Positions 1-64,000 of a DNA stretch of 64,000 nucleotides are shown here, piece by piece (position 1 is the stretch's first letter; each line of letters begins with the position of its first letter). This DNA comes from Deltaproteobacteria bacterium. Lineage in GTDB: Bacteria; Myxococcota_A; UBA796; UBA9615. The notes under the pieces are model-generated. The model saw only the letters and a program-made list of their open reading frames with translations. It ran no database searches and was not told where the DNA came from. The position numbers and the translations under genes were made by a program. The DNA lies in contig PBPL01000101.1 in assembly GCA_002724675.1 (NCBI GenBank), positions 8 through 64,007 of the forward strand, written 5' to 3'.

Positions 1-60
1 ACCGGCGACGAAAACACCGGCGACGAAAACACCGGCGACGAAAACACCGGCGACGAAAAC
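1..60 (+). repeat. Perfect tandem repeat of the 15-bp unit accggcgacgaaaac, x4 and probably continuing upstream. It is coding and gives (TGDEN)4.
   Basis: Directly visible at the start of the sequence. It lies in frame with the downstream ORF. Confidence 0.9.
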
Positions 61-870
61 ACCGACACCGACGATGGCGCGGCTGACGGTGACCAGGACC
101 CAACAACCGATCAAGACGACTCTCCAGCGGATCTGGACGATGCTGCCCTGGTGTATGCCGACTTCCCGCTGGAGTCGGAGTGCAACGGTGTCCGCTCGGC
201 AGCCGTCACGATGCAGAACACCGGAACCACTACATGGACCCGAGCCGACGGCTACAAGCTAGGAGCCGTCGATGACAGTGACCCCTTCTATGGTCCCGAC
301 ACGCGAGTGTGGTTGCCCGCCGACGCGGTCGTCCTTCCTGGTGACAACTGGACGTTCTACATCGACATGCAGGCTCCCTCGACTCCAGGCCTGCTGACGA
401 CGGACTGGCAAATGGTGCACGAAGCCGTCCAGTGGTTCGGAGAAGAGGCTGTAGGCGAGGTAGACGTCACCTGCGCGGACACCACCGAACCTTCCGGTTG
501 GACCACCCTCGCATGTGCTCGCAACGGCGCTGAGATCTGTGATGACGAGCTGTTCACAGCCCCTGGCCCGGGAGACCCACAGCTGGGCATCCTCTGTGAG
601 AACGGAGAAGGGGGCATCGGCTTTGTCTCTAGCAACACCGGCCCAGCCCAGTCCGATGGGGTCACTCGCTGCCAAGGCTGGGAGGACCAAGGGCTCGATG
701 CATGGGACTACCTCGACTACGTGGACTCCATCGTGTGCGACCAGGCCGGTGTCGTCCTACCCATCGACCTCAGCGCCTCGCCCGGCGGACACTTCTGGTT
801 CGGCGCCCACGACAACCCCGGTGGCGGGGGTCACATGACCAACATCTGCCTGGTGGAGTGGACTGGGTAG
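1..870 (+). CDS. Secreted repeat protein, 5'-truncated at the window edge. It has acidic (TGDEN)n repeats followed by an Ig-like / Nbr1-FW-like domain (VTMQNTGTTTW ... DWQMVHEAVQWFGEE).
   Basis: Frame 1 is open from nt 1 with no stop until 868-870. The track ORF 151..870 starts at an internal GTG. The N-terminal part is low-complexity and acidic. The domain assignment is from memory of the four-tryptophan FW fold and is tentative. Confidence 0.5.
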   Translation, partial: TGDENTGDENTGDENTGDENTDTDDGAADGDQDPTTDQDDSPADLDDAALVYADFPLESECNGVRSAAVTMQNTGTTTWTRADGYKLGAVDDSDPFYGPDTRVWLPADAVVLPGDNWTFYIDMQAPSTPGLLTTDWQMVHEAVQWFGEEAVGEVDVTCADTTEPSGWTTLACARNGAEICDDELFTAPGPGDPQLGILCENGEGGIGFVSSNTGPAQSDGVTRCQGWEDQGLDAWDYLDYVDSIVCDQAGVVLPIDLSASPGGHFWFGAHDNPGGGGHMTNICLVEWTG

Positions 871-969
871 GCCTGGGTAAGTCTCGCGAGCCACGCGCTA
901 GCGAGCGAGGCGGTCAGTCGGCCCTCCCAAGCCAAGGGGCCGCAGAGTCTCGATCGCGGGGAGGACCCG

Positions 970-3210
970 TCAGGACTCCCAGAGGAAGTCCACTCTCAGC
1001 TTGAGATGAAGTGTCTCTTCGCCCCAGGCGTCGGCAGGGCTGTGGAAGACCAGAGTATTGCCCTGAACAATGTCCTGGCTGCTGTCCGGCGACTGCACGC
1101 GGGTCGTCACGGGCATCCACCACACGCCGACCGGACGGTCCAACTCGAACACCAAGCTCAGGCCTGCTTCCTGGTCTACCCACTCGAACCAGGTCAGGGC
1201 TCCTAAGTCGGCCGGCCCCGAGACAAGAGCGACGTCGTCCTCATTTCCGTCGCCCTCCCGACGAAGCACGACGGCAGCGGGATTGCCCGAAGGCAACCCA
1301 AAGGTCCACTCGAGGGCATGCCAAGCTTGCGCCGAGTCACGCGAGCGGTTCTGGATCTCGTGCAGTACATCGAGCCGAGGACGGCCCACTTCGAATCGAA
1401 ACGTCTTCTCCACCCGAAGCAGGAGACTGTGTTCCGTGTCCTGAACCACGCCGCTGCGCCCCACCGTCACAGCGCCCGCAGCCGAGAGCTCGTCCGATGT
1501 CTCTGGCGAAGACACCTTCATGACCTCAAAGGGCTGGGATGCGAAGTCGCCGAGTTCTCGAAACTGCCGTCGGGCGAAGCTCTCAAGGGTGGTCTCTGGC
1601 CCCAGGAAGTGGTCCTGAAAAGCTCCGCGCGGCAGCACGGCAGACCAATCGGCATGGTCTGGGGCATCCGCGCCATCGTCTCGGCCCCCCTCCTGGGCGA
1701 CGTCGTCAAAGACAAGGCACACCTCCGTGCCCTCTAGCCGCCGTTCCCCAGGCTCTTCACCACCCGAGAAGCTGGTCTGAAGAGCGATCTGGGCCTGGCG
1801 GAGGTCCAACTCGGACAGCGTACCGCCATCGACTGGATGGACGAGCGCCTGGAAATGAGGCGAGCGCACGCTGACCTCGTCGTGCCCATCGGCGTCGTTG
1901 TCCGCTGTCCCCGCCACCCAACCCCTGTTGGCTGGATCGTTCGCGGCCGCGTCCACGAGGCGCTCAGCTCTCAGCAGGTCGCCAAAGGTGCGTCTGCGGA
2001 GATCCGGGTCATAGATCCCCAAGTGGGATGAGCCCCCATGCCAGTACACACCGTTGTTCTGGGCACGCCAAAGGGCGTCGCAGGCACCGCGAACCACCTG
2101 GGCCAAGTCCATGGGATCCGAGCTTCCACCTCCCGCTTGACTTCGACGCTTCGCCGCGGCGCGCAATCGGTCGACCTTGTACGACACTCGAAGCATGCGC
2201 TTGTGAAGGCGGTTCGCCTCTGGATACTTCACTAGGAAGTTGGACCAAAGGACGCCCCCTAGCAGCCGCTGAACGTCCTCAGTGGTGCCATCCTGTTGCA
2301 TGTGGCGGATCAACCCCTGGCGACGAGCCACAGCCGACGCGGGAAGACTCCAGTTTCGCAGATCCGGGCGAGCGCCCAAGGGCAGATAGAGCCGACCGCT
2401 GCCCGGAGCCTGCGACCAAGCCTGGTCCAGCAGCTGGGTCTTGACCCACGGAAGCTCGTGCTCCAGGAGGTGAAACAGACTCTGGAGTCCGCCGTTTCCT
2501 AGTAGTGCTGAGCCATCCGCAACCAGCACCTCGAGATGTCCAGCCTCGCCGGCAGCCGTGGAGCGCACGCGCTTCCGACCCAGCCGTGACACCAGTTCCT
2601 TGATCTCCCCCGGCGGCTGAGAGGAAACAGCCTGAGACAACTCGCTTCCCATGGGGAACACCGAGATTGGGTGGCCAGCGCGCTCGGTTGTGTAGTGCCC
2701 GCCAAGCTCACCGGGGTGCAGGCCAGCTAAGACAAACTGGGCGTCGTCCAGCAGCGTGTAGCGAAGACCCGCACGTGCTAGGACCACCGGCAACCTAGGG
2801 TCCCAAGCGCGAAGGGGAAGCCAGACACCCTGAGGAGCCTTGCCGAGAGCCTGCTTGATGAGCTGGCGGGATGCCTGCAGCTGAGAGAGGGCGTCTCGCT
2901 CGGGGATTGAACCCAAGACTGGGTCGTACAGGCCACCGCCAAGCACCTCCACCCGGCCATCTCCCACGAGGCCCCGAAGGCTCGTCAGGAAAGCGGGTCG
3001 ATGGGCCTGTGCGTGCTGAAGTATCAACGCCGAGAAGTAGAGATTGAGTCGTAACCGGGGAGAATCACCCAACAGAGCAAGCAGGGGCTCGTAGACCTCT
3101 TCGAACGCCTGATTCAGGGTGTCGGTAGAGCAGTCCACCTCCTGTTGAAAATGAAGAACGATGGAGAGGCGGAGCGAAACACGCGGCGGCGACGACGACG
3201 GAGACGTCAC
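970..3210 (-). CDS. Alpha-amylase / 4-alpha-glucanotransferase-like glycoside hydrolase (GH57-like, with a DUF1925/1926-type architecture)
   Basis: 746-aa ORF. The N-terminus reads IVLHFQQE, which resembles the GH57 region I (lHnHQP). The overall size and composition fit the bacterial GH57 amylopullulanase/glucanotransferase family. Assigned from memory, with no alignment done. Confidence 0.5.
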   Translation of the reverse strand: MTSPSSSPPRVSLRLSIVLHFQQEVDCSTDTLNQAFEEVYEPLLALLGDSPRLRLNLYFSALILQHAQAHRPAFLTSLRGLVGDGRVEVLGGGLYDPVLGSIPERDALSQLQASRQLIKQALGKAPQGVWLPLRAWDPRLPVVLARAGLRYTLLDDAQFVLAGLHPGELGGHYTTERAGHPISVFPMGSELSQAVSSQPPGEIKELVSRLGRKRVRSTAAGEAGHLEVLVADGSALLGNGGLQSLFHLLEHELPWVKTQLLDQAWSQAPGSGRLYLPLGARPDLRNWSLPASAVARRQGLIRHMQQDGTTEDVQRLLGGVLWSNFLVKYPEANRLHKRMLRVSYKVDRLRAAAKRRSQAGGGSSDPMDLAQVVRGACDALWRAQNNGVYWHGGSSHLGIYDPDLRRRTFGDLLRAERLVDAAANDPANRGWVAGTADNDADGHDEVSVRSPHFQALVHPVDGGTLSELDLRQAQIALQTSFSGGEEPGERRLEGTEVCLVFDDVAQEGGRDDGADAPDHADWSAVLPRGAFQDHFLGPETTLESFARRQFRELGDFASQPFEVMKVSSPETSDELSAAGAVTVGRSGVVQDTEHSLLLRVEKTFRFEVGRPRLDVLHEIQNRSRDSAQAWHALEWTFGLPSGNPAAVVLRREGDGNEDDVALVSGPADLGALTWFEWVDQEAGLSLVFELDRPVGVWWMPVTTRVQSPDSSQDIVQGNTLVFHSPADAWGEETLHLKLRVDFLWES

Positions 3211-3235
3211 GGGCTAGGACCCCACAGACCTCAGA

Positions 3236-4735
3236 TCAACCAGCCAGCGCCAGGACGGCGGAGCTCAACCAGCCCAAATAGGACTCACTGAACACGCCCA
3301 GAGCACAGATCGCCAGAGACGTAAGCCCCATACAAAGAGCCACGCGGCGGTTGACCGGGATCACAGCGACCTCACAGCCCACTGTCGGCCGCATGAACAA
3401 CGCGATGACTGGGCGTAGGTAGTACGCGAACGAGACCGCGCTCGTCAGCAAGGCGAGGATTGTGAGGCCCACGTAGCCCTGAGCGACCGCAGCCTTGAAG
3501 ATGACAAACTTGCCAAAGAAGCCGACGAGGGGAGGAATGCCCGTGAGAGACAGCATGGCCAAGACCATCACCCCGCCCACCAGCGGGTGCCGAGCGCCCA
3601 GACCCTGCAGATCACTGAAGCGCTCAGCCTCGTGCCCCTGCCGGGACAGATATACGAGCACAGCAAAGGCTGCGACGTTGCCCACGGTATAGGCGAGAGC
3701 GTAGTAAAGCACCCCCGCCTGGGCCTCCGCAGATCCAGCCAGCACGCCCACGAGAATGTAGCCACCGTGGGCGATGGAGGAATACGCCAGCATTCGCTTC
3801 ACGTTGTCCTGCACCAGCGCCATGAAGTTGCCCACGACCATGGTGAAGGCCGCGACAACCCAGAGCATGCCGTCCAAGCCCAATACCGCCAGCAGAGGTC
3901 CCCCAAAGACACGCAGCAGCACAGCAGCCGCGGTCGCCTTCACCGCCACCGACATGAAAGCCACAAACGGGAGCGGGGCGCCCTCATACACATCGGGAGT
4001 CCACATGTGGAACGGTGCAGCAGAGATCTTGAAGAGCAGCCCTATGAGAACGAGCAGTCCACCTGCTCGCGCATACAGGGGCAGTGCCTCTGCGTTGGCC
4101 ATCAAGGTGGTTTGGAGGGGCTCCAGTTGGGTCGTGGCCACGCCTCCAACCAAGCCCTGGTAGCCGTAAAGAAGGGCGAAACCAAACAACATGATCGCTG
4201 TCGCGAAGGCGCCCAGCACGAGGTACTTGACGCCCGCCTCCACGGAGCGGTCCTCCCAGCGCAGCAAGGCAGCCAAGCAATAGACGGGGATGGACATCAC
4301 CTCGAGGCCGAGGAACAGCGTGACCATGTCTCCCGCGGAGACCATGTACATCATTCCTGAAGTAGCAAACAGGACCAGCGCATGAGCCGCACCCGAGGAC
4401 AGTCGTCGTCGACGCAACCAGCTATCCGAGAGCAACAGACTGAGAGCCGCGCCCACGAGCACAACCAGCTTAAAGAACAGCGAAAACCGATCCGCCACGA
4501 ACAGGCCGTTGAACGAACTCCGCGGTCCTTCAATGTTCCACAGGACGGCCGGGATCCAGGCCGCGGCAACCACACATCCAACCACCGAGAGCGCGAGGGT
4601 CGTGTCCCGAGGGTCCTCCTCTCCGGGTCTTGGGCCACCCCCATGAAGCACTGCATCCAGCAGCAGGACCAGCACCGCACTACCGAGCACCACAAGCTCG
4701 GGAATCATCAGTGAGAAATGGAGATCGGTCGGCAT
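3236..4735 (-). CDS. nuoN: NADH-quinone oxidoreductase subunit N
   Basis: Polytopic antiporter-like subunit with the conserved motifs of the NuoN/ND2 family. It is the last gene of the nuo operon. I chose the start at M34 (MPTDLHFSLMIPELVV), 5 nt after the nuoM stop. The track ORF extends to 4834. Confidence 0.85.
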   Translation of the reverse strand: MPTDLHFSLMIPELVVLGSAVLVLLLDAVLHGGGPRPGEEDPRDTTLALSVVGCVVAAAWIPAVLWNIEGPRSSFNGLFVADRFSLFFKLVVLVGAALSLLLSDSWLRRRRLSSGAAHALVLFATSGMMYMVSAGDMVTLFLGLEVMSIPVYCLAALLRWEDRSVEAGVKYLVLGAFATAIMLFGFALLYGYQGLVGGVATTQLEPLQTTLMANAEALPLYARAGGLLVLIGLLFKISAAPFHMWTPDVYEGAPLPFVAFMSVAVKATAAAVLLRVFGGPLLAVLGLDGMLWVVAAFTMVVGNFMALVQDNVKRMLAYSSIAHGGYILVGVLAGSAEAQAGVLYYALAYTVGNVAAFAVLVYLSRQGHEAERFSDLQGLGARHPLVGGVMVLAMLSLTGIPPLVGFFGKFVIFKAAVAQGYVGLTILALLTSAVSFAYYLRPVIALFMRPTVGCEVAVIPVNRRVALCMGLTSLAICALGVFSESYLGWLSSAVLALAG

Positions 4736-4739
4736 GGCC

Positions 4740-6422
4740 TCAGTCCCCTCCCCCCTCAGAGCCCTCGGACTGGGCATCTCCCGAGGCAGCGAGGCGGCTG
4801 TGGAGCTCCCCTGATGGGTTGGCTGGAGACCCAAAGCCTTGTGGCAGGCTTGCTGCCTTCTTCTCTCCAGCCCTGATCTGCTCGATCCAGGCCTCTACAG
4901 TCGGCTCCATCTTGTCGATGAAAGGCTTCGGATACAGACCCATCCAGAAGATCATGAGCAACAGCGGCGCAAACACGAGGCCCTCGCGGGCGCTGAGGTC
5001 CTTGAGACCAAGCCATCGGCTCTGGAGTATGGGCCCGAAGAACACCCGCTCGATCATCCAGAGCAAGTACACCGCCCCGAGCACCACACCGGTCGCGGCA
5101 ACCACTACGTAGCCGTAGGAGGACCAGAATGAGCCTGTCTGGGCAAAGGCCTCGTGACCCCACTGGAAGGCACCCAGCAGAGTCAGGAACTCGCCGACAA
5201 ACCCATTGGTGCCCGGTAGCCCCGCGGAGCTGAGCGCTACGACGATGAACACTGTCGTGTAGATGGGCATGACCTTTGCCAGGCCACCAAAGTCCCAGAT
5301 GCGGCGGGTGTGGGTGCGGTCGTAGAGAACGCCAACCAACAAGAAGAGAGCCCCTGTGCTGATACCGTGATTCAGCATCTGCAAGATGCCACCTTCCACG
5401 CCTTGGGGATTCAGCACGAAGATACCCAACATGATGTAGCCCATGTGGGAGACGGAGCTGTACGCAACCAGCTTCTTCATGTCGGGCTGAATCATGGCGA
5501 CCAGCGCCCCGTAGACGATGCCCACGACCGCCAAGACCAGAATCACCCAGGCCCACTCGGCAACAGCTGCGGGGAACAGAGGCATCCCCAGCCGCAAGAA
5601 GCCGTATGTCCCCATCTTGAGCAGCACGCCCGCAAGCACGACCGATCCAGCCGTCGGCGCCTGCACGTGGGCATCGGGCAACCAGGTGTGCAGTGGGAAC
5701 ATGGGCACCTTGACGGCGAAGGCCAACGCGAAGGCCAGGAACAGCCAAGCCTGAACGTCTGCGCCCATCTGAACTCGATAGAGATCCGTGAACTCCAGAG
5801 ACCAGGGGGACAGCGCCGCTGCTGGCCCCAGCAGACCGGCCACTGCCTGCTCATGGTGCAACCAGTACAGGTAGAAGATGGCGACCAGCATGAGCATCGA
5901 GCCGAACACGGTGTACAGCACGAACTTCAACGTGGCGTAGAGTCGCTCCTTTCCACCCCAGATCCCGATGAGGAAGAACATGGGGATCAGCATCAGCTCC
6001 CAGAAGACATAAAAGACTGCGAGGTTCTGAGCCACGAAGGCACCGAGCATGGCGGTCTGCAGTGCCAGGAGGTGGAAGAAGAACTCGGTGTGCCTTCGAG
6101 ACACAGAGTCCCAGGCGCCCAGGATGACGATGGGCCCCAGGAACGTCGTCAGCATCACCAACCACACGGAGATGCCATCGATGCCCAGGTGCCAGGTCAG
6201 GCCCCAGGTGGGGATCCAAGCGTAGTTCTCCGCGAACTGCATTCCCGCGGCCACGCCGTCGTAGCCCAAGAGAGGCAACGACACGACAAAGCCGAGAACG
6301 GCCGTTGCGAGAGCCACCCACCGAACCGCGCCCTCCGCACCCTTTGGGACAGCGAACAGCAACAGACCACCCACGAGGGGCAAGAACGTGACAATGGTCA
6401 GCAGGGGCAGGCTATCCATCAC
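4740..6422 (-). CDS. nuoM: NADH-quinone oxidoreductase subunit M
   Basis: 560 aa of the NuoM/ND4 antiporter-like family (…WLPDAHVQAPT…). There is an ATGA overlap with the nuoL stop. It carries a ~50-aa hydrophilic C-terminal tail. Confidence 0.9.
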   Translation of the reverse strand: MMDSLPLLTIVTFLPLVGGLLLFAVPKGAEGAVRWVALATAVLGFVVSLPLLGYDGVAAGMQFAENYAWIPTWGLTWHLGIDGISVWLVMLTTFLGPIVILGAWDSVSRRHTEFFFHLLALQTAMLGAFVAQNLAVFYVFWELMLIPMFFLIGIWGGKERLYATLKFVLYTVFGSMLMLVAIFYLYWLHHEQAVAGLLGPAAALSPWSLEFTDLYRVQMGADVQAWLFLAFALAFAVKVPMFPLHTWLPDAHVQAPTAGSVVLAGVLLKMGTYGFLRLGMPLFPAAVAEWAWVILVLAVVGIVYGALVAMIQPDMKKLVAYSSVSHMGYIMLGIFVLNPQGVEGGILQMLNHGISTGALFLLVGVLYDRTHTRRIWDFGGLAKVMPIYTTVFIVVALSSAGLPGTNGFVGEFLTLLGAFQWGHEAFAQTGSFWSSYGYVVVAATGVVLGAVYLLWMIERVFFGPILQSRWLGLKDLSAREGLVFAPLLLMIFWMGLYPKPFIDKMEPTVEAWIEQIRAGEKKAASLPQGFGSPANPSGELHSRLAASGDAQSEGSEGGGD

Positions 6423-8590
6423 GTCCCCACTCCAAACCCGACAATCACCAAGAGCAACACCACCATGCCGGCCACCATGATTGTGGCGTAGTTGCCCACG
6501 TCACCATCCTGCGCGCGCCCCATCTTGTCGGCGGCCTGCTTACAGAAAGACGCCACACCGTTGACCAAGCCATCGATGATGACCTCATCGACGATGCGCC
6601 AGAGCACCTCTCGCGACACGAAAACCAGCGGCTTCAGGAGCACAGACTCGTACAGCTCGTCGACGTACCACTTGTTCCACAGCAGGTCGTGAAGCCAAGG
6701 CGACTTCTCGGCAAAGATGTCGCGCAGGGCATCCTTACCGCCGCCCCAGAGCAGCCACGTCAGGAAGATCGACAGCCCTGCCACTCCAAGACTCAGGGCC
6801 ATCAGCCCGTACTCCATGGCGTGGTTGTGAGCCATCGTGGGGTCGAGCGCCACGGTGCTGTACTGGAATACCGGGTGAAGCCAGTCATGGAGGAGATTGG
6901 GAAACCCAAAGTGCCCGCCCAACACGGCAGGCACACCCAGGAAGCCACCCACCAAGCTGAGCACGCCCAGCACCATCAGAGGCACTGTCATCGTCCACGG
7001 GCTCTCCTGCGGGTCGCCATGGGCGTGGTGGTGGTGGTCGTCGTCGGCCGACTCAGCCCCGTGGTCGTGACCGTGTCCTTCGGGCACCCCTCGATGCTCA
7101 CCCCAGAATGTCATCCACAAGATGCGGAACATGTAGAAGGCGGTGCAGAAGGCCGCCAGCAAAACCACCGCGTAGATGAGCGTGCCTCCGCGCTGCGAGG
7201 CAATGGCGTTCCAGAGGATCTCGTCCTTCGAGAAGAATCCGGCAAACGGAAAGATCCCGGCAATGGCCAGCGTGGCGAACAAGAACGTCCAGTGGGTGGT
7301 GGGCATGAAGCGCTTCAGCCCGCCATAGAAGCGCATGTCTTGCTCGTGATGCATCGCGAGGATCACCGATCCAGAGCCGAGGAACAGACAGGCCTTGAAG
7401 AAGGCGTGGGTCATCAGGTGGAACACGCCGACAGCCCAGGCGCCGGCGCCCATAGCAACGAACATGAAGCCCAGCTGGCTCACCGTGGAGTAAGCCAGCA
7501 CCTTCTTGATGTCGTTTTGAACCAGCCCAATGGTCGCCGCCAGGAGCGCGGTGGAAGCCCCCACGACGATCACGACGTAACAGGCGAACTCAGCGTGGAA
7601 GAAGACGCCGTTGAGTCGAGCCACCATGTACACGCCTGCGGTCACCATGGTGGCCGCGTGAATCAAAGCCGAGACCGGGGTCGGCCCAGCCATGGCGTCG
7701 GGCAGCCAGATGTAGAGCGGGATCTGGGCGGACTTGCCGCAAGCGCCCACAAAGAGCAGCAGAGCTGCAGCTTCTAGAGTCCACAGCGGGACCGTAGCTG
7801 GGAGACTCCCCTGAGGCACTGCGAGGGCTTGGTTGATGGCCTGGGGCTCGAGCGTCCCGAATACAGCAAACAGCATCATCATGCCCAGGGCGAAGCCGAA
7901 GTCGCCCACCCGGTTGGTCACGAAAGCCTTCTTGCCTGCCCTGGCGTTGGCGCGATCCTCGAACCAGAACCCAATGAGCAAGTACGAGCACAAGCCGACC
8001 CCCTCCCAGCCCAGGAACAGGACCAAGAGGTTGTCGCCCAGAACGAGGCAGAGCATCGAGAACAAGAAGAGGTTCAGGTAAGCGAAAAATCGTGCATAGC
8101 CCGGGTCCCCCTTCATGTAGCCGATGGAGTAGAGGTGGATCAGGAAGCCCACATTGGTCACGACGAGCAGCATCACGGCCGCCAGCGGGTCCAGCCACAG
8201 CGCAAAGTCCGCCTGGAAGGATCCCACGTGGATCCAGGGGAAGAGGTTCTGGTGCAGACCGAAGTTCCCACCAGCCGCGTGCCCGGGCCCGCTCAGCTGA
8301 ACCAGGTCCAAGACCAGCTTCCAGGACAAGAGGGCCGACAAAGCCACCGTGCCGCAGCCGACCAAGTTGACCCCCTGGGTGCCGAGGCGCTTGCCCAGGA
8401 ACCCATTCAGCGCAGCCCCCAGGAGTGGCAACAAGATCACCACCGCCAAGAGCGAGGTCGCCTCCACCGTCGGGGCTACTGCGACAATCGGGCCTTCGGC
8501 CGCGCCGTGCCCACCGCCCGCTCCATGCGCGACAGCTTGGCCGGCACTGGCGGCGATAGCCTGAGCGGTCTGGGCGAGGAGAGGTTGCAC
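6419..8590 (-). CDS. nuoL: NADH-quinone oxidoreductase subunit L
   Basis: 723 aa of the NuoL/ND5 family (…WLPDAMAGPTPVSALIHAATMVTAGV…). The start lies 7 nt after the nuoK stop. The first ~40 aa are Ala/Gly-rich, so the true start could be internal. Confidence 0.88.
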   Translation of the reverse strand: MQPLLAQTAQAIAASAGQAVAHGAGGGHGAAEGPIVAVAPTVEATSLLAVVILLPLLGAALNGFLGKRLGTQGVNLVGCGTVALSALLSWKLVLDLVQLSGPGHAAGGNFGLHQNLFPWIHVGSFQADFALWLDPLAAVMLLVVTNVGFLIHLYSIGYMKGDPGYARFFAYLNLFLFSMLCLVLGDNLLVLFLGWEGVGLCSYLLIGFWFEDRANARAGKKAFVTNRVGDFGFALGMMMLFAVFGTLEPQAINQALAVPQGSLPATVPLWTLEAAALLLFVGACGKSAQIPLYIWLPDAMAGPTPVSALIHAATMVTAGVYMVARLNGVFFHAEFACYVVIVVGASTALLAATIGLVQNDIKKVLAYSTVSQLGFMFVAMGAGAWAVGVFHLMTHAFFKACLFLGSGSVILAMHHEQDMRFYGGLKRFMPTTHWTFLFATLAIAGIFPFAGFFSKDEILWNAIASQRGGTLIYAVVLLAAFCTAFYMFRILWMTFWGEHRGVPEGHGHDHGAESADDDHHHHAHGDPQESPWTMTVPLMVLGVLSLVGGFLGVPAVLGGHFGFPNLLHDWLHPVFQYSTVALDPTMAHNHAMEYGLMALSLGVAGLSIFLTWLLWGGGKDALRDIFAEKSPWLHDLLWNKWYVDELYESVLLKPLVFVSREVLWRIVDEVIIDGLVNGVASFCKQAADKMGRAQDGDVGNYATIMVAGMVVLLLVIVGFGVGT

Positions 8591-8596
8591 GATCCG

Positions 8597-8896
8597 CTAA
8601 CCCCGCATCGAGTGAAAGACGTCGACAGAGAGGCTTCGTTTCTGCCGGTACATGTTCACCAGGATCGCCATACCAATGGCGACCTCGACCGCCGCCACGA
8701 CAAAGATCATGAGCACCATCACCTGCCCGTCGTGATCCACCATCTGGCGTGAGAATGAGACAAAGGCCAGGTTCACCGCGTTGAGCATCAGCTCGATGCT
8801 CATGAGCACGACGATCAGGTTGCGACGCACCATGACACCCGCCGCTCCCACGACGAAGAGTACGAAAGCAACGATGAGCAGATGATCGAGAGGCAT
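8597..8896 (-). CDS. nuoK: NADH-quinone oxidoreductase subunit K
   Basis: 99 aa with three TM helices. The sequence MPLDHLLIVAFVLF…SIELMLNAVNLAFV is a typical NuoK/ND4L. Confidence 0.9.
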   Translation of the reverse strand: MPLDHLLIVAFVLFVVGAAGVMVRRNLIVVLMSIELMLNAVNLAFVSFSRQMVDHDGQVMVLMIFVVAAVEVAIGMAILVNMYRQKRSLSVDVFHSMRG

Positions 8897-9615
8897 CAGA
8901 CTGCTCCCTCAGTGTCCTGGGCCTCAGACGACCCGGAAGCATCGGCGATCGAGCCCGGCTGAATGGCCGGCGGTGGAACCGAGGGCTCCAGTTCTCCGGG
9001 CTTTCGGCCCGTCAGCAAGATGGCTCCCACGATGCCGGCCAACAAGAGCACCGACGCAATCTCGAACGGCAGCACAAAAGGACCCAACAGATTGGCTCCG
9101 ACCGCTTCGACCGTGCCGAAGCAGATCGCAACACCGGCGCAATCGGTGTCTGCACAGTCCGTCATGTTGTCGCCGTCCTGATCGACACCGTCGCCACAGT
9201 CGGTCTCACAAGCGACACCAGGGGGGCAGACCACGGGTCCTTGTGCGAGAGGGGGTGCGGCAGCGTCACCAGCCACGGAGATCATCCCCTGCCCCAGGAG
9301 AAGCAGTAACAGAGCCAGCAGGGGAAGGCCCATCAGCCCGGCCTTGCGGTACACCGTCTGTGCATCGGCGCTGCCCAAGTCGAGCAACATGATGATGTAA
9401 ACCACCAGAATCATGATGGCGCCCGCATAGATAATGACCTGCAAGGCGGCGATCAGGTGGGCGTCGAGGAGCGCGTAGATCCCCGCCAAGGACAGCATGG
9501 AGAACAGCAAACTGATGGCCCCGTGAATGGGGTGCTTGCAGAGCACGAGGCCCAGTCCACCAGCGACGGCCATGCCGCTGAAGACGTAGAGCAGTGCAAC
9601 GCTGAAGTCCATCAT
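8896..9615 (-). CDS. nuoJ: NADH-quinone oxidoreductase subunit J, carrying a Cys/Asp-rich insertion
   Basis: The start is chosen at M37 (MMDFSVALLYVFSG…), with an AGGAAA RBS-like motif 6 nt upstream. The NuoJ TM helices are conserved. There is a ~60-aa insertion, CPPGVACETDCGDGVDQDGDNMTDCADTDCAGVAIC, between the TM helices. Confidence 0.85.
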   Translation of the reverse strand: MMDFSVALLYVFSGMAVAGGLGLVLCKHPIHGAISLLFSMLSLAGIYALLDAHLIAALQVIIYAGAIMILVVYIIMLLDLGSADAQTVYRKAGLMGLPLLALLLLLLGQGMISVAGDAAAPPLAQGPVVCPPGVACETDCGDGVDQDGDNMTDCADTDCAGVAICFGTVEAVGANLLGPFVLPFEIASVLLLAGIVGAILLTGRKPGELEPSVPPPAIQPGSIADASGSSEAQDTEGAV

Positions 9616-9676
9616 CAGTTTCCTACTTGGGGGCTGTGCAAGCGCCCTGGTGCGCAATGAGGCTGGCCCCTGTGGG

Positions 9677-10228
9677 TCAGTCCTCGCGCGGTCGATCCCC
9701 CGGGTAGATGTGTTCGTCTTCAACGACAGTCGGCTTCCAGGTGAGCAGGAAGTCCTTGTCGTAGACCATGCGTTGACGCTTGTAGTCCACGAGGTGCACG
9801 TCCGTCGTTAGCCGGATGGCATCGACCGGGCAGGCCTCCTCGCAGTAACCACAGAAAATGCACTTATCGATCTCAATGTCGAAGCGCACCGGATACTTCT
9901 CGATCTGAGGATCGGGGTGCTCGCCCGCCACAATGTGGATGCAGAAGGCTGGGCAAGCTGTGGCGCACATGTAGCAGGCCACACACTGGGGGTCTCCGCT
10001 GGGGCGCTGGGTCAAGATGTGCTTGCCCCGGTTCACCGGCGAGAAGTCGGGGCGCTGCTCTTCGGGGTAGTAGATGGTCACAGTGCCGCGCTTTGTCTCG
10101 GCTCCCTTGCCTCGGATCCACGCGAAGAACCACACTGCCCACTGCGCCATGTTGGAGAAGAATCGGCCGGCGGTGATCGCCAAGCCACTCAGGACGTACG
10201 GGATGTACATCCGCTCCACCCAAGTCAT
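9677..10228 (-). CDS. nuoI: NADH-quinone oxidoreductase subunit I (2x[4Fe-4S] ferredoxin)
   Basis: It has CxxCxxCxxxCP twice (CVACYMCATACP and CIFCGYCEEACP). The start is chosen at M100 (MTWVERMYIPYV…), which aligns with the E. coli NuoI N-terminus and has GGAGA just upstream. The frame stays open upstream to 10525, so a GTG at 10351 is an alternative start. Confidence 0.8.
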   Translation of the reverse strand: MTWVERMYIPYVLSGLAITAGRFFSNMAQWAVWFFAWIRGKGAETKRGTVTIYYPEEQRPDFSPVNRGKHILTQRPSGDPQCVACYMCATACPAFCIHIVAGEHPDPQIEKYPVRFDIEIDKCIFCGYCEEACPVDAIRLTTDVHLVDYKRQRMVYDKDFLLTWKPTVVEDEHIYPGDRPRED

Positions 10229-10362
10229 CTTCTCCGGGTTGTAGTACGTGACGATCTCGCCTTCGGTGAACTCCCCTGGATAGGCGGACTCCGGCAAGAC
10301 CGGTCCATCCACCAGGTTCCTAAAGCCAGGGTTGCGCCCAAAGTCAGTCACAGAGGCTCCCT

Positions 10363-11598
10363 TCAGCTGCCGACGACAGCCAGCACGATGGCCGTCAACA
10401 GAAGGTTGAGGATGGAGATGGGCAAGAGAATCTTCCAGCCCAGGCGCATGATCTGGTCGTAGCGAAACTTCGGCAGAGTCCAGCGGATCAAGACCAGGAA
10501 CCAACAGAAGAAGGCCAGCTTGCACAGGAACGACAGGACCCGCATCACCACGACCACGACATGGGGTACGGTCGCGCCAAAGACCAGATTGCCCGGCACG
10601 AGCTCAGGATGCTGGGTCCAGTACCAGACGTCTGTGACCGCGTGCACTCCAGGGACATGGTAGGCACCAAAAAAGAGCGACGTCACGATGCCCGCAATCA
10701 CCGCGATCTCGATGAACTCACTCATCATGAACAGCCCCATCTTCATGGCGCTGTACTCGGTGAAGTAGCCAGCGACGAGCTCCGACTCGGCCTCTGGCAT
10801 GTCGAACGGCACCCGCTTGTTCTCGGCCATCATCGCCACCAGGAAGATGACGAACATGTGGGGCTGTACAAAGACACCCCAGGTCGGAATGAAGCCGAAC
10901 CAAACGTCGCCTTGCATCTGCGCGATGAGGCCCATGTCCACGGTGCCGTAAATCACGAGCAGGCCCAAGATGGCCATCCCCATGAAGACCTCGTACGAGA
11001 TCATCTGGGAGCTGGATCGAAGCGCTCCCATAAGGGCGTACTTGTTGTTGGACGACCAGCCAGCCAGAGCCGCCGAGAAGACTCCCGTACCGCCCATGGC
11101 AAACACGAACAACAGACCCACATTCAGATCGGCCAGCTGCAATTGAAATGTCGTGTCACCGAAGAAGTCGTGTGCCGTAGCAGCGAGCCCATCGGCGCCC
11201 ACGAAGAGCAGGACCTCTTCCAGCATCACGCCAGGAATAAAGGGGCCTCCAAACGGAACAACAGCGAAGGTAACCAGTACCGGGATCACGGCAAACCACG
11301 GCGCCAGGTTGAAGACGAAGCGGTCGACAAAGGGCGGCGTGAAGTCTTCCTTGGTCAGCATCTTGATCGCGTCAGCGATGCCGTGAAACAGCCCAATCAG
11401 TGTGAAGCGCTTGTACCAGCGGATCCCATCCTTGCCCGGGATCGGTATGGGGATGTAGGCCCGGTTGGCGCCGATGCGGTTGGCCATGACAGCCGCCTGC
11501 TTGCGCTCGACCCAGGTCAACAGACCCCCCAAGTTGAGCAGCAACCCGAGCACAAAGCCCAGGTTCAGCAACGCCACGACGACGAACGCGGGTTCCAT
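10363..11598 (-). CDS. nuoH: NADH-quinone oxidoreductase subunit H
   Basis: 411 aa of the NuoH/ND1 family (MEPAFVVVALLNLGF…WSSNNKYALMGALRSSSQMISYEV…). Confidence 0.9.
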   Translation of the reverse strand: MEPAFVVVALLNLGFVLGLLLNLGGLLTWVERKQAAVMANRIGANRAYIPIPIPGKDGIRWYKRFTLIGLFHGIADAIKMLTKEDFTPPFVDRFVFNLAPWFAVIPVLVTFAVVPFGGPFIPGVMLEEVLLFVGADGLAATAHDFFGDTTFQLQLADLNVGLLFVFAMGGTGVFSAALAGWSSNNKYALMGALRSSSQMISYEVFMGMAILGLLVIYGTVDMGLIAQMQGDVWFGFIPTWGVFVQPHMFVIFLVAMMAENKRVPFDMPEAESELVAGYFTEYSAMKMGLFMMSEFIEIAVIAGIVTSLFFGAYHVPGVHAVTDVWYWTQHPELVPGNLVFGATVPHVVVVVMRVLSFLCKLAFFCWFLVLIRWTLPKFRYDQIMRLGWKILLPISILNLLLTAIVLAVVGS

Positions 11599-11606
11599 GA
11601 CGTCTC

Positions 11607-13328
11607 TCAGGTCTCCAACACCCCGCCGAGGTGGCGGAATCCGGTCTGATTGCCTGGGAACTCAAAGCGGCCATCCAAGAACTCCCGGGCCTGCAGCTCG
11701 GGATCCTGCTTCAGCTTCTTGCGGGCCTCGCGGAGATTCTTCGCGGGCGACTTCAGTCCACCCGCATCGGCTATGGCCAGCAGGAGCTCAAAGCCGTCCC
11801 ACGCCCCCTTGGGTGGCCGCAGAGCCTTCTTGAACCGACTGTGGAATCCATCCACGTTGGTCCAAGTACCGTCCCGCTCCGCCCAGTTCCGCAGGGGAAT
11901 CACAGCGTGAGCGAGCGGAGTCACCGCGTCCACAGCATCCGTCAGCTGAATTACGCGGGCAACCTTCGCGAGGGCCTCAGCCACAGCATCGTCGCCGCCC
12001 CAGTCGTGGGCGAGCCCTGGACCCCACACAATCAACGTATCGATCTCGCCCGCCTGTGCTGCGGCGAGAATCCCAGCGAGGTCCTTGCCATCCTTCTTGC
12101 CGGGCGCGATGCCCGATGCTGAGGCGCCGAGACGATTGGGGTTGTGGTCGTCTGTGTGGAGCACGTCGTCGGCAGGATAGCCATCGACCCGGTCGGTCTT
12201 GACGGCCAGGTGCTGTCCCTTGACCCCCTTCCCTACCAGATGGCCCAGCAACCACGCCTCCTCGTTACTCATCCAACTCGAACCAATGACGGCCAGGCGT
12301 TCCCGACCCTCTTTCTTGTGGGCTGCCAAGCCCTCACCAATCCACGCGATGACATCCTCTGCAGAGGCCTGGTCCTTGCCGGCCAAGCTGGCTGCTGCCG
12401 GTCGCTCCGTAGCCGCCAACTCCTTGTAGAGGTCCCGGCCCTCGTTGCAGATCCAGAAGTCGTTCACGCCCGGGCGCTCCCGCGGCATGATGCGGATGAT
12501 CTCTTCTCGGTCGTGGTCCACTACCGTGTTGCAGGTGCGAGAGCAGCCACCGCAGACCGACTCCGTGTGCTTCAGGAACCAAACTCGCTTCTTGAAGCGG
12601 AAGTCTGTCTTGGTCAGGGCACCCACCGGGCAGATGTCCGCAACGTTGTCCGTGTAGGCGTTGGCGAAGTCGCCACCTTCGACCACCTCGACGATCGCCC
12701 GGTCCCCCCGATTGACGATGCCGAGCTCGTGGGTCCCCGTCACATGCTCGGTAAAGCGAGTGCAACGAGAGCAAAGAATGCAGCGCTCACCGTTGTAGAG
12801 AATGCGATCTCCAAAGGGAACTAGGCGAGGCTTGTGCACCTTCTCGTCGCGGACCTCCGACCGCTGTCGGTCGTGAAGCATGTAGTAGTCCTGCAACATG
12901 CACTCACCGGCCTTGTCACAGATGGGGCAATCGACCGGATGATTGAGCAACAAGAACTCCATCACCGTTGCCCTAGACTTCAAGACCTCGGGGGTATCCG
13001 TGAACACTTGCATGTTGTCTTCCGCATCGACCCAGCAGGTCACCGCGGGACGACGCGCGGGCATGTGCTTCTCCGCACGAGGATTCCAGGTACGGACATC
13101 CGCAATGCACATGCGGCAGTTGCCATCGACGGGCAGGCCCGGGTGATAACAAAAATGGGGAATGACCTTGCCCGCTTGCTTGGCCGCCTCGATCACCTTC
13201 GTCCCCTTGGGCACGGTGACCTCGATCCCATCAATGCTCAGCGTCACCGTCTCGGGCACGGGAGCGGTGGGCTCGACCGCCACCTCGGGTTTCTCCGACG
13301 CGCTCTCGCTTGTTGCGTTGTCCGACAT
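11607..13328 (-). CDS. nuoG: NADH-quinone oxidoreductase subunit G (short form, ~574 aa)
   Basis: N-terminal 2Fe-2S / 4Fe-4S ferredoxin-like Cys motifs (HFCYHPGLPVDGNCRMC…CPICDKAGEC) followed by a molybdopterin-oxidoreductase-like domain. The start is chosen at M26 (MSDNATSES…), 20 nt after the nuoF stop. Confidence 0.85.
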   Translation of the reverse strand: MSDNATSESASEKPEVAVEPTAPVPETVTLSIDGIEVTVPKGTKVIEAAKQAGKVIPHFCYHPGLPVDGNCRMCIADVRTWNPRAEKHMPARRPAVTCWVDAEDNMQVFTDTPEVLKSRATVMEFLLLNHPVDCPICDKAGECMLQDYYMLHDRQRSEVRDEKVHKPRLVPFGDRILYNGERCILCSRCTRFTEHVTGTHELGIVNRGDRAIVEVVEGGDFANAYTDNVADICPVGALTKTDFRFKKRVWFLKHTESVCGGCSRTCNTVVDHDREEIIRIMPRERPGVNDFWICNEGRDLYKELAATERPAAASLAGKDQASAEDVIAWIGEGLAAHKKEGRERLAVIGSSWMSNEEAWLLGHLVGKGVKGQHLAVKTDRVDGYPADDVLHTDDHNPNRLGASASGIAPGKKDGKDLAGILAAAQAGEIDTLIVWGPGLAHDWGGDDAVAEALAKVARVIQLTDAVDAVTPLAHAVIPLRNWAERDGTWTNVDGFHSRFKKALRPPKGAWDGFELLLAIADAGGLKSPAKNLREARKKLKQDPELQAREFLDGRFEFPGNQTGFRHLGGVLET

Positions 13329-13347
13329 GGTCCTCTCGCTCGAACAG

Positions 13348-14736
13348 TCAGGGCACGAACACGTGCTCGGGGTCATCGTGGCGCTGCGGCACACCGCCTC
13401 CACGCAGATTCAGGGGGTCAGGAAACTGGTTGTCGTACGGGCAGCAACCCTTGTCGATGTGCTCTTCGAACTCGCTGCGGAACACATCAATGAACGACTT
13501 CGTGGGCCAGGCAGCAGCATCGGCCAGGGTGCAGATGGTACGAAGCTCCATTCCGTCGGCGATGCGGTACAGCTCGTCGATGTCGTTGGGGCTGGCGTGC
13601 CCGTGCTCGATGCGATGCACAATGCGCTCAATCCAACCGGTGCCTTCGCGACAGGGAGTGCACTGACCGCAGCTCTCGTGGTGATAGAAGCGCAGCAACA
13701 CCCAGAGTGCCCGAACCATACAGGTGCCTTCGCCGATGACGATGACGCCCCCGGACCCGAGCAGCGTTCCGTGTTCCTGGCAGCTCTCGTAGTCCATGGT
13801 GATCTGCATGGCCGTGTCGGCATCGACCACGGGAACAGAAGACCCACCCACAATGAGTGCCTTGAGTGCGATGCCATCGAGCATGCCTCCGCACTCCTTG
13901 TTCAAAAGATCAGCAAACGGGTAGCCCATGGGCACCTCGTAGACACCCGGACGCTTGACGGGACCGCTGACGCTGAACAGCTTCGTGCCCGCGCTCTTCT
14001 CGGTGCCCCACCTCCGGTACCCCGTGCGGTCCACGGTTGCTCCCGCTCCCTGATCCGCGATGTACACAACGGAAGCGATGCTCTCTACGTTGTTCACGAT
14101 GGTGGGATAGCCGTAGACGCCATACACCGCCGGGAAGGGCGGCTTGATGCGAGGCTGGCCCTTCTTGCCTTCCAAGCTCTCGATTAGACCGGTCTCTTCG
14201 CCACAGATATAGGCCCCAGCACCCGAGTGCACCGTAATGTCACAGTCGAAGCCACTTCCGTAGAGATTCTTACCCAGGTGACCAGCTGCGTAGGCCTCTT
14301 CCACAGCGGCATGCATTCGCTTCAGGCAGCCGACGTACTCACCGCGAATGTAGATGTAGCAATTGTTGCTGCCCATGGCGTAGCAAGACAGCACACAGCC
14401 CTCGATCAACTGGTGAGGATTCTCTTCCATCACCACTCGGTCCTTGAACGTTCCCGGCTCGGACTCGTCCGCATTGACCACGAGCGTGATTGGACCCTCC
14501 GGATCTCTTGGAAGGAAGCTCCACTTGAGCCCAGTGGGGAAGCCGGCACCGCCGCGACCACGCAGCCCCGACTGCTTCACCTCCTCCAGCAGCGCCTCCG
14601 GCGTGTACTTCCCGCCGAGGGCTTCCTTCGCCGTCACATAGCCATGGCGAGACTCATAGCTGGCGAGCGGCCAACTCTCGGTGTTGCGCTCGAAGTTGAG
14701 CAGCACCCGGGCGCCATCCACAATGGGGTAGGTCAT
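13348..14736 (-). CDS. nuoF: NADH-quinone oxidoreductase subunit F (NADH/FMN binding, 51 kDa)
   Basis: It has GRGGAGFPTGLKW and the C-terminal 4Fe-4S motif ESCGQCTPCREG. Confidence 0.92.
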   Translation of the reverse strand: MTYPIVDGARVLLNFERNTESWPLASYESRHGYVTAKEALGGKYTPEALLEEVKQSGLRGRGGAGFPTGLKWSFLPRDPEGPITLVVNADESEPGTFKDRVVMEENPHQLIEGCVLSCYAMGSNNCYIYIRGEYVGCLKRMHAAVEEAYAAGHLGKNLYGSGFDCDITVHSGAGAYICGEETGLIESLEGKKGQPRIKPPFPAVYGVYGYPTIVNNVESIASVVYIADQGAGATVDRTGYRRWGTEKSAGTKLFSVSGPVKRPGVYEVPMGYPFADLLNKECGGMLDGIALKALIVGGSSVPVVDADTAMQITMDYESCQEHGTLLGSGGVIVIGEGTCMVRALWVLLRFYHHESCGQCTPCREGTGWIERIVHRIEHGHASPNDIDELYRIADGMELRTICTLADAAAWPTKSFIDVFRSEFEEHIDKGCCPYDNQFPDPLNLRGGGVPQRHDDPEHVFVP

Positions 14737-15434
14737 TGCGCCATATCCCGTGGCTGGAACGGTGGTTGCGCCTCACCGTCACCCACTGTCGGTCGGTCCT
14801 CGTCTCTGCGGTGTACGCCATGGCCAGGTACCACGACCCCGCGGCCCGCCTGAAGGGCGGCCCCATCAGCGATCCGCCGACTGGGCCCGGAGCCGGGACC
14901 GTGGGGCAGATCTTCCGCCCTAGGCTCCTGGTCGGGGGTCGCCCTGAGCTGCTCGAGAAGCTCGTCGACGGCCTTCAGGCTGAGGTTCTCGTAGTAGTGG
15001 TCGTTGACCTGCATCATGGGCGCGGTGCCACAGGACCCGAGACACTCGGCGCCGATGAGCGTGAACTCGCCATCGGGGGTCGTCTCGCCTTTACGGATAC
15101 CCAGCTTCTGCTCCAGATGATCGATGACGATCTCGGCTCCCATGAGCGAGCAGCTGATGTTGTGACACACCTGCAGATGCCAACGACCCACGGGTTGGGT
15201 GTTGTACATCGTGTAGAACGTCGCGACTTCCTCCACCCACATGGGGGGCACCGGGATTTGTTCGGCCACGAAGTGCACTACGTCCGGCCCCACCCGGCCG
15301 AACTCACGCTGGGCCATGGACAACACCGGCAGAATCAGCGCGCGCTGATGATCCTTCGGATAGCGGGTCCTGAGCCACTCGACACGCTCGCGGGCCGCGG
15401 CACTGAACTCAAGATGGGAGGTGTCGACGCTCAT
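14733..15434 (-). CDS. nuoE: NADH-quinone oxidoreductase subunit E (24 kDa, 2Fe-2S)
   Basis: It has CHNISC…CLGSCGTAPMMQVND. It also carries a ~68-aa Gly/Arg/Pro-rich C-terminal tail that overlaps the nuoF start by 4 nt. Confidence 0.85.
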   Translation of the reverse strand: MSVDTSHLEFSAAARERVEWLRTRYPKDHQRALILPVLSMAQREFGRVGPDVVHFVAEQIPVPPMWVEEVATFYTMYNTQPVGRWHLQVCHNISCSLMGAEIVIDHLEQKLGIRKGETTPDGEFTLIGAECLGSCGTAPMMQVNDHYYENLSLKAVDELLEQLRATPDQEPRAEDLPHGPGSGPSRRIADGAALQAGRGVVVPGHGVHRRDEDRPTVGDGEAQPPFQPRDMAQ

Positions 15435-16732
15435 CGGTCACACTCTCCACCGATCATGTTGATCTGGCCGAACACCGGCACGATGTCGGCCACCTGACTG
15501 CCCAACAGCATCAAGTGGATGGCGCCCATGTTCACGAATGATGGCGGCCGGCAGCGAGCCTTGTAGGGAAGGCCCGTGCCATCGCTCACGAGATAGAAGC
15601 CAAGCTCCCCGTTCGCACCCTCGACCGCGTGGTACGCCTCACCCTTGGGCGGCCGCGGGCCCTCCATGATCAGCTTGAAGTGATTCATGAGGGCTTCAAT
15701 GTTGCTGTAGACCTCTTTCTTGTCGGGGAGGGTCATCCTCGCATCGTCTACGACAATGGGCTCCCCATTGGTCGCTCGGATCATCGGATCGAGCTGGCGA
15801 CAGATGCGGATGCTCTCTTCCATCTCCCGCATGCGCACGAAGTAACGATCGTAGTTGTCCCCGTACTTGCCGATGGGCACCTCGAACGAGACGTCCCCGT
15901 AGGCTGAATAGGGCGCGTACTTTCGAACGTCCAGGCCCACCCCAGTGGAGCGCAGCACGGGCCCTGTGACGCCGTAGGAGACCGCGTCTTCCCTGCTGAT
16001 GACCCCCACACCACGCATGCGGTCGATGAAGATCCGGTTGTGGTCGACGAGACCATGCACATCCCGAAGCTTCGGAATCAGCTCCTCCACATACAAGTGC
16101 TCACATCGATCGAGCCACTCATCGGTGACGTCTCGAGCCAGCCCCCCGACGCGGGCATAGGTCTGGGTCAATCGAGCCCCGCTCACATTGGCGATGTGTT
16201 CCCACAGCCAATCCCGGACCTCGATCATGTAGAGGAACGGAGTGAGGGCCCCGAGCTCCATCAGCGCTGCGCCGAGGCAGGTGAGGTGATCCGTGATTCG
16301 GGACACCTCCGACATGTAGGTGCGAATCAACTGCGTCCTTCGAGTCGCCTCAACCTCGAACAGCTTCTCCACCGTCTCCACCCAACCAAAGTTGTTGATG
16401 AGCGGACTGCAGTAGTTGAGCCGATCCGTATACGGAATCGCCTGATGGTAGGTGTGGTGTTCACACTCCTTCTCGAAGCCTCGGTGCAGATAGCCTGGGA
16501 TGACATCGACGCCCACAATCGTCTCGCCGTCGAGCTCCACCACCATGCGGATGGTCCCGTGCATTGCGGGATGGGACGGACCAATGTTGATCATCGTCCG
16601 GGCGCTGAGATCCGAGTCTTCTCCCTCGGGATAGATCCGACGAATGCACAGCCCCTCGCCCACTGTGACGAACTCCCCGCCCTGGGTGTACGGCAGAGTT
16701 GGCGACCCCTCTGTTGGCATGCCCGCGCTCAT
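15431..16732 (-). CDS. nuoD: NADH-quinone oxidoreductase subunit D (49 kDa)
   Basis: It has INIGPSHPAMHG… and the overall NuoD family pattern. There is an ATGA overlap with nuoC. It is a separate C and D pair, not a fused NuoCD. Confidence 0.9.
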   Translation of the reverse strand: MSAGMPTEGSPTLPYTQGGEFVTVGEGLCIRRIYPEGEDSDLSARTMINIGPSHPAMHGTIRMVVELDGETIVGVDVIPGYLHRGFEKECEHHTYHQAIPYTDRLNYCSPLINNFGWVETVEKLFEVEATRRTQLIRTYMSEVSRITDHLTCLGAALMELGALTPFLYMIEVRDWLWEHIANVSGARLTQTYARVGGLARDVTDEWLDRCEHLYVEELIPKLRDVHGLVDHNRIFIDRMRGVGVISREDAVSYGVTGPVLRSTGVGLDVRKYAPYSAYGDVSFEVPIGKYGDNYDRYFVRMREMEESIRICRQLDPMIRATNGEPIVVDDARMTLPDKKEVYSNIEALMNHFKLIMEGPRPPKGEAYHAVEGANGELGFYLVSDGTGLPYKARCRPPSFVNMGAIHLMLLGSQVADIVPVFGQINMIGGECDR

Positions 16733-17322
16733 TTGGGAGCGTCCAGATCTCGAGGGCCGGGGTGAACCACCTCGTCTGTCTCGCGGGTGCCCGGGTACCG
16801 TTCCTCGAACAGCGGATGTGCCTCAAGCTTGTCGTAGTCCTTGCGCAACGGGAATCCCTTGAACTCTGGATAAAGAAGGATTCGACGCAAGTCGGGGTGA
16901 CCATCGAACTCGATGCCGTACATGTCGTAGGTCTCTCGCTCCATCCAGTTGGCAGAACCATAGAGGGAGCACAGGGACGGCACCCTGGCCTCGTCCTCAT
17001 CCACTCGACACTTCACGCGCAGCCGGTGCTGGAAGCGGGTGCTGAAGAAGTGGTCCACGATCTCGAAGCGCGGCTCTTCGTCGATCCAGTCCACAGCCGT
17101 GCTGTCCATCAGCATGTCGAACTGCAGCTCAGAGTCCTCCATCAGCCACTGGCTGGCAGAGAGCCGATGGCTGGCTTCGATGACAATCGTGTCATCGCCC
17201 AGTCGGTCGTGGTGCGACAGAACCGCCTCACCCAAGCCGCTGATGACACGCGACAGAACCGCACTCATCGACGGCTCTGCAGCGGCGTCCTGGGGTGAAG
17301 CGGGGTGGGGTGCGTCAGTCAT
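16729..17322 (-). CDS. nuoC: NADH-quinone oxidoreductase subunit C (30 kDa)
   Basis: 197 aa. The sequence …RLRVKCRVDEDEARVPSLCSLYGSANWMERETYDMYGIEFDGHPDLRRIL is a typical NuoC. Confidence 0.9.
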   Translation of the reverse strand: MTDAPHPASPQDAAAEPSMSAVLSRVISGLGEAVLSHHDRLGDDTIVIEASHRLSASQWLMEDSELQFDMLMDSTAVDWIDEEPRFEIVDHFFSTRFQHRLRVKCRVDEDEARVPSLCSLYGSANWMERETYDMYGIEFDGHPDLRRILLYPEFKGFPLRKDYDKLEAHPLFEERYPGTRETDEVVHPGPRDLDAPK

Positions 17323-17368
17323 GATGGGAAGCGGAGGGTACCAGCGGTCAACGGGGAAAGGAGGGGGC

Positions 17369-17974
17369 CTAGAAGATGGGGTGTCGCTGGCCCTGGATCT
17401 TCTCTTGAAGCTTGATCAGGGCGTCGAGGATCGTCTCTGGACGGGGCGGACAACCAGGGATGTAGACATCAACGGGGATCACCTTGTCGCAGCCGGGCAC
17501 CGATGTGTAGTTCTGATAGAAGCCACCAGAGACAGCACAGGCGCCCACGGCAACGACCCACTTGGGCTCACACATCTGATCGTAGACCGTCTTCAGGACC
17601 GGGGCCTGCTTGTGCACGATGGTCCCCACCACCATGAGCATGTCGCTCTGGCGGGGCGAGAAGCGGGGCAGCGCCGCTCCGAAGCGATCCGTGTCGTAGT
17701 GATTGCCTGAGACGGCCATGAACTCCATGCCACAGCAGGCGGTCACAAATGGGTACTGAAACAGTGAGAACTTCCGTGCCCAACCCATCACAGCATCGAC
17801 ACGGGAGGTCCAGACCGTGTTGGCGAGTCCACTCTCCGCGAGGATCTCGCTACCCGGCGGCAGTGGAGCCACCGGAAGAGCCGCAGCCGAACCGGAGCCC
17901 TGACCAATCTGGACCGTAGCAGCCTCAGGCCCGGCGCCAGTCTCCGCAGGCGGGCCAGCTTCATCTACTGCCAT
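17369..17974 (-). CDS. nuoB: NADH-quinone oxidoreductase subunit B (20 kDa, N2 cluster)
   Basis: It has FVTACCGMEFMA…GACAVSGG…IPGCPPRP. The start is chosen at M75, which gives a ~60-aa N-terminal extension like the one in E. coli NuoB. It overlaps the nuoA 3' end by ~10 nt. Confidence 0.85.
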   Translation of the reverse strand: MAVDEAGPPAETGAGPEAATVQIGQGSGSAAALPVAPLPPGSEILAESGLANTVWTSRVDAVMGWARKFSLFQYPFVTACCGMEFMAVSGNHYDTDRFGAALPRFSPRQSDMLMVVGTIVHKQAPVLKTVYDQMCEPKWVVAVGACAVSGGFYQNYTSVPGCDKVIPVDVYIPGCPPRPETILDALIKLQEKIQGQRHPIF

Positions 17975-18336
17975 TCGAGAGCCCCCTTTCTCCACGCATA
18001 GATAAGCCCCACCACCAAAGAGATGAGGAACACCACGAGCTCCACCAGACCAAACAGGCCCAGCTCCCGATACAGCACAGCCCACGGGTAGAGCAGCACC
18101 GCCTCCAGGTCGAACATGACGAACAAGATGGCGACGAGGTAGTACTTGACGGAGATCCGCCTGCGATTGTCTCGCTGAAGCGCAGGAACCCCGCACTCAA
18201 AGGGCTCGAACTTGACCGCCGGGGTCAAGGCAGCCTTCGGCTTCGGCCCGAGCAGATGGTTCAGCCCGAGCATGACGGCCATGAAGCCGATGGCGCCCAT
18301 GAACGCAAACAGCACCGGAAGGTACTGGGCCGACAT
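17965..18336 (-). CDS. nuoA: NADH-quinone oxidoreductase subunit A
   Basis: The start is chosen at M30 (MSAQYLPVLFAFMGAIGF…). It has 3 TM helices and is the first gene of the operon. Confidence 0.85.
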   Translation of the reverse strand: MSAQYLPVLFAFMGAIGFMAVMLGLNHLLGPKPKAALTPAVKFEPFECGVPALQRDNRRRISVKYYLVAILFVMFDLEAVLLYPWAVLYRELGLFGLVELVVFLISLVVGLIYAWRKGALEWQ

Positions 18337-18576
18337 CAAGACTCCTGACTCCCAGCCGCGGGCTGTAGCCCATCCAGGCAAGCGGCAACGAGCGTCCTCT
18401 CCAGTTGCACCGAAAGTAGGCAACTAGAGTGGGGTCTCCGCAAACTGAAACCCCGCCTGAATCGCCTGTTGGGTTTACACGCGTGTGTGTGCCATTGCAA
18501 GACAACGGGGCCTTCCCAGCCCACCTTTGGTAGTCCTTCACCCGCCCTCGCAAGCAGCCATTGTACAATCGCGATC
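18337..18576. promoter_or_regulatory. Divergent intergenic region of ~240 bp between the nuoA start and the hypothetical/UbiB operon. It probably holds both promoters.
   Basis: It is the only sizeable non-coding stretch here. It contains AT-richer hexamers (ttgcaa, tacaat) near 18495 and 18563. No confident -35/-10 pairing was found. Confidence 0.3.
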
Positions 18577-19176
18577 ATGATCCCCGGCCCCCTCCAGTTC
18601 CAGCCACTACCCCAGGACGACCCGCTGCACCGCGCGCTCGCACAAATTGGTGAGCTCTATACAGCGACCAACTTCATGACCTGGTGGGATGCGCGAGCGT
18701 TCTCTGTGGATGGCAACTCTCAGGAGTGGGACCCGTTCGAGCGAAGCCACGCTTCGCTTCTCGCCAGCTTCTTGGAGGAGCATGTGCTGCCCACGTACAT
18801 CTCCGACGGTCCCGCTCGGTTCGACGAACACGTGGCTCGGGTAGGCAAGATCGGCTGGACCGATGTGCGCACTGGAATTCTCGAAGCTCTCAAGCACCAT
18901 CCAGTGTCAGGGGGAGCCCGACCGGGAACAGCGGCGGGCCAGTTTTCCCCGCACGCCTTCATGTTGTTGGAGGTGCTCGAAGACCAGGTGGCCGCCGCCC
19001 TCGGCCTGCCCAGCAGAGAAGAGCTGGATACGATCGAGCGAGAACATCTGCGTTGTGCGGTGTTGCGTCCACGAACAGGCTCCGTGTTCCGAGGCACCCT
19101 CTACCAATATCTGTTCCTGGTGTGGGCTCCGGCGAGCCGTCGGCTGCTTTGGTTCGACCTGGGAGGCAGTCAGTGA
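18577..19176 (+). CDS. Hypothetical protein (~200 aa), translationally coupled to the downstream ABC1 kinase
   Basis: The start is chosen at M37 (MIPGPLQFQ…). Its stop TGA overlaps the GTG start of the next gene as GTGA. No domain was recognised. Confidence 0.45.
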   Translation: MIPGPLQFQPLPQDDPLHRALAQIGELYTATNFMTWWDARAFSVDGNSQEWDPFERSHASLLASFLEEHVLPTYISDGPARFDEHVARVGKIGWTDVRTGILEALKHHPVSGGARPGTAAGQFSPHAFMLLEVLEDQVAAALGLPSREELDTIEREHLRCAVLRPRTGSVFRGTLYQYLFLVWAPASRRLLWFDLGGSQ

Positions 19177-20999
19177 CCTGGCAGCCGACTCATCGCGCGG
19201 GTGCGGCCATCCCGTTCACTCCGGGGTCGCCCACCTATCGCCTGAGGGACATCAGCCGAGCACAACAGATCCTTCGCGTCTGTGTACGCCACGGGTTCGG
19301 GCAGGTCATCTCTTCGCTGCCACTGCACCGGATCCCCGGCTTGGGCAAGGCGGTCGAGAGTGTCGAAGACCCCCAGGAAGGCACCGCTCCACGCCGACTC
19401 GTTCGTGCCATGCAGGAATTGGGACCGACCTTCGTCAAGCTGGGCCAGGTGCTGAGCACCCGACCCGACATCCTCCCCGAGTCCTACCTCACGGAGTTCG
19501 CCACACTGCAGGATCAGGTCCCTCCATTTGCTGGCACCACCGCACGAACCATCATTGAGGACGAGCTGGGGACGGAGATAGAGGATGTCTTTGATGGGTT
19601 TGAGGACCAGCCGGTCGCCTCAGCATCCATCGCCCAGGTACACAGAGCAAAGCTGCCAGACGGAACTGTGGTAGCGGTCAAAGTCCAGCGGCCAGGCATC
19701 GAGCAAACACTGCGCTCCGACATCAACATCCTCTATCTGCTGGCCGATCTCTTCACCGGGCAGCTGGACCTCGGCGTCACCTCACCCGTAGCCATTGTCG
19801 AAGCGTTCGACAGAGCGGTCTTCGTCGAGATCGACTTCCACTCGGAAGCAGCCAACGCCGAGGCCTTCAGCCAGGCGGTAGCTGACATCGAGGGAGTCAA
19901 GGTGCCGCGCATCCATCGAGCACTGAGCAGCCGACGTGTGCTCTGCATGGACTGGGTGACGGGGGTCAAGCTGTCCGATATCGACAGCACCAAGGCCGAC
20001 CGACAGTTGGTAATGGACCGCCTCGTAGAGGCTACGTATCAGCAGATCTTCGTGAGTGGAATCTTCCACGCGGACCCTCACCCGGGCAACTTGGTAGTGG
20101 ACGACAACTCGACGCTCAGCTTCCTGGACTTTGGTCTCATCGGCCGGATTACCCCAGAGATGCGAGACACACTGGAGTCGTTGTTCGTGGGGGCGGTCTT
20201 CCGGGACCCAGACACCATCGCCCGGACACTCTACCGAGTCGGGGCGGCAGAAGGCCGCGTGCAGATCCGGCAACTCAGCGCCGAGATTGAGGAACTCCTG
20301 GACCGACACGGCAACATCGCGCTCCAAGATCAGGACACCAGCCGCATCGCACTGGACGTCCTGGAGATTGCTCGCGGGCACGAACTGAAGTTGCCCGAAC
20401 AGTACGCGGTCCTGGCCCGCAGCGAGGTCACCCTCGACGGCATCGCACGAAGCCTTGTCCCCGACTGGGATCCCATCGAGGCGACGCGCCCCTACGCCAA
20501 CCGACTGGCAGCAGATCGCCTCGACCCACAGCGCATGGGCGGAGATCTACTCCGAACGGGCCTGTCCACAGCGACTCTGCTCAAGGACCTCCCCTCGCAA
20601 GTGGACCAACTCATGCTGGACCTCGAGCGAGGCAAGCTGATGCTCAACACGGCGGTGCCTGAACTGAACGAGTTGACTCGAACCCTCGATCGACTGGGCC
20701 GTGCGCTCATCTTCGCCCTGGGCGCCTCAGCATTCCTCGTGTCGGCCTCCACCCTGATGGCTGTGCTCGTCCAGCAAGAGGCTCAGTCCGAGGGCTACGG
20801 GCTCGTAGGAACCTTGCTGGCGTTCACCGTCGTCGTGGGGCTCGGGCTGGCCACCCTCGTTGCCGGTGGACTGATCACCGCCCTGCTCTGGAACCTGTTC
20901 TTCAAGGAGCCTTTCCAGAAGATCCGATGGACTTGGCTCCTTCGCTTCATACCAGGTCTGGAACGAGGTTCCCGGGCCGATCGGCAGAACAGCCGTTGA
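19173..20999 (+). CDS. ABC1/UbiB-family atypical protein kinase (AarF domain), with a C-terminal TM segment
   Basis: It has VKLGQVLSTRPDILP…ASASIAQVHRAKLPDGTVVAVKVQRPG…DFHSEAANAE…GIFHADPHPGNL. The GTG start is at 19173, in frame. Confidence 0.8.
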   Translation: MTWQPTHRAGAAIPFTPGSPTYRLRDISRAQQILRVCVRHGFGQVISSLPLHRIPGLGKAVESVEDPQEGTAPRRLVRAMQELGPTFVKLGQVLSTRPDILPESYLTEFATLQDQVPPFAGTTARTIIEDELGTEIEDVFDGFEDQPVASASIAQVHRAKLPDGTVVAVKVQRPGIEQTLRSDINILYLLADLFTGQLDLGVTSPVAIVEAFDRAVFVEIDFHSEAANAEAFSQAVADIEGVKVPRIHRALSSRRVLCMDWVTGVKLSDIDSTKADRQLVMDRLVEATYQQIFVSGIFHADPHPGNLVVDDNSTLSFLDFGLIGRITPEMRDTLESLFVGAVFRDPDTIARTLYRVGAAEGRVQIRQLSAEIEELLDRHGNIALQDQDTSRIALDVLEIARGHELKLPEQYAVLARSEVTLDGIARSLVPDWDPIEATRPYANRLAADRLDPQRMGGDLLRTGLSTATLLKDLPSQVDQLMLDLERGKLMLNTAVPELNELTRTLDRLGRALIFALGASAFLVSASTLMAVLVQQEAQSEGYGLVGTLLAFTVVVGLGLATLVAGGLITALLWNLFFKEPFQKIRWTWLLRFIPGLERGSRADRQNSR

Positions 21000-21081
21000 A
21001 GCTGGCTGGACTCGGGCTCGCAGCCACTGGTAGCATTCGCCGGCTGAAGTCCAAGCTCTTCTGTACCCTCCCCGGAAACTC

Positions 21082-22857
21082 ATGACAACGACCAGCATCA
21101 GCGTTCAGGCCGCCCAGGATCATCCTCTACCCGACCACGCTCCCGGCGATCGCATCGGGGGCCACTACGAGGTAATTGAGAAGCTGGGAGACGGCATGCT
21201 AGGGGCTGTCTACAAGGTCAAGCACGAGGCCACAGGCGAGGTCGTGGCTCTGAAGCTCATCCGGCCTCAGCTCGTGGCCGAGGACATCGACATCAATCGA
21301 TTCAACCACGAGTTGCAGATTGCCAAGGGATTCGACCACCCGGGCATCGTCAAGTTGCTGGACAGTGGGGAGGCGGATGGAACGCTCTACCTCACGTCCG
21401 AGTTGATCGAGGGCGAGTCTCTTCGAGATCTGATCACCAAGTACCGCTCCCGCGGTGAAGACCTACCGCTCGACGAGGTTCACGAGATACTGGACGAGGT
21501 TCTCGAAGCCCTCAAGCATGCGCACGGGACCACCATCCACCGGGATCTCAAGCCAGAGAACATCCTGCTCTATGACGTCCCCGACAAGGACGGACAGTTG
21601 ATGCGTAAGGTCAAGGTCAGCGACTTTGCGATCGCCAACGTGGTCAGCCCCACGATCTTCGCGACTTCGTATCTCAATCGAGAGAACGCCTTCTATCTCG
21701 CACCCGAGATGTCCGAATTCCGGGACAAGACAGCCCCCAACAGCGATCTGTACTCGGTGGGCGCCATCCTCTACGAGATGCTGTTGGGCTATCCCCCCAC
21801 TGGCGTCTACGAGATGCCCTCGGACATCCGCAGTGGCGAGGTGCCCAACAGTATCGATGACTTTGTGGAGATCGCCCTCGCTCCCAACCCCCAAGATCGC
21901 TTCCAGCGATGCGAAGACATGCAGAGCGCTCTGGAGCAAGCGTTCTCCGAGGTGTATTTGGTCTCTGAGACCAACATGAGGCGCACGCTCCTCCTGCTCT
22001 TGCTGTTGGCGGCAGCACTCATGGCGGCCGGCGTTTACTTTCAGCAGAGCAAGCCGACCCCTGAAGAGATCCTGGCCAGTGACTACCGGCATCGGGACGC
22101 CATGCGGGAACGGATCAAGATGGAGAACGGCCAACCCGAAAAGGCCCCCGCAATCGACCCGAACAATCCCGACCACGCGAAGTACGCGGGCATGCAGTAC
22201 GTGCCTGCAGGTCAGTTCATACGCGGCAAGTTCCGATTCGCCTCGGAAGAACTCACGGCGATGCAAGGCAAGGGCGAGCTAGACGAGCAAGTCGTACAGG
22301 TGGATGGCTTTTGGATCGATCAGTACGAGATGCACTACGCCCCCAAGGAAGTGCTGGAGGAAGACTCTGAAGCACTCAGTGAAGAGAAAACCCGCTGGAA
22401 CGAGAACACCGCCTACGGCCCGGTCCGCGAGGTCACTTGGACTGAGGCCAAGGCCGAGTGCGAGCGGCTCTCCAAGAGGCTCTGCACGGAAGATGAGTGG
22501 GAGAAGGCCTGCAAGGGGCCCAGCAATTCCATCTATGCCTATGGCGACGACCCGGCGATCACCGTCTACAACCCGCAGGGCAGCGAGATCACCAGTGAGG
22601 GCATCTGCCTGGAGTCGGGCTTCAAGCGTGGGGACAAGGTCAACAGTCTCCCGGCCTGCAAGAGTGCCTACGGCGTCTCTGGAATGTCAGGAGGCGTCGC
22701 TGAGTGGACTTCCACCCAGACCCCGGACGGCAAGAATTACATCGTCAAGCCTGGGCCTCGCGGTGGAGACGCACTCAACACCCGGTGTTCAGGACGCAAT
22801 GACCGACCACCCACGTTCTCTCAGATCCACGTGGGCGCTCGCTGCTGCGCAGACTGA
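21082..22857 (+). CDS. Ser/Thr protein kinase with a TM helix and a C-terminal FGE-sulfatase (SUMF1-like) domain
   Basis: Hanks kinase motifs are present (GxGxxG-like, VALK, HRDLKPENILL, DFAIA). It has a poly-Leu TM helix. The C-terminus has …VQVDGFWIDQYEMHYAP…REVTWTEAKAECERL…, typical of the FGE family. Confidence 0.8.
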   Translation: MTTTSISVQAAQDHPLPDHAPGDRIGGHYEVIEKLGDGMLGAVYKVKHEATGEVVALKLIRPQLVAEDIDINRFNHELQIAKGFDHPGIVKLLDSGEADGTLYLTSELIEGESLRDLITKYRSRGEDLPLDEVHEILDEVLEALKHAHGTTIHRDLKPENILLYDVPDKDGQLMRKVKVSDFAIANVVSPTIFATSYLNRENAFYLAPEMSEFRDKTAPNSDLYSVGAILYEMLLGYPPTGVYEMPSDIRSGEVPNSIDDFVEIALAPNPQDRFQRCEDMQSALEQAFSEVYLVSETNMRRTLLLLLLLAAALMAAGVYFQQSKPTPEEILASDYRHRDAMRERIKMENGQPEKAPAIDPNNPDHAKYAGMQYVPAGQFIRGKFRFASEELTAMQGKGELDEQVVQVDGFWIDQYEMHYAPKEVLEEDSEALSEEKTRWNENTAYGPVREVTWTEAKAECERLSKRLCTEDEWEKACKGPSNSIYAYGDDPAITVYNPQGSEITSEGICLESGFKRGDKVNSLPACKSAYGVSGMSGGVAEWTSTQTPDGKNYIVKPGPRGGDALNTRCSGRNDRPPTFSQIHVGARCCAD

Positions 22858-22879
22858 GTCGACGCCTGATCCGATTCCA

Positions 22880-23737
22880 TCACCGAGAGCGACGGCGGCG
22901 GATGGTGACCTCCTCGTCAAACTCCGTCATGGGTCCTCCAGCTGAATCCACCGGACGGTCTCGCAGCTCACGCAGGATCAATCCGTACACGTAAGGATCT
23001 TCCACAAGGTCCATGTGACCTAGCTCGCGCACCACCACATTGCGCACGTCCTGGCCGTTGGCCACGGTCAGCGTGGAGAATCGGTGGGGACTGACAATGT
23101 CCGACGTCGAGTAGACAGAGACCAGGCGTACACCCTGGGGAAAAGGCTCTTCGTTGAGTTCTCGAATGAGGCCGGACCCAGGAAAGAGCTGCCACAGGCT
23201 TCTGGAAACCAGCAACAGCCCCACTCCGGCACCGATGGCAGCAACAGGGGTCCCATGGTGGGGAGTGCCAAGGGTGATGACTGTTCGAACGTATTCGTGG
23301 CCGCCAGCGCGCTGCACCAGATAGCGCGCAATGAGCCCCCCCTTGCTGTGACCGATGATGTGCAGATGACCAAACCCTCGGCGCTCCTGAAGTCGACGAA
23401 TCTTGACGTCGATCATCTGCGCCAGGCTGGCGATGCTCCGGGTGTTGAAGTTCCCCAGCAAGCCACCCAAGTGGAACGAGAGCACGCGATATCCATCTGC
23501 CCGCAGTCGATCCTCCAGCGTCCGCATGACGGCCCGAGTCTGAAAGAATCCCTGGATCAACAGGACGGTCTCTCCATCCATTCCGCTGTCATCGCGACGG
23601 ACGACTCCATCCCCCATGTAGTACTCCAGGCTCCCGATATTTCCGGAGAGAGTTCGACCAATCAGTCGACCTATCCGAAAGGGGCTGAAGCGTCGTGAAC
23701 GACCGACCATGAGAGCTCCAAGTCCAGGCCTCGGCAA
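22880..23737 (-). CDS. Alpha/beta-hydrolase lipase/esterase (GHSxGG lipase-like)
   Basis: It has HLHIIGHSKGGLIARY, with the nucleophile elbow, followed by the conserved D/H region. Confidence 0.7.
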   Translation of the reverse strand: MPRPGLGALMVGRSRRFSPFRIGRLIGRTLSGNIGSLEYYMGDGVVRRDDSGMDGETVLLIQGFFQTRAVMRTLEDRLRADGYRVLSFHLGGLLGNFNTRSIASLAQMIDVKIRRLQERRGFGHLHIIGHSKGGLIARYLVQRAGGHEYVRTVITLGTPHHGTPVAAIGAGVGLLLVSRSLWQLFPGSGLIRELNEEPFPQGVRLVSVYSTSDIVSPHRFSTLTVANGQDVRNVVVRELGHMDLVEDPYVYGLILRELRDRPVDSAGGPMTEFDEEVTIRRRRSR

Positions 23738-23910
23738 AGAGACTGGGACCGGCGGAGAATAGGCAGGTCAACGCGCCTTGCAAAGCCCCCCCCTGCCGAG
23801 TCCAATTACAGGCCTCATCCTCCTTGCAAAGGTCCCCTCTGTCCTGCATCATGCCGCCGTTCCCGGGAGTGGAATCGGCATGCGATTCTGCCCCTCGCGA
23901 GCACGGGCCG

Positions 23911-24975
23911 ATGCAGGCGGCCCCGGGGGCTTCCGTGGTCCAGGACCGCTACAAAGAGGCTGGTGTCGACATTGATGCTGGAGCCCTGCTCGTCGATCGC
24001 ATCTCCCCACTAGCCCGCTCGACGATGCGCGACGAGGTCCTTGGAGGCCTGGGGCACTTCGGTGCCATGTGGTCCATCCCAGCCGGGCGCTACAACGACC
24101 TGGTGCTCGTCTCTGCCACAGACGGGGTTGGCACCAAGCTGAAGGTCGCCCAAGCGGCCAACCGCCATGACACGATTGGGATCGACCTGGTCGCCATGTG
24201 CGTCAACGACATCATCTGCACCGGCGCCGAGCCCTTCTTCTTTCTGGACTACTTCGCCTCGGGCAAGCTCGATGTGGACGTCGCCGAGGCGGTCGTAAGC
24301 GGGATCGCGGAGGGCTGTCGCCAGGCGGGCTGTGCGCTGGTCGGCGGCGAGACCGCAGAAATGCCGGGTGTCTATGACCCAGGCGTCTACGATCTTGCGG
24401 GTTTTTCGGTCGGGGGCGCGGAGCGCAGCGCAATCCTCGATGGGACCAGCGTTCGTTCGGGGATGGCCGTGGTGGGGCTCACCTCTTCAGGACTACACAG
24501 CAACGGCTATTCGCTGGTGCGCCGCATCCTGTTCGACGAGTTGAGCCTGGACATGAACGCTCCTCTGCCGGGCACCGATCACACCATCGCCGACGAGCTG
24601 CTGCAGCCGACGCGCATCTACGTTCGACCGGTACTAGCCGTCCTGGAAGAGGTCTCCGTGGCCGCCATCGCCCACATCACAGGCGGCGGTCTCCTGGAGA
24701 ATATTCCTCGAGTCATTCCCGAGGACCTGGCTGTACGAGTGGAACGTGAGTCGTGGAGCCTACCTGCTATCTACGAGTTCCTGGAGACCGAGGGGCGCCT
24801 GTCCCAGACCGATCTGCTCCGGACGTTCAACTGCGGGGTAGGCATGGTCCTACTCGTGGACCGCGACCAGGCGAGTACTACGGTCTCCATTCTCGACAAG
24901 CATGGTCAAGAAGCATTCGTCTTGGGGGAGGTTGTGGAGCGACCGGAGGGCTGCTCAGGGGTTCTCGTTTCATGA
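23911..24975 (+). CDS. purM: Phosphoribosylformylglycinamidine cyclo-ligase (AIR synthetase)
   Basis: It has DGVGTKLKVA…IGIDLVAMCVNDI…GGETAEMPGVY. The start is chosen at the ATG at 23911. Confidence 0.9.
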   Translation: MQAAPGASVVQDRYKEAGVDIDAGALLVDRISPLARSTMRDEVLGGLGHFGAMWSIPAGRYNDLVLVSATDGVGTKLKVAQAANRHDTIGIDLVAMCVNDIICTGAEPFFFLDYFASGKLDVDVAEAVVSGIAEGCRQAGCALVGGETAEMPGVYDPGVYDLAGFSVGGAERSAILDGTSVRSGMAVVGLTSSGLHSNGYSLVRRILFDELSLDMNAPLPGTDHTIADELLQPTRIYVRPVLAVLEEVSVAAIAHITGGGLLENIPRVIPEDLAVRVERESWSLPAIYEFLETEGRLSQTDLLRTFNCGVGMVLLVDRDQASTTVSILDKHGQEAFVLGEVVERPEGCSGVLVS

Positions 24976-25622
24976 CCCGACCCGGACCCCGGGCTGCCAT
25001 TCTCATCTCTGGCCGTGGCTCCAACATGGCGGCCATTCTCGACAATGCAACCGCAGAGGGCTGGTCGGATCAGATCGCGCTGGTCGCATCCAATCGGCCC
25101 GAAGCAGAAGGCCTCGGGCTCGCCACGGCTCGGGGGGTTCCAACAGCAGTGCTGGACCACCAGCCGTATGGCACCGAGCACAGAGGACGCTTCGACACTG
25201 ATCTGGCTGAGCTCGTCCTCGCGCACGGAGCAACCTGGGTCGTTCTTGCCGGGTTCATGCGCATCCTCGGCCCAGGCTTTCTGAGCCACTTTCCAGATCG
25301 AATCCTCAACATCCACCCGAGTCTGCTACCCAGACATCCTGGGCTCCACACACACCGACGGGCCCTAGAAGCTGGCGACCGTGAGCACGGCTGTACCGTA
25401 CACTTGGTCAACGAGAGCCTAGATGGTGGCCCCATCCTCGCTCAGAAAGCAGTCCCCATCCTTCCCGATGACGACGAAGACCGACTGGCGGCCAGGGTTC
25501 TAGTGGAAGAACAGCGACTCTTCCCGCAAGTCGTCCGCGCTGCGCTCGAGGGTCGACTACAACGCAGTGATGCCTGTGGCGACCCCGCCAGTTCCTCTCA
25601 AACGAAGGCTGTGTTCACGTGA
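24972..25622 (+). CDS. purN: Phosphoribosylglycinamide formyltransferase
   Basis: It has AAILISGRGSNM…VVLAGFMRIL…NIHPSLLP. There is an ATGA overlap with purM. Confidence 0.85.
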   Translation: MTRPGPRAAILISGRGSNMAAILDNATAEGWSDQIALVASNRPEAEGLGLATARGVPTAVLDHQPYGTEHRGRFDTDLAELVLAHGATWVVLAGFMRILGPGFLSHFPDRILNIHPSLLPRHPGLHTHRRALEAGDREHGCTVHLVNESLDGGPILAQKAVPILPDDDEDRLAARVLVEEQRLFPQVVRAALEGRLQRSDACGDPASSSQTKAVFT

Positions 25623-27103
25623 TCTCCCGAAACTACGACGTCTTGGTCGTCGATCCGTCCCCAGGTGCACTCATTGCCGCCGCTCTCCTGGCCCGGGCTG
25701 GTCTGTCGGTCCTTGTCCTGGATCCCGAAGAGACACCAGGCCGAGTGGGACCGTTCCGCTTTGCCCGCCACCGCCCCCCAGTGGTGGGCTTCGGCGGCGG
25801 CCATCTCCTTCCCCGAACATTGAAGGCGCTGAAGTTTCATCCCCACGAGCTCCAGGCCCTGCGCAGAGGGGACCCGGGGCTCCAGGTCATCAGTAGTCGG
25901 CATCGTATCGACCTCCACTCCGACCCAGAGGCCATGGACGCCGAGTTTCGACGTGAATATCCGAGGCAGGCCAGAGAACTCAGTTCTGTGGTTCGCAAGA
26001 GCCTCGCTTCTGCCCAGTCGTTCGCCGAGGCGCTGGAGCGAGCCACCGAAGAGGCTGGTCAGGTGGGGCTACTCCAGAGCGTCGGTCTGCAGCGACCCAA
26101 GTGGAACCCGCCACTGCCCCCCCAAGATGTCCCTACATGGGGAGAGTTCCTCGATGACAGCGACCTGGCCGACTCGGGCAGGCTGCTGCTTCGGGGACTC
26201 CTGAGGCCCTTCTGCTCGCTGGACGTGGTCGAGGATCTACCCCTGCCAGTGGCAGGCATCCACCTTGCGGCTGCTTTGGACGGTGCGTTCTCCGATCCGG
26301 GCGAGGAGGACCCGCTACTGACCCTCTTGTTGCGTCGGGTGCGGGCCATGCGTGTCGACGTACTGCCCGCCCACCTCGAGCGCCTCGAGGGCAACCGGCG
26401 TCGGATTGAGCGGGCGATCTTCGAGGGCGGCACAGATCCCATGCCTGTGGAACTCCTTGTCACCGGGGGCGACCCAGAAGACCTGCTCCCGCTGCTGCCA
26501 GGCAAGCCTCGGCCCTACCAAAAAGTGCTGAGTCAGCTGGCGCCGTCACACTTCCGCTACTCCATCTACATCGGGGTTCAGGGCGACGTCATCCCTCCAG
26601 ACCTAGCCGAACAAGCGGTACTCCTGGATGACGAAGACCCCGATGGGGACGCAGGCTGCATGCTTCTGTCCACCTCGCCACCGGACAGTCCCTTGGCCCC
26701 CGGCGAGTTCCGTTCACTGACGCTATCGACACTGCTTCCCTACACAGAAGACGGCCAGCTGCCTGGCAACCTGGAGGGCGTGGCCGCAGCCATGCTCGAT
26801 CGGGTGAAGTGGCTGATGCCCTTCCTAGAACGACATATCGAGGTGCTTCACGTCCCCACGCTGAACGAGCTAGAGGACTCTGACGCGCACATTGCCATCG
26901 ACCCTCGTCCTGTGGCCTACACCCCAGCGATCCCTCCTGCAGAAGACCCCGTCGCTGCCGGGCTCGGAGTCTACCTCCCCCATCGCAACGTCTTCTGTGC
27001 CGGTCCCGCCGCATTCCCTGCGCTGGGGCTCGGTGGTGAAGGGCTGGCGGGTCGACTGGTAGAACGGGTCGCGCTGGCAGGGCTCAAGCGAACGACCGAA
27101 TAA
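25619..27103 (+). CDS. FAD/NAD(P)-dependent oxidoreductase-like protein (phytoene-desaturase-like; degenerate dinucleotide-binding motif)
   Basis: It has a GTG start overlapping the purN stop (GTGA). The N-terminus YDVLVVDPSPGALIAAALLARAGLSVLVLD is Rossmann-like, but the Gly motif is degenerate. The function is unclear. Confidence 0.45.
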   Translation: MISRNYDVLVVDPSPGALIAAALLARAGLSVLVLDPEETPGRVGPFRFARHRPPVVGFGGGHLLPRTLKALKFHPHELQALRRGDPGLQVISSRHRIDLHSDPEAMDAEFRREYPRQARELSSVVRKSLASAQSFAEALERATEEAGQVGLLQSVGLQRPKWNPPLPPQDVPTWGEFLDDSDLADSGRLLLRGLLRPFCSLDVVEDLPLPVAGIHLAAALDGAFSDPGEEDPLLTLLLRRVRAMRVDVLPAHLERLEGNRRRIERAIFEGGTDPMPVELLVTGGDPEDLLPLLPGKPRPYQKVLSQLAPSHFRYSIYIGVQGDVIPPDLAEQAVLLDDEDPDGDAGCMLLSTSPPDSPLAPGEFRSLTLSTLLPYTEDGQLPGNLEGVAAAMLDRVKWLMPFLERHIEVLHVPTLNELEDSDAHIAIDPRPVAYTPAIPPAEDPVAAGLGVYLPHRNVFCAGPAAFPALGLGGEGLAGRLVERVALAGLKRTTE

Positions 27104-27141
27104 CCTCTAGGGCGCTGGGCTGGCAGACACCCGCCAGCGGG

Positions 27142-29307
27142 TCAGGGAGTGCGCTCCCGAGACACCGACACAACCCCCTTCAGGCGGCTGATGTCGTTCA
27201 TCAACGATTGCAGCTGCCGGGCATCGTGCACTGACACCTCGAGCAAGATCTGGGCCTTCTCACCCCTCTGCGTTCGGGCCTCGGCCTTCGTGATGTTGAC
27301 GTTCATCTTGCCCACTGCGCGCGTCAACTCGGCCAGCATCATGGGTCGATCGACCGTCACTACCGAGATGCGCGCCGCGTGGTTGCCCGAATTCTGCCGA
27401 TCCCACTCCACGTCCACCCGACGCTCAGCAGGCAAGGCCAGGGCTTGTCGGCAAGTGGACATGTGGACGGTAATCCCCCGCCCTCGCGTAATGAACCCGA
27501 TGATTGGCTCCCCTGGAAGCGGACGACAGCACTTCGCAAAGACGGTCAACATCCCGTCCATGCCGTGGATTCGAACCGGCGATCCACCACGACGAGCCAT
27601 CCTCCGAAAGAGGCCCGACAAGGACATGGTCCCGACCTCTTCTTCTTCTTCCTCCGCCGCAAGCATCTCGGGCGCTACGTACAGAGCCAGCACCTTGGTG
27701 GGTGCCAGCCGCCCGTAGCCAACATCGGCATAGAGTTGGTCCGGGCTCGGGTGATGAAACTCGTCCAAGGCACGCCGGAGACCGTCGTCCTTGAGCAAGC
27801 CCTTCAAGCTCAGTCGATGCTTTCTCAGTTCCTGATCCAGGAGCGTTCGGCCCATCTCCATGGCGCGGTTGTTTTCTTCCCGACGTAGGAAGTGCCGGAT
27901 CTTGGACAGCGCGCGCGAGGTAACAGCGAACTTCAACCAGTCCTTGGTGGGGTGCTGATCGTTTCGAGTGATGATCTCGATCGTATCTCCAGCCCGGAGC
28001 TGGTAGTTGAGCTTGACCATCCGATCGTTGACACGGGCACCACTGCAGTGTTGACCCACCTCGCTGTGGATGGCGTAGGCAAAGTCGAGCGTCGTCGCGC
28101 CCGCGGGGAACCATCGGATGTCCCCTGCAGGCGTATAGACGTGGACTTGATCGGCGTACAGGTCCACCTTCAAGACATCGAGAAACTCCCGCGAGTCCTC
28201 AATGTCTTCCGCCCACTGCAAGAGCTGACGAATCTTCGTGTACTGAGCGATCTCTTCCGGCTTGAGGGCGAGCTTGCCCTCCTTGTATTTCCAGTGGGCA
28301 GCAATGCCAAACTCGGCCAAGCGGTGCATGTCCTGGGTCCGGATCTGGACCTCGATGCGATGCCCCTCCGGACCAACGACCGTGGTGTGCAGGGATCGAT
28401 AGCCATTGGCCTTGGGCTGCGCAATGTAGTCCTTGAACAGCTCGGAGTGGGGGCTCCACAAGCCATGGATGGCGCCCAACACTCCGTAACAAGCGCCCAC
28501 ATCATCGACCAGCACTCGAAATGCGATGAGGTCGTGGACCTCTTCGAAGGTGAGCTGCTTGTCCTGCATCTTGAGCCAGATGGACCAGAGACGCTTCACG
28601 CGCCCCTTGACCTCGGCCTCGAACCCATAGGGACGGAGAGCCTCGACGATTTCGTTACGCACGCGATCGATGTAGGCCTCGAAGTACGGCCGCCTCGCCT
28701 CCACCTCGGAGTTCAGCTGGGCGTAGACGTCCTCGTGCAGATACTTGAAGCTGAGGTCCTGGAGTTCTCCCTGGATGGACACGATGCCCAATCGATTGGC
28801 GATGGGAGCGTACAGTTCCATTGTCTCCCGGGAGATACGCAGCTTTTTCGCAGCAGGCATCGCATCGAGAGTGCGCATGTTGTGCAGGCGATCCGCGAGC
28901 TTGACCACGATGACCCGGATATCCTTGGCCATCGCAAAGACCAGCTTGCGGAAGCTCTCTGCCTGCGCCTCTTCTGCCGTCCGAAAGTCCAGCTTCTTGA
29001 GCTTGGTGACGCCGTCCACCATGGCCGCCACATCCGTCCCGAACTGGGACTGGATGTCCTGTCCCGTGGCCTCGGTGTCCTCGACCGTATCGTGCAAGAT
29101 CGCCACCGCGATGGTCTCGGTGTCCATGCGGAGGCCTGCGAGGATATTCGCCACCTCTAGGGGATGAGCGAAGTAGGGCTCCCCCGACTTCCGTTGCTGA
29201 CCCTGGTGGTACTTGGAGCCAAACACCCACGCCTTGCGCAAGATGCCTAGGTCCGCATCGGGCGCGTAGGACTGCACCTTCTCCAGGATCTCGTCGAGAC
29301 GAATCAC
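27142..29307 (-). CDS. rel: Bifunctional (p)ppGpp synthetase/hydrolase (RelA/SpoT family)
   Basis: It has an HD hydrolase motif (HDTVEDT), the synthetase domain, and the TGS and ACT regions. There is a GTG start with AAGGAG 10 nt upstream. Confidence 0.9.
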   Translation of the reverse strand: MIRLDEILEKVQSYAPDADLGILRKAWVFGSKYHQGQQRKSGEPYFAHPLEVANILAGLRMDTETIAVAILHDTVEDTEATGQDIQSQFGTDVAAMVDGVTKLKKLDFRTAEEAQAESFRKLVFAMAKDIRVIVVKLADRLHNMRTLDAMPAAKKLRISRETMELYAPIANRLGIVSIQGELQDLSFKYLHEDVYAQLNSEVEARRPYFEAYIDRVRNEIVEALRPYGFEAEVKGRVKRLWSIWLKMQDKQLTFEEVHDLIAFRVLVDDVGACYGVLGAIHGLWSPHSELFKDYIAQPKANGYRSLHTTVVGPEGHRIEVQIRTQDMHRLAEFGIAAHWKYKEGKLALKPEEIAQYTKIRQLLQWAEDIEDSREFLDVLKVDLYADQVHVYTPAGDIRWFPAGATTLDFAYAIHSEVGQHCSGARVNDRMVKLNYQLRAGDTIEIITRNDQHPTKDWLKFAVTSRALSKIRHFLRREENNRAMEMGRTLLDQELRKHRLSLKGLLKDDGLRRALDEFHHPSPDQLYADVGYGRLAPTKVLALYVAPEMLAAEEEEEEVGTMSLSGLFRRMARRGGSPVRIHGMDGMLTVFAKCCRPLPGEPIIGFITRGRGITVHMSTCRQALALPAERRVDVEWDRQNSGNHAARISVVTVDRPMMLAELTRAVGKMNVNITKAEARTQRGEKAQILLEVSVHDARQLQSLMNDISRLKGVVSVSRERTP

Positions 29308-29352
29308 AGCCTCGGTACGCTCCTTTGACCACGCGGACCAACCGCAAAGACC

Positions 29353-29374
29353 AAGGGCGCCTCCTGGCGCCCCG
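29353..29374 (-). terminator. GC-rich inverted repeat GGGCGCC-AGGA-GGCGCCC in the gmk-rel spacer. Candidate attenuator or terminator.
   Basis: It forms a perfect 7-bp stem and is followed on the minus strand by TTGGTCTTT. It lies 45 nt upstream of the rel start. Confidence 0.3.
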
Positions 29375-29450
29375 ATAGAATCCTATCAAGCCAAAATGCC
29401 ACCGGCTATGACCCAGATGTGCCCGACCCCCACAGAGGGAGACCGGAGCC

Positions 29451-30068
29451 TCAGCGTGGCGTAGTTCGTCGCTGGCGTTCCTCGTGAATTACGGCGAGAA
29501 ATTCTTCCTCGGCCCGCTCGAGGTCGTCATTGACAATGCGGTAGTCAAACATCGGCGCCTCTGCGATCTCGGATCTGGCAACCGCGAGCCGTCCTTCGAT
29601 CACATCGGCAGTGTCCGTCGCACGCCCGCGCAGCCGGGCCTCGAGTTCATCCATAGACGGCGGAAGCAGAAAGACAAAGACGGCATCTGCGTCCGATGCC
29701 CGGACCTGCTGTGCTCCCTGGACATCGATGTCCAACAGCACGACAGACCCAGCCTGAACCAGGGCCTCCACCGACCCCCGATGGGTGCCATATCGATTGC
29801 CATGAACGAGCGCATGCTCGAGGAATTCGCCTCGAGCCAAGCGAGATTCGAAGTCGTCCAACGCGACAAAGTGGTAGTCCTCGCCGTCCACCTCTGTGCC
29901 CCTCCGCGGACGAGTCGTGTACGAGACGGAGAATCGCAACTCGGGCAAGCGGGCCATCGCACGCCGCACCAAGGTCGTCTTGCCACAGCCCGAGGGCCCG
30001 GTAAACACGAGAAGAAGGCCTGGATCACTCAAGGTTGGCAACCTGCTCCCGCACCTTTTCGATCTCAC
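29451..30068 (-). CDS. gmk: Guanylate kinase
   Basis: It has the P-loop GPSGCGKTT, SVSYTTRPRRGTEVDGEDYHFV and the LID region. The start is uncertain, because the ORF overlaps the yicC 3' end by 44 nt. Confidence 0.85.
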   Translation of the reverse strand: MRSKRCGSRLPTLSDPGLLLVFTGPSGCGKTTLVRRAMARLPELRFSVSYTTRPRRGTEVDGEDYHFVALDDFESRLARGEFLEHALVHGNRYGTHRGSVEALVQAGSVVLLDIDVQGAQQVRASDADAVFVFLLPPSMDELEARLRGRATDTADVIEGRLAVARSEIAEAPMFDYRIVNDDLERAEEEFLAVIHEERQRRTTPR

Positions 30069-30912
30069 TCTTCAGCTCAACGGCCAAGGCCGAGACTTCC
30101 GTTGCAGCAGACTTCGACGCAATGGTATTGGCCTCGCGGAGGAACTCCTGGACCAGAAACTCCAACCGCCGACCCACGGGCTCGGACTTGCCGAGGAGCT
30201 CACTGGCCTGCTCCACATGAGACCGGAGGCGGCAGAGTTCCTCATCGACGTCCGCCTTGTCGGCCAGGATTGCAGCCTCCTGGGCAACTCGACCAGCATC
30301 CACATCAGCGGAGCCAAGGAGCTCGAGCACCCGAGCTTCCAGGCGTGCCTTCAAGAGAGCAGGCTGCTCTCGAACAATCCGCTCGACCGAATCCACCAAC
30401 CCACTAATGGAGGATAGGTAGCCTCGCAACGCCCGGACGAGACGCTCTCCCTCCGCCTCCCGCATCGCCTCAAGGCCCGAGAGCGCGGAATCAAGAGCTT
30501 CTTCGACCTGGGCGGCTTCAGCGGTGACGTCAACCTCAGGCTCGGACACCTCCAAGACCCCCGGAATGCGCAACAAGTCCGATGGACCCAGGTCCTGTGG
30601 GAGACCCAGCTCATCCGCCAGCTGAGCCACCTCGTCACGAATCGCTACCGCCAACGGCCGATTGACCCTCACCTCGTGGCGACGGGCCTCCTCTTGAATC
30701 TCCCGATGCACGTGCACGTCGACCCGACCCCGACCCAATCGATCCCGAAGTCGCTGGGTGAGCTGCTGCTCCAGACCCAGCCAGGATCGAGGCAGCTTCA
30801 TCTTCACGTCCAAGAACCGATGGTTGACCGAGCGCAGCTCCACCGTCACCCGCAAGGTAGGCGAGACGCTCTCTCCTCGGCCGTATCCAGTCATGGACTT
30901 CGCAGCGCTCAA
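30025..30912 (-). CDS. yicC: YicC-family stress-induced protein (YicC/YloC, DUF1732)
   Basis: It has MSAAKSMTGYGRG… and a C-terminal DUF1732-like region. It shows the typical yicC-gmk linkage. Confidence 0.75.
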   Translation of the reverse strand: MSAAKSMTGYGRGESVSPTLRVTVELRSVNHRFLDVKMKLPRSWLGLEQQLTQRLRDRLGRGRVDVHVHREIQEEARRHEVRVNRPLAVAIRDEVAQLADELGLPQDLGPSDLLRIPGVLEVSEPEVDVTAEAAQVEEALDSALSGLEAMREAEGERLVRALRGYLSSISGLVDSVERIVREQPALLKARLEARVLELLGSADVDAGRVAQEAAILADKADVDEELCRLRSHVEQASELLGKSEPVGRRLEFLVQEFLREANTIASKSAATEVSALAVELKSEIEKVREQVANLE

Positions 30913-30950
30913 GAAGACCTCCAGAGAATTGAGAGACGTGGCGTCGTTGA

Positions 30951-32207
30951 CTACGAGGGGGCGCCAGGCGGCAGCATGTTACTACAGAGGCCGAGCAGCA
31001 TCCGCTGGAGCTCCAGCCCCGTCTGCTCCCAGCTCATCCGCTCCTCGGCTGATAGACGAGCGGCCTGGGCGAGGCGCCTCTGGTATGCAGGATCGTTGTA
31101 CAGCGCACCCAAACAAGCCACTAGGTCACCCGCCGACGGCTCGACAGCGCCCGCTCGATCGTAGAGGGGCAAGAGCACTGCGCCGCCTTCGGCCGAGAAC
31201 TCGAAGTCAAATCCCGGAAGGGCCGAGGTGACTACTGGCAACCCACGGGCCTGGGCCTCAAGCAGGGCTACTGGAACTCCATCTCGATCACCCTCTCGAT
31301 CCACCCGACATGCGAGCACAGCGGCGTGATACCGGCTCCGCTCTAAGCGGTTCTCGATCCACTCTGCGGACTTCATGCCCACCAGATCCACCTTCAGCGC
31401 CCCGCCCGTATCTCGGGACAACACATCGGCAAAGTCAGTAAGGGTCTCGCGCTCTCGCCCATCACCCACGAGGGTGATCTCCACTTGGACCCCACTGCGA
31501 GCCAGGGCTCCACAAGCCTCCAGGGTCAAGTCATGACCCTTCTTCGCGATGAGCCGTCCGACAGACAAGATCCGCAGAGGACCATCGGAAGCTGGTGTCG
31601 AGACAACCTGGTCGGGAATGGCCACGGGACAAGCGAGCAGCTCGACCCGCTGCGACGGCAAGCCCAGCCTGAGGAGCCGATCGCGGTGAAATGGCGTGAT
31701 CGTGGTCACGTGGTTCGAAGCACGGAGGATCCAAGAGAGATCAGGCACAGGAACAAAGAGATCGCGGGCGTGGACGGCCAGAGACACGGGGAGCCGGGCA
31801 AGAAGAGCTGCTGCCACCGCATACCGAGCAGTCTCTGCCGCGTGATGCACTCGGACGACATCGATACGAGCGCGCTTCCAAGATCCAGCCAACCAGGCCA
31901 CTCGACGTAGGTCCCGCATACGAGCGTGTCGAACCCAATTCTGGTGGACCTGGGGATAGTTGGCTCGGGTCTCCATGCCAAGCGAGGAGAGCACACAGCG
32001 CACACTGGACGGACGAGGCACCACCCGAGCAGCCGAGTAAAAGCTCTCGTGTCGGCCGTGACGCACTGCCTCGGAGTCCCTGTCGAGCATCCATGTCTGC
32101 ACCCAGGCTCCCGAGGCCCGAAGCGCTGCGGCCTCGTCCAGAACGAACGTCTCCGTCGGCGCCGGGAGGTATCGCATGAGATAAGCCACCCGCAACCGCC
32201 GGCTCAT
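30951..32207 (-). CDS. Glycosyltransferase family 1 (GT4)
   Basis: It has the C-terminal GT4 motifs …ILSVGRLIAKKGHDL…EAQARGLPVVTS. Confidence 0.75.
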   Translation of the reverse strand: MSRRLRVAYLMRYLPAPTETFVLDEAAALRASGAWVQTWMLDRDSEAVRHGRHESFYSAARVVPRPSSVRCVLSSLGMETRANYPQVHQNWVRHARMRDLRRVAWLAGSWKRARIDVVRVHHAAETARYAVAAALLARLPVSLAVHARDLFVPVPDLSWILRASNHVTTITPFHRDRLLRLGLPSQRVELLACPVAIPDQVVSTPASDGPLRILSVGRLIAKKGHDLTLEACGALARSGVQVEITLVGDGRERETLTDFADVLSRDTGGALKVDLVGMKSAEWIENRLERSRYHAAVLACRVDREGDRDGVPVALLEAQARGLPVVTSALPGFDFEFSAEGGAVLLPLYDRAGAVEPSAGDLVACLGALYNDPAYQRRLAQAARLSAEERMSWEQTGLELQRMLLGLCSNMLPPGAPS

Positions 32208-33346
32208 GGAAGCTTCCCCTCAAGACGCTCCCCCACGAGCTCTACCAGGCGGTGAGCTCGGTCCTCCCAACGAGGGCGACCGACGACCTGCTGCTCCGAG
32301 GGTCTCGGCCCAGCCAACGACCGGTGAATGCCCTCTACCAGGCTGTCCACATCGTCTGGTGCCACAAAGGTGACCAATCCATCTCCCACCGCGAACCGGG
32401 TCGACGGAAGGTCCGTGGCCACCACAGGCAGACCAGAGCCCACGGCATCGACGACTTGGAGCGGACACAGGGAGCGCCGGGTGACATCGTCTTCTGGATA
32501 GAGGGTCAACCACAGACCCACGCGTTCGAGCAATTCTTCCCGACGCCGGCCCCAGCAAGGCCCCAGCAGATGCACACGTCCTGCCAGTCTCGGGTCATCC
32601 TCTATGGCCCGAGACCAGGCCGCAAAGCGCACACTCCCCTGATCCCGTCCCGCGACGATCAGATCGGGCAACGTGGCGTCCTTGCGCCACGCTGACAACG
32701 CCAGGTCGATGCCAGAACGTCGGTGCAGCCCCATGGCAAGCACGGGTCGTTGTCGATCAGAGGCCGAGGTCACCCGACGGCGAGCGGCATCCCGAGATAG
32801 GCCACAGGCATTGGGAAGCAGAACGATGCGATGGGGATCGACTCCGGACCGGCAGAGGTCGTCGGCGATGCCCTGAGAGGGCGTGAGATGAAGTGAGGAA
32901 CGCACAAGGGCACGCCGATGAACCCGCAAGTCACGCCGCGGCCGCACGTGCCACTCCATCAGCACGGCCTGCCACGGGCGAGAGGCTTCCGAAGAAACGA
33001 CGCGAGGGTCACGGGCCAGCAACACCGCACCACGTGATCGACACTTGGCAAGGTTGCGTCGGAAACGAACACCAGCAAGGGGCGGGCGAGAAGGACGCGA
33101 GGGCCTGGCCAGCTCCAGATGGTTCGACAGAGGGCGCCCCAGCCAGTCGGCCAACTCAGCAGGGCCTCCGTCAGGACGTCCCGCATCCGCCACCAACGTC
33201 ACGGGAGCTTCCGTCACCGACGCGAGCGCTTCCGCTTGCTGAAAAGCCTGCCAGGCCTGGGGTCTTGGGGATGGCATCGCAGCTCGAACTGCCACAACCC
33301 AAGAGGGGGCGGCAGGGACAGCCCTGAACCCCGGGGTTCCTGTCAC
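32204..33346 (-). CDS. Glycosyltransferase family 1 (GT4)
   Basis: It has …VGSGLPVVATDLP…, which is GT-B fold-like. There is a 4-nt overlap on both sides. Confidence 0.65.
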   Translation of the reverse strand: MTGTPGFRAVPAAPSWVVAVRAAMPSPRPQAWQAFQQAEALASVTEAPVTLVADAGRPDGGPAELADWLGRPLSNHLELARPSRPSRPPLAGVRFRRNLAKCRSRGAVLLARDPRVVSSEASRPWQAVLMEWHVRPRRDLRVHRRALVRSSLHLTPSQGIADDLCRSGVDPHRIVLLPNACGLSRDAARRRVTSASDRQRPVLAMGLHRRSGIDLALSAWRKDATLPDLIVAGRDQGSVRFAAWSRAIEDDPRLAGRVHLLGPCWGRRREELLERVGLWLTLYPEDDVTRRSLCPLQVVDAVGSGLPVVATDLPSTRFAVGDGLVTFVAPDDVDSLVEGIHRSLAGPRPSEQQVVGRPRWEDRAHRLVELVGERLEGKLP

Positions 33347-34494
33347 GAGACAGCCTGCAGGGCCGACAGCACCGAAGAGCCCAGGTGATGTGCTCGGCCC
33401 CCTTGCTCAAAGCGCTGCCGACCTCCCTCACCGAGTCGAAACCGAAGAGCAGAGTCCTGGACCAGCTGATCTAGAACAGAGGCCACGGACGACGGCGACG
33501 TGGGGTCGTCGACACGGAGCCCCGTGACCCCAGGCTTGACCGCCTCGGCCGCTCCGGCCGAGCGAGACCCGATCACGGGCAGCCCCCGGGCCCCGGCCTC
33601 GAGATACACCAGCCCGTAGCCTTCGGTGTCACCACCCTCCTGCCGGGGCACCATCACGAACAGATCCGCAGCTCGATAGGCGCGGTCCAAGGCGGAAGTG
33701 GGGACATAGCCGCGAAAGCGAACCCGCTCCGAAATGCCCAACTCGAGCGCGAGCCGCTCAAGGCGGGCTCGGTCAGGCCCATCCCCGACGACCTCGTAGA
33801 GCAAGGCAGGGCAACGATCAGCCAACAGGGCCAGAGCCCGAAGGGTGACGTCGTGCCCCTTGCGACGCACGAGGCGCCCTACGGTCAGCATTCGTATCGG
33901 GGCCCCTGACGATGAATCGAGCAGCCCCTCCACAGTGTCTTCACCGGAATCGGCGGGATCTTCGATGGCAGCGGGAATCGAGTGAATACGATGCGGTGCA
34001 ACGCCACGCTGGAGGAGCTCTTCCCGCATCCAGTGGGTCATGACCAGCCAGAGCACAGGCGCCCGAAGCACCTGTTCCCGCTGTTGGTCACGAGCTGGAG
34101 TCGCCTGCCCCGTAATGTCACGACCATGGGCCAGGACTGCAATGGGCGGCGAATCGGCCTGTGGATCTCGAGCCAGCAGCGCAGGAACCGGCTCCCAGGT
34201 GGTCGCCACAAGCGCATCCGGCCGGGCCGCTTCAACAAGGGCCGGGAGACCGCGAAGCCAATGGCGGTGCCCCTTGTTCCGCCAGCTACGCCCCGGGACT
34301 CCAACAACCGTCCAGGGGCACTCGTTCGCCTTGCGCTCCTGCTTGAGGGCTCTCGCTCGGGGACCACCTCCACGGGTGATGACCCGAACACCCGCACCCC
34401 GCTCGAACAGACCCCTTGCGAGGACCCGAGACAACGTCGCTACGCCGCCATCAGACCATGCGGGCCAGTCCGGGGTAACGATATCGAGTCTCAC
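33343..34494 (-). CDS. Glycosyltransferase family 1 (GT4)
   Basis: It has …MLTVGRLVRRKGHDV…EGYGLVYLEAGARGLPVIGS…. Confidence 0.75.
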   Translation of the reverse strand: MRLDIVTPDWPAWSDGGVATLSRVLARGLFERGAGVRVITRGGGPRARALKQERKANECPWTVVGVPGRSWRNKGHRHWLRGLPALVEAARPDALVATTWEPVPALLARDPQADSPPIAVLAHGRDITGQATPARDQQREQVLRAPVLWLVMTHWMREELLQRGVAPHRIHSIPAAIEDPADSGEDTVEGLLDSSSGAPIRMLTVGRLVRRKGHDVTLRALALLADRCPALLYEVVGDGPDRARLERLALELGISERVRFRGYVPTSALDRAYRAADLFVMVPRQEGGDTEGYGLVYLEAGARGLPVIGSRSAGAAEAVKPGVTGLRVDDPTSPSSVASVLDQLVQDSALRFRLGEGGRQRFEQGGRAHHLGSSVLSALQAVS

Positions 34495-35600
34495 GGGGCG
34501 ACGCTCCGCACCGTCTCTACGAGGTCCACATCGAACCCCTTGCCCGCACGGATCACAGGAGTCTCTCGGGGCCTAGCAAGATCCACCGCGGCGTCTAGGA
34601 CCCGTTGCGGGTCTAGCTCCTCAAGGCATCGATGATGACTCAGCGGACAGCGGGCCTGACCATGGAGGCTGCAGGGAGCACAAGGGGGGCTTGTCTCGGG
34701 TAGCTGCACGCCCCGCTCCTGCCAGACCCAGAACCCGGCATCCTGGGGAGTCGGCCCGTACAAACCAACCACCGGCACCCCCAGTGCACCCGCCAGATGG
34801 AGGGGGCCACTGTCACCGCAAACCACAACGTCACAAGAAGCAAGGCCCTCGATCAATCCGCCGAGGCTGCTGTCTGGCCAGGGTTCCGAGACACCATCCA
34901 CAGCAATCTGCTCGAGAAGCGACGACTCGCCGGGCGAACCAAAGAGCCAGCTGCCCCCTCGCTCCCGTTTGCTCCAGAGGGTCGAGAGCTCGGACCAGTG
35001 GCGCACTGGCCATCGCTTTGTTTCCCAACTGGCGCCCGGGCAGAGACCAAGGATAGGTCCCGAGAGCGTGCCATCGGCATTGGCCTCCTCCATCCGGTCG
35101 GCGACCAACTCCGGAATGGAAGAAGGGCGCGCAGGCCACCCTGACTCAGGTAGCCCCAGCCGAGCGAACAGCTCGGCAACAGCAGCCAGGTGACGCTCAG
35201 GCCAGCTTCTGAGGGGGGCGTGCCTCAAGCGACTGGAGCCCAAGACTCGCGGCCACCTCGCCGCTAGGAGCAGAGACCGACGACGGAGTGACTCCTTGCG
35301 TGTCGCCACCCGAGCCGCCCGAAGAAAGCGGGGCACTCGTTGAATGACGCGCCGCGAAGCTGGGACTCCGTGCAAGTCCAAGACGGCGTGGGCAGGTTCA
35401 AGAGTCCCCACATCTTGAGCGCTAACGACATCGACCTCTGAAAGATGATGCGCCAGGAAGGTCACATAGGACGACCCCGTCACCAGGGTGACGCGCAGTT
35501 CTGGATGACGGACGAGCCAACGTAGGGCCGGCAAGACCATGACCAGATCCCCGAGGTGGCCGAGCCGAACCGCCACGACATGACGACGCTGCGATGCCAT
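34491..35600 (-). CDS. Glycosyltransferase family 9 (LPS heptosyltransferase-like)
   Basis: The start is at M152 of the track ORF, with a TGATG overlap with the upstream gene. It has …VRLGHLGDLVMVLPAL…GDSGPLHLAGALGVPVVGLYGPT…. Confidence 0.75.
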   Translation of the reverse strand: MASQRRHVVAVRLGHLGDLVMVLPALRWLVRHPELRVTLVTGSSYVTFLAHHLSEVDVVSAQDVGTLEPAHAVLDLHGVPASRRVIQRVPRFLRAARVATRKESLRRRSLLLAARWPRVLGSSRLRHAPLRSWPERHLAAVAELFARLGLPESGWPARPSSIPELVADRMEEANADGTLSGPILGLCPGASWETKRWPVRHWSELSTLWSKRERGGSWLFGSPGESSLLEQIAVDGVSEPWPDSSLGGLIEGLASCDVVVCGDSGPLHLAGALGVPVVGLYGPTPQDAGFWVWQERGVQLPETSPPCAPCSLHGQARCPLSHHRCLEELDPQRVLDAAVDLARPRETPVIRAGKGFDVDLVETVRSVAP

Positions 35601-36640
35601 CAAGCAACTCCCCGCACAGCCAGCTCCACCCGCTCGGCGACCTGCTCCACCGAGATCGAGACGGTACACGATGGAGAGAAGCCGTGAGAACATCGCGGCT
35701 GGTAACAGGGCCAGCAAGTGAGATCGCTCCCTCCCTCGAGCGTCGACCCGTGGCCGGGGCCGTGGCGCCCTGGATCGGTAGGCCCGAACAAGACAATGGG
35801 CCACGAACCCACCGCACTGGCCAGATGGGCCAGGCCCGTGTCGGGTAAGACGACGCAGCGAGCCCGCTGCGCCACCCCAGCCCACGCAGAAGGCCCCCAC
35901 AAGTAAGGGCCCAGTGGAGGCGCGCCGCCGAGCCCCGCTACCACGGACTCGGCGCACCTCCCATCGGGAGCTGAGGGCCCCCTGGTGACGGCAATGCGAA
36001 GGCCGCCAGCCTGGAGTCGGCGGCCCAGAGAGACCCAGTTGGCTGTAGTCCAACGCTTGGTGTCCAGCCCCTCGGCCCAGGGATGAAGCAGCACCTCAGG
36101 CTCGCCAGCCGAACGCCAAAGAGCCAGAACCGTCGCGGCTCTCACAGGCGAGAGCCGGAACGAGGCATCGGGCACGCCTTGAGCAGCGACGCCGAGCACC
36201 CGGGTGGCATGCCGCGCCACACGGAGGTAGGAATCTCGCTGATGCTCACCGGGCCCCAGCAACCGGAGTCTCCGGCCTGGCAGCGCTTCCAGAGGGCCAG
36301 GCACCGGATCCGTGAGCAACAGCCGCCGGTGATCCGATGGCAGCCCAATGCGAGTGGGCAGTCGAGAAGCTGCAGCTTGCCAGGCCACCCGAAGAGACGG
36401 TGCAAGGAGCACCGCGACACCGCTCTCGTCTCGACGCAAGCGGGATCGCACCGGCAATCCACAACCCTGGTCTACGAGAAGATCGGAAGCAACCGCGGGT
36501 CCACCAACCGGCTGTAGGGCCCAGTCCGGCAATGCGTTTCGGAGGAGACGAAGTGCCGGAAGCGCGAGGACTGTGTCCCCAAGATGACCGGGTAGGACCA
36601 CCTGCAGAGTCGGAGCCCGGACCTCGCTGCGGCGCACCAC
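35600..36640 (-). CDS. Glycosyltransferase family 9 (LPS heptosyltransferase-like)
   Basis: It has …VLPGHLGDTVLALPAL…PDTGLAHLASAVGSWPIVLFGPT…. Confidence 0.75.
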   Translation of the reverse strand: MVRRSEVRAPTLQVVLPGHLGDTVLALPALRLLRNALPDWALQPVGGPAVASDLLVDQGCGLPVRSRLRRDESGVAVLLAPSLRVAWQAAASRLPTRIGLPSDHRRLLLTDPVPGPLEALPGRRLRLLGPGEHQRDSYLRVARHATRVLGVAAQGVPDASFRLSPVRAATVLALWRSAGEPEVLLHPWAEGLDTKRWTTANWVSLGRRLQAGGLRIAVTRGPSAPDGRCAESVVAGLGGAPPLGPYLWGPSAWAGVAQRARCVVLPDTGLAHLASAVGSWPIVLFGPTDPGRHGPGHGSTLEGGSDLTCWPCYQPRCSHGFSPSCTVSISVEQVAERVELAVRGVA

Positions 36641-36661
36641 TGGGCCCCTCCCCCGCCTCGT

Positions 36662-38215
36662 CTAGCGACGCTTGTTCTTCTTGCGCGCCTTGCGCGCCTT
36701 CTTGCGCATGGCCTTCTTCTTGCTCGCATCCACAGAACGCCGCTGGCTTCCGCCGCCAGTACCCAGACCCAGCGCATCCGCGCCGGCCATGTTCTGCAGG
36801 CTGGAGAGCATCGATGGATTGATGTTGAGTCCCTGCCGGCGCAGACGTGCGAGCCCCTGCGCCTGACGAAGCCCGGGCACCTTGCCCATCAAGCCCGTCG
36901 CCTTGCCCATCTCCCGCATCATCACCCGGGCCATCTTGAACCGCTCGAGCAGTCCCTTTACCTCTTTGCGGCTATGCCCAGAGCCTCCGGCCACTCGCTC
37001 AATGCGACTGTCGCCGAGAATGTCAGGATTGCGGCGTTCCGCCTTGGTCATGGAGTTGAAGATGGCCTCAATCTTCACCAGCTCCCCGTCGTCGACCTTG
37101 GTCCCCTTGGGCACCATGTCGCCCAGCAGAGGCATCTTGTCGAAGACCTCCTGTAGGGGACCCATTTTCTGAATCATCTTCATCTGCTCGATGAAGTCCT
37201 CGAAGTTAAAGTCGCCACTCAGGAGCTTCTCGGCATCCTTCTCGGCCTGCTCCACATCGGCGACTTCCTCGAAGTCCTTCATCAGGCCGACGACGTCGCC
37301 CATGCCGAGGATGCGCCCCGCGAGACCCTCTGGACGGAACTCTTCGAGTCGATCCAGCTCCTCGCCCATGCCCAGATACTTGATGGGGACGCCGCAGACT
37401 TCCTTGATGGAGAGTGCGGCACCTCCTCGAGCATCGCCATCGAGCTTGGTCAGAACAAAGCCCGAGAGCGCAAGGCGCTCGTGGAAGCTCGCGGCCGTTC
37501 GCACCGCATCCTGACCAATCATCGCGTCACAGACGAACAGCGTGTTGCGGGGCTGGGTGCGCTCCCGGATGGCGTCCAGCTCACCCATCATGGAGTCATC
37601 GATAGCCAACCGACCGGCGGTGTCGAACAGGACAACATCGCGTCCAACGCTGGCAGCCTGCTGCATGGCCATCGCACACAAGTCGGGAGGCGACATGCCC
37701 TTCAGCGAGAAGACTGGAATGTCCAGCTTCCGCCCGAGCACCATCAACTGATTGATCGCAGCAGGCCGATAGGTGTCGGCCGCCACCATCATGGGCTTCT
37801 TGCCCTTCTTCTCCTTGAGGAACCAGGCCAGCTTCGCGGTGGTGGTGGTCTTACCAGAGCCTTGGAGACCAACCATCATGACGCCGGTCGGGCCCTTGTT
37901 GGCGTAGTCCAGCTCGGCATCGACGGGACCCATGAGGCCCACGAGTTCATCGTGACAGAGCCGCACAAAGTGGTCACCAGGCGTGACCTGCATGGACTTC
38001 TGCTTTGTCTTGGCCTTGACCTGGACGATCTCGCCTACGGCCTTCCCCTTCAGCCGCTCCAGAAAGCCATTGACCACCCCGTAGTCGACATCCGCCTCCA
38101 GCAGGGAGACGCGGATGTCCCGCAGCGCAGCCTCTACGTCCTCTTCACTGATGCGCGCCTGCCCCTGAAATCGGAGTCGGACATCGCGAAAACCAGAAGT
38201 GAGGGTGTCGAGCAT
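36662..38215 (-). CDS. ffh: Signal recognition particle protein Ffh
   Basis: It has the NG domain GLQGSGKTTTTAKLA…, the DTAGR motif and a Met-rich M domain. It also carries a polybasic C-terminal tail KKKAMRKKARKARKKNKRR. Confidence 0.9.
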   Translation of the reverse strand: MLDTLTSGFRDVRLRFQGQARISEEDVEAALRDIRVSLLEADVDYGVVNGFLERLKGKAVGEIVQVKAKTKQKSMQVTPGDHFVRLCHDELVGLMGPVDAELDYANKGPTGVMMVGLQGSGKTTTTAKLAWFLKEKKGKKPMMVAADTYRPAAINQLMVLGRKLDIPVFSLKGMSPPDLCAMAMQQAASVGRDVVLFDTAGRLAIDDSMMGELDAIRERTQPRNTLFVCDAMIGQDAVRTAASFHERLALSGFVLTKLDGDARGGAALSIKEVCGVPIKYLGMGEELDRLEEFRPEGLAGRILGMGDVVGLMKDFEEVADVEQAEKDAEKLLSGDFNFEDFIEQMKMIQKMGPLQEVFDKMPLLGDMVPKGTKVDDGELVKIEAIFNSMTKAERRNPDILGDSRIERVAGGSGHSRKEVKGLLERFKMARVMMREMGKATGLMGKVPGLRQAQGLARLRRQGLNINPSMLSSLQNMAGADALGLGTGGGSQRRSVDASKKKAMRKKARKARKKNKRR

Positions 38216-38246
38216 GAGCAGCTTTCAGCCAGTACTAGGGAATGGG

Positions 38247-38732
38247 TTATTGAGGCTGTAGCCTCGCCTCGGTGCCGGATCCGGTGGAACCGAACCCGCC
38301 TTCTCCGCGCTCGGTAGCGTCGAGGATCTCGACCTGTTCTACCGACACCTGAGCCACCCGGGCCACCACCAACTGAGCAATGCGCATGCCTCGCTCGATG
38401 ACAAAAGGCTCAGACCCCAGGTTGGCAAGAAGCACCTTCACCTCACCCCGATAGTCCGAGTCGATGGTTCCAGGTGCATTGATGATCGTCACGCCGTGTC
38501 GGAGCGCCAGACCGGACCGAGGGCGGACCTGAATCTCGGTGCCCGGAGGCACCGCCATGGACAGGCCCGTTGGCACCGCGAGGCGGTCTCCTGGGTGAAG
38601 CGTGATGGGTTCAGTGACCGCTGCGCGGACATCGAGTCCCGCCGCCTGAGCGCTCATGGCCTCAGGCAGCGGGACGTCGTTGTCAGCTTCCGGTCGGAGC
38701 CGGCAAACACGTAGGGGTATGACCGGCTCCAC
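38247..38732 (-). CDS. dut: dUTP diphosphatase
   Basis: It has the dUTPase motifs …AAGLDVRA…[27 protein letters not shown]…. Confidence 0.9.
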
Positions 38733-38739
38733 GCTCGCC

Positions 38740-40881
38740 TCAGTGCGCGGCGTGCGCGGCTTCTTCGCCGAGCGTCTCGCCGAGGGCAGCCTTGCGGGAC
38801 AGCCGGATCTTGCCCGACTTGTCGACGTCGATGCACTTCACGAGTACCTCGTCGCCCTCCTGCAGGATGTCAGTCACCTTGTTGACCCGTGCCTCAGCCA
38901 GCTCGCTGATGTGCACAAGGCCATCGGTGTTGGCGAAGATCTCCACAAAGGCGCCGAAGTCCACGACCTTCTTCACGATGCCCAGGTAGAGCTTGCCCAC
39001 CTCGGCTTCCTGCGTCAGCTCACGGATCATACGGATAGCCGCCTCACAGGCCGCCGAGTCCGGCGACGAGATCGTGACCACGCCGACCCCAGAGGAGTCG
39101 TCCACGTTTACCTGAGCGCCCGTGGCCTCCACGATGCCCTTGATCGTCTTGCCACCGGGGCCAATGACGTCCCGGACACGGCTCTGGGCAATCTCCAGCT
39201 GGTGAATGCGGGGCGCGAAGGGGCTCAGGTCATCCCGTGCCTCTCCCAGCACCGTATTCATGCAACCGAGGATGTGCTCTCGTCCCTCACGCGCCTGGCT
39301 GAGCGCCTTGCGCATGATCTCCGAGCTCACGCCCTTGATCTTGGTGTCCATCTGGAAGGCGGTGACACCCGCGCGGGTGCCCGTGACCTTAAAGTCCATG
39401 TCGCCCAAGTGGTCCTCATCGCCCGAGATGTCGGACAGGACGGCGTATCGCTCGCCTTCCTTGATGAGACCCATGGCGATACCGGCAACCGGTGCTTTCG
39501 TGGGGACACCAGCGTCCATCATGGCGAGGGACGCACCGCACACCGAGGCCATCGACGAACTGCCGTTGCTCTCGGTGATGTCGGAGACGACACGCACCAC
39601 GTAGGGGTAGTCCTTCTGAGGGACGACCGGGTGCACCGCGCGTCGCGCGAGAGCGCCATGGCCGATTTCCCGGCGACCGGGACCCATCATGCGACGAGTC
39701 TCTCCCACCGAATAGGCGGGGAAGTTGTAGTGCAGCATGAAGCGATTCCAGCCCTGCTCATCGAGTTCATCGATGCGCTGCTCGTCCATGCGTGTACCGA
39801 GCGTGCAGGTCACCAGCGCTTGCGTCTCACCCCGGGTGAACAGGGCCGAGCCGTGGGTTCGCGGCAGCACACCGACCTCCACGTTGATGTTTCGCACCTG
39901 GTCCGGGACACGACCATCCAATCGGACACCCTCGTCCAGGAGACGTCCACGCATCAGCTGCTTGACCAGCTTTCCGTGAATCTCACCCAGCTGCTTGCGG
40001 CGACCCGCCTTCTCGTCGTCACTGGCGTCATCGGCCGCAGCGAACTTCTCTCGAATCGCCTCCTTCACGGCCTTGAGCGCATCCTTGCGGTCGTGCTTGC
40101 CTTCCACCTGGAAGGCGTCGACGATCGCCGAGCTGAACTCCGCGCGGACTTCGTCGACGAGCGACGAGATGTCCTCCTCCTCCGTCACGGTCATCTTGGC
40201 CTTACCGACCGCTGCCACCAACTCCTTCTGGAGCTCAATGATGGGCTGCGCGGCCTGGAAGCCAAACTCGAGACCGGCGACGATGTCTTCTTCGCTGGCC
40301 TCTTCCATTCCGCCCTCGACCATCGTGATGGCCTCGCTGCTGGCGGCAATGATCATGTCGAAGTCACTGTCCTCGAGCTGCGTCAGCGTGGGGTTGGCTA
40401 CCCACTCGCCATTGATGCGACCAACTCGGATGCCCGCGATGGGACCGTCGAACGGAATGTCCGAAATGCAGGTCGCAGCCGAGGCGCCGGTCAGCGCCAG
40501 GACATCGGTGGGGTTCTCCTGGTCGTGCGACACGACATAGGCGAGAACCTGAATCTCAGCACGCCACGTCTTTGGAAACAGCGGCCGGATGGGACGGTCC
40601 ATCATGCGGGCAACGAGAATGCTCTTCGGCCCGGGACGACCCTCACGCTTGAAGTAACCACCTGGGATGCGACCAGCGGCAGCCGCCATGGGTCGGTAAT
40701 CACAGGTCAAGGGCAGGAAGTCAGTGCCAGGACGGCCCTCACTCGCACCCGTTGCCGCGACCAGCACGACGGAATCGCCATACCGGACCAGCACCGAACC
40801 GCCCGCCTGCTTGGCGACGCGTCCGGTCTCAATGGATAGTTGTTTTCCGTTGATCTCAACGGACTTAATTGTAGTTGCCAT
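38740..40881 (-). CDS. pnp: Polyribonucleotide nucleotidyltransferase (PNPase)
   Basis: It has two RNase PH domains plus KH and S1 domains. The start is chosen at M21 ([20 protein letters not shown]). Confidence 0.9.
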
Positions 40882-40941
40882 CTTGGCAGTCTCTTTCGTC
40901 GCGGTCAGCAGCCCCTGGGCGAAACCCCTTGGTTCCGCCAT

Positions 40942-41154
40942 CCACGTTTCCGTGGGACTGCCGTCTTCGTAGGCTCCCGAGGCACCCGCGCTGACCGCGT
41001 GGGCAGGGGTGGACGTTCCCCGGGAGATGCCAGCGCTCTCCTTCCCCGTTCCGGGGGAGCGCGCTGAACCAATGGAAAGGAGCCGGTCGGCTCCTGGCGC
41101 GAAACTGTTCCGCGCAAATGGTCAGAGCGCTGCGCTTACTGCGCAGCAGAGGAG
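40942..41154 (-). promoter_or_regulatory. rpsO-pnp intercistronic leader containing GC-rich hairpins (for example GGAGCCGG/CCGGCTCC near 41079-41094). It resembles the rpsO terminator / pnp autoregulatory leader.
   Basis: It is a 213-nt non-coding spacer between rpsO and pnp. Inverted repeats can be seen by eye. Confidence 0.3.
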
Positions 41155-41418
41155 CTACTTCCGCAGCCCCAATTCCTTGATGATGCTCTTGTACCGACCA
41201 AAATCGCCACCCCGGAGGTAGTCCAGGAGGCCACGGCGCCGGGCAACCATCATCAAGAGACCGCGCCGCGAGGCATGGTCCTTGTGGTGGGTCCGGAAGT
41301 GGTCGGTCAAGTTGTTGATTCGTTCGGTCAGCAGCGCGATCTGGATCTCGGGGGACCCGGTGTCACCGTCGCTGCGGGCGAACGTCGAGATGAGCTCGGC
41401 TTTTCGCTCGGGGGTCAT
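41155..41418 (-). CDS. rpsO: 30S ribosomal protein S15
   Basis: 87 aa with …[40 protein letters not shown]…. Confidence 0.92.
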
Positions 41419-41583
41419 CGTATTGTCTCCTCCGCCGGTGCCGGCCCCGGAACACCCGGAAATCGCACACCGCAGATAGGTTTTCGGCGCGAAGGGTAGG
41501 GTCTAAAGCAGAGGAAGTCAATGATTCACTGCGAGGCGAGTTCCGTGTCACCAGCACCAAGCGCTGGAGCGCCACGAGTCAAG

Positions 41584-42660
41584 TCACCGCAGGACCCGCT
41601 CCACTTGAAAGACAACGGCACCCGCTTCTCGCCGGGAGAGCGAGCCCCGAGAACAGGTGGCGCGCACGACAGCGACCCCCCGCAAGCCATTCCCATCCTC
41701 CAGCACGAGCCGATCGCCCTCGTGGAAGTCGAGGGCCATCAGCGCGGGATCTTGCTGGAGCTCCGACTTCCTCAGAGGCTGGCCTGACCCCACTCTGGCG
41801 GCCAGGAGGTCCGGGAGACGCAGCGTGGGCAAGCCTCCCAGGAGATCGGCTACCGGACACAGCGCGCCAGCCAGGAAGTCCCGCCAGCGACGAGCGTTGT
41901 CTTCGGGCACGAACCGGATCACTTCCCCACCCTCTTGAAGAGCCTGACGCTCAGTGCGCCACTGCTCAGACTTCTCCACGATGTGGTCCAAGGGCAGCGC
42001 ATCATCGACACTGAGAGAGCCCGTGCTCGTACGCCGCAGCATATGCAAGTGGCCACCAACACCCAACACCTCACCCAGATCGTCAGCCAGTGCCCGCACA
42101 TAGGTTCCTGCTCCGCACTTGACCTGAATCACGACATCAGCCGTCGACTCGGCTTGCTCCAGACCCATGAGCTCAATCCCATGAATCACCACGTCCTTGA
42201 CGGGCAGTGCCACCTCTTCCCCTGACCGGGCGTAGTCGTAGAGCCGGCGACCCTCAACGCGTGCTGCGGAGAAGCGAGGCACGGTCTGCTGCTGCTCACC
42301 GAGGAAGCCCTTGAGAGCCTCGCGAATGCTGGCCTCGTCCACAGCCGACGCATCCCTCTGCTGCGTCACCTCGCCCGTCGGGTCCATCGTATCGGTGCGC
42401 ACTCCCAGACGGACTACAGCCTCGTAGCACTTGTCCTGGTTCTGGAGGTAGGGCATCACCCTCGTCGCTCCATTCAGGAGCAACGGGAGCAAGCCTGTAG
42501 CAAAGGGATCCAGCGTCCCGCCATGGCCTACTTTGCCGAGGCGTAGCCTGGCCTTGATGCGCTGGCAGACCTCATGCGAGGTCACGCCGGCAGGCTTGTC
42601 CACCAACAAGACCCCCTGCAGGATCGTATCGGCACCGTTGCGACGACGTCGACGGCCCAT
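41584..42660 (-). CDS. truB: tRNA pseudouridine(55) synthase
   Basis: It has …LLVDKPAGVTSHEV…GHGGTLDPFATGLLPLLL…, which includes the catalytic Asp motif. Confidence 0.85.
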   Translation of the reverse strand: MGRRRRRNGADTILQGVLLVDKPAGVTSHEVCQRIKARLRLGKVGHGGTLDPFATGLLPLLLNGATRVMPYLQNQDKCYEAVVRLGVRTDTMDPTGEVTQQRDASAVDEASIREALKGFLGEQQQTVPRFSAARVEGRRLYDYARSGEEVALPVKDVVIHGIELMGLEQAESTADVVIQVKCGAGTYVRALADDLGEVLGVGGHLHMLRRTSTGSLSVDDALPLDHIVEKSEQWRTERQALQEGGEVIRFVPEDNARRWRDFLAGALCPVADLLGGLPTLRLPDLLAARVGSGQPLRKSELQQDPALMALDFHEGDRLVLEDGNGLRGVAVVRATCSRGSLSRREAGAVVFQVERVLR

Positions 42661-43106
42661 CAGCCTTGTCCCTCCTGCTCCGAGTCGTCCCCAGCGGTGG
42701 CCTCGGGAGCTGTCATGGGTTCCGAGGGAGTCACAGACTCTGCGACCTCCTCGTCCGCATTCAGTCCATCCATGAGGTCATGCATGTCCACCAGGTTTGC
42801 GACGCCAACGTCATACCGAAACGAGAGCTTCGGGGTGAAGCGAAGACGTAGGTTTCTCCCGGCTTTGCGTTGGAGAAAGGTGGACGCGGCCCGAAGACCA
42901 GCCTCAAGCTCGGCGACCCTCTCCATGTCACCGATTCCGGCCATGGGAACGAAATAGACTCGCGCTTCCCGCAGGTCGTCGGTGACTTCCACCCGAGTGA
43001 TGGTCACAGACTGGACTCGGGGGTCTTTCACCTCGCGCTGCACCAGGCGGGACAACTCCACCTGCAGCTGCTTCCCCACACGATCGCCTCTTCGGATTGT
43101 GGTCAT
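42660..43106 (-). CDS. rbfA: Ribosome-binding factor A
   Basis: The start is chosen at M53 (MTTIRRGDRVGKQLQ…). It has …ITRVEVTDDLREARVYF…. Confidence 0.8.
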   Translation of the reverse strand: MTTIRRGDRVGKQLQVELSRLVQREVKDPRVQSVTITRVEVTDDLREARVYFVPMAGIGDMERVAELEAGLRAASTFLQRKAGRNLRLRFTPKLSFRYDVGVANLVDMHDLMDGLNADEEVAESVTPSEPMTAPEATAGDDSEQEGQG

Positions 43107-43162
43107 AGCGCGCCTTCTACCCGCTAGACGGCCCCACGTCACGCGCTGAGACCGTTCGAGGC

Positions 43163-43747
43163 TCAGAAGAACTCCTTGGGAAGGAACGCGGCCACGTCGA
43201 TCACACGGTAGAGCCGCTCGTCCTCTCGGCTCTTCATGAGACGAATACGGCGCATGTTCCAAGTGGAGTTCCAGCGCAGCTCCGCCGTGGACTCGATGGG
43301 AGAACCGAGATCCAGCGGAAAGCCAGATGTTCCCAGCGCAGTGGGGATGTCCATCAAGTGCTCTAGATCCTTCCGAATACGATAAATGCGACCGTCGTAG
43401 GTCCAGACCTCAGCTCGCTCGAACACCACCTGGCGCTCATTCTCGGGGAGGTCCTCGTAGCGAAGTTGCTCCCCCAACTGGTCCTGCACAACATCCGCCG
43501 GCAGCTCCGACAGCTTGCGTCGCGACAGGTACGGGATGTCGATGTGGAGGCCCGTTCGTTTCTCATAACCGACCTGCACGCGAGCGGAGGGTACACTGGC
43601 TGCGGGCTCCGTCGTAGCGGCCGAGGGACGTGCTGCAAGCCGGGCGTCTTCCTGCTCGATCAGGCTCGGTGGCAGTGTCCCGTCCGATGAGCAACCCCAT
43701 GCCCCCAACAGAAAGGCGACGACGAGGGCAGGGACAGCAGGCACCAT
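43163..43747 (-). CDS. Hypothetical lipoprotein
   Basis: The start is at M19. It has a signal peptide plus the lipobox LLGAWGC. It occupies the position where infB is usually found upstream of rbfA. Confidence 0.5.
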   Translation of the reverse strand: MVPAVPALVVAFLLGAWGCSSDGTLPPSLIEQEDARLAARPSAATTEPAASVPSARVQVGYEKRTGLHIDIPYLSRRKLSELPADVVQDQLGEQLRYEDLPENERQVVFERAEVWTYDGRIYRIRKDLEHLMDIPTALGTSGFPLDLGSPIESTAELRWNSTWNMRRIRLMKSREDERLYRVIDVAAFLPKEFF

Positions 43748-43833
43748 TGCGACATCCTGCGGCCCAGCAGCGCCGTTGACAAGGCCTTCTCGCCCACCCA
43801 AGATGACGACGCCTACGCTCCGGGACCCCCACC

Positions 43834-44517
43834 ATGGCTATCACCGTCAGGTTGTTTGCAGCCCTCCGCGAGCACGTCGGACACAGCAAGCTTGAGTTGG
43901 AGTTGGCACCGAACGAGACCGTGGGTTCTCTGTTTGACCGACTCTTCGTCGACCCAGCCCTCCAGGGACTGAGACCGTCGCTGCTCTTCGCGGTGAACCG
44001 GGACTACGTGAGCCACGACCACGAGCTTCGCGATGGTGACGAGGTCGCGTTCATCCCCCCACTGGGCGGGGGTGCTCCCGGTCCAGAGGGCGAGCCCATA
44101 GCCCGCGTGTTTCTGTCTCGGGAACCTCTGAACCTGTCCGCGCTGATTGACTGCGTTCGCGGACCAGGCCGGGGTGGAATCACGACATTCACCGGAACCG
44201 TCCGGGACCACTTTGAGGGCCGACCTGTCCTGCACCTGGACTACGAGGCCTACGAAGAGATGGTCCTACCCAAGATGGCCGAACTGTGCGAGATCATCGA
44301 GACCCGATGGCCGGAAACTTCGGTCGCTATGGCTCATCGAGTCGGCCGGCTCCACATCGGAGACGAGGCTGTCCACGTGGCGGTCGGCGCACCGCACCGG
44401 GACGCCGCCTTCGCAGCGTGTCGGTTCGCAATCGACGAACTCAAGGCCACCGTTCCTATCTTCAAGAAGGAGATCTACGAGGACGGCAGCCAGTGGAAGG
44501 CGCAGGGTGGTGGCTGA
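43834..44517 (+). CDS. Molybdopterin synthase MoaD-MoaE fusion (MoaX-like)
   Basis: The N-terminal MoaD/ThiS-like fold (MAITVRLFAALRE…GDEVAFIPPLGGG) ends in GG and is followed by a linker. The MoaE domain follows (…TFTGTVRD…LDYEAYEEM…VAMAHRVGRL…IFKKEIYEDGSQWK). Confidence 0.75.
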   Translation: MAITVRLFAALREHVGHSKLELELAPNETVGSLFDRLFVDPALQGLRPSLLFAVNRDYVSHDHELRDGDEVAFIPPLGGGAPGPEGEPIARVFLSREPLNLSALIDCVRGPGRGGITTFTGTVRDHFEGRPVLHLDYEAYEEMVLPKMAELCEIIETRWPETSVAMAHRVGRLHIGDEAVHVAVGAPHRDAAFAACRFAIDELKATVPIFKKEIYEDGSQWKAQGGG

Positions 44518-45238
44518 GGACACATTTCATTTCCGCTCGTCTCGGGGGCGAGCGGATCGCAACCCCTACGTGGACCGCATCAAGGACTTCGGCTCCCATG
44601 CGCTCCGCGCCGAGGAATCTGAGCCGCTGAGAGGTCACTGGCGAGAGGCCATCGGCAAGAGCGCCGACGCACCCCTGTTGTTGGAGATTGGCCCAGGGAA
44701 TGGTTTCTTCTTTGCCGAACTAGCCCGACGCCACCCAGAAGCCGCCGTGGTCGCCGTGGAGATTCGGTTCAAGCGGGTCTGGCTCACCGCCAAGAAAGCC
44801 CTAGAGGCTGGGGCCCATAACTTTCGTGTGATTCACCACCACAGTCGCCACCTGCCGGACCTGTTCGAAGATGGCGAGCTGGACGCCGTGTTCATCCACC
44901 ACCCCGACCCCTGGCCCAAGGAACGGCACCACAAGCATCGACTCTTGCAACCCAGCTTCGCCAACCAGCTGGCGCGCCTCCTGCGAACCAACGGCGAGGT
45001 CTGGCTCAAGAGCGACTTCGAGCCCTACGGACCGCTCGCTCGCGAGGTCTTCTCGGGGAGCGACTTCTCCGAAATCGAGTACACCGCCGACCTGCACGGA
45101 AGACCAAGTCTCGAAGCCCCAGAGGACGTAGTGGCCCGCTTTCGCATGGCCGACGTGGCTACGAACTACGAGGTCAAGTCTCGGAAAAAGGGCGCTCGAA
45201 TCATGCTGGCGGGCTACCGTCGTCAGCCGGTGAGCTAG
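44507..45238 (+). CDS. trmB: tRNA (guanine46-N7)-methyltransferase
   Basis: It has …LLLEIGPGNGFFFAELA…VAVEIRFKRV…FIHHPDPWPKERHHKHRLL… The GTG start overlaps the moaDE 3' end by ~10 nt. Confidence 0.8.
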   Translation: MVAEDTFHFRSSRGRADRNPYVDRIKDFGSHALRAEESEPLRGHWREAIGKSADAPLLLEIGPGNGFFFAELARRHPEAAVVAVEIRFKRVWLTAKKALEAGAHNFRVIHHHSRHLPDLFEDGELDAVFIHHPDPWPKERHHKHRLLQPSFANQLARLLRTNGEVWLKSDFEPYGPLAREVFSGSDFSEIEYTADLHGRPSLEAPEDVVARFRMADVATNYEVKSRKKGARIMLAGYRRQPVS

Positions 45239-46406
45239 AGCCCATCTGACGGCTCTGACTCAGCAATCGTCGAACGCTGATTCGGTCCACTACGAGGAAG
45301 AACCCGCCCAGAACACTCAGCAAGAGAAACTGGCTGCCGTGGACCAACACCGAAAAAGCAGCCGCCTGGTCATAGAACTCCGTGCCGACGACCAGCACCA
45401 CGCCGACAATCACCGCAGCCTCGAAGACCCCGGCAAAGAGCGGGGGTGCCGGCAGAATCAGGAAGATGCAGATCGACGAAAGAATCGCTCCTGCGTCCCA
45501 GAAGCCCACCTGGGCACCGAACTCAAGCCCACGAGCCATCACGAGGATCGAGAACACGTTGAGAACCCACGTGATCACCGTCCAAGCGAGGACTGGAACA
45601 GCGCTACGCAAAGAACCCAACGACAGCAGTGCATCCAGGAACGTGCGCAGCAACCCAGAAACCAGCGATCCCATCCTCTCGCCCGCCAGTCCAGCGAGAC
45701 GACCCGCGAGCGAGACACCCCGGTCCCCCATAGCCAGTAGCACGACGAGAAGACCCGATGCGGGCAGCAACACAGAGAGAATGGCGGTGCGGCCCGTACC
45801 CACCAAGTCCACAGGCTCTCCACCAATACTCACCGGACCATCGGGAAGATCTGCCAGAGCCAGCGCGCCAACAAAGATCGCCCCGAGGGCCAGCATGTCG
45901 AGAACCCGCTCGACAACCACCGTCGCTACACCAGACCCAAAGGGGATCTCTTCCCGCTCGAACAGAAGGTACGGACGCACCACCTCCCCGAGCCTAAACG
46001 GAAGCACGTTGATCAGAAAGAAACCAACAGAGCAGACCGAAAAATAGGTCCTAAAACCGACCCGCGGCTCCACGGCCTGAACCAGACGACCCCAGCGAAT
46101 CGACCGACACACATGAACGCTGAAGAAGAGCCCTAAGCCAGCGATGAAGGTCGGGACATGGACCCCTTGCAGGGCCTCCAGAAACGCCTGACCATCGACC
46201 CCTCGAAACGCGAGATACAAGGCGACGGCACCCACCGCCAACATCACGAAGATCTGAAGGATTCTGGGCAACGTGTTGAGCGCCAGCGAGACGCGCCTAG
46301 AGCTTGTGGATCCGACCGGCAGGAGAGTCAACTCCAGCCAGAGCATTACGACAGTCGACAATCGCCACTGATTTCCGCGCGACCAACTCCCAGTCGATGG
46401 CAGCAT
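45201..46406 (-). CDS. Membrane protein with a lysylphosphatidylglycerol-synthase-TM / flippase-like domain (UPF0104-like)
   Basis: It has ~8 TM helices and …FRLGEVVRPYLL… The start is uncertain, because the ORF overlaps the upstream dehydrogenase 3' end by ~110 nt. Its 3' end overlaps convergent trmB by 38 nt. Confidence 0.5.
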   Translation of the reverse strand: MLPSTGSWSRGNQWRLSTVVMLWLELTLLPVGSTSSRRVSLALNTLPRILQIFVMLAVGAVALYLAFRGVDGQAFLEALQGVHVPTFIAGLGLFFSVHVCRSIRWGRLVQAVEPRVGFRTYFSVCSVGFFLINVLPFRLGEVVRPYLLFEREEIPFGSGVATVVVERVLDMLALGAIFVGALALADLPDGPVSIGGEPVDLVGTGRTAILSVLLPASGLLVVLLAMGDRGVSLAGRLAGLAGERMGSLVSGLLRTFLDALLSLGSLRSAVPVLAWTVITWVLNVFSILVMARGLEFGAQVGFWDAGAILSSICIFLILPAPPLFAGVFEAAVIVGVVLVVGTEFYDQAAAFSVLVHGSQFLLLSVLGGFFLVVDRISVRRLLSQSRQMGSSSPADDGSPPA

Positions 46407-47649
46407 GATCCGCGGTCACCACGACACAATCAAAGGAGGAGAGCATCTCTTCGCCCAGCGACTCCGAAGCCAGCAACTCCCCCGAGACAAGCTCCAAGTG
46501 TGGCACATGTGGATCGTGGTACCGGATCTCAGCTCCCCGAGCGATCAGTAACTGAATGACATCGAGCGCCGGGCTCTCCCGAGTGTCGGACACGTTGGCC
46601 TTGTAGCTCACACCTAGGATGAGCACTCGACTGCCACGCACCGACTTGGAGTCCTCGTTCAGGCTCTCAGAGACCAACTCCACCACATGAGCCGGCATCG
46701 AGGTGTTGACCTCGGCGGCCAACTCGATGAACCGTGCGCGATAGTTGAGTGTCTTGAGGATCCAGGAAAGATAGTGCGGATCCACAGGGATGCAGTGCCC
46801 ACCCAGACCGGGGCCTGGATAAAACTTCATGAAGCCAAACGGCTTGGTGGCGGCGGCATCGATCACCTCCCAGGTGTCCAGGCCCAGCTTGCGACACATG
46901 AGCGCGACCTCGTTGACCAGCCCAATGTTCACCGCTCGAAAGGTGTTCTCCAGTAGCTTGGCCATCTCCGCTGCTCGGGTAGACGACATGGGGACAACCG
47001 TCGTCAAGAAGGTGTTGTACAGCGCGCAACCCACGGCAGTGCACGAATCGGTGATGCCGCCAACGAGACGCGGTGTGTTGCGGATATCGAACGAGAGGTT
47101 CCCCGGATCGACGCGCTCCGGGGAGAAGCAGAGGAAGAAGTCCTCACCGACCACCAAGCCCTTCTCTTCGAAGACGGGCAAGAGAAGCTCGTCGGTGCTC
47201 CCAGGGTAGGTGGTCGACTCCAGGACAATGAGTTGCCCAGGTCGAAGCCGCTCAGCCACTTCGCGGGCAGCCGTCAGAATGAACGAGATGTCCGGATCCC
47301 GCGTCTTGGATAGCGGAGTCGGCACGCAGATAGAGATCGCGTCCATCTCGGACAAATCATCGAAGCTCGCCCGGGGATGGAATCGACCCGACTGAAGGCA
47401 CTCCTGCAGGACCTTGTCGCTTACGTCGTCAATGTAGGACTTTCCCGCTAATAGACTGTCAATCTTTCGCTGATCAATGTCGTAGCCGGTCACATCGAGA
47501 CCAGCAGAGACCATGGTCATCGCCAGAGGAAGACCCACATAGCCCTGCCCGATGACACCCACTCGAGCCCCACCAGACTGAATGAGCCCAATCAACGCTG
47601 CGCTGGCATCCGTAGCTTGGTCGAGCGGCGTTGATTGATCAGTTCTCAT
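46297..47649 (-). CDS. Nucleotide-sugar (UDP-GlcNAc/ManNAc or UDP-glucose family) dehydrogenase
   Basis: It has VGVIGQGYVGLPLAM…ISICVPTPL…GVSYKANVSDTRESPAL. There is an ATGA overlap with the upstream gene. Confidence 0.8.
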   Translation of the reverse strand: MRTDQSTPLDQATDASAALIGLIQSGGARVGVIGQGYVGLPLAMTMVSAGLDVTGYDIDQRKIDSLLAGKSYIDDVSDKVLQECLQSGRFHPRASFDDLSEMDAISICVPTPLSKTRDPDISFILTAAREVAERLRPGQLIVLESTTYPGSTDELLLPVFEEKGLVVGEDFFLCFSPERVDPGNLSFDIRNTPRLVGGITDSCTAVGCALYNTFLTTVVPMSSTRAAEMAKLLENTFRAVNIGLVNEVALMCRKLGLDTWEVIDAAATKPFGFMKFYPGPGLGGHCIPVDPHYLSWILKTLNYRARFIELAAEVNTSMPAHVVELVSESLNEDSKSVRGSRVLILGVSYKANVSDTRESPALDVIQLLIARGAEIRYHDPHVPHLELVSGELLASESLGEEMLSSFDCVVVTADHAAIDWELVARKSVAIVDCRNALAGVDSPAGRIHKL

Positions 47650-49397
47650 CGGTGCTTGGCGGGTCCCACACAGGAGCGACGCATCCTACCCGGATTCCGT
47701 CCGCGCGACACCAGCCCGAGCAGTGCCCACGCCATCAGCAGAGCCACCGGCCCGTGTCCGCGAGCAGAACCACCCAACGACAGGAGCGAGGCCCCACAGT
47801 CCAAGCTGGGAGTCTCGTCCAGACGAAGAGGGTCGGAATAGCCCAGGTATTCCTCTAGGTTCGAGACGCCATCTCCATCGGCATCGAGCGCCCCATCGGC
47901 TCTCTGCGGATTCAATCCCCAGGCAAGCTCCCACACGTCATCCATGCCGTCCGCGTCCCCATCCGGAGGCAGATAGATCAGGCCCAACTCCACCCGTTCT
48001 TCAGTTCCCACCGAGACGACATCAGCGCTCCGCAGCGACCGTGCCTCTGGCCAGTAGGTTGTGACGCGGCTGGGATCGCCGGTGCAAAATGGTAGCCACT
48101 CAACCTGGACCAGGTAGGCGCCAGTATCGAGGCCCTGGACCACAAAAGCGCCATCCCCATCCGTTCGACCACCAGCGACCTCCATCTCGTCAGAGGCGTC
48201 GAATACTGTAATTGCGGCTCCACGAACCGCGGTGCCTGTTCGAGTCCGCACCGACCCCACCAACTGGCCTCCTTCCAGCATGGAGATGTCCAGCTGGCGT
48301 GTCTCACCAGCAACCAATCGGATGGGTTCGGCTGTGCGAAATGGAAGCAGTGGCGACGTACCGGCCAACTGGACCTCCACAGACACCGCACCCGCGGGCA
48401 AGTGCTCCAGACGAGCGGGTGTACTGGAGGTCTCCGGTCCCACCGACCGCGCCAGTAGGCGCTCCCCTCCCCCTCCATCGCTCGCCTGCCGCACAACCAA
48501 TTGCGCCCCGTAGCCCGCCTGCTCCTCCAGCCCACTGACACGAACCTCCAAGACCGCGGCCTCGGCGAGGACGAGGTCAGGAACCGTTGTCACCTCGCCC
48601 GCTTCGAGAAGCAGCCAATCAGCTTCGGCTTGAGTGTCCACTCCAGGAGACCACGTCCTTGAAAACCCCTCCGCTTCCACTCGCAACTGAAACTCAGAGC
48701 CGGGAACGGCGTCGAAGTAAAACCGACCGGTCGAATCGGTTGTAGAGGGCGGAACTGACGCGTTCCGCATCGACAAGAAAACCTCAGCCCCCGGGACAGG
48801 TCTATCTTCCTCGAGGACCCGACCCGCCACCGTGGCTCCTGCAGGCACCACGAGGTCAGCGCGTCGGTCCTCTCCACGCACAGCGTGAATGAACTCCGCC
48901 CCCTCAGGATTCCAGGTCCCCGGGAACCAGACCGACCCCGCCATGGGCACCTCGCCCAGCGGCGCCAGGGAGACTCTCAGCTCGTAGAGCCCCGGGAGGA
49001 TCTCCTCGTCCTCCACGAACGAATCCAGACCCGTGATGCGGTACTGACCTTCATCATCGGTCCAGGATTCTCGAATCAGCCCCTGGTGGAAATAGCCCAC
49101 CCCAGTGGCCGTGACCCTCTGGCCAGCGAGAGGGGCTCCATTGGAGTCCACAACCGTGCCCCACAACGACCCCCCTACAGGCAACAGGAAGTCGATGCCA
49201 GACAAGGTCTGATCGCTCTCTAAGCGCAAGATCTCTGCATTGCAGAAGAGATAGCGATCATCGTAGTAGGCACCCAGCCGATTGAGGGCATCCGGCGGCA
49301 AGGCCCAGGCCCGGTGCAGGCCTGGGTCGACTCCTTCGATGCGGTAGAACCCGCGCTCGTCCGTCGTGGACAGGGCCGCTTGGCCCTTGAGGTCCAT
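47646..49397 (-). CDS. Large secreted protein with repeated carboxypeptidase-regulatory-like (CarbopepD_reg_2-type) beta-sandwich domains, TSP3-type Ca-binding repeats and a C-terminal sorting-signal-like tail
   Basis: It contains multiple instances of …GTVVDSNGAPLAGQRVTA…DDEGQYRI… The C-terminus has …DGDADGMDD…DADGDGVSN… followed by a Cys/Gly segment, a hydrophobic helix and RGRNPGRMRR. The span given starts at the first ATG. A signal-peptide-like segment lies upstream in frame without a canonical start (see findings). Confidence 0.6.
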   Translation of the reverse strand: MDLKGQAALSTTDERGFYRIEGVDPGLHRAWALPPDALNRLGAYYDDRYLFCNAEILRLESDQTLSGIDFLLPVGGSLWGTVVDSNGAPLAGQRVTATGVGYFHQGLIRESWTDDEGQYRITGLDSFVEDEEILPGLYELRVSLAPLGEVPMAGSVWFPGTWNPEGAEFIHAVRGEDRRADLVVPAGATVAGRVLEEDRPVPGAEVFLSMRNASVPPSTTDSTGRFYFDAVPGSEFQLRVEAEGFSRTWSPGVDTQAEADWLLLEAGEVTTVPDLVLAEAAVLEVRVSGLEEQAGYGAQLVVRQASDGGGGERLLARSVGPETSSTPARLEHLPAGAVSVEVQLAGTSPLLPFRTAEPIRLVAGETRQLDISMLEGGQLVGSVRTRTGTAVRGAAITVFDASDEMEVAGGRTDGDGAFVVQGLDTGAYLVQVEWLPFCTGDPSRVTTYWPEARSLRSADVVSVGTEERVELGLIYLPPDGDADGMDDVWELAWGLNPQRADGALDADGDGVSNLEEYLGYSDPLRLDETPSLDCGASLLSLGGSARGHGPVALLMAWALLGLVSRGRNPGRMRRSCVGPAKHR

Positions 49398-49529
49398 GGC
49401 ATAGACCTGGACGCCCTCCAGCGGCTCCCCACCAGGGTATCCGGCGACCTCCCCCTCCAGAACGGCAGCGGCCGCGGCCCCCCCGTAGAGGAGGACCGCG
49501 GCCGCGAGAATGCCTATTGGGCGAATGGC

Positions 49530-50462
49530 TTACTCGAAGCCAATCAGCCAGATCGCCTGTCCACCGTACTGCCCAGACAGGTCCGTGCCCACGTAGGGGT
49601 TGGTCTCGGTGTTCTTGAAGAACTCCCAGTATCCGTACCACGAAGAGCCGGGGCCCGCCGCAGCCGAGACCTGGTTGATACCAATCTCGTTGGACAGCGT
49701 TCCAGGGGTGTTGTTCACGAAACCAGCGTGGGTGAACTCAAGCCCGTACTCAGACAGGGTCTGCTCGATCTCGGCAGCGCTGTAGCCACCGTCCACCGTC
49801 AGCTCCATGCCCTGATCGCTCATCGTGGTGACATCCACCAAGCCGAGGCTGAGGAAGTCGCCCATGCCACCATCGGTGATGGGAGTCAGCAGCGAGGGGC
49901 CGAAGTTGGCGCCGGCGAGGTCCAGCTCGGCGACATCGCAGTCGTCCGGGTTGGTCGCAGGATCGGAGATGTCGGTGGCCGACGTGTGATCGAACTCAAT
50001 GGAGCCCGTGCAGTTGTTGCAGCCTTCACCAGCCAGGATGCCGGGGCCGAAGGTGGCAGAGCCAGCGATCTGAATCCACTGCGTGCAGTTCAGGATCTGG
50101 GTTGCCTCGTTGTACTCAGCCCAGTAGTTGACACCGAACACGGCAGAGATGTCGGTAGAGGAGTCGTCCACGGGGACCGCTTCCATCTCGATGGAGAAGC
50201 TGATGGCAGCCAGCGCGAACTCAGCCGCGGTGTCGTCATCATCATCGTCGTCATCATCATCGTCGTCGCCGAGGTTGTTACCACCGTCGTCGTCGTCGTC
50301 ACCAGGAATGTTGTTGCCGTCGTTGTCAGTGTCACCGTCGATGGACGAGTCGCCACCATTGGCACCATCTGTGCGGGCATCACAGCCCATTCCAACCAAC
50401 GCAACACCCACAACCAGCGCCAACATATAGCTACTGAACATCTTCACGATAACCTTGAACAT
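49530..50462 (-). CDS. Acidic lipoprotein with a poly-Asp tract
   Basis: The start is at M48 (MFKVIVKMFSSYMLALVVGVALVGMGC), with GGAGGGA upstream. It has a lipobox. It contains DDDDDGGNNLGDDDDDDDDDDDD. The C-terminal domain is of unknown function. Confidence 0.6.
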   Translation of the reverse strand: MFKVIVKMFSSYMLALVVGVALVGMGCDARTDGANGGDSSIDGDTDNDGNNIPGDDDDDGGNNLGDDDDDDDDDDDDTAAEFALAAISFSIEMEAVPVDDSSTDISAVFGVNYWAEYNEATQILNCTQWIQIAGSATFGPGILAGEGCNNCTGSIEFDHTSATDISDPATNPDDCDVAELDLAGANFGPSLLTPITDGGMGDFLSLGLVDVTTMSDQGMELTVDGGYSAAEIEQTLSEYGLEFTHAGFVNNTPGTLSNEIGINQVSAAAGPGSSWYGYWEFFKNTETNPYVGTDLSGQYGGQAIWLIGFE

Positions 50463-50704
50463 TCGGGTCTCCCTCCACCTCGCATATACCGACCAGACCG
50501 GTTGCAGACACCCTGCAACACGAACCATCCAGCCCAGCTGAGTGCGAGCGGCGAGCGGTATGTACCCGAGAGCCGCGCGAAAGAAAAGTCCTTTTTCGAA
50601 CAAGCCCTACGCGAAACGGCAACAGGCATCGAAATCGGAAAAAACAAGAAGAGACGCAACTTCAAGACAAGGTCGACGCTGTAACCGATAGCGGCAACCG
50701 CAGC

Positions 50705-51991
50705 TCAGTCAACGCGAACCTGCCTGGGAGGCTCCTTCGACGCCGAGACCGCTCTGACCCGAGCCGTATCCAGCTGACCTCGACCAAACTCCGAGTCGAT
50801 CTCGCGTGCCAGCGAGAGCACGAAGCGAAGAGTTTGCTCGAGAGCGCGGGGCTCTACCGAGTCCAATCGGTCCTGGTGCGTGTGTAAGACCTCCGCAGCC
50901 CTGCCACGAACCAACGTAGTGAGCGTCACCGCCCGGTAGCCGGCCTCCGTCACCGGACCCGCATCGGTTCGCCCCACAAGGGCGACCTCGCCGACCCCAT
51001 CGAACTCATCGGACTGAGCGAGACGCTCCGCCAGAGCAGGCAGGCTTGGTCTATATGGCAAGCGGTCCCAACGCCCTTCTGAGCTGACGAAGTGCAGCTC
51101 CCCACGGCCGACGTCGTCTAGGTTGACGAAGAAGGTCGCGCGCCGGTCCAGAAGATGAGCGAACTGGCGCACGAACGCCTTCATGCCGCCCGAGTCCGCT
51201 TCACGCGCGCCGGTCGCGAGGACCCACAGCTCGCAGTGCTCCAGTGGTTCATTCACCAGATGCTCCGCGGCCACTAGAGCCACCGCGAGGCCAGAGCCGT
51301 TGTCGATGGCCCCAGCGGTGGGGACAGAGCGCCACCAATCGATGGCAATGAGAAGCGTGGCGACGTGGATCCAGGCCGCCATCAGCAGCGCCGCAAGCGC
51401 GACGGGAGAGGGTTCAGGAAGCGCCAACGCCAAGATGGAGGCGACAAGTTGAGTAGCACCACCGACGAGTACAATGGTGCCAGGGTGCAGGGGCACACCA
51501 CCGATTAATTCATAGTGAGCCAGTCGCTTGACCCAGGGACTGAAGAGCGTGGACGCACCGGCCACGTCCGCATGCGCCACGAGCACCACCCGACCCCGAC
51601 TGCCCGGCTGCCGAAGGCGCGCGACCATATTGCCCGTCAGCTGCTTCATGAGAAGCCAGCGCACCAGACGCGGGCGGCCGCGAAGCTCACCCCAAAAGGA
51701 CAGCAAGACCAACGAAGTCAGCAACACAGGCCCCAACCCGTTGCTCAGAAGGGACCAGAGCAGGGCCACGAGCAGAAGGGCCGAGTGTGTCCCCAGCAGG
51801 ACAGAGGTCTGAGGAGCGCACACCGCCCCCTCAACGACCGTGTCCATGCCCAGCCGGTCTAGACGCCCGGCAAGCGCAGCCTGGGCCATGCGCTCACCTT
51901 GAGAACCCGCCAGTCGACCAGGCAACTCGGTGACAACCCCGATGAATTCCTTCATGCGTTGGACCGTCGATGTTTGATGCGAGTGTGACAT
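50705..51991 (-). CDS. M28-family metallopeptidase, membrane-anchored
   Basis: It has N-terminal TM helices, the …AIDNGSG… motif and other M28-like metal-ligand regions. Confidence 0.65.
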   Translation of the reverse strand: MSHSHQTSTVQRMKEFIGVVTELPGRLAGSQGERMAQAALAGRLDRLGMDTVVEGAVCAPQTSVLLGTHSALLLVALLWSLLSNGLGPVLLTSLVLLSFWGELRGRPRLVRWLLMKQLTGNMVARLRQPGSRGRVVLVAHADVAGASTLFSPWVKRLAHYELIGGVPLHPGTIVLVGGATQLVASILALALPEPSPVALAALLMAAWIHVATLLIAIDWWRSVPTAGAIDNGSGLAVALVAAEHLVNEPLEHCELWVLATGAREADSGGMKAFVRQFAHLLDRRATFFVNLDDVGRGELHFVSSEGRWDRLPYRPSLPALAERLAQSDEFDGVGEVALVGRTDAGPVTEAGYRAVTLTTLVRGRAAEVLHTHQDRLDSVEPRALEQTLRFVLSLAREIDSEFGRGQLDTARVRAVSASKEPPRQVRVD

Positions 51992-52073
51992 TGTCGAGAA
52001 GAGTCTAAACCGTTCGCTATACTCTCAAACCCCAGGGGTCGGTCTTCGGCCCATTACCTCGGTTAGGACCTCG

Positions 52074-53498
52074 ATGAACCTCGTTGTCGACGAGGTTGTT
52101 TCGCTGCACAGCGACAACCTCTCTCATGTATTCCATGTACCCACATCATCGCTGTATGCGATGGACTCCGAAACCATGTCTATCCTCGAGGGTGCTCGTG
52201 ATGGACTGCATACCGATCAGAGCCTGCAGAAACTGACGGCGGACTCAGGTCTCGACCCGGCCGAGGTCGAGGACATCATCGACAATTTGGTGAAGTTGCG
52301 TCTCCTGGTCCCACCAGGCGAGACCGGCAACCGAGGCCCACTTGCTGACCGGCCGCAGAGTGGCCGGAGCATGGGCAATCTCGTCCTCCACGTGGCACAC
52401 ACCTGCAATCTGGGTTGCGGCTACTGCTATGCGGAGCAAGGCCTGTACAAGGGCAAAGCCACCCTCATGAACGAAGAGCGAGCCCATGAATATGTGGACT
52501 GGCTATTCGACCAGTGTGATCCGGAGACCAAGTCTCTCGGCATCACTTTCTTCGGGGGCGAGCCACTGCTGAATCTGAAAGTCATGAAGTCCGCCGCAGC
52601 CCATGCTCGAGAACGAGCGGACACGGACAACAAGTCTGTGCGGTTCTCCGTGACGACCAACGGCACCCTAGTCACCCCCGAGATCGTCGACTTTCTAGCC
52701 GCCATCGACTGTGTCGTCACAGTGAGTCTGGACGGCATCGGCAAGACCAACGATCGCCTGCGCCCGTTCCACTCGGGCCGCGGGTCCTACGACCTCGTCC
52801 TGGACCGCATCCAACCGCTCCTCGAACGGGGCAAGGTGGCTGCCCGTGTCACCGTCACCCGGCAGAACCTCGATGTCGTAGACACCGTCACGACGCTCCT
52901 CGAACGAGGCTTCGCTGAGGTGGGGTGCTCGCCAGTCGATGCGAAGAATCCTGCCTACGACCTGCGAGGGGAAGACTACGAAGTGCTGCTCGATGGCTTC
53001 GGCACACTCTCCCGACGCTACATCGACGAGGCCGTGCAGGGTCGTAAGTACGGCTTCTCTAACATCGCCAACATCATCAAGGCGGTGCACCAAGGGCACA
53101 ACAAGGACTACCCGTGCGGCGCGGGGCTCCAGATGGTTGCGGGTGCCCCCAACGGTGAGATGAGCCTATGCCACCGATTCGTTGGTGAGCCGGACTACGT
53201 CCTTGGCAACGTCAAAGAGGGTGGAATCGATAGCCATCGTCGGCTTCAGATCCTCGAGGACATCCAGCTGTCCGAGCGATCCGACTGCTCCAGTTGCTGG
53301 GCCCGTTACATCTGCTCCGGCGGATGCCACCACGTCAACTTCCTGTTCGAGGGAGACCCCAGCCGCACTTACCTGACCCACTGTGACTACCTCCGAGCTT
53401 GGTATCGCATGGGCCTCGAAGCCTACGCTGAGATCATGTCACGCAACCCCGAGTTCGTCGGGGAGTTCATCGACCCCGGTTTTCTGTGCAATCAGTAA
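52074..53498 (+). CDS. Radical SAM / SPASM-domain peptide-modifying enzyme with an N-terminal RRE-like extension (QhpD-like thioether-forming maturase)
   Basis: It has the CNLGCGYC radical-SAM motif and a C-terminal SPASM region (CGAG…C…CSSCWARYICSGGCHH). The first ~90 aa read LYAMDSETMSILEG…DPAEVEDIIDNLVKLRLL, which resembles a PqqD-type RiPP recognition element (RRE). Confidence 0.85.
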   Translation: MNLVVDEVVSLHSDNLSHVFHVPTSSLYAMDSETMSILEGARDGLHTDQSLQKLTADSGLDPAEVEDIIDNLVKLRLLVPPGETGNRGPLADRPQSGRSMGNLVLHVAHTCNLGCGYCYAEQGLYKGKATLMNEERAHEYVDWLFDQCDPETKSLGITFFGGEPLLNLKVMKSAAAHARERADTDNKSVRFSVTTNGTLVTPEIVDFLAAIDCVVTVSLDGIGKTNDRLRPFHSGRGSYDLVLDRIQPLLERGKVAARVTVTRQNLDVVDTVTTLLERGFAEVGCSPVDAKNPAYDLRGEDYEVLLDGFGTLSRRYIDEAVQGRKYGFSNIANIIKAVHQGHNKDYPCGAGLQMVAGAPNGEMSLCHRFVGEPDYVLGNVKEGGIDSHRRLQILEDIQLSERSDCSSCWARYICSGGCHHVNFLFEGDPSRTYLTHCDYLRAWYRMGLEAYAEIMSRNPEFVGEFIDPGFLCNQ

Positions 53499-53535
53499 CG
53501 AGAGCCTAAGATTGGCGCGAAAAGGAACCCAGCCC

Positions 53536-53832
53536 ATGAGCCGAATCAAGCCTCTGAACATTAAGGCAAGAGCTGTCGAAGCGAGCACAGACCGCGACGT
53601 GCGGGGCTACGCATTCGGCGACTGCTGCGCATCCTTCGCGCCGGGTTGGGAGGTGGGCACCCAAGACAACGCCGACCCCTGCCCGTGGAAGAGCGACCTC
53701 AGCCTCTGCTGGGGCACCTGCTACTGGATGGGTCAGGTGCCCGACTACATCTCGTACGGGGAGTGGCTCGACACCTGCGGCAACATTCAGAACGACTGGC
53801 GCAATCTCTGTACCATTCCGGACAACGGGTGA
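53536..53832 (+). CDS. Cys-rich precursor peptide (98 aa), resembling the QhpC gamma subunit of quinohemoprotein amine dehydrogenase
   Basis: The ATG lies 10 nt after AAAGGA. The 28-aa leader is MSRIKPLNIKARAVEASTDRDVRGYAFG. The core has 7 Cys, LCWGTCYW (a Cys-x5-Trp motif as in CTQ), PGWEV, QVPD and DWRNL. The stop lies 5 nt before the next start. Confidence 0.75.
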   Translation: MSRIKPLNIKARAVEASTDRDVRGYAFGDCCASFAPGWEVGTQDNADPCPWKSDLSLCWGTCYWMGQVPDYISYGEWLDTCGNIQNDWRNLCTIPDNG

Positions 53833-53837
53833 CGCTC

Positions 53838-54908
53838 ATGCTCCAGCGCACGAACTCCTATATCTGCACTCTGGCCGCTCTCGTCGCGGCTGCCGTCTGG
53901 CTGCTCGCCCTGCCTCAGCACACAGAGGCGGCGGGCGCTCGCACTGCATGGGTATCTAGCAACCACATCCAGGTCATTGACCTGGACACGGCTCGGGTCA
54001 TTGGCCGGCTGCCGCTCTCCGAGTTCATCCACGACATGGACTTCAGCGTGGACGGCAACCGCGTGTACGTAGGCAGCAGCAAGGGGCTGCGTGTGGCCGA
54101 TGCCAACGAGCTCCGGTTTGTGCAGCAGGTGTCCACGAGCATGACCAAGGCCGTAGCGGTCTCCAAAGACGGCAGTCGCGTCGCAGCGATTCATCCTGGG
54201 GACCGAGAGGCGACACAGGCAGCCCGGAAAGCTGGCCTTCCCCTCCCCCCCGCCAAGATCACGATCTACTCGACGCTGGACATGAAGGAACAGAGTTCCT
54301 GGCACGTGCACGCCATGACATTCGATGTCCTGTTCGCGCCATCGAACGATCGGGTCTACGTGTTGGTACCCCCCGAGGGCATGGTCTATGTCCACGACTT
54401 GAGTGGGGCAGTTCTCGACACCATTCAGCTCGTACCGAGGAGCCCCGAGGGTTCCCACCAGGGAGCAATGCTGACCTGGATGGCGCTCTCGCCCGATGGC
54501 CGATCGCTGGTGGTCCCCGGCACAACCGCAGACCGATCGTTCGTAGCAGAGGTCGACCTGGGCAACAGACGACCCCTGGATGAACGCGTGGTCCACCAAG
54601 ATCTGGGACACAACCGGAGGATCCAAGGGCTGGCTTGGGACGATGACGGCAGTGGTGTTTACGTCACTGCAGTGAACTCCATGGTCAAGTTCAATGGTCT
54701 CGGTCTTCCCATCGCCTGGGAATCCATGCCGCTCAACTACGTCGACATCGAGCCCATCCCAGGCACCAACGAGAACGTCCTGGTGGCGCCCATCTTCTCC
54801 AAGTCCAACAAGAGCGGGGGGGTCGCCATCTTGGGCGAAAACGGCGAGTTCCTGAGAACGGTGGAGTTGCCCGACATGAGCCCCTACTTCGTGGCTGTCC
54901 GACCCTGA
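53838..54908 (+). CDS. Secreted beta-propeller protein (YVTN-type repeats), QhpB beta-subunit-like
   Basis: It has a signal peptide (MLQRTNSYICTLAALVAAAVWLLALPQHTEAAG). It also has repeated …DGxRVYV… blades, which fits a 7-bladed propeller of ~326 aa mature length. Confidence 0.7.
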   Translation: MLQRTNSYICTLAALVAAAVWLLALPQHTEAAGARTAWVSSNHIQVIDLDTARVIGRLPLSEFIHDMDFSVDGNRVYVGSSKGLRVADANELRFVQQVSTSMTKAVAVSKDGSRVAAIHPGDREATQAARKAGLPLPPAKITIYSTLDMKEQSSWHVHAMTFDVLFAPSNDRVYVLVPPEGMVYVHDLSGAVLDTIQLVPRSPEGSHQGAMLTWMALSPDGRSLVVPGTTADRSFVAEVDLGNRRPLDERVVHQDLGHNRRIQGLAWDDDGSGVYVTAVNSMVKFNGLGLPIAWESMPLNYVDIEPIPGTNENVLVAPIFSKSNKSGGVAILGENGEFLRTVELPDMSPYFVAVRP

Positions 54909-54918
54909 CCACACTCTG

Positions 54919-54940
54919 CCTACACGCGCCCGACCGGGCG
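54919..54940 (+). promoter_or_regulatory. GC-rich inverted repeat CGCGCCCG-AC-CGGGCGCG immediately 3' of the beta-propeller gene. Candidate intra-operon attenuator.
   Basis: It forms a perfect 8-bp stem. The coordinates are approximate to +/-2 nt. Confidence 0.3.
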
Positions 54941-55072
54941 CGGCTGACGCAACTTGAGCAAGCCTCGGACCTTCGTCGGTCGGAGGCTGCCTGGCTATCC
55001 AGTCTGCCCGACTACAGCCGGCTCTATTTTGGGGTCGAGTTCTGCGAGCACCTGCTTCCCAGCGCGGACGAC

Positions 55073-55900
55073 GTGGAGGCCGCTTGCGACTTCTGCAACC
55101 GGCGTCAATGGAAGCTAACGCTGCTGACACCCTACGTAACCGACTGGGGGCTCGAGAAGATCGACCCACTCCTCCAGGCCCTAGACACCATGGCGCCCCA
55201 TGGCACCGAGGTGGTCGTCAACGACTGGGGAGTACTCCGCCAGGTAGCCAACCGCTCCAACGCAGACCTCTTGGTTGTACTGGGCCGAGGGTTGAACCGG
55301 ATGTTCCGCGACCCGAGAGTTCCCGATGTAGGTCCAGAACATCTGGGGGGAGACGCTCCACCGAGCGCTTGGCGTAGCGCGAGCCACCAGAGTCAGGGTT
55401 TCCGAACCATGCTCCGCTCGGCAGGCATCCAACGGATCGAAACGGACATGCCGATGCAAGGTATGCAGGACCTGGACCCCGACGAACAAGACCTGAAGCT
55501 AAGTGTTCACCTGCCCTATGGAATGGTGGCCAGCGGCCGCATCTGCATGATGAGCGCCCTTGGGCAGTCGGCTTCAGTGCGATTCCCCCCACCTCGCGCC
55601 TGCACTGCGCCCTGCCACGACTACACTTTGGAGCTTCGCGCGCCCTGGACGCGTCGAGCGGTTGGAGCAGGCCGGCTACCCCTGGTTGCAGAGGACAGCT
55701 TTCTGCCTCTAGACCACGTGCTCAATCGCCGTCGTAACGCGTTTCCAGCCCACGAGAATGACGACGCACCGAGGTTCATCCAGAAAGGCAACACCCACTT
55801 CTACTGCCTGGACGAGGAGAAGGTGGACAGTGCGCTGGACTGGGTCCACCGCAACCCCACAGCAGACCGCATCGTGGTAGCACCTGACGTGCCCATGTAG
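55073..55900 (+). CDS. U32-family protein, UbiV-like. The true start is probably upstream, near 55000.
   Basis: …DFCNRRQWK… aligns to the UbiV AVCSKRR Cys-ligand region. …VVVNDWGVLRQVANR… aligns to the UbiV LLEANDLGAVQLAHE region. The in-frame upstream sequence encodes a conserved-looking LYFGVEFCEHLLP, but there is no ATG/GTG/TTG until 55073. Confidence 0.7.
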   Translation: MEAACDFCNRRQWKLTLLTPYVTDWGLEKIDPLLQALDTMAPHGTEVVVNDWGVLRQVANRSNADLLVVLGRGLNRMFRDPRVPDVGPEHLGGDAPPSAWRSASHQSQGFRTMLRSAGIQRIETDMPMQGMQDLDPDEQDLKLSVHLPYGMVASGRICMMSALGQSASVRFPPPRACTAPCHDYTLELRAPWTRRAVGAGRLPLVAEDSFLPLDHVLNRRRNAFPAHENDDAPRFIQKGNTHFYCLDEEKVDSALDWVHRNPTADRIVVAPDVPM

Positions 55901-55928
55901 GCTTGCGAGCCCTAGGACCCAGAGCCCC

Positions 55929-57035
55929 GTGCAAATCCTTTGCCCCGTCAACAGCCCCGAAGAGGTCGCTCCGCTTGTGGATGCAGGGGCGGACGAGTTC
56001 TACTGCGGCCTGTTCCCCACAGAGTGGTACGAAAAGTGGGGTCGTGGGAGCTGGCCTAACCGGCGCGGACCAGGCCCGGCCAACATCAGCAAGATTGACG
56101 ACCTGGCGCGGCTGGCAGACAGCGTGCACACCGCAGGCTCCGGTGGGCCCAACCAGCGGCGAGTTCCACTGTTCGTTGCGCTAAACCAACAGTTCTACCC
56201 AGACGACCAGGCGGACTTCCTCCTGGGGATCGCTCAGGACCTCCAGAGCCGCTCCGCTGTGGACGCCTTCATAGTGAGTGACCCCGGCTTCATGGGCCTC
56301 TTGAAGACTGAGATTCCGGAGGCGCGAGTCTTCTCCTCCACGGTGTCTGTTGCAACCAATGCTCAGGCGGTCCGGTTTCTTGCGGACTTGGGATGCTCCC
56401 GAGTCATCCTGTCCCGTCATCTGCACCTGGCCGAGGTCGAGTCGCTGCAACAATCCGTCCCCGATGTGGAGCTGGAGGTCTTCCTGCTCAACGACAACTG
56501 TTATTTCGAGGAAGGCTTCTGCAGCACGACACACACCATGCCGGGCTTCGGTGTCTACTGCATGACACCGTGGGAGCTGAGAGTCACCCGCGATGATCAG
56601 GGGGGGCAGGGTCTATCCGATCCCGAGGAGCGAGCTCGCTGGGACTTTCTCATCGACGAGCACCGACGCTTCCTGGGCAATCTGTCGCACCGGGGTTTTG
56701 GGGGCGGTCGCGCAGCAGTTCCGCTCGGACCATGCGGACTCTGCGCGATCCCCAAGCTCATGGACCTGGGCATCCACAGCGGCAAGATCGTGGGTAGGGA
56801 GGCCAGCCTGTATCGAAAGATCCGCTCTGTTCAGTCCGTCCGATACGTACGGGACAGCTATCGAGAAACCGGAGATGCTCAAGAGGCAAAGAAGAAGGCA
56901 GTAGAGCTTCGTGCTGACCCACGGGGTTGCAGTAGCGGCATGTCCTGTTACTACCGTAGCGCCCGAGACCGCGACCTCATCCCCCTGCCCTCCCGGAGCA
57001 CCAAGAAGCCGACTCGAAACGCGACCAAGCCATGA
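55929..57035 (+). CDS. U32-family protein, UbiU-like
   Basis: MQILCPVNSPEEVAPLVDAGADEFYCGL matches the UbiU/RlhA N-terminus (MELLCPAGN…GADAVYIGL). There are Cys clusters (NDNCYFEEGFC…, PLGPCGLC). Confidence 0.75.
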   Translation: MQILCPVNSPEEVAPLVDAGADEFYCGLFPTEWYEKWGRGSWPNRRGPGPANISKIDDLARLADSVHTAGSGGPNQRRVPLFVALNQQFYPDDQADFLLGIAQDLQSRSAVDAFIVSDPGFMGLLKTEIPEARVFSSTVSVATNAQAVRFLADLGCSRVILSRHLHLAEVESLQQSVPDVELEVFLLNDNCYFEEGFCSTTHTMPGFGVYCMTPWELRVTRDDQGGQGLSDPEERARWDFLIDEHRRFLGNLSHRGFGGGRAAVPLGPCGLCAIPKLMDLGIHSGKIVGREASLYRKIRSVQSVRYVRDSYRETGDAQEAKKKAVELRADPRGCSSGMSCYYRSARDRDLIPLPSRSTKKPTRNATKP

Positions 57036-58927
57036 CCTCAAAGGGGTCCCCTCCCCCCTCTCCAGCCTTTGTGCCCGAGGCCATACGGCCGGACTCGGTG
57101 CGCCCAGCCGACACGGAGGTGTCGGAGCACACGAAGGTCCCCTGGAAGCGCGTCTTCAGCTACCTACTGCCCTACTGGAAGGCCGAGGTCCTTCTGGTGC
57201 TCGGTATGGCGATCGGTATTGGGCTCTCCTTGGTCTACCCGTTCCTGCTGCGAGAAATCGTCGACGATGTGGTGGGCCCCGGCGCCTCGGCTGCGACCGA
57301 TCGATTGTTACCCCTTGCCGCCCTCATCCTGGCCGCCACGGCCGGCGGGGTCGTGCTCTCTGCCGCTGCCGCCTGGCTCCAGACCTGGGTCACAGCACAC
57401 GTCCTCGTTGATCTCCGCTTGGAGTTGTTCCAGCACCTTCAGTCATTGGGCCCTGCTTTCTTTGCCCGCAAGCGACTGGGGGACGTCCTGTCTCGCATGG
57501 GAGGAGACCTCGCCGAGCTGCAACAGGTGGCCACCGGAACTCTCATCAATGTCATTGGGTCGGTCGTCACACTCGTGGGAGTCATCACGGCGCTCACCTT
57601 CCTCCAGCCCCTATTGCTTGCCGTAGGCGCGGCGTTCATCCCCATCGCTATCGGCTTACTGGTGCTGCTTCGGCCCATCATCCGGCGCCTGTCTTTGAGG
57701 ATTCGAGAGCGCAACGCTGACATCTCCCATCAGATGTTGGAGAGCCTAACCGGCCTGCGCACGGTCCTGGCCCACGGGCTTGCCGACCGAGAAGCGAAGC
57801 GGTTCGAGGGCAACAACTTGGCGTTGATCCGAGCCGTTCTGCTCTTCCGCCTGTGGAACTCGGGATCAGCCGGCGCCTTCCAGATCCTCGTCACGGCGAA
57901 CCTCCTGGCTGTCCTCGTCGTTGGTGTCTGGCTGATGCGAACGACTGCGATGACCCCAGGCGACCTCGTCGCGTTCCTCCTGTTCCAACAGCGACTCTAC
58001 GGTCCGCTGCAGGGGCTGGCGGGCACTTATGTCAATCTGCAGCGGGCAGCAGCGTCAGTGGCGCGAGTCTTCGAGTTGCGCGACGCCAAGCCCCTGGAGG
58101 CTGCCGACCCGGCCCTGTCCCTCGACGAACCCTTCCAGGGACGCGTCGAGTTCGACAAGGTTTCGTTCCAATACGCTCCCGGACGACGGGTTCTGACCGA
58201 CCTGACGATGCGAGTGGATCCCGGAGAGACCGTGTGCCTGGTCGGCCCCTCAGGAGTGGGCAAGACGACCGTCCTCGAGCTCATGTTTCGATTCGTCGAC
58301 CCCGATGAGGGACGCGTTCTACTGGACGGCATCGATCTTCGAGAACTGGACCTCGACAGCGTTCTGCCCCAGGTCGCGTTGGTAGGCCAAGAGCCCGCGC
58401 TGTTCGATGGCACTCTACGCGACAACCTCCGATGGCTCCGGCCGGACGCGCCAGAGGCCACCATGAACGAAGTGGTCGAGCAAGTGGGCTTGTCGGAGTT
58501 CGTCCGCAGCCTGCCCCAGGGGCTGGAGACTCCTCTCGGCGACCGCGGCATTCGCCTGTCCTCTGGGCAGCGCCAGCGCATCGGGCTCGCCCGCGCGCTT
58601 CTCCGAGAACCCGTCCTCTTGGTGCTGGACGAAGTCACCTCGGCCCTGGACTGGGAGAGTGACCGGCTCGTCGTCGAAGCACTCCAAGCTCGGCGAGCCT
58701 CGGGCTGCACCACCCTGATCATCTCCCACCGCCTGCATCTTGCCGTCGATGCAGACCGAGTCGTCGTACTAGAAGACGGTCACGTGGCGACCACAGGCAC
58801 CCACCTCACCCTGCTCGACCAGGGCGGACTGTACCGCAGACTTTGGGACTTGCAGCGAGGCGCGGCAGAGGCCAGGAGGTCCCCCAGCAGCGGCAGAACA
58901 CACCCCACCGAGGACGGCTCGGCGTGA
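57032..58927 (+). CDS. ABC transporter, fused permease/ATPase exporter (QhpF-like)
   Basis: It has 6 TM helices, Walker A GPSGVGKTT, the signature LSSGQRQRIGLARAL and Walker B LLVLDEVTSALD. There is an ATGA overlap with the U32 gene. Confidence 0.85.
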   Translation: MTSKGSPPPSPAFVPEAIRPDSVRPADTEVSEHTKVPWKRVFSYLLPYWKAEVLLVLGMAIGIGLSLVYPFLLREIVDDVVGPGASAATDRLLPLAALILAATAGGVVLSAAAAWLQTWVTAHVLVDLRLELFQHLQSLGPAFFARKRLGDVLSRMGGDLAELQQVATGTLINVIGSVVTLVGVITALTFLQPLLLAVGAAFIPIAIGLLVLLRPIIRRLSLRIRERNADISHQMLESLTGLRTVLAHGLADREAKRFEGNNLALIRAVLLFRLWNSGSAGAFQILVTANLLAVLVVGVWLMRTTAMTPGDLVAFLLFQQRLYGPLQGLAGTYVNLQRAAASVARVFELRDAKPLEAADPALSLDEPFQGRVEFDKVSFQYAPGRRVLTDLTMRVDPGETVCLVGPSGVGKTTVLELMFRFVDPDEGRVLLDGIDLRELDLDSVLPQVALVGQEPALFDGTLRDNLRWLRPDAPEATMNEVVEQVGLSEFVRSLPQGLETPLGDRGIRLSSGQRQRIGLARALLREPVLLVLDEVTSALDWESDRLVVEALQARRASGCTTLIISHRLHLAVDADRVVVLEDGHVATTGTHLTLLDQGGLYRRLWDLQRGAAEARRSPSSGRTHPTEDGSA

Positions 58928-59658
58928 ACAAGTCCACTACAGACCGAGGTCCTCTGGTCGCTGTCGTGGACAGTGGCGTGGCAGCCGGACACCCGCACTT
59001 GGAAGGCCTACAGTTGCGTTCCTTCTCCCTCGAGGGAGCGGGATCACCACTGGACCGACGGCCAGAGGCATCGGACCGGACAGGGCATGGCACTGCGTGT
59101 GTTGCCGCCCTATACCGGGCGAATCCCCGGGTGGAGGTCCTAGCAATCCGTCTCTTGGATGAAGAGTTGAGAACAACCGCCGAGGCTGTGGCCGAGGCGA
59201 TCCGCGTCGCTGCCGACGAAGGAGCGAAGGTCATCAACCTCAGCCTGGGCTCGGGCAGGGCCGAATCGAGGTCCCTACTGGAGGAGGCCGTGCTGTACGC
59301 CAGGGAGCGGTCAGCACACTGTGTGGCTGCCGCCCACCCAAAGGGACGGCAGCTTTGGCCAGCCGACCTGCCCAGCGTGATCTCAGCGATTAGTCACCGC
59401 AGTTGCCCTCTCAGCGACCTGTATCGTGTGGAGGGGCCACTGCCCCGGTTTCTCGCGCACGGCTATCCACGGCCCATCGAGGGCCGGCCCCCCACCGCCA
59501 ATCTGTACGGCCCATCGTTTGCCGCCATTCACTTGTCAGCAAAGGTTGCGGAGATTCTGACCAGAGACTCCCAGTTGGCATTCTCCGACATCGTCACCTG
59601 CCTGGAAGAGAGCTGTTCCGGCTCCTGGAATGAAACCAGCACTCACCCTAGGTCTTGA
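58924..59658 (+). CDS. Small intracellular subtilisin-like serine peptidase (S8), QhpE-like leader peptidase candidate
   Basis: The GTG start overlaps the ABC stop (GTGA). It has the D (VVDSGV), H (HGTACVA) and S (GPSFAAIHLS) catalytic motifs. There is no signal peptide. It is ~244 aa. Confidence 0.75.
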   Translation: MNKSTTDRGPLVAVVDSGVAAGHPHLEGLQLRSFSLEGAGSPLDRRPEASDRTGHGTACVAALYRANPRVEVLAIRLLDEELRTTAEAVAEAIRVAADEGAKVINLSLGSGRAESRSLLEEAVLYARERSAHCVAAAHPKGRQLWPADLPSVISAISHRSCPLSDLYRVEGPLPRFLAHGYPRPIEGRPPTANLYGPSFAAIHLSAKVAEILTRDSQLAFSDIVTCLEESCSGSWNETSTHPRS

Positions 59659-59683
59659 CCGACCCCTCCCAGCCCGATAAACG

Positions 59684-60562
59684 GTGTACATGTCTCCCGC
59701 ACCTGACGAACCGAGCTTCGAAGACGCTGAAGAGGCGTTCGAGCGTGGCGACGTCGAGACTGCCCTGGCGATCTGTGAGGGCTACCTCGGCGAAGACGAG
59801 TCCAAGGCACCCGTCGAGGCCCTCTACTTAGCTGCAGAGTGTCTCCTGGAGCTCCAGGAGGTCACCGAAGCGACCCACATGATCGACCTGGCCTTGAACG
59901 AGCACCCAGACGACGCCGTGCTGGTACACACGAAAGCCATTTGCTGCTTCGAGCAAGCCAAGCTCGAAGATGCTCGGAAGGGCTTCGAGAGAGCCGCGAA
60001 CCTGGACGACCAACTGGGGGAGCCGCTGTTCTACCTAGGCATCCTGACCGAACGAGACGGTGACTTCGGCGCAGCAGACCGCCTCTTTGAGCACGGTGTT
60101 CGCTTGGACCCCGAGAACCTGTCCCTGCCGGTCGATTGGCCGGCCGACAAGGTTCGCCAGATCTTCGATGAGGTGGTCGAAGAGATGCCAGATCCTTTTG
60201 GCATGTGGCTGGCTGGTCTGCGCGTGGACGTGGCCGACCTTCCCGACGACGCTGCTCTGGCTGCCGCAGAGGGACCCATCTCCCCACTCGTTCACTGTCT
60301 CTTTGACGGGCCAGCACCAAGCCCTCCGGCGGAGAAGACGGACCCCGACGAGTGGCTTACGACCCACCCGAGCCGCGTCCGACTGTTTCGACGCAACCTG
60401 GGCAAGAGCGCCCACGACGAGTACGAGCTACACCGAGAGATACTCGAAGCTCTCCTCTGGGAATCCATGGAGTTCCTGGGCCTCGACGAGGGACACCTGG
60501 CCAAGCTCGGTATCCTCGACGACGAGGACGACGAGGCGCTGCTCCCGGGCAAGCCCCACTAG
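59684..60562 (+). CDS. TPR-like protein with a C-terminal acidic / zincin-like (DUF1025-like) region
   Basis: It has an N-terminal TPR-like helical repeat, and a C-terminal …HDEYELHREILEALLWESMEFLGLDEGHLAKLGILDDEDDE. The assignment is weak. Confidence 0.4.
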   Translation: MYMSPAPDEPSFEDAEEAFERGDVETALAICEGYLGEDESKAPVEALYLAAECLLELQEVTEATHMIDLALNEHPDDAVLVHTKAICCFEQAKLEDARKGFERAANLDDQLGEPLFYLGILTERDGDFGAADRLFEHGVRLDPENLSLPVDWPADKVRQIFDEVVEEMPDPFGMWLAGLRVDVADLPDDAALAAAEGPISPLVHCLFDGPAPSPPAEKTDPDEWLTTHPSRVRLFRRNLGKSAHDEYELHREILEALLWESMEFLGLDEGHLAKLGILDDEDDEALLPGKPH

Positions 60563-60609
60563 TCTCAGATGGGCAGACCATCTGAGTCGCGAACAGGCTG
60601 GGTAGGTCG

Positions 60610-62031
60610 TCAGCCGCCGCGAGTCAGTATGATGGTGACTTCGTAGTATCGATTGGCAGCACTCGCTTGCTCATCCACATCAGACACCACGACCTGCCAC
60701 GTACCCGAGGAGAGCTCCTGGGAGACCACAGGGGACTCAGCTGCCATGTCCCAGGGCAAGGGGTCGCCGGCCTCACCTTCGGGGTTGATCAGGTGGACTT
60801 GCGGCGCCGTAGTCTCGCCATGGAGGGTGGATGCGAACGAAACATCGAGGACATCGCCTGACTCAGCTTCCAGGGAGTAGCGATCCTGGTCACCCGCACT
60901 GCCAATCCGGCCCCAGTACGTAGCCTGAGCCACGCTCTCACCCGAGCTAAAGGACAGGCCGAGCGCCATTGCCGTCTCCGTGGTCTCGTTGGGTTCCACC
61001 TCGACCGCCGGCATGTCGGCTGGATTGTTCTTCGCCGCGTGCAGGAAGTACCAGTGATCAAAGCCCCCGGAGTCACCAGCGTCCAGGACTTCCAACATGT
61101 AGAAGCCCGTCTCTAGGACGGGTATCCAGGCCCTGGTCTCTGTCTCCCAGTTCATCCCATCGTAGGTCTGGATGAGGCTCTCACCGTCTTCCAGGTAGAC
61201 ATTGACCCGAGTAGTTCCGGCACTCCCGCTGTTGGGGAACCCGTACAGGCGGAGAACCTCCGAGCTGATCACGGGGACGGAAATCCAGTCGCGGTCTTTA
61301 GACGGGGCAAGGGTGCCACCAGCCGTGTAGTTCACCGCGTACTCGTCCACCCCCCAGACCACAGCATCTTCCAGTTGATCGTTGGGCTCGCCAACGTGCA
61401 TGGGATTGGACTCCGAGCCCAACTGAGAAAAGCTAAGCGTGTACTGGCGATCGTCCCCGGAGCCCGGGACGACAACGCTGGGGTCGTTGGCCCAGCTGCG
61501 CCGATCTTCCAGGCTGAAGTAATAGAGATCTGTAGACGGGACCGCCGAGTAAAAGCGTGAATTGGGCTCCACCGAAGGGACGCGGCTGTAGTTGTCGTTG
61601 TAGCCGATCTCGTCCCCATTCCCGTCGTAGTACACAATCACCGTATCCAGGGACTCGGAGTCCTCAGCATCCGCCGTGACTAGGAACAAGTCCCCCACTG
61701 TTCCGTAGAAACGAAACCAATCCACATCATCTGCTGGGGCGATGTGCAGCTGGACCGTATCCCCGTACTCAATTAGCTGCGCCTCATCGGGAAAATTGTT
61801 GCGATCCCCCTCGACGCACTGGCCAAGTTCATCGCAGATCTCGAGCCCGGACTCGTAGTCACAGTCCAGATCCTCGTCACAAACAGCCTCTGGCTCACCT
61901 CCTCCTGGAGGAGCTACAGGCGCGTCGTCATCCTCCTCAGCCTCATCCCCACAGCCCCAGAGGCCCAGCCCTAGAGCGAGCGTCAGCAACAACCAGCGAG
62001 TACGTTGGCGAGAGAGGGAATGAAGTGGCAT
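60610..62031 (-). CDS. Secreted lipoprotein with three PPC (pre-peptidase C-terminal)-like domains
   Basis: The start is at M17. It has the lipobox LGLWGC and an acidic linker. It has repeated …DVDWFRF…, …DRDWISV… and …DQDRYSLEA… modules, typical of PPC/DVUA domains. Confidence 0.55.
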   Translation of the reverse strand: MPLHSLSRQRTRWLLLTLALGLGLWGCGDEAEEDDDAPVAPPGGGEPEAVCDEDLDCDYESGLEICDELGQCVEGDRNNFPDEAQLIEYGDTVQLHIAPADDVDWFRFYGTVGDLFLVTADAEDSESLDTVIVYYDGNGDEIGYNDNYSRVPSVEPNSRFYSAVPSTDLYYFSLEDRRSWANDPSVVVPGSGDDRQYTLSFSQLGSESNPMHVGEPNDQLEDAVVWGVDEYAVNYTAGGTLAPSKDRDWISVPVISSEVLRLYGFPNSGSAGTTRVNVYLEDGESLIQTYDGMNWETETRAWIPVLETGFYMLEVLDAGDSGGFDHWYFLHAAKNNPADMPAVEVEPNETTETAMALGLSFSSGESVAQATYWGRIGSAGDQDRYSLEAESGDVLDVSFASTLHGETTAPQVHLINPEGEAGDPLPWDMAAESPVVSQELSSGTWQVVVSDVDEQASAANRYYEVTIILTRGG

Positions 62032-62092
62032 GAGACGAACTCCAGCGAGTGGGGGCCGTCCTGGCCGGCGCCCGGGCATTCTCGCCTACAGT

Positions 62093-63643
62093 CTACTCCC
62101 ACTCAATGGTCCCCGGGGGCTTGCTGGAGATGTCATAGACCACCCGATTGATGCCGCGGACCTCGTTGATAATGCGGTTCGAGCAACGCGCCAGCACCTC
62201 CCGCGGCATATCAAACCAGTCCGCTGTCATGCCATCGGTTGAGGTCACGGCACGCAAGGCACACACATTCTCGTAGGTGCGTTCGTCACCCATCACCCCC
62301 ACCGTCTGCACCGGCAAGAGGACAGCAAATGCCTGCCAAATGGAGTCGTAGAGGCCTGCTCGACGGATCTCGTCGATAAAGATGTGGTCGGCTCGCCTCA
62401 AGACGTCGCAACGATCCTCGGTGACTTCACCCAGGACCCGCACACCGAGTCCGGGACCTGGGAACGGATGGCGCCCCAGCTTTTCGGAGCCGATGGCTAA
62501 CTCAGCCCCCAGCAAACGCACCTCGTCCTTGAACAGATCGCGCAGCGGCTCGAGGAGCTCGAGCTTCATGTGCTCGGGCAAGCCACCCACATTGTGATGG
62601 CTCTTGATGGTCGCGGAAGGACCACCCTTGGGCGACACACTCTCGATGACGTCGGGATAGAGCGTACCCTGGGCCAAGAAGCGCGCGCCATCCACAGAGT
62701 CGGCTGAGTCCTCAAAGACCTCCACAAACACACGACCGATGATCTTTCGCTTCTGCTCGGGGTCCGTCACACCCTCTAGGGCGCTGAGGAATCTGTCCGA
62801 GGCATCCACATGTCGAAAATCAATACCTCGGAAGTCCTCAAAAAAACCACAGACCTCGGACGCCTCTTCCCAACGAAGCAGGCCGTTGTCGATAAAAATG
62901 CAGGTGGCCTGAGAGCCTATGGCCTGGGCAAGAAGCGCTGCGACGACGGTGGAGTCCACACCACCAGACAAACCCAGGATGACCCGAGAGTCCCCGACGA
63001 CCCGACGGATGCGATCGACCTCCGTCTCGAGGAAGGACCCCATGGTCCAGTCCGGTCGACATCCACAGACATCGACCACGAAGTTCCGGAGGATCGCCCC
63101 CCCTTGGGGAGTGTGCGCGACCTCGGGATGAAACTGCACCCCAAACATGCGGTCATCATCTGAAGCCATGGCTGCAAAAGGCGAGTTGCCGCTGTGGCCC
63201 ACCGACTGAAATCCATCGGGAAGCCGAAGAACCTTGTCACCGTGACTCATCCAAACCTGGAGCCCCGCCTCGTCAGACACCCCTCGCAGGAGACGACTGT
63301 CGCCCTGGGGAGTCAGCTCGGCATGACCGAACTCACGCTCATTGGAAGGCGCAACCTCGCCACCGAAGAGGTGAGTCAAGAGCTGCATGCCGTAGCAGAT
63401 ACCCAGCACCGGAACCCCGAGATCCACATCGGCACGCTCCAGCCGAGGTGCCCCCTCGGCATAGACAGAAGCGGGACCGCCGCTCAGAATCAGGCCCAGA
63501 AGTTCGTCCGACTCCCAGTCCTGCGCCGGTTGTGTATATGGGCGGACCTCGCAGTAGACGTTCTGCTCACGGATCCGGCGAGCGATCAGTTGGGTGTACT
63601 GGGAGCCGAAGTCGAGGATCAAGATCTTTTCGCGCTTGGCCAC
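62093..63643 (-). CDS. guaA: GMP synthase (glutamine-hydrolysing)
   Basis: It has a class-I glutamine amidotransferase domain ([20 protein letters not shown]…) plus ATP-pyrophosphatase and dimerisation domains. The GTG start is chosen at V82, with AGGAGA 7 nt upstream. Confidence 0.9.
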
Positions 63644-64000
63644 CAGGCTGTCTCCTATCTCCGTGAAGGCCCGCAACGGGAGAGAGGCCCTCTTCCACCT
63701 CAGGGGAGTCTGAGCGGCTGTTTTCCGCCGCCTCGGCAAGTCCCAAAGCCCACCGCCCTCCCGTGAGGCCGTCAAGGGTAGCGTCGAGTTCCTGCAGCCG
63801 CAATCGGCGGTCGAGGGATGCTTCGAGATCCTCGGGACCGGCCACCAGTTCCTCCACCCGCAGCCGCCTCCGATCGAAATAGTCAATGGTCACTCGGTGG
63901 ACAATCGCCTGACGCAACTCGATGGTGGCACGACTCTCACGGACAGCCCGCAAGACTTCCCCACTAGAGGCGAGGTCCGCCAGGTCCCACTCCAACCACA

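What the first reader, a model, noticed from the sequence alone, without database searches (positions are those of the whole stretch)
55073..57035. A tandem U32 (UbiV-like + UbiU-like) pair embedded in the operon. It may be an O2-independent hydroxylase standing in for QhpG.
U32 heterodimers UbiU/UbiV, and relatives such as RlhA and TrhP, carry 4Fe-4S clusters and hydroxylate aromatic substrates without O2, using prephenate. In canonical qhp operons, the Trp of the gamma subunit is dihydroxylated by the flavin monooxygenase QhpG.

Here QhpG is absent. A UbiV-like gene and a UbiU-like gene sit between the propeller gene and the exporter gene. The second overlaps the exporter start (ATGA). The Cys-ligand regions are conserved (DFCNRR in the first; NDNCYFEEGFC and PCGLC in the second).

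The hypothesis is that this U32 pair hydroxylates a peptidyl-Trp during cofactor biogenesis. That would be a new substrate class for the family.
Basis: inference. Interest (0 to 1): 0.85.

Follow-up and report, generated by a model that had tools for sequence, protein, structure and literature searches.

The report
Oxygen-free tryptophan hydroxylase for quinone cofactor
Two adjacent iron-sulfur (U32-type) genes sit exactly where amine-dehydrogenase operons, and a second unrelated quinone-enzyme operon, normally carry an oxygen-dependent flavin enzyme, so they very probably build the enzyme's tryptophan-derived quinone cofactor without O2, a route not reported in the literature I could search.

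Summary
ORF2 (55929-57035) is a clear Peptidase_U32 protein. ORF1 is real but starts at about 54905, at a CTG overlapping the upstream TGA stop, not at 55073. Its conserved ligand Cys is in GVEFCEH, not in DFCNRR. ORF1 matches no Pfam or NCBIfam model, including UbiV. It is a TIM barrel with four invariant Cys.

The pair lies in a tightly coupled operon: qhpD, qhpC, a qhpB-like propeller, ORF1, ORF2, qhpF, qhpE. QhpC keeps all residues needed for cysteine tryptophylquinone (CTQ) and the thioether links.

- The same ORF1+U32 pair sits inside qhp clusters in Bacillota isolates, Acidobacteriota, a strictly anaerobic Desulforhabdus isolate and the window's lineage.
- None of 41 such loci, nor the 64-kb window, has a QhpG homologue. 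Four canonical loci have QhpG and no pair.
- In Myxococcota the pair directly follows a LodA-like CTQ oxidase gene. In 47 of 49 related loci a LodB-like flavoprotein holds that position.
- One relative is fused to chorismate mutase. Another fuses ORF1 to U32.

Best reading: an O2-independent, probably prephenate-dependent, peptidyl-Trp hydroxylase that replaces the QhpG/LodB flavoproteins. No experiment exists. I found no paper linking U32 proteins to CTQ.

The parts
51994..52023 (+). promoter-like site upstream of qhpD, in the 82-bp divergent intergenic region shared with the M28 peptidase gene
   Evidence: This was the only sigma-70-like match in 51500-61000 and does not exceed the shuffle expectation of 1.2. 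No + strand terminator-like site lies inside the operon. This is weak evidence.
52074..53498 (+). qhpD-like radical SAM/SPASM maturase (474 aa)
   Evidence: The best NCBIfam hit is TIGR03906, the QHNDH maturation protein, at 373.8 bits (cutoff 453). It also matches PF04055.
53536..53832 (+). qhpC-like gamma-subunit precursor (98 aa), the presumed substrate
   Evidence: It matches PF08992 at 41 bits (cutoff 25) and NF037958 at 63 bits (cutoff 50). Alignment to 1jmx_G and 1jju_C keeps C7, E16, C27, D33, C37, C41, W43 and D49. The ATG start is at 53536, preceded by AAGGA.
53838..54908 (+). qhpB-like beta-propeller with an N-terminal signal-like hydrophobic segment (356 aa)
   Evidence: It gives weak propeller hits and matches 1jju_B (QHNDH beta subunit) at E=0.003. 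It occupies the position after qhpC in all related clusters.
54905..55900 (+). ORF1: unannotated partner subunit of the U32 protein (331 aa from a CTG start). It is a TIM barrel with four invariant Cys (C47, C214, C233, C237).
55929..57035 (+). ORF2: U32-family Fe-S protein (368 aa) with seven invariant Cys (C191, C198, C211, C269, C272, C334, C340) and an invariant His202
   Evidence: It matches PF01136 at 121 bits. hhalign against E. coli UbiU gives 99.3% probability. Cys conservation is shown. The scores against the TrhP and UbiU equivalog models are far below their cutoffs.
57032..58927 (+). qhpF-like ABC exporter (631 aa). Its start overlaps the ORF2 stop (ATGA).
   Evidence: It matches PF00664 and PF00005. 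The overlap is visible in the sequence.
58924..59658 (+). qhpE-like subtilisin (S8). Its GTG start overlaps the exporter stop (GTGA).
   Evidence: It matches NF049966 (QhpE) at 128.9 bits (cutoff 165) and PF00082. The overlap is visible in the sequence.
59684..60562 (+). TPR + Zincin_1 protein, the last gene of the operon. It is a conserved neighbour in this lineage and its role is unknown.
   Evidence: Pfam domains are. It is conserved in L001, L003, L006 and the P0156 locus.
50705..51991 (-). M28-family peptidase, divergently transcribed. It is a conserved neighbour in this lineage and its role is unknown.
   Evidence: It matches PF04389. It is conserved in L001-L006 and the P0156 locus.

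Best explanation
ORF1 and ORF2 encode the two subunits of a cytoplasmic, iron-sulfur, U32-type hydroxylase. This enzyme performs the step that the flavin monooxygenase QhpG performs in canonical qhp operons, namely oxygenation of Trp43 of the QhpC peptide on the way to cysteine tryptophylquinone (CTQ).

Proposed order of events:
1. The radical SAM enzyme QhpD makes the Cys-Asp/Glu thioether links.
2. The ORF1/ORF2 pair adds the two oxygens to the indole ring without O2. By analogy with UbiU/UbiV, the O donor is most likely prephenate, and the Fe-S clusters carry the electrons away.
3. The ABC exporter (QhpF-like) moves the peptide to the periplasm.
4. The S8 protease (QhpE-like) removes the leader.
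5. The peptide assembles with the propeller subunit.

Shown here: gene identities, Cys motifs, operon coupling, conserved synteny across phyla, mutual exclusion with QhpG/LodB-type flavoproteins, and conservation of the target residues.

Inferred: heterodimer formation, Trp hydroxylation as the reaction, prephenate as the donor, and independence from O2.
For: (1) Operon. The genes are joined by 4-nt overlaps (CTGA, ATGA, GTGA) and short gaps, with no internal terminator-like site.

(2) Conserved synteny.
- The pair lies between qhpB and qhpF in the window's lineage, down to 43-48% ORF2 identity over the aligned core, 41-46% by tblastn (L001-L006).
- It lies there in Aneurinibacillus thermoaerophilus and Neobacillus mesonae complete genomes, with a full QhpA/C/D/B/F/E set.
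- It lies there in Acidobacteriota and in Desulforhabdus sp. TSK, a Syntrophobacteraceae isolate.
- In a scan of 185,579 species genomes, 266 encode an ORF1 relative. Of the best 80 loci, 41 carry qhp genes next to it.

(3) Mutual exclusion with QhpG.
- A QhpG HMM finds nothing at E<=10 in the window or in any qhp+pair locus.
- It scores 45-700 bits in the four canonical loci (Paracoccus, Cupriavidus, Leisingera, Novosphingobium), which lack ORF1 and ORF2.
- The same HMM detects LodB-like proteins at about 45-110 bits in most loci, so its sensitivity is adequate.

(4) Target residues. C7, E16, C27, D33, C37, C41, W43 and D49 of QhpC are conserved in every QhpC sequence recovered from the pair-type clusters; L047 and L066 gave no QhpC hit, and L088 is cut off upstream of C27.

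(5) An independent second system.
- In the Myxococcota loci L082, L045, L098 and L099 the pair directly follows a LodA-like gene. The match is to LodA_N and LodA_C, and the CTQ Cys516 and Trp581 equivalents are kept.
- The junctions overlap (ATGA and TGATG in L082), and the flanking genes differ between L082 and L045.
- 47 of 49 related LodA-like loci with enough downstream DNA instead carry a LodB-like flavoprotein at that position and have no pair.

(6) Fusions. P0171 is a U32 protein fused to chorismate mutase (CM_2), the enzyme that makes prephenate, and it is preceded by an ORF1 homologue. P0330 fuses an ORF1-like region to a U32 domain.

(7) Family chemistry. U32 proteins UbiU/V, TrhP and RlhA are linked to O2-independent hydroxylation of aromatic rings, with prephenate as the O donor (PMC10990095, PMC6599085).
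Against: - There is no biochemical or genetic test, and direct hydroxylase activity has not been shown in vitro for any U32 protein (PMC10990095).
- ORF1 is not recognisably U32 or UbiV by sequence models. Its fold match to the U32 structure is no better than its match to other TIM barrels.
- Many hosts are probably aerobes (Aneurinibacillus, Neobacillus, Blastocatellia; this is my own knowledge), so 'O2-independent' need not be the selective reason.
- ORF1-like+U32 pairs also occur in non-CTQ contexts such as L046 and L065, so the pair is not specific to CTQ.
- A few members of the qhp-linked clade have no qhp or lodA gene within 10 kb: L022, L024 and L075.
- Absence of QhpG was tested only in +-10 kb loci and the 64-kb window, not in whole genomes.
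- The LodA association rests on two lineages.
- The chorismate-mutase fusion is a single case.
- The window's cluster lacks the haem subunit QhpA, so its end product is not a canonical QHNDH.
Confidence: 0.7

Rival explanations
1. The pair does act on QhpC or LodA-like proteins but catalyses a different maturation step. Candidates are formation of the Cys37-Trp43 thioether, the final oxidation to the quinone, or electron relay for QhpD. Trp hydroxylation would then be autocatalytic or done by an unlinked enzyme.
For: The only things shown are linkage and displacement of the flavoprotein. ORF2 has three or four invariant Cys beyond the UbiU-type cluster ligands, which suggests extra redox capacity. 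In TTQ/CTQ biogenesis some steps are thought to be autocatalytic (discussion in PMC7876137).
Against: The displaced genes, qhpG and lodB, are both assigned to the oxygenation/cofactor-generation step (PMC7876137, PMC4417212, PMC11951088). Canonical clusters need no U32 protein for the other steps. Both cases of like-for-like positional replacement point to the same reaction. The documented role of U32 family members is ring hydroxylation.
Confidence: 0.15
2. The pair hydroxylates Trp but takes the oxygen from a donor other than prephenate, such as water or O2, so it is a U32 hydroxylase with different chemistry.
For: Prephenate dependence has been shown only genetically, for UbiU/V, TrhP and RlhA (PMC10990095). 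ORF2 is only 25-28% identical to UbiU and TrhP over the aligned core. It belongs to a distinct subfamily with extra Cys. Many hosts are aerobes.
Against: One close relative (46% identical) carries a chorismate-mutase fusion. The N-terminal 180 residues and the first three cluster Cys align with UbiU at 99.3% probability.
Confidence: 0.1
3. The U32 genes belong to an unrelated pathway, such as anaerobic ubiquinone/menaquinone or RNA hydroxylation, and merely sit in the operon.
For: All characterised U32 proteins act on quinone precursors or RNA (PMC11574389). Relatives of the pair occur in other contexts.
Against: The pair holds a conserved position inside qhp clusters across Bacillota, Acidobacteriota, Thermodesulfobacteriota and the window's lineage. 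Its start and stop codons overlap the neighbouring genes. No UbiT/SCP2 gene is present. Scores against the UbiU, UbiV and TrhP equivalog models are far below cutoff. The pair shows the same linkage to LodA-like genes.
Confidence: 0.03
4. The two proteins are true U32 peptidases that process QhpC, for example by leader removal or quality control.
For: The family name and its historical assignment as collagenase-like peptidases support this. So does the operon context with a peptide substrate.
Against: A dedicated leader protease (S8, QhpE-like) is present. The invariant Cys clusters are typical of the Fe-S 'U32 oxidase' class. The genes replace a flavin monooxygenase, not a protease.
Confidence: 0.02

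Closest known systems
UbiU/UbiV (with UbiT): O2-independent, prephenate-dependent hydroxylases of anaerobic ubiquinone biosynthesis
   Same: Both are two-gene systems with one clear U32 protein plus a second Cys-rich subunit. ORF2 aligns with UbiU at 99.3% probability, including the Cys169, Cys176 and Cys193 equivalents. ORF1 has a C...C-x18-C-x3-C pattern reminiscent of UbiV C39/C180/C193/C197. In both systems one enzyme makes several hydroxylations on an aromatic ring. One relative is fused to chorismate mutase.
   Different: The presumed substrate is a peptidyl or protein Trp, not a prenylated phenol. There is no UbiT. The gene order is reversed. ORF1 is not detected by the UbiV or U32 models. 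ORF2 scores 72.7 bits against a cutoff of 440 for UbiU. ORF2 also has extra invariant Cys (C269/C272, C334, C340) that E. coli U32 proteins lack.
QhpG: FAD-dependent monooxygenase that dihydroxylates Trp43 of crosslinked QhpC (PMC7876137)
   Same: It has the same operon context and the same presumed substrate and step. Both are cytoplasmic and act before export by QhpF. The two are mutually exclusive.
   Different: The fold and cofactor are unrelated: a TIM-barrel Fe-S pair against a flavoprotein. QhpG takes both O atoms from O2. The pair is expected not to.
LodB/GoxB: flavoproteins required for CTQ formation in LodA/GoxA (PMC4417212, PMC11951088)
   Same: The position immediately downstream of the lodA-like gene is taken by the ORF1-like+U32 pair in L082, L045, L098 and L099.
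   Different: These are flavoproteins. They are homologous to QhpG, since the QhpG HMM detects them. They are unrelated to U32.
TrhP and RlhA: U32 proteins needed for ho5U34 in tRNA and ho5C2501 in 23S rRNA
   Same: They share the U32 domain and the first two cluster Cys. They hydroxylate an aromatic ring in a macromolecule.
   Different: Their substrates are RNA and each is a single polypeptide. ORF2 scores 82.5 bits against a cutoff of 534 for TrhP.

Membership tests
Peptidase_U32 (PF01136) | Match to the Pfam model above the gathering score | tested here: met
   ORF2 scores 121.2 bits against a cutoff of 22.4, covering residues 109-342.
Peptidase_U32 (PF01136) | The same test applied to ORF1, the supposed UbiV-like subunit | tested here: not met
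   The 275-aa or 331-aa ORF1 gives no hit. Only 1 of 24 family members reaches E=0.18. The ORF1 HMM finds none of the E. coli U32 proteins.
U32 Fe-S 'oxidases' | Conserved four-Cys motif for a [4Fe-4S] cluster (UbiU C169/C176/C193/C232; UbiV C39/C180/C193/C197) | tested here: inconclusive
   In ORF2, C191, C198 and C211 align with UbiU C169, C176 and C193. The fourth ligand is ambiguous (C269 or C272). ORF1 has four invariant Cys (C47, C214, C233, C237) with a C-x3-C as in UbiV, but these were matched by eye and not by a significant alignment. Metal binding cannot be tested here.
U32 fold | TIM-barrel like PDB 5d88 | tested here: inconclusive
UbiU / UbiV / TrhP equivalogs (NCBIfam NF047963, NF047965, NF011996) | Score above the curated equivalog cutoff | tested here: not met
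   ORF2 scores 72.7 (cutoff 440) for UbiU and 82.5 (cutoff 534) for TrhP. ORF1 gives no hit to UbiV, while the E. coli UbiV control scores 363 bits.
UbiUVT pathway | SCP2-type accessory protein UbiT nearby | tested here: not met
   phmmer with E. coli UbiT gives no hit at E<=1 in the window or in any of the loci held at that point, L001-L096.
Prephenate-dependent hydroxylases | Oxygen atom derived from prephenate; activity lost without chorismate mutase | not testable with these tools
   The only support is indirect: the U32-CM_2 fusion P0171, preceded by an ORF1 homologue.
qhp (QHNDH) biogenesis system | QhpC gamma subunit with the CTQ Cys37/Trp43 and three Cys-Asp/Glu crosslink pairs | tested here: met
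   NF037958 scores 63 bits (cutoff 50). All eight residues are conserved against 1jmx_G and 1jju_C.
qhp (QHNDH) biogenesis system | QhpD radical SAM, QhpE subtilisin and QhpF exporter | tested here: inconclusive
   All three are present, and the QHNDH-specific models are the best hits for the radical SAM and S8 proteins, but below the equivalog cutoffs (QhpD 373.8 against 453; QhpE 128.9 against 165). The exporter is a generic ABC type.
qhp (QHNDH) biogenesis system | QhpA di-haem alpha subunit | tested here: not met
   The QhpA HMM gives no hit in the 64-kb window or in the close lineage loci. QhpA is present in 18 of the 41 pair-type qhp loci of other phyla.
qhp (QHNDH) biogenesis system | QhpG flavoprotein monooxygenase | tested here: not met
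   No hit at E<=10 in the window, and none at E<=1e-3 in the 41 pair-type loci. Canonical loci score 45-700 bits.

The most novel reading that the evidence does not exclude
ORF1+U32 defines a general O2-independent (prephenate-dependent) protein-tryptophan hydroxylase. It would build tryptophylquinone cofactors in at least two unrelated enzyme families, QHNDH-type gamma subunits and LodA-like oxidases, having displaced or preceded the QhpG/LodB flavoproteins. This would be the first protein substrate for the U32 'oxidase' class, the first anaerobic route to a tryptophylquinone, and a small defined peptide substrate for the in vitro U32 assay that is still missing.
Probability: 0.6. Interest if true: 0.9.

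Novelty: new variant of a known kind. Interest (0 to 1): 0.85.

Why it matters
All described routes to tryptophan-derived quinone cofactors need O2 or O2-dependent enzymes: QhpG, LodB/GoxB and MauG (PMC7876137, PMC11951088). A U32 route would explain how a strict anaerobe such as Desulforhabdus can make a CTQ enzyme.

It would also extend U32 hydroxylases from lipids and RNA to proteins. Most of the twelve U32 subfamilies are uncharacterised, and no in vitro hydroxylation has yet been shown for any of them (PMC10990095). The crosslinked ~70-residue QhpC peptide, which is already produced and analysed by MS in the QhpG work, would be a convenient substrate for that first assay.

Cultured hosts with complete genomes carry the cluster (Aneurinibacillus thermoaerophilus, Neobacillus mesonae, Desulforhabdus sp. 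TSK), so the question can be tested directly.

Finally, the work defines an unannotated protein family (ORF1) of about 2,000 clusters at 50% identity, and corrects its gene starts.

Tried and rejected
- Sequence searches of ORF1 and ORF2 against PDB chains gave nothing useful. ORF1's profile found only de novo TIM barrels, and ORF2 found nothing.
- hhalign of the ORF1 family against single E. coli UbiV or UbiU sequences was not significant. The ORF1 HMM did not hit E. coli U32 proteins. I therefore dropped 'UbiV homologue' as a sequence-based claim.
- The afdb50 fold library was unavailable.
- A single-sequence QhpG HMM was too thin, so I replaced it with a 3-sequence model.
- I considered that Novosphingobium L011 might be a third type, with neither QhpG nor the pair. 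It has a divergent QhpG-like ORF scoring 44.6 bits.
- I considered using MAG taxon labels (Heliobacteriaceae, Clostridia, Rickettsiales) as evidence for anaerobic hosts and rejected this. L038 'Heliobacteriaceae' has a QhpC identical to that of L035 Blastocatellia, so only isolate genomes are used for physiology.
- My crude gene caller failed on loci with more than 70% GC. HMM domain coordinates were used there instead.
- A search for chorismate mutase near other pairs found only the single fusion.
- A programmed frameshift fusing the propeller to ORF1 was considered and judged unlikely, because the propeller has a signal-like N-terminus while ORF1 is a Cys-rich protein with no signal peptide.
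Full report
OBSERVATION

The finding's interval holds two co-directional genes.

ORF2 (55929-57035, GTG start, 368 aa) is an unambiguous U32-family protein. It scores 121 bits on PF01136 against a cutoff of 22.4.

ORF1 is real but was mis-delimited:
- The reading frame is open well upstream of the GTG at 55073, with no ATG, GTG or TTG in it.
- 242 homologues were found. The full-length ones start 'M.L.LHAPDR.RL', which corresponds to window position ~54905.
- The only candidate start there is a CTG whose last two bases are the first two of the propeller gene's TGA stop (CTGA).
- The close relative L001 has the same arrangement. L014, L015 and L021 also show a CTGA at the corresponding place, L019 and L020 show TTGA, and L003 and L017 have an in-frame GTG there. 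I did not check that the upstream gene stops at that TGA in these other loci.
- The 56 added residues carry the invariant Cys47 (GVEFCEH). AlphaFold models them at pLDDT 91-96 as strands and helices of the barrel.
- Public gene calls of 275 and 301 aa (P0001, P0002) are therefore truncated.

THE OPERON

Corrected coordinates:

| Gene | Coordinates |
|---|---|
| qhpD-like radical SAM/SPASM | 52074-53498 |
| qhpC-like | 53536-53832 |
| qhpB-like propeller | 53838-54908 |
| ORF1 | 54905-55900 |
| ORF2 | 55929-57035 |
| qhpF-like exporter | 57032-58927 |
| qhpE-like subtilisin | 58924-59658 |
| TPR/Zincin_1 | 59684-60562 |

- The junctions are three 4-nt overlaps (CTGA, ATGA, GTGA) and gaps of 5-37 nt.
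- The single promoter-like site lies just upstream of qhpD, and there is no + strand terminator-like site inside the operon. This is weak evidence.
- The QhpC-like peptide passes the Pfam and NCBIfam gamma-subunit thresholds.
- Aligned to the crystal-structure sequences 1jmx_G and 1jju_C, it keeps the three crosslink pairs (C7-E16, C27-D33, C41-D49) and the CTQ pair (C37, W43).
- The window has no QhpA (haem subunit) and no QhpG.

WHAT THE TWO PROTEINS ARE

ORF2:
- It aligns with E. coli UbiU at 99.3% hhalign probability over the N-terminal 181 residues.
- C191, C198 and C211 match the UbiU cluster ligands C169, C176 and C193.
- It is far below the equivalog cutoffs for UbiU and TrhP, and is 25-28% identical to them over the aligned core.
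- It has four further invariant Cys (C269, C272, C334, C340) and an invariant His202, which E. coli U32 proteins lack. This suggests an additional metal site.

ORF1:
- It has no Pfam or NCBIfam hit, including the UbiV model. The E. coli UbiV control scores 363 bits.
- Its profile matches the U32 alignment only locally (92.7% probability over 74 columns).
- The AlphaFold model (pLDDT 82, pTM 0.84) is a TIM barrel.
- Four Cys are invariant (C47, C214, C233, C237). The pattern C...C-x18-C-x3-C resembles UbiV's C39/C180/C193/C197.
- I therefore call ORF1 a divergent, unannotated U32-partner subunit. It is UbiV-like by analogy, not by demonstrable sequence homology.
- The family has about 2,054 clusters at 50% identity with E<=1e-3, among 1.84 billion representatives.
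- One member (P0330, 705 aa) fuses an ORF1-like region (8-294) to a U32 domain (417-646). This is Rosetta-stone support for a complex.

COMPARATIVE EVIDENCE 1: qhp CLUSTERS

- In the window's lineage the order M28 / qhpD-qhpC-propeller-ORF1-U32-exporter-S8 is kept down to 43-48% ORF2 identity over the aligned core (41-46% by tblastn). It survives a kinase gene inserted between ORF1 and ORF2 in L003.
- More tellingly, the pair sits between qhpB and qhpF in complete, haem-containing qhp operons of distant phyla:
  - Aneurinibacillus thermoaerophilus CP080764.1 and Neobacillus mesonae CP022572.1, both Bacillota isolates.
  - Acidobacteriota.
  - Desulforhabdus sp. TSK, a Syntrophobacteraceae isolate. 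That Desulforhabdus is strictly anaerobic is my own knowledge.
- A pattern scan of one genome per 185,579 species found 266 genomes with an ORF1 relative. Of the best 80 loci:
  - 41 have qhp genes adjacent.
  - 36 of those also show the U32 gene. The others are cut by contig ends.
  - 18 have QhpA.
  - None has a QhpG hit.
- A 3-sequence QhpG HMM scores 45-700 bits in four canonical Proteobacterial loci (L010, L011, L095, L096), none of which has ORF1 or ORF2. It gives no hit at E<=10 in the window or in any pair-type qhp locus.
- Every QhpC sequence recovered from the pair-type loci keeps the CTQ Cys and Trp and the crosslink residues. L047 and L066 gave no QhpC hit, and the L088 sequence is cut off upstream of C27.
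- No UbiT/SCP2 homologue was found anywhere.

COMPARATIVE EVIDENCE 2: AN INDEPENDENT CTQ SYSTEM

- Two loci whose U32 proteins fall inside the qhp-linked clade but lack qhp genes are L082 (Myxococcaceae MAG) and L045 (Polyangiales MAG). Both have the pair immediately after a LodA-like gene, which matches LodA_N and LodA_C.
- LodA and GoxA are the other known CTQ enzymes.
- The L082 protein keeps the equivalents of LodA Cys516 (DFNDC) and Trp581 (GWWP). It has a twin-arginine-like leader (FTRRAFMVG), which is compatible with maturation in the cytoplasm.
- In L082 the lodA-like stop overlaps the ORF1-like ATG (ATGA), and the ORF1-like stop overlaps the U32 ATG (TGATG).
- The flanking genes of L082 and L045 differ, and neither locus has a flavoprotein.
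- My metagenome scan with the L082 protein gave 79 LodA-like loci. Of the 49 with more than 1.5 kb downstream:
  - 47 have a QhpG-HMM-positive (LodB-like) ORF downstream of lodA, directly adjacent in most, and no pair.
  - 2 (L098, L099, the L082 lineage) have the pair and no flavoprotein.
- So the same gene pair occupies the flavoprotein's slot in two unrelated CTQ enzyme systems. The scan also shows that the QhpG HMM is sensitive enough for its negative results to count.

COMPARATIVE EVIDENCE 3: PREPHENATE

P0171 is 46% identical to ORF2 and carries a C-terminal chorismate mutase domain (CM_2). The cut ORF upstream of it matches the ORF1 C-terminus. Chorismate mutase makes prephenate, the oxygen donor for UbiU/V-dependent hydroxylation, which has been proposed as a common feature of U32 proteins (PMC10990095). 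This is a single case.

MECHANISM

Most likely (about 0.7), the pair forms a cytoplasmic Fe-S hydroxylase. It oxygenates Trp43 of thioether-crosslinked QhpC before export by the ABC transporter and leader removal by the S8 protease. This is the step QhpG performs with O2 (PMC7876137).

By analogy with UbiU/V, prephenate would supply the oxygen and the clusters would carry away the electrons. An electron-rich indole is a plausible substrate for the proposed oxidise-then-hydroxide-transfer mechanism (PMC10990095). One U32 system making several hydroxylations on one ring has a precedent in ubiquinone synthesis.

Shown: identities, motifs, coupling, synteny, exclusion, conserved targets. Inferred: the reaction, the donor, O2 independence and the heterodimer.

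RIVALS

- A different maturation step, such as the Cys-Trp link, quinone oxidation or electron relay: about 0.15.
- Trp hydroxylation with a different O donor: about 0.1.
- An unrelated pathway: about 0.03.
- True peptidases: about 0.02.

The last two are contradicted by the conserved embedded position, the overlaps, the Fe-S Cys patterns, the presence of a dedicated protease, and the like-for-like replacement of a monooxygenase.

CAVEATS

- There are no experiments, and no U32 protein has yet shown hydroxylase activity in vitro (PMC10990095).
- ORF1-like+U32 pairs also occur in other contexts:
  - L046, next to methylmalonyl-CoA-mutase-like, BcrAD/BadFG-type ATPase and HGD-D genes.
  - L065, next to DUF3160 and TANGO2 genes.
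  - L075, next to an ASST-like propeller and a DoxX/MauE-like protein.
- The heterodimer type is therefore broader than CTQ biogenesis. My neighbour-joining tree is only a rough guide to clades.
- Absence of QhpG was tested in loci, not in whole genomes.
- Several hosts are probably aerobes, so the advantage may not be anaerobiosis alone.
- MAG taxon labels are unreliable.
- The window's own cluster lacks QhpA, and its QhpC subtype has extra Cys. Its final enzyme is therefore a haem-less variant with an unknown electron acceptor.

NOVELTY

Full-text searches found no paper that links U32 proteins with tryptophylquinone, QHNDH, QhpC/QhpD or LodA, or that connects prephenate with cysteine tryptophylquinone. 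A 2025 review lists only QhpG, LodB and GoxB for CTQ biogenesis (PMC11951088). A 2024 review lists only quinone and RNA substrates for U32 oxidases (PMC11574389). Public annotation calls these proteins 'U32 family peptidase' or 'hypothetical'.

I rate the finding a new variant of a known kind: a U32 O2-independent hydroxylase with a protein substrate, and a new CTQ biogenesis route. Interest is high.

Noticed in passing
window 54905-54908; L001 8978-8981; also L014, L015, L021 (CTGA), L019, L020 (TTGA): ORF1 appears to start at a CTG that overlaps the upstream gene's TGA stop. No ATG, GTG or TTG is available in the frame. Public gene calls (P0001, 275 aa; P0002, 301 aa) are truncated and lose an invariant cluster Cys.
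   Followed up: yes
L082 7938-11901; L045 ~6793-10885; L098, L099: A LodA-like CTQ oxidase gene is followed by the ORF1-like+U32 pair instead of the usual LodB flavoprotein, with ATGA and TGATG overlaps in L082. In 47 of 49 related metagenome loci a LodB-like gene holds that place.
   Followed up: yes
window 53536-53832 and 52074-60562; L001-L006, L012-L023, L034, L041, L049, L069, L086: This is a haem-less qhp variant. No QhpA gene is present, and the QhpC subtype is distinct: a 'DCC' doublet, a shortened 'DPC-PW' stretch (two positions fewer than canonical QhpC), and an extra Cys near the C-terminus (NLCTI). The electron acceptor and the fate of the extra Cys are unknown.
   Followed up: partly
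L009 223-1566 (P0171): A U32 protein 46% identical to ORF2 is fused to a chorismate mutase (CM_2) domain. The cut ORF upstream matches the ORF1 C-terminus. This is the only such fusion seen.
   Followed up: partly
P0330 (705 aa): A single polypeptide combines an ORF1-like region (8-294) with a U32 domain (417-646).
   Followed up: partly
window 55929-57035 (ORF2 residues C269, C272, C334, C340, H202): Four invariant Cys and one invariant His occur beyond the UbiU-type ligands. All 42 qhp-linked ORF2 sequences that cover these columns have the four Cys (40 of them the His), and so do most non-qhp partners of ORF1-like proteins. E. coli UbiU, TrhP and RlhA lack the four Cys (RlhA has His at the 202 column). 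They may form a second metal or cluster site.
   Followed up: partly
L046 5757-16084; L065 9872-15760; L075 8461-12536: ORF1-like+U32 pairs occur in other contexts. L046 has them beside methylmalonyl-CoA-mutase-like, MeaB, FAD_binding_3, BcrAD/BadFG-type ATPase and HGD-D genes. L065 has them beside DUF3160, FG-GAP and TANGO2 genes. L075 has them beside an arylsulfotransferase-like propeller and a DoxX/MauE-like membrane protein. The substrates are unknown.
   Followed up: partly
window 50705-51991 (-) and 59684-60562 (+): An M28 peptidase (divergently transcribed) and a TPR+Zincin_1 protein (last gene of the operon) flank the cluster in every member of the window's lineage examined. They are absent from the Bacillota and Acidobacteriota clusters. 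Their role is unknown.
   Followed up: no
L003 6726-9887 (-): A 1053-aa Ser/Thr kinase/AAA/TPR gene is inserted on the opposite strand between ORF1 and ORF2 in one relative. The pair need not be strictly co-translated.
   Followed up: no
P0156 locus, gene at 12914-14581: A 555-aa DAO/DAO_C (GlpD-like) flavoprotein gene is inserted between the exporter and S8 genes in one relative that also has the pair. It is not QhpG-like by Pfam family. The locus has no DNA available for an HMM test.
   Followed up: no
L011 13229-14587 (Novosphingobium sp. RL4 plasmid, unannotated in PLSDB): This qhp cluster has a QhpA closest to the Acidobacteriota type, yet carries a divergent QhpG-like ORF (44.6 bits) and no U32 pair. 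The alpha-subunit type and the hydroxylase type are therefore not strictly coupled.
   Followed up: partly
L035 vs L038; L044, L061 vs L008, L050: MAGs labelled Heliobacteriaceae or Clostridia carry QhpC sequences identical or nearly identical to those of Blastocatellia MAGs. MAGs of the window's lineage are variously labelled Rickettsiales, Deltaproteobacteria or Proteobacteria. Taxon labels of these MAGs should not be used for physiology.
   Followed up: partly
window 49530-50603 (-): This ORF has a long run of Asp residues, with Gly and Asn (…DDDDDGGNNLGDDDDDDDDDDDD…). An unannotated ORF of similar size occupies the same position in L001 and L003. It was not examined further.
   Followed up: no
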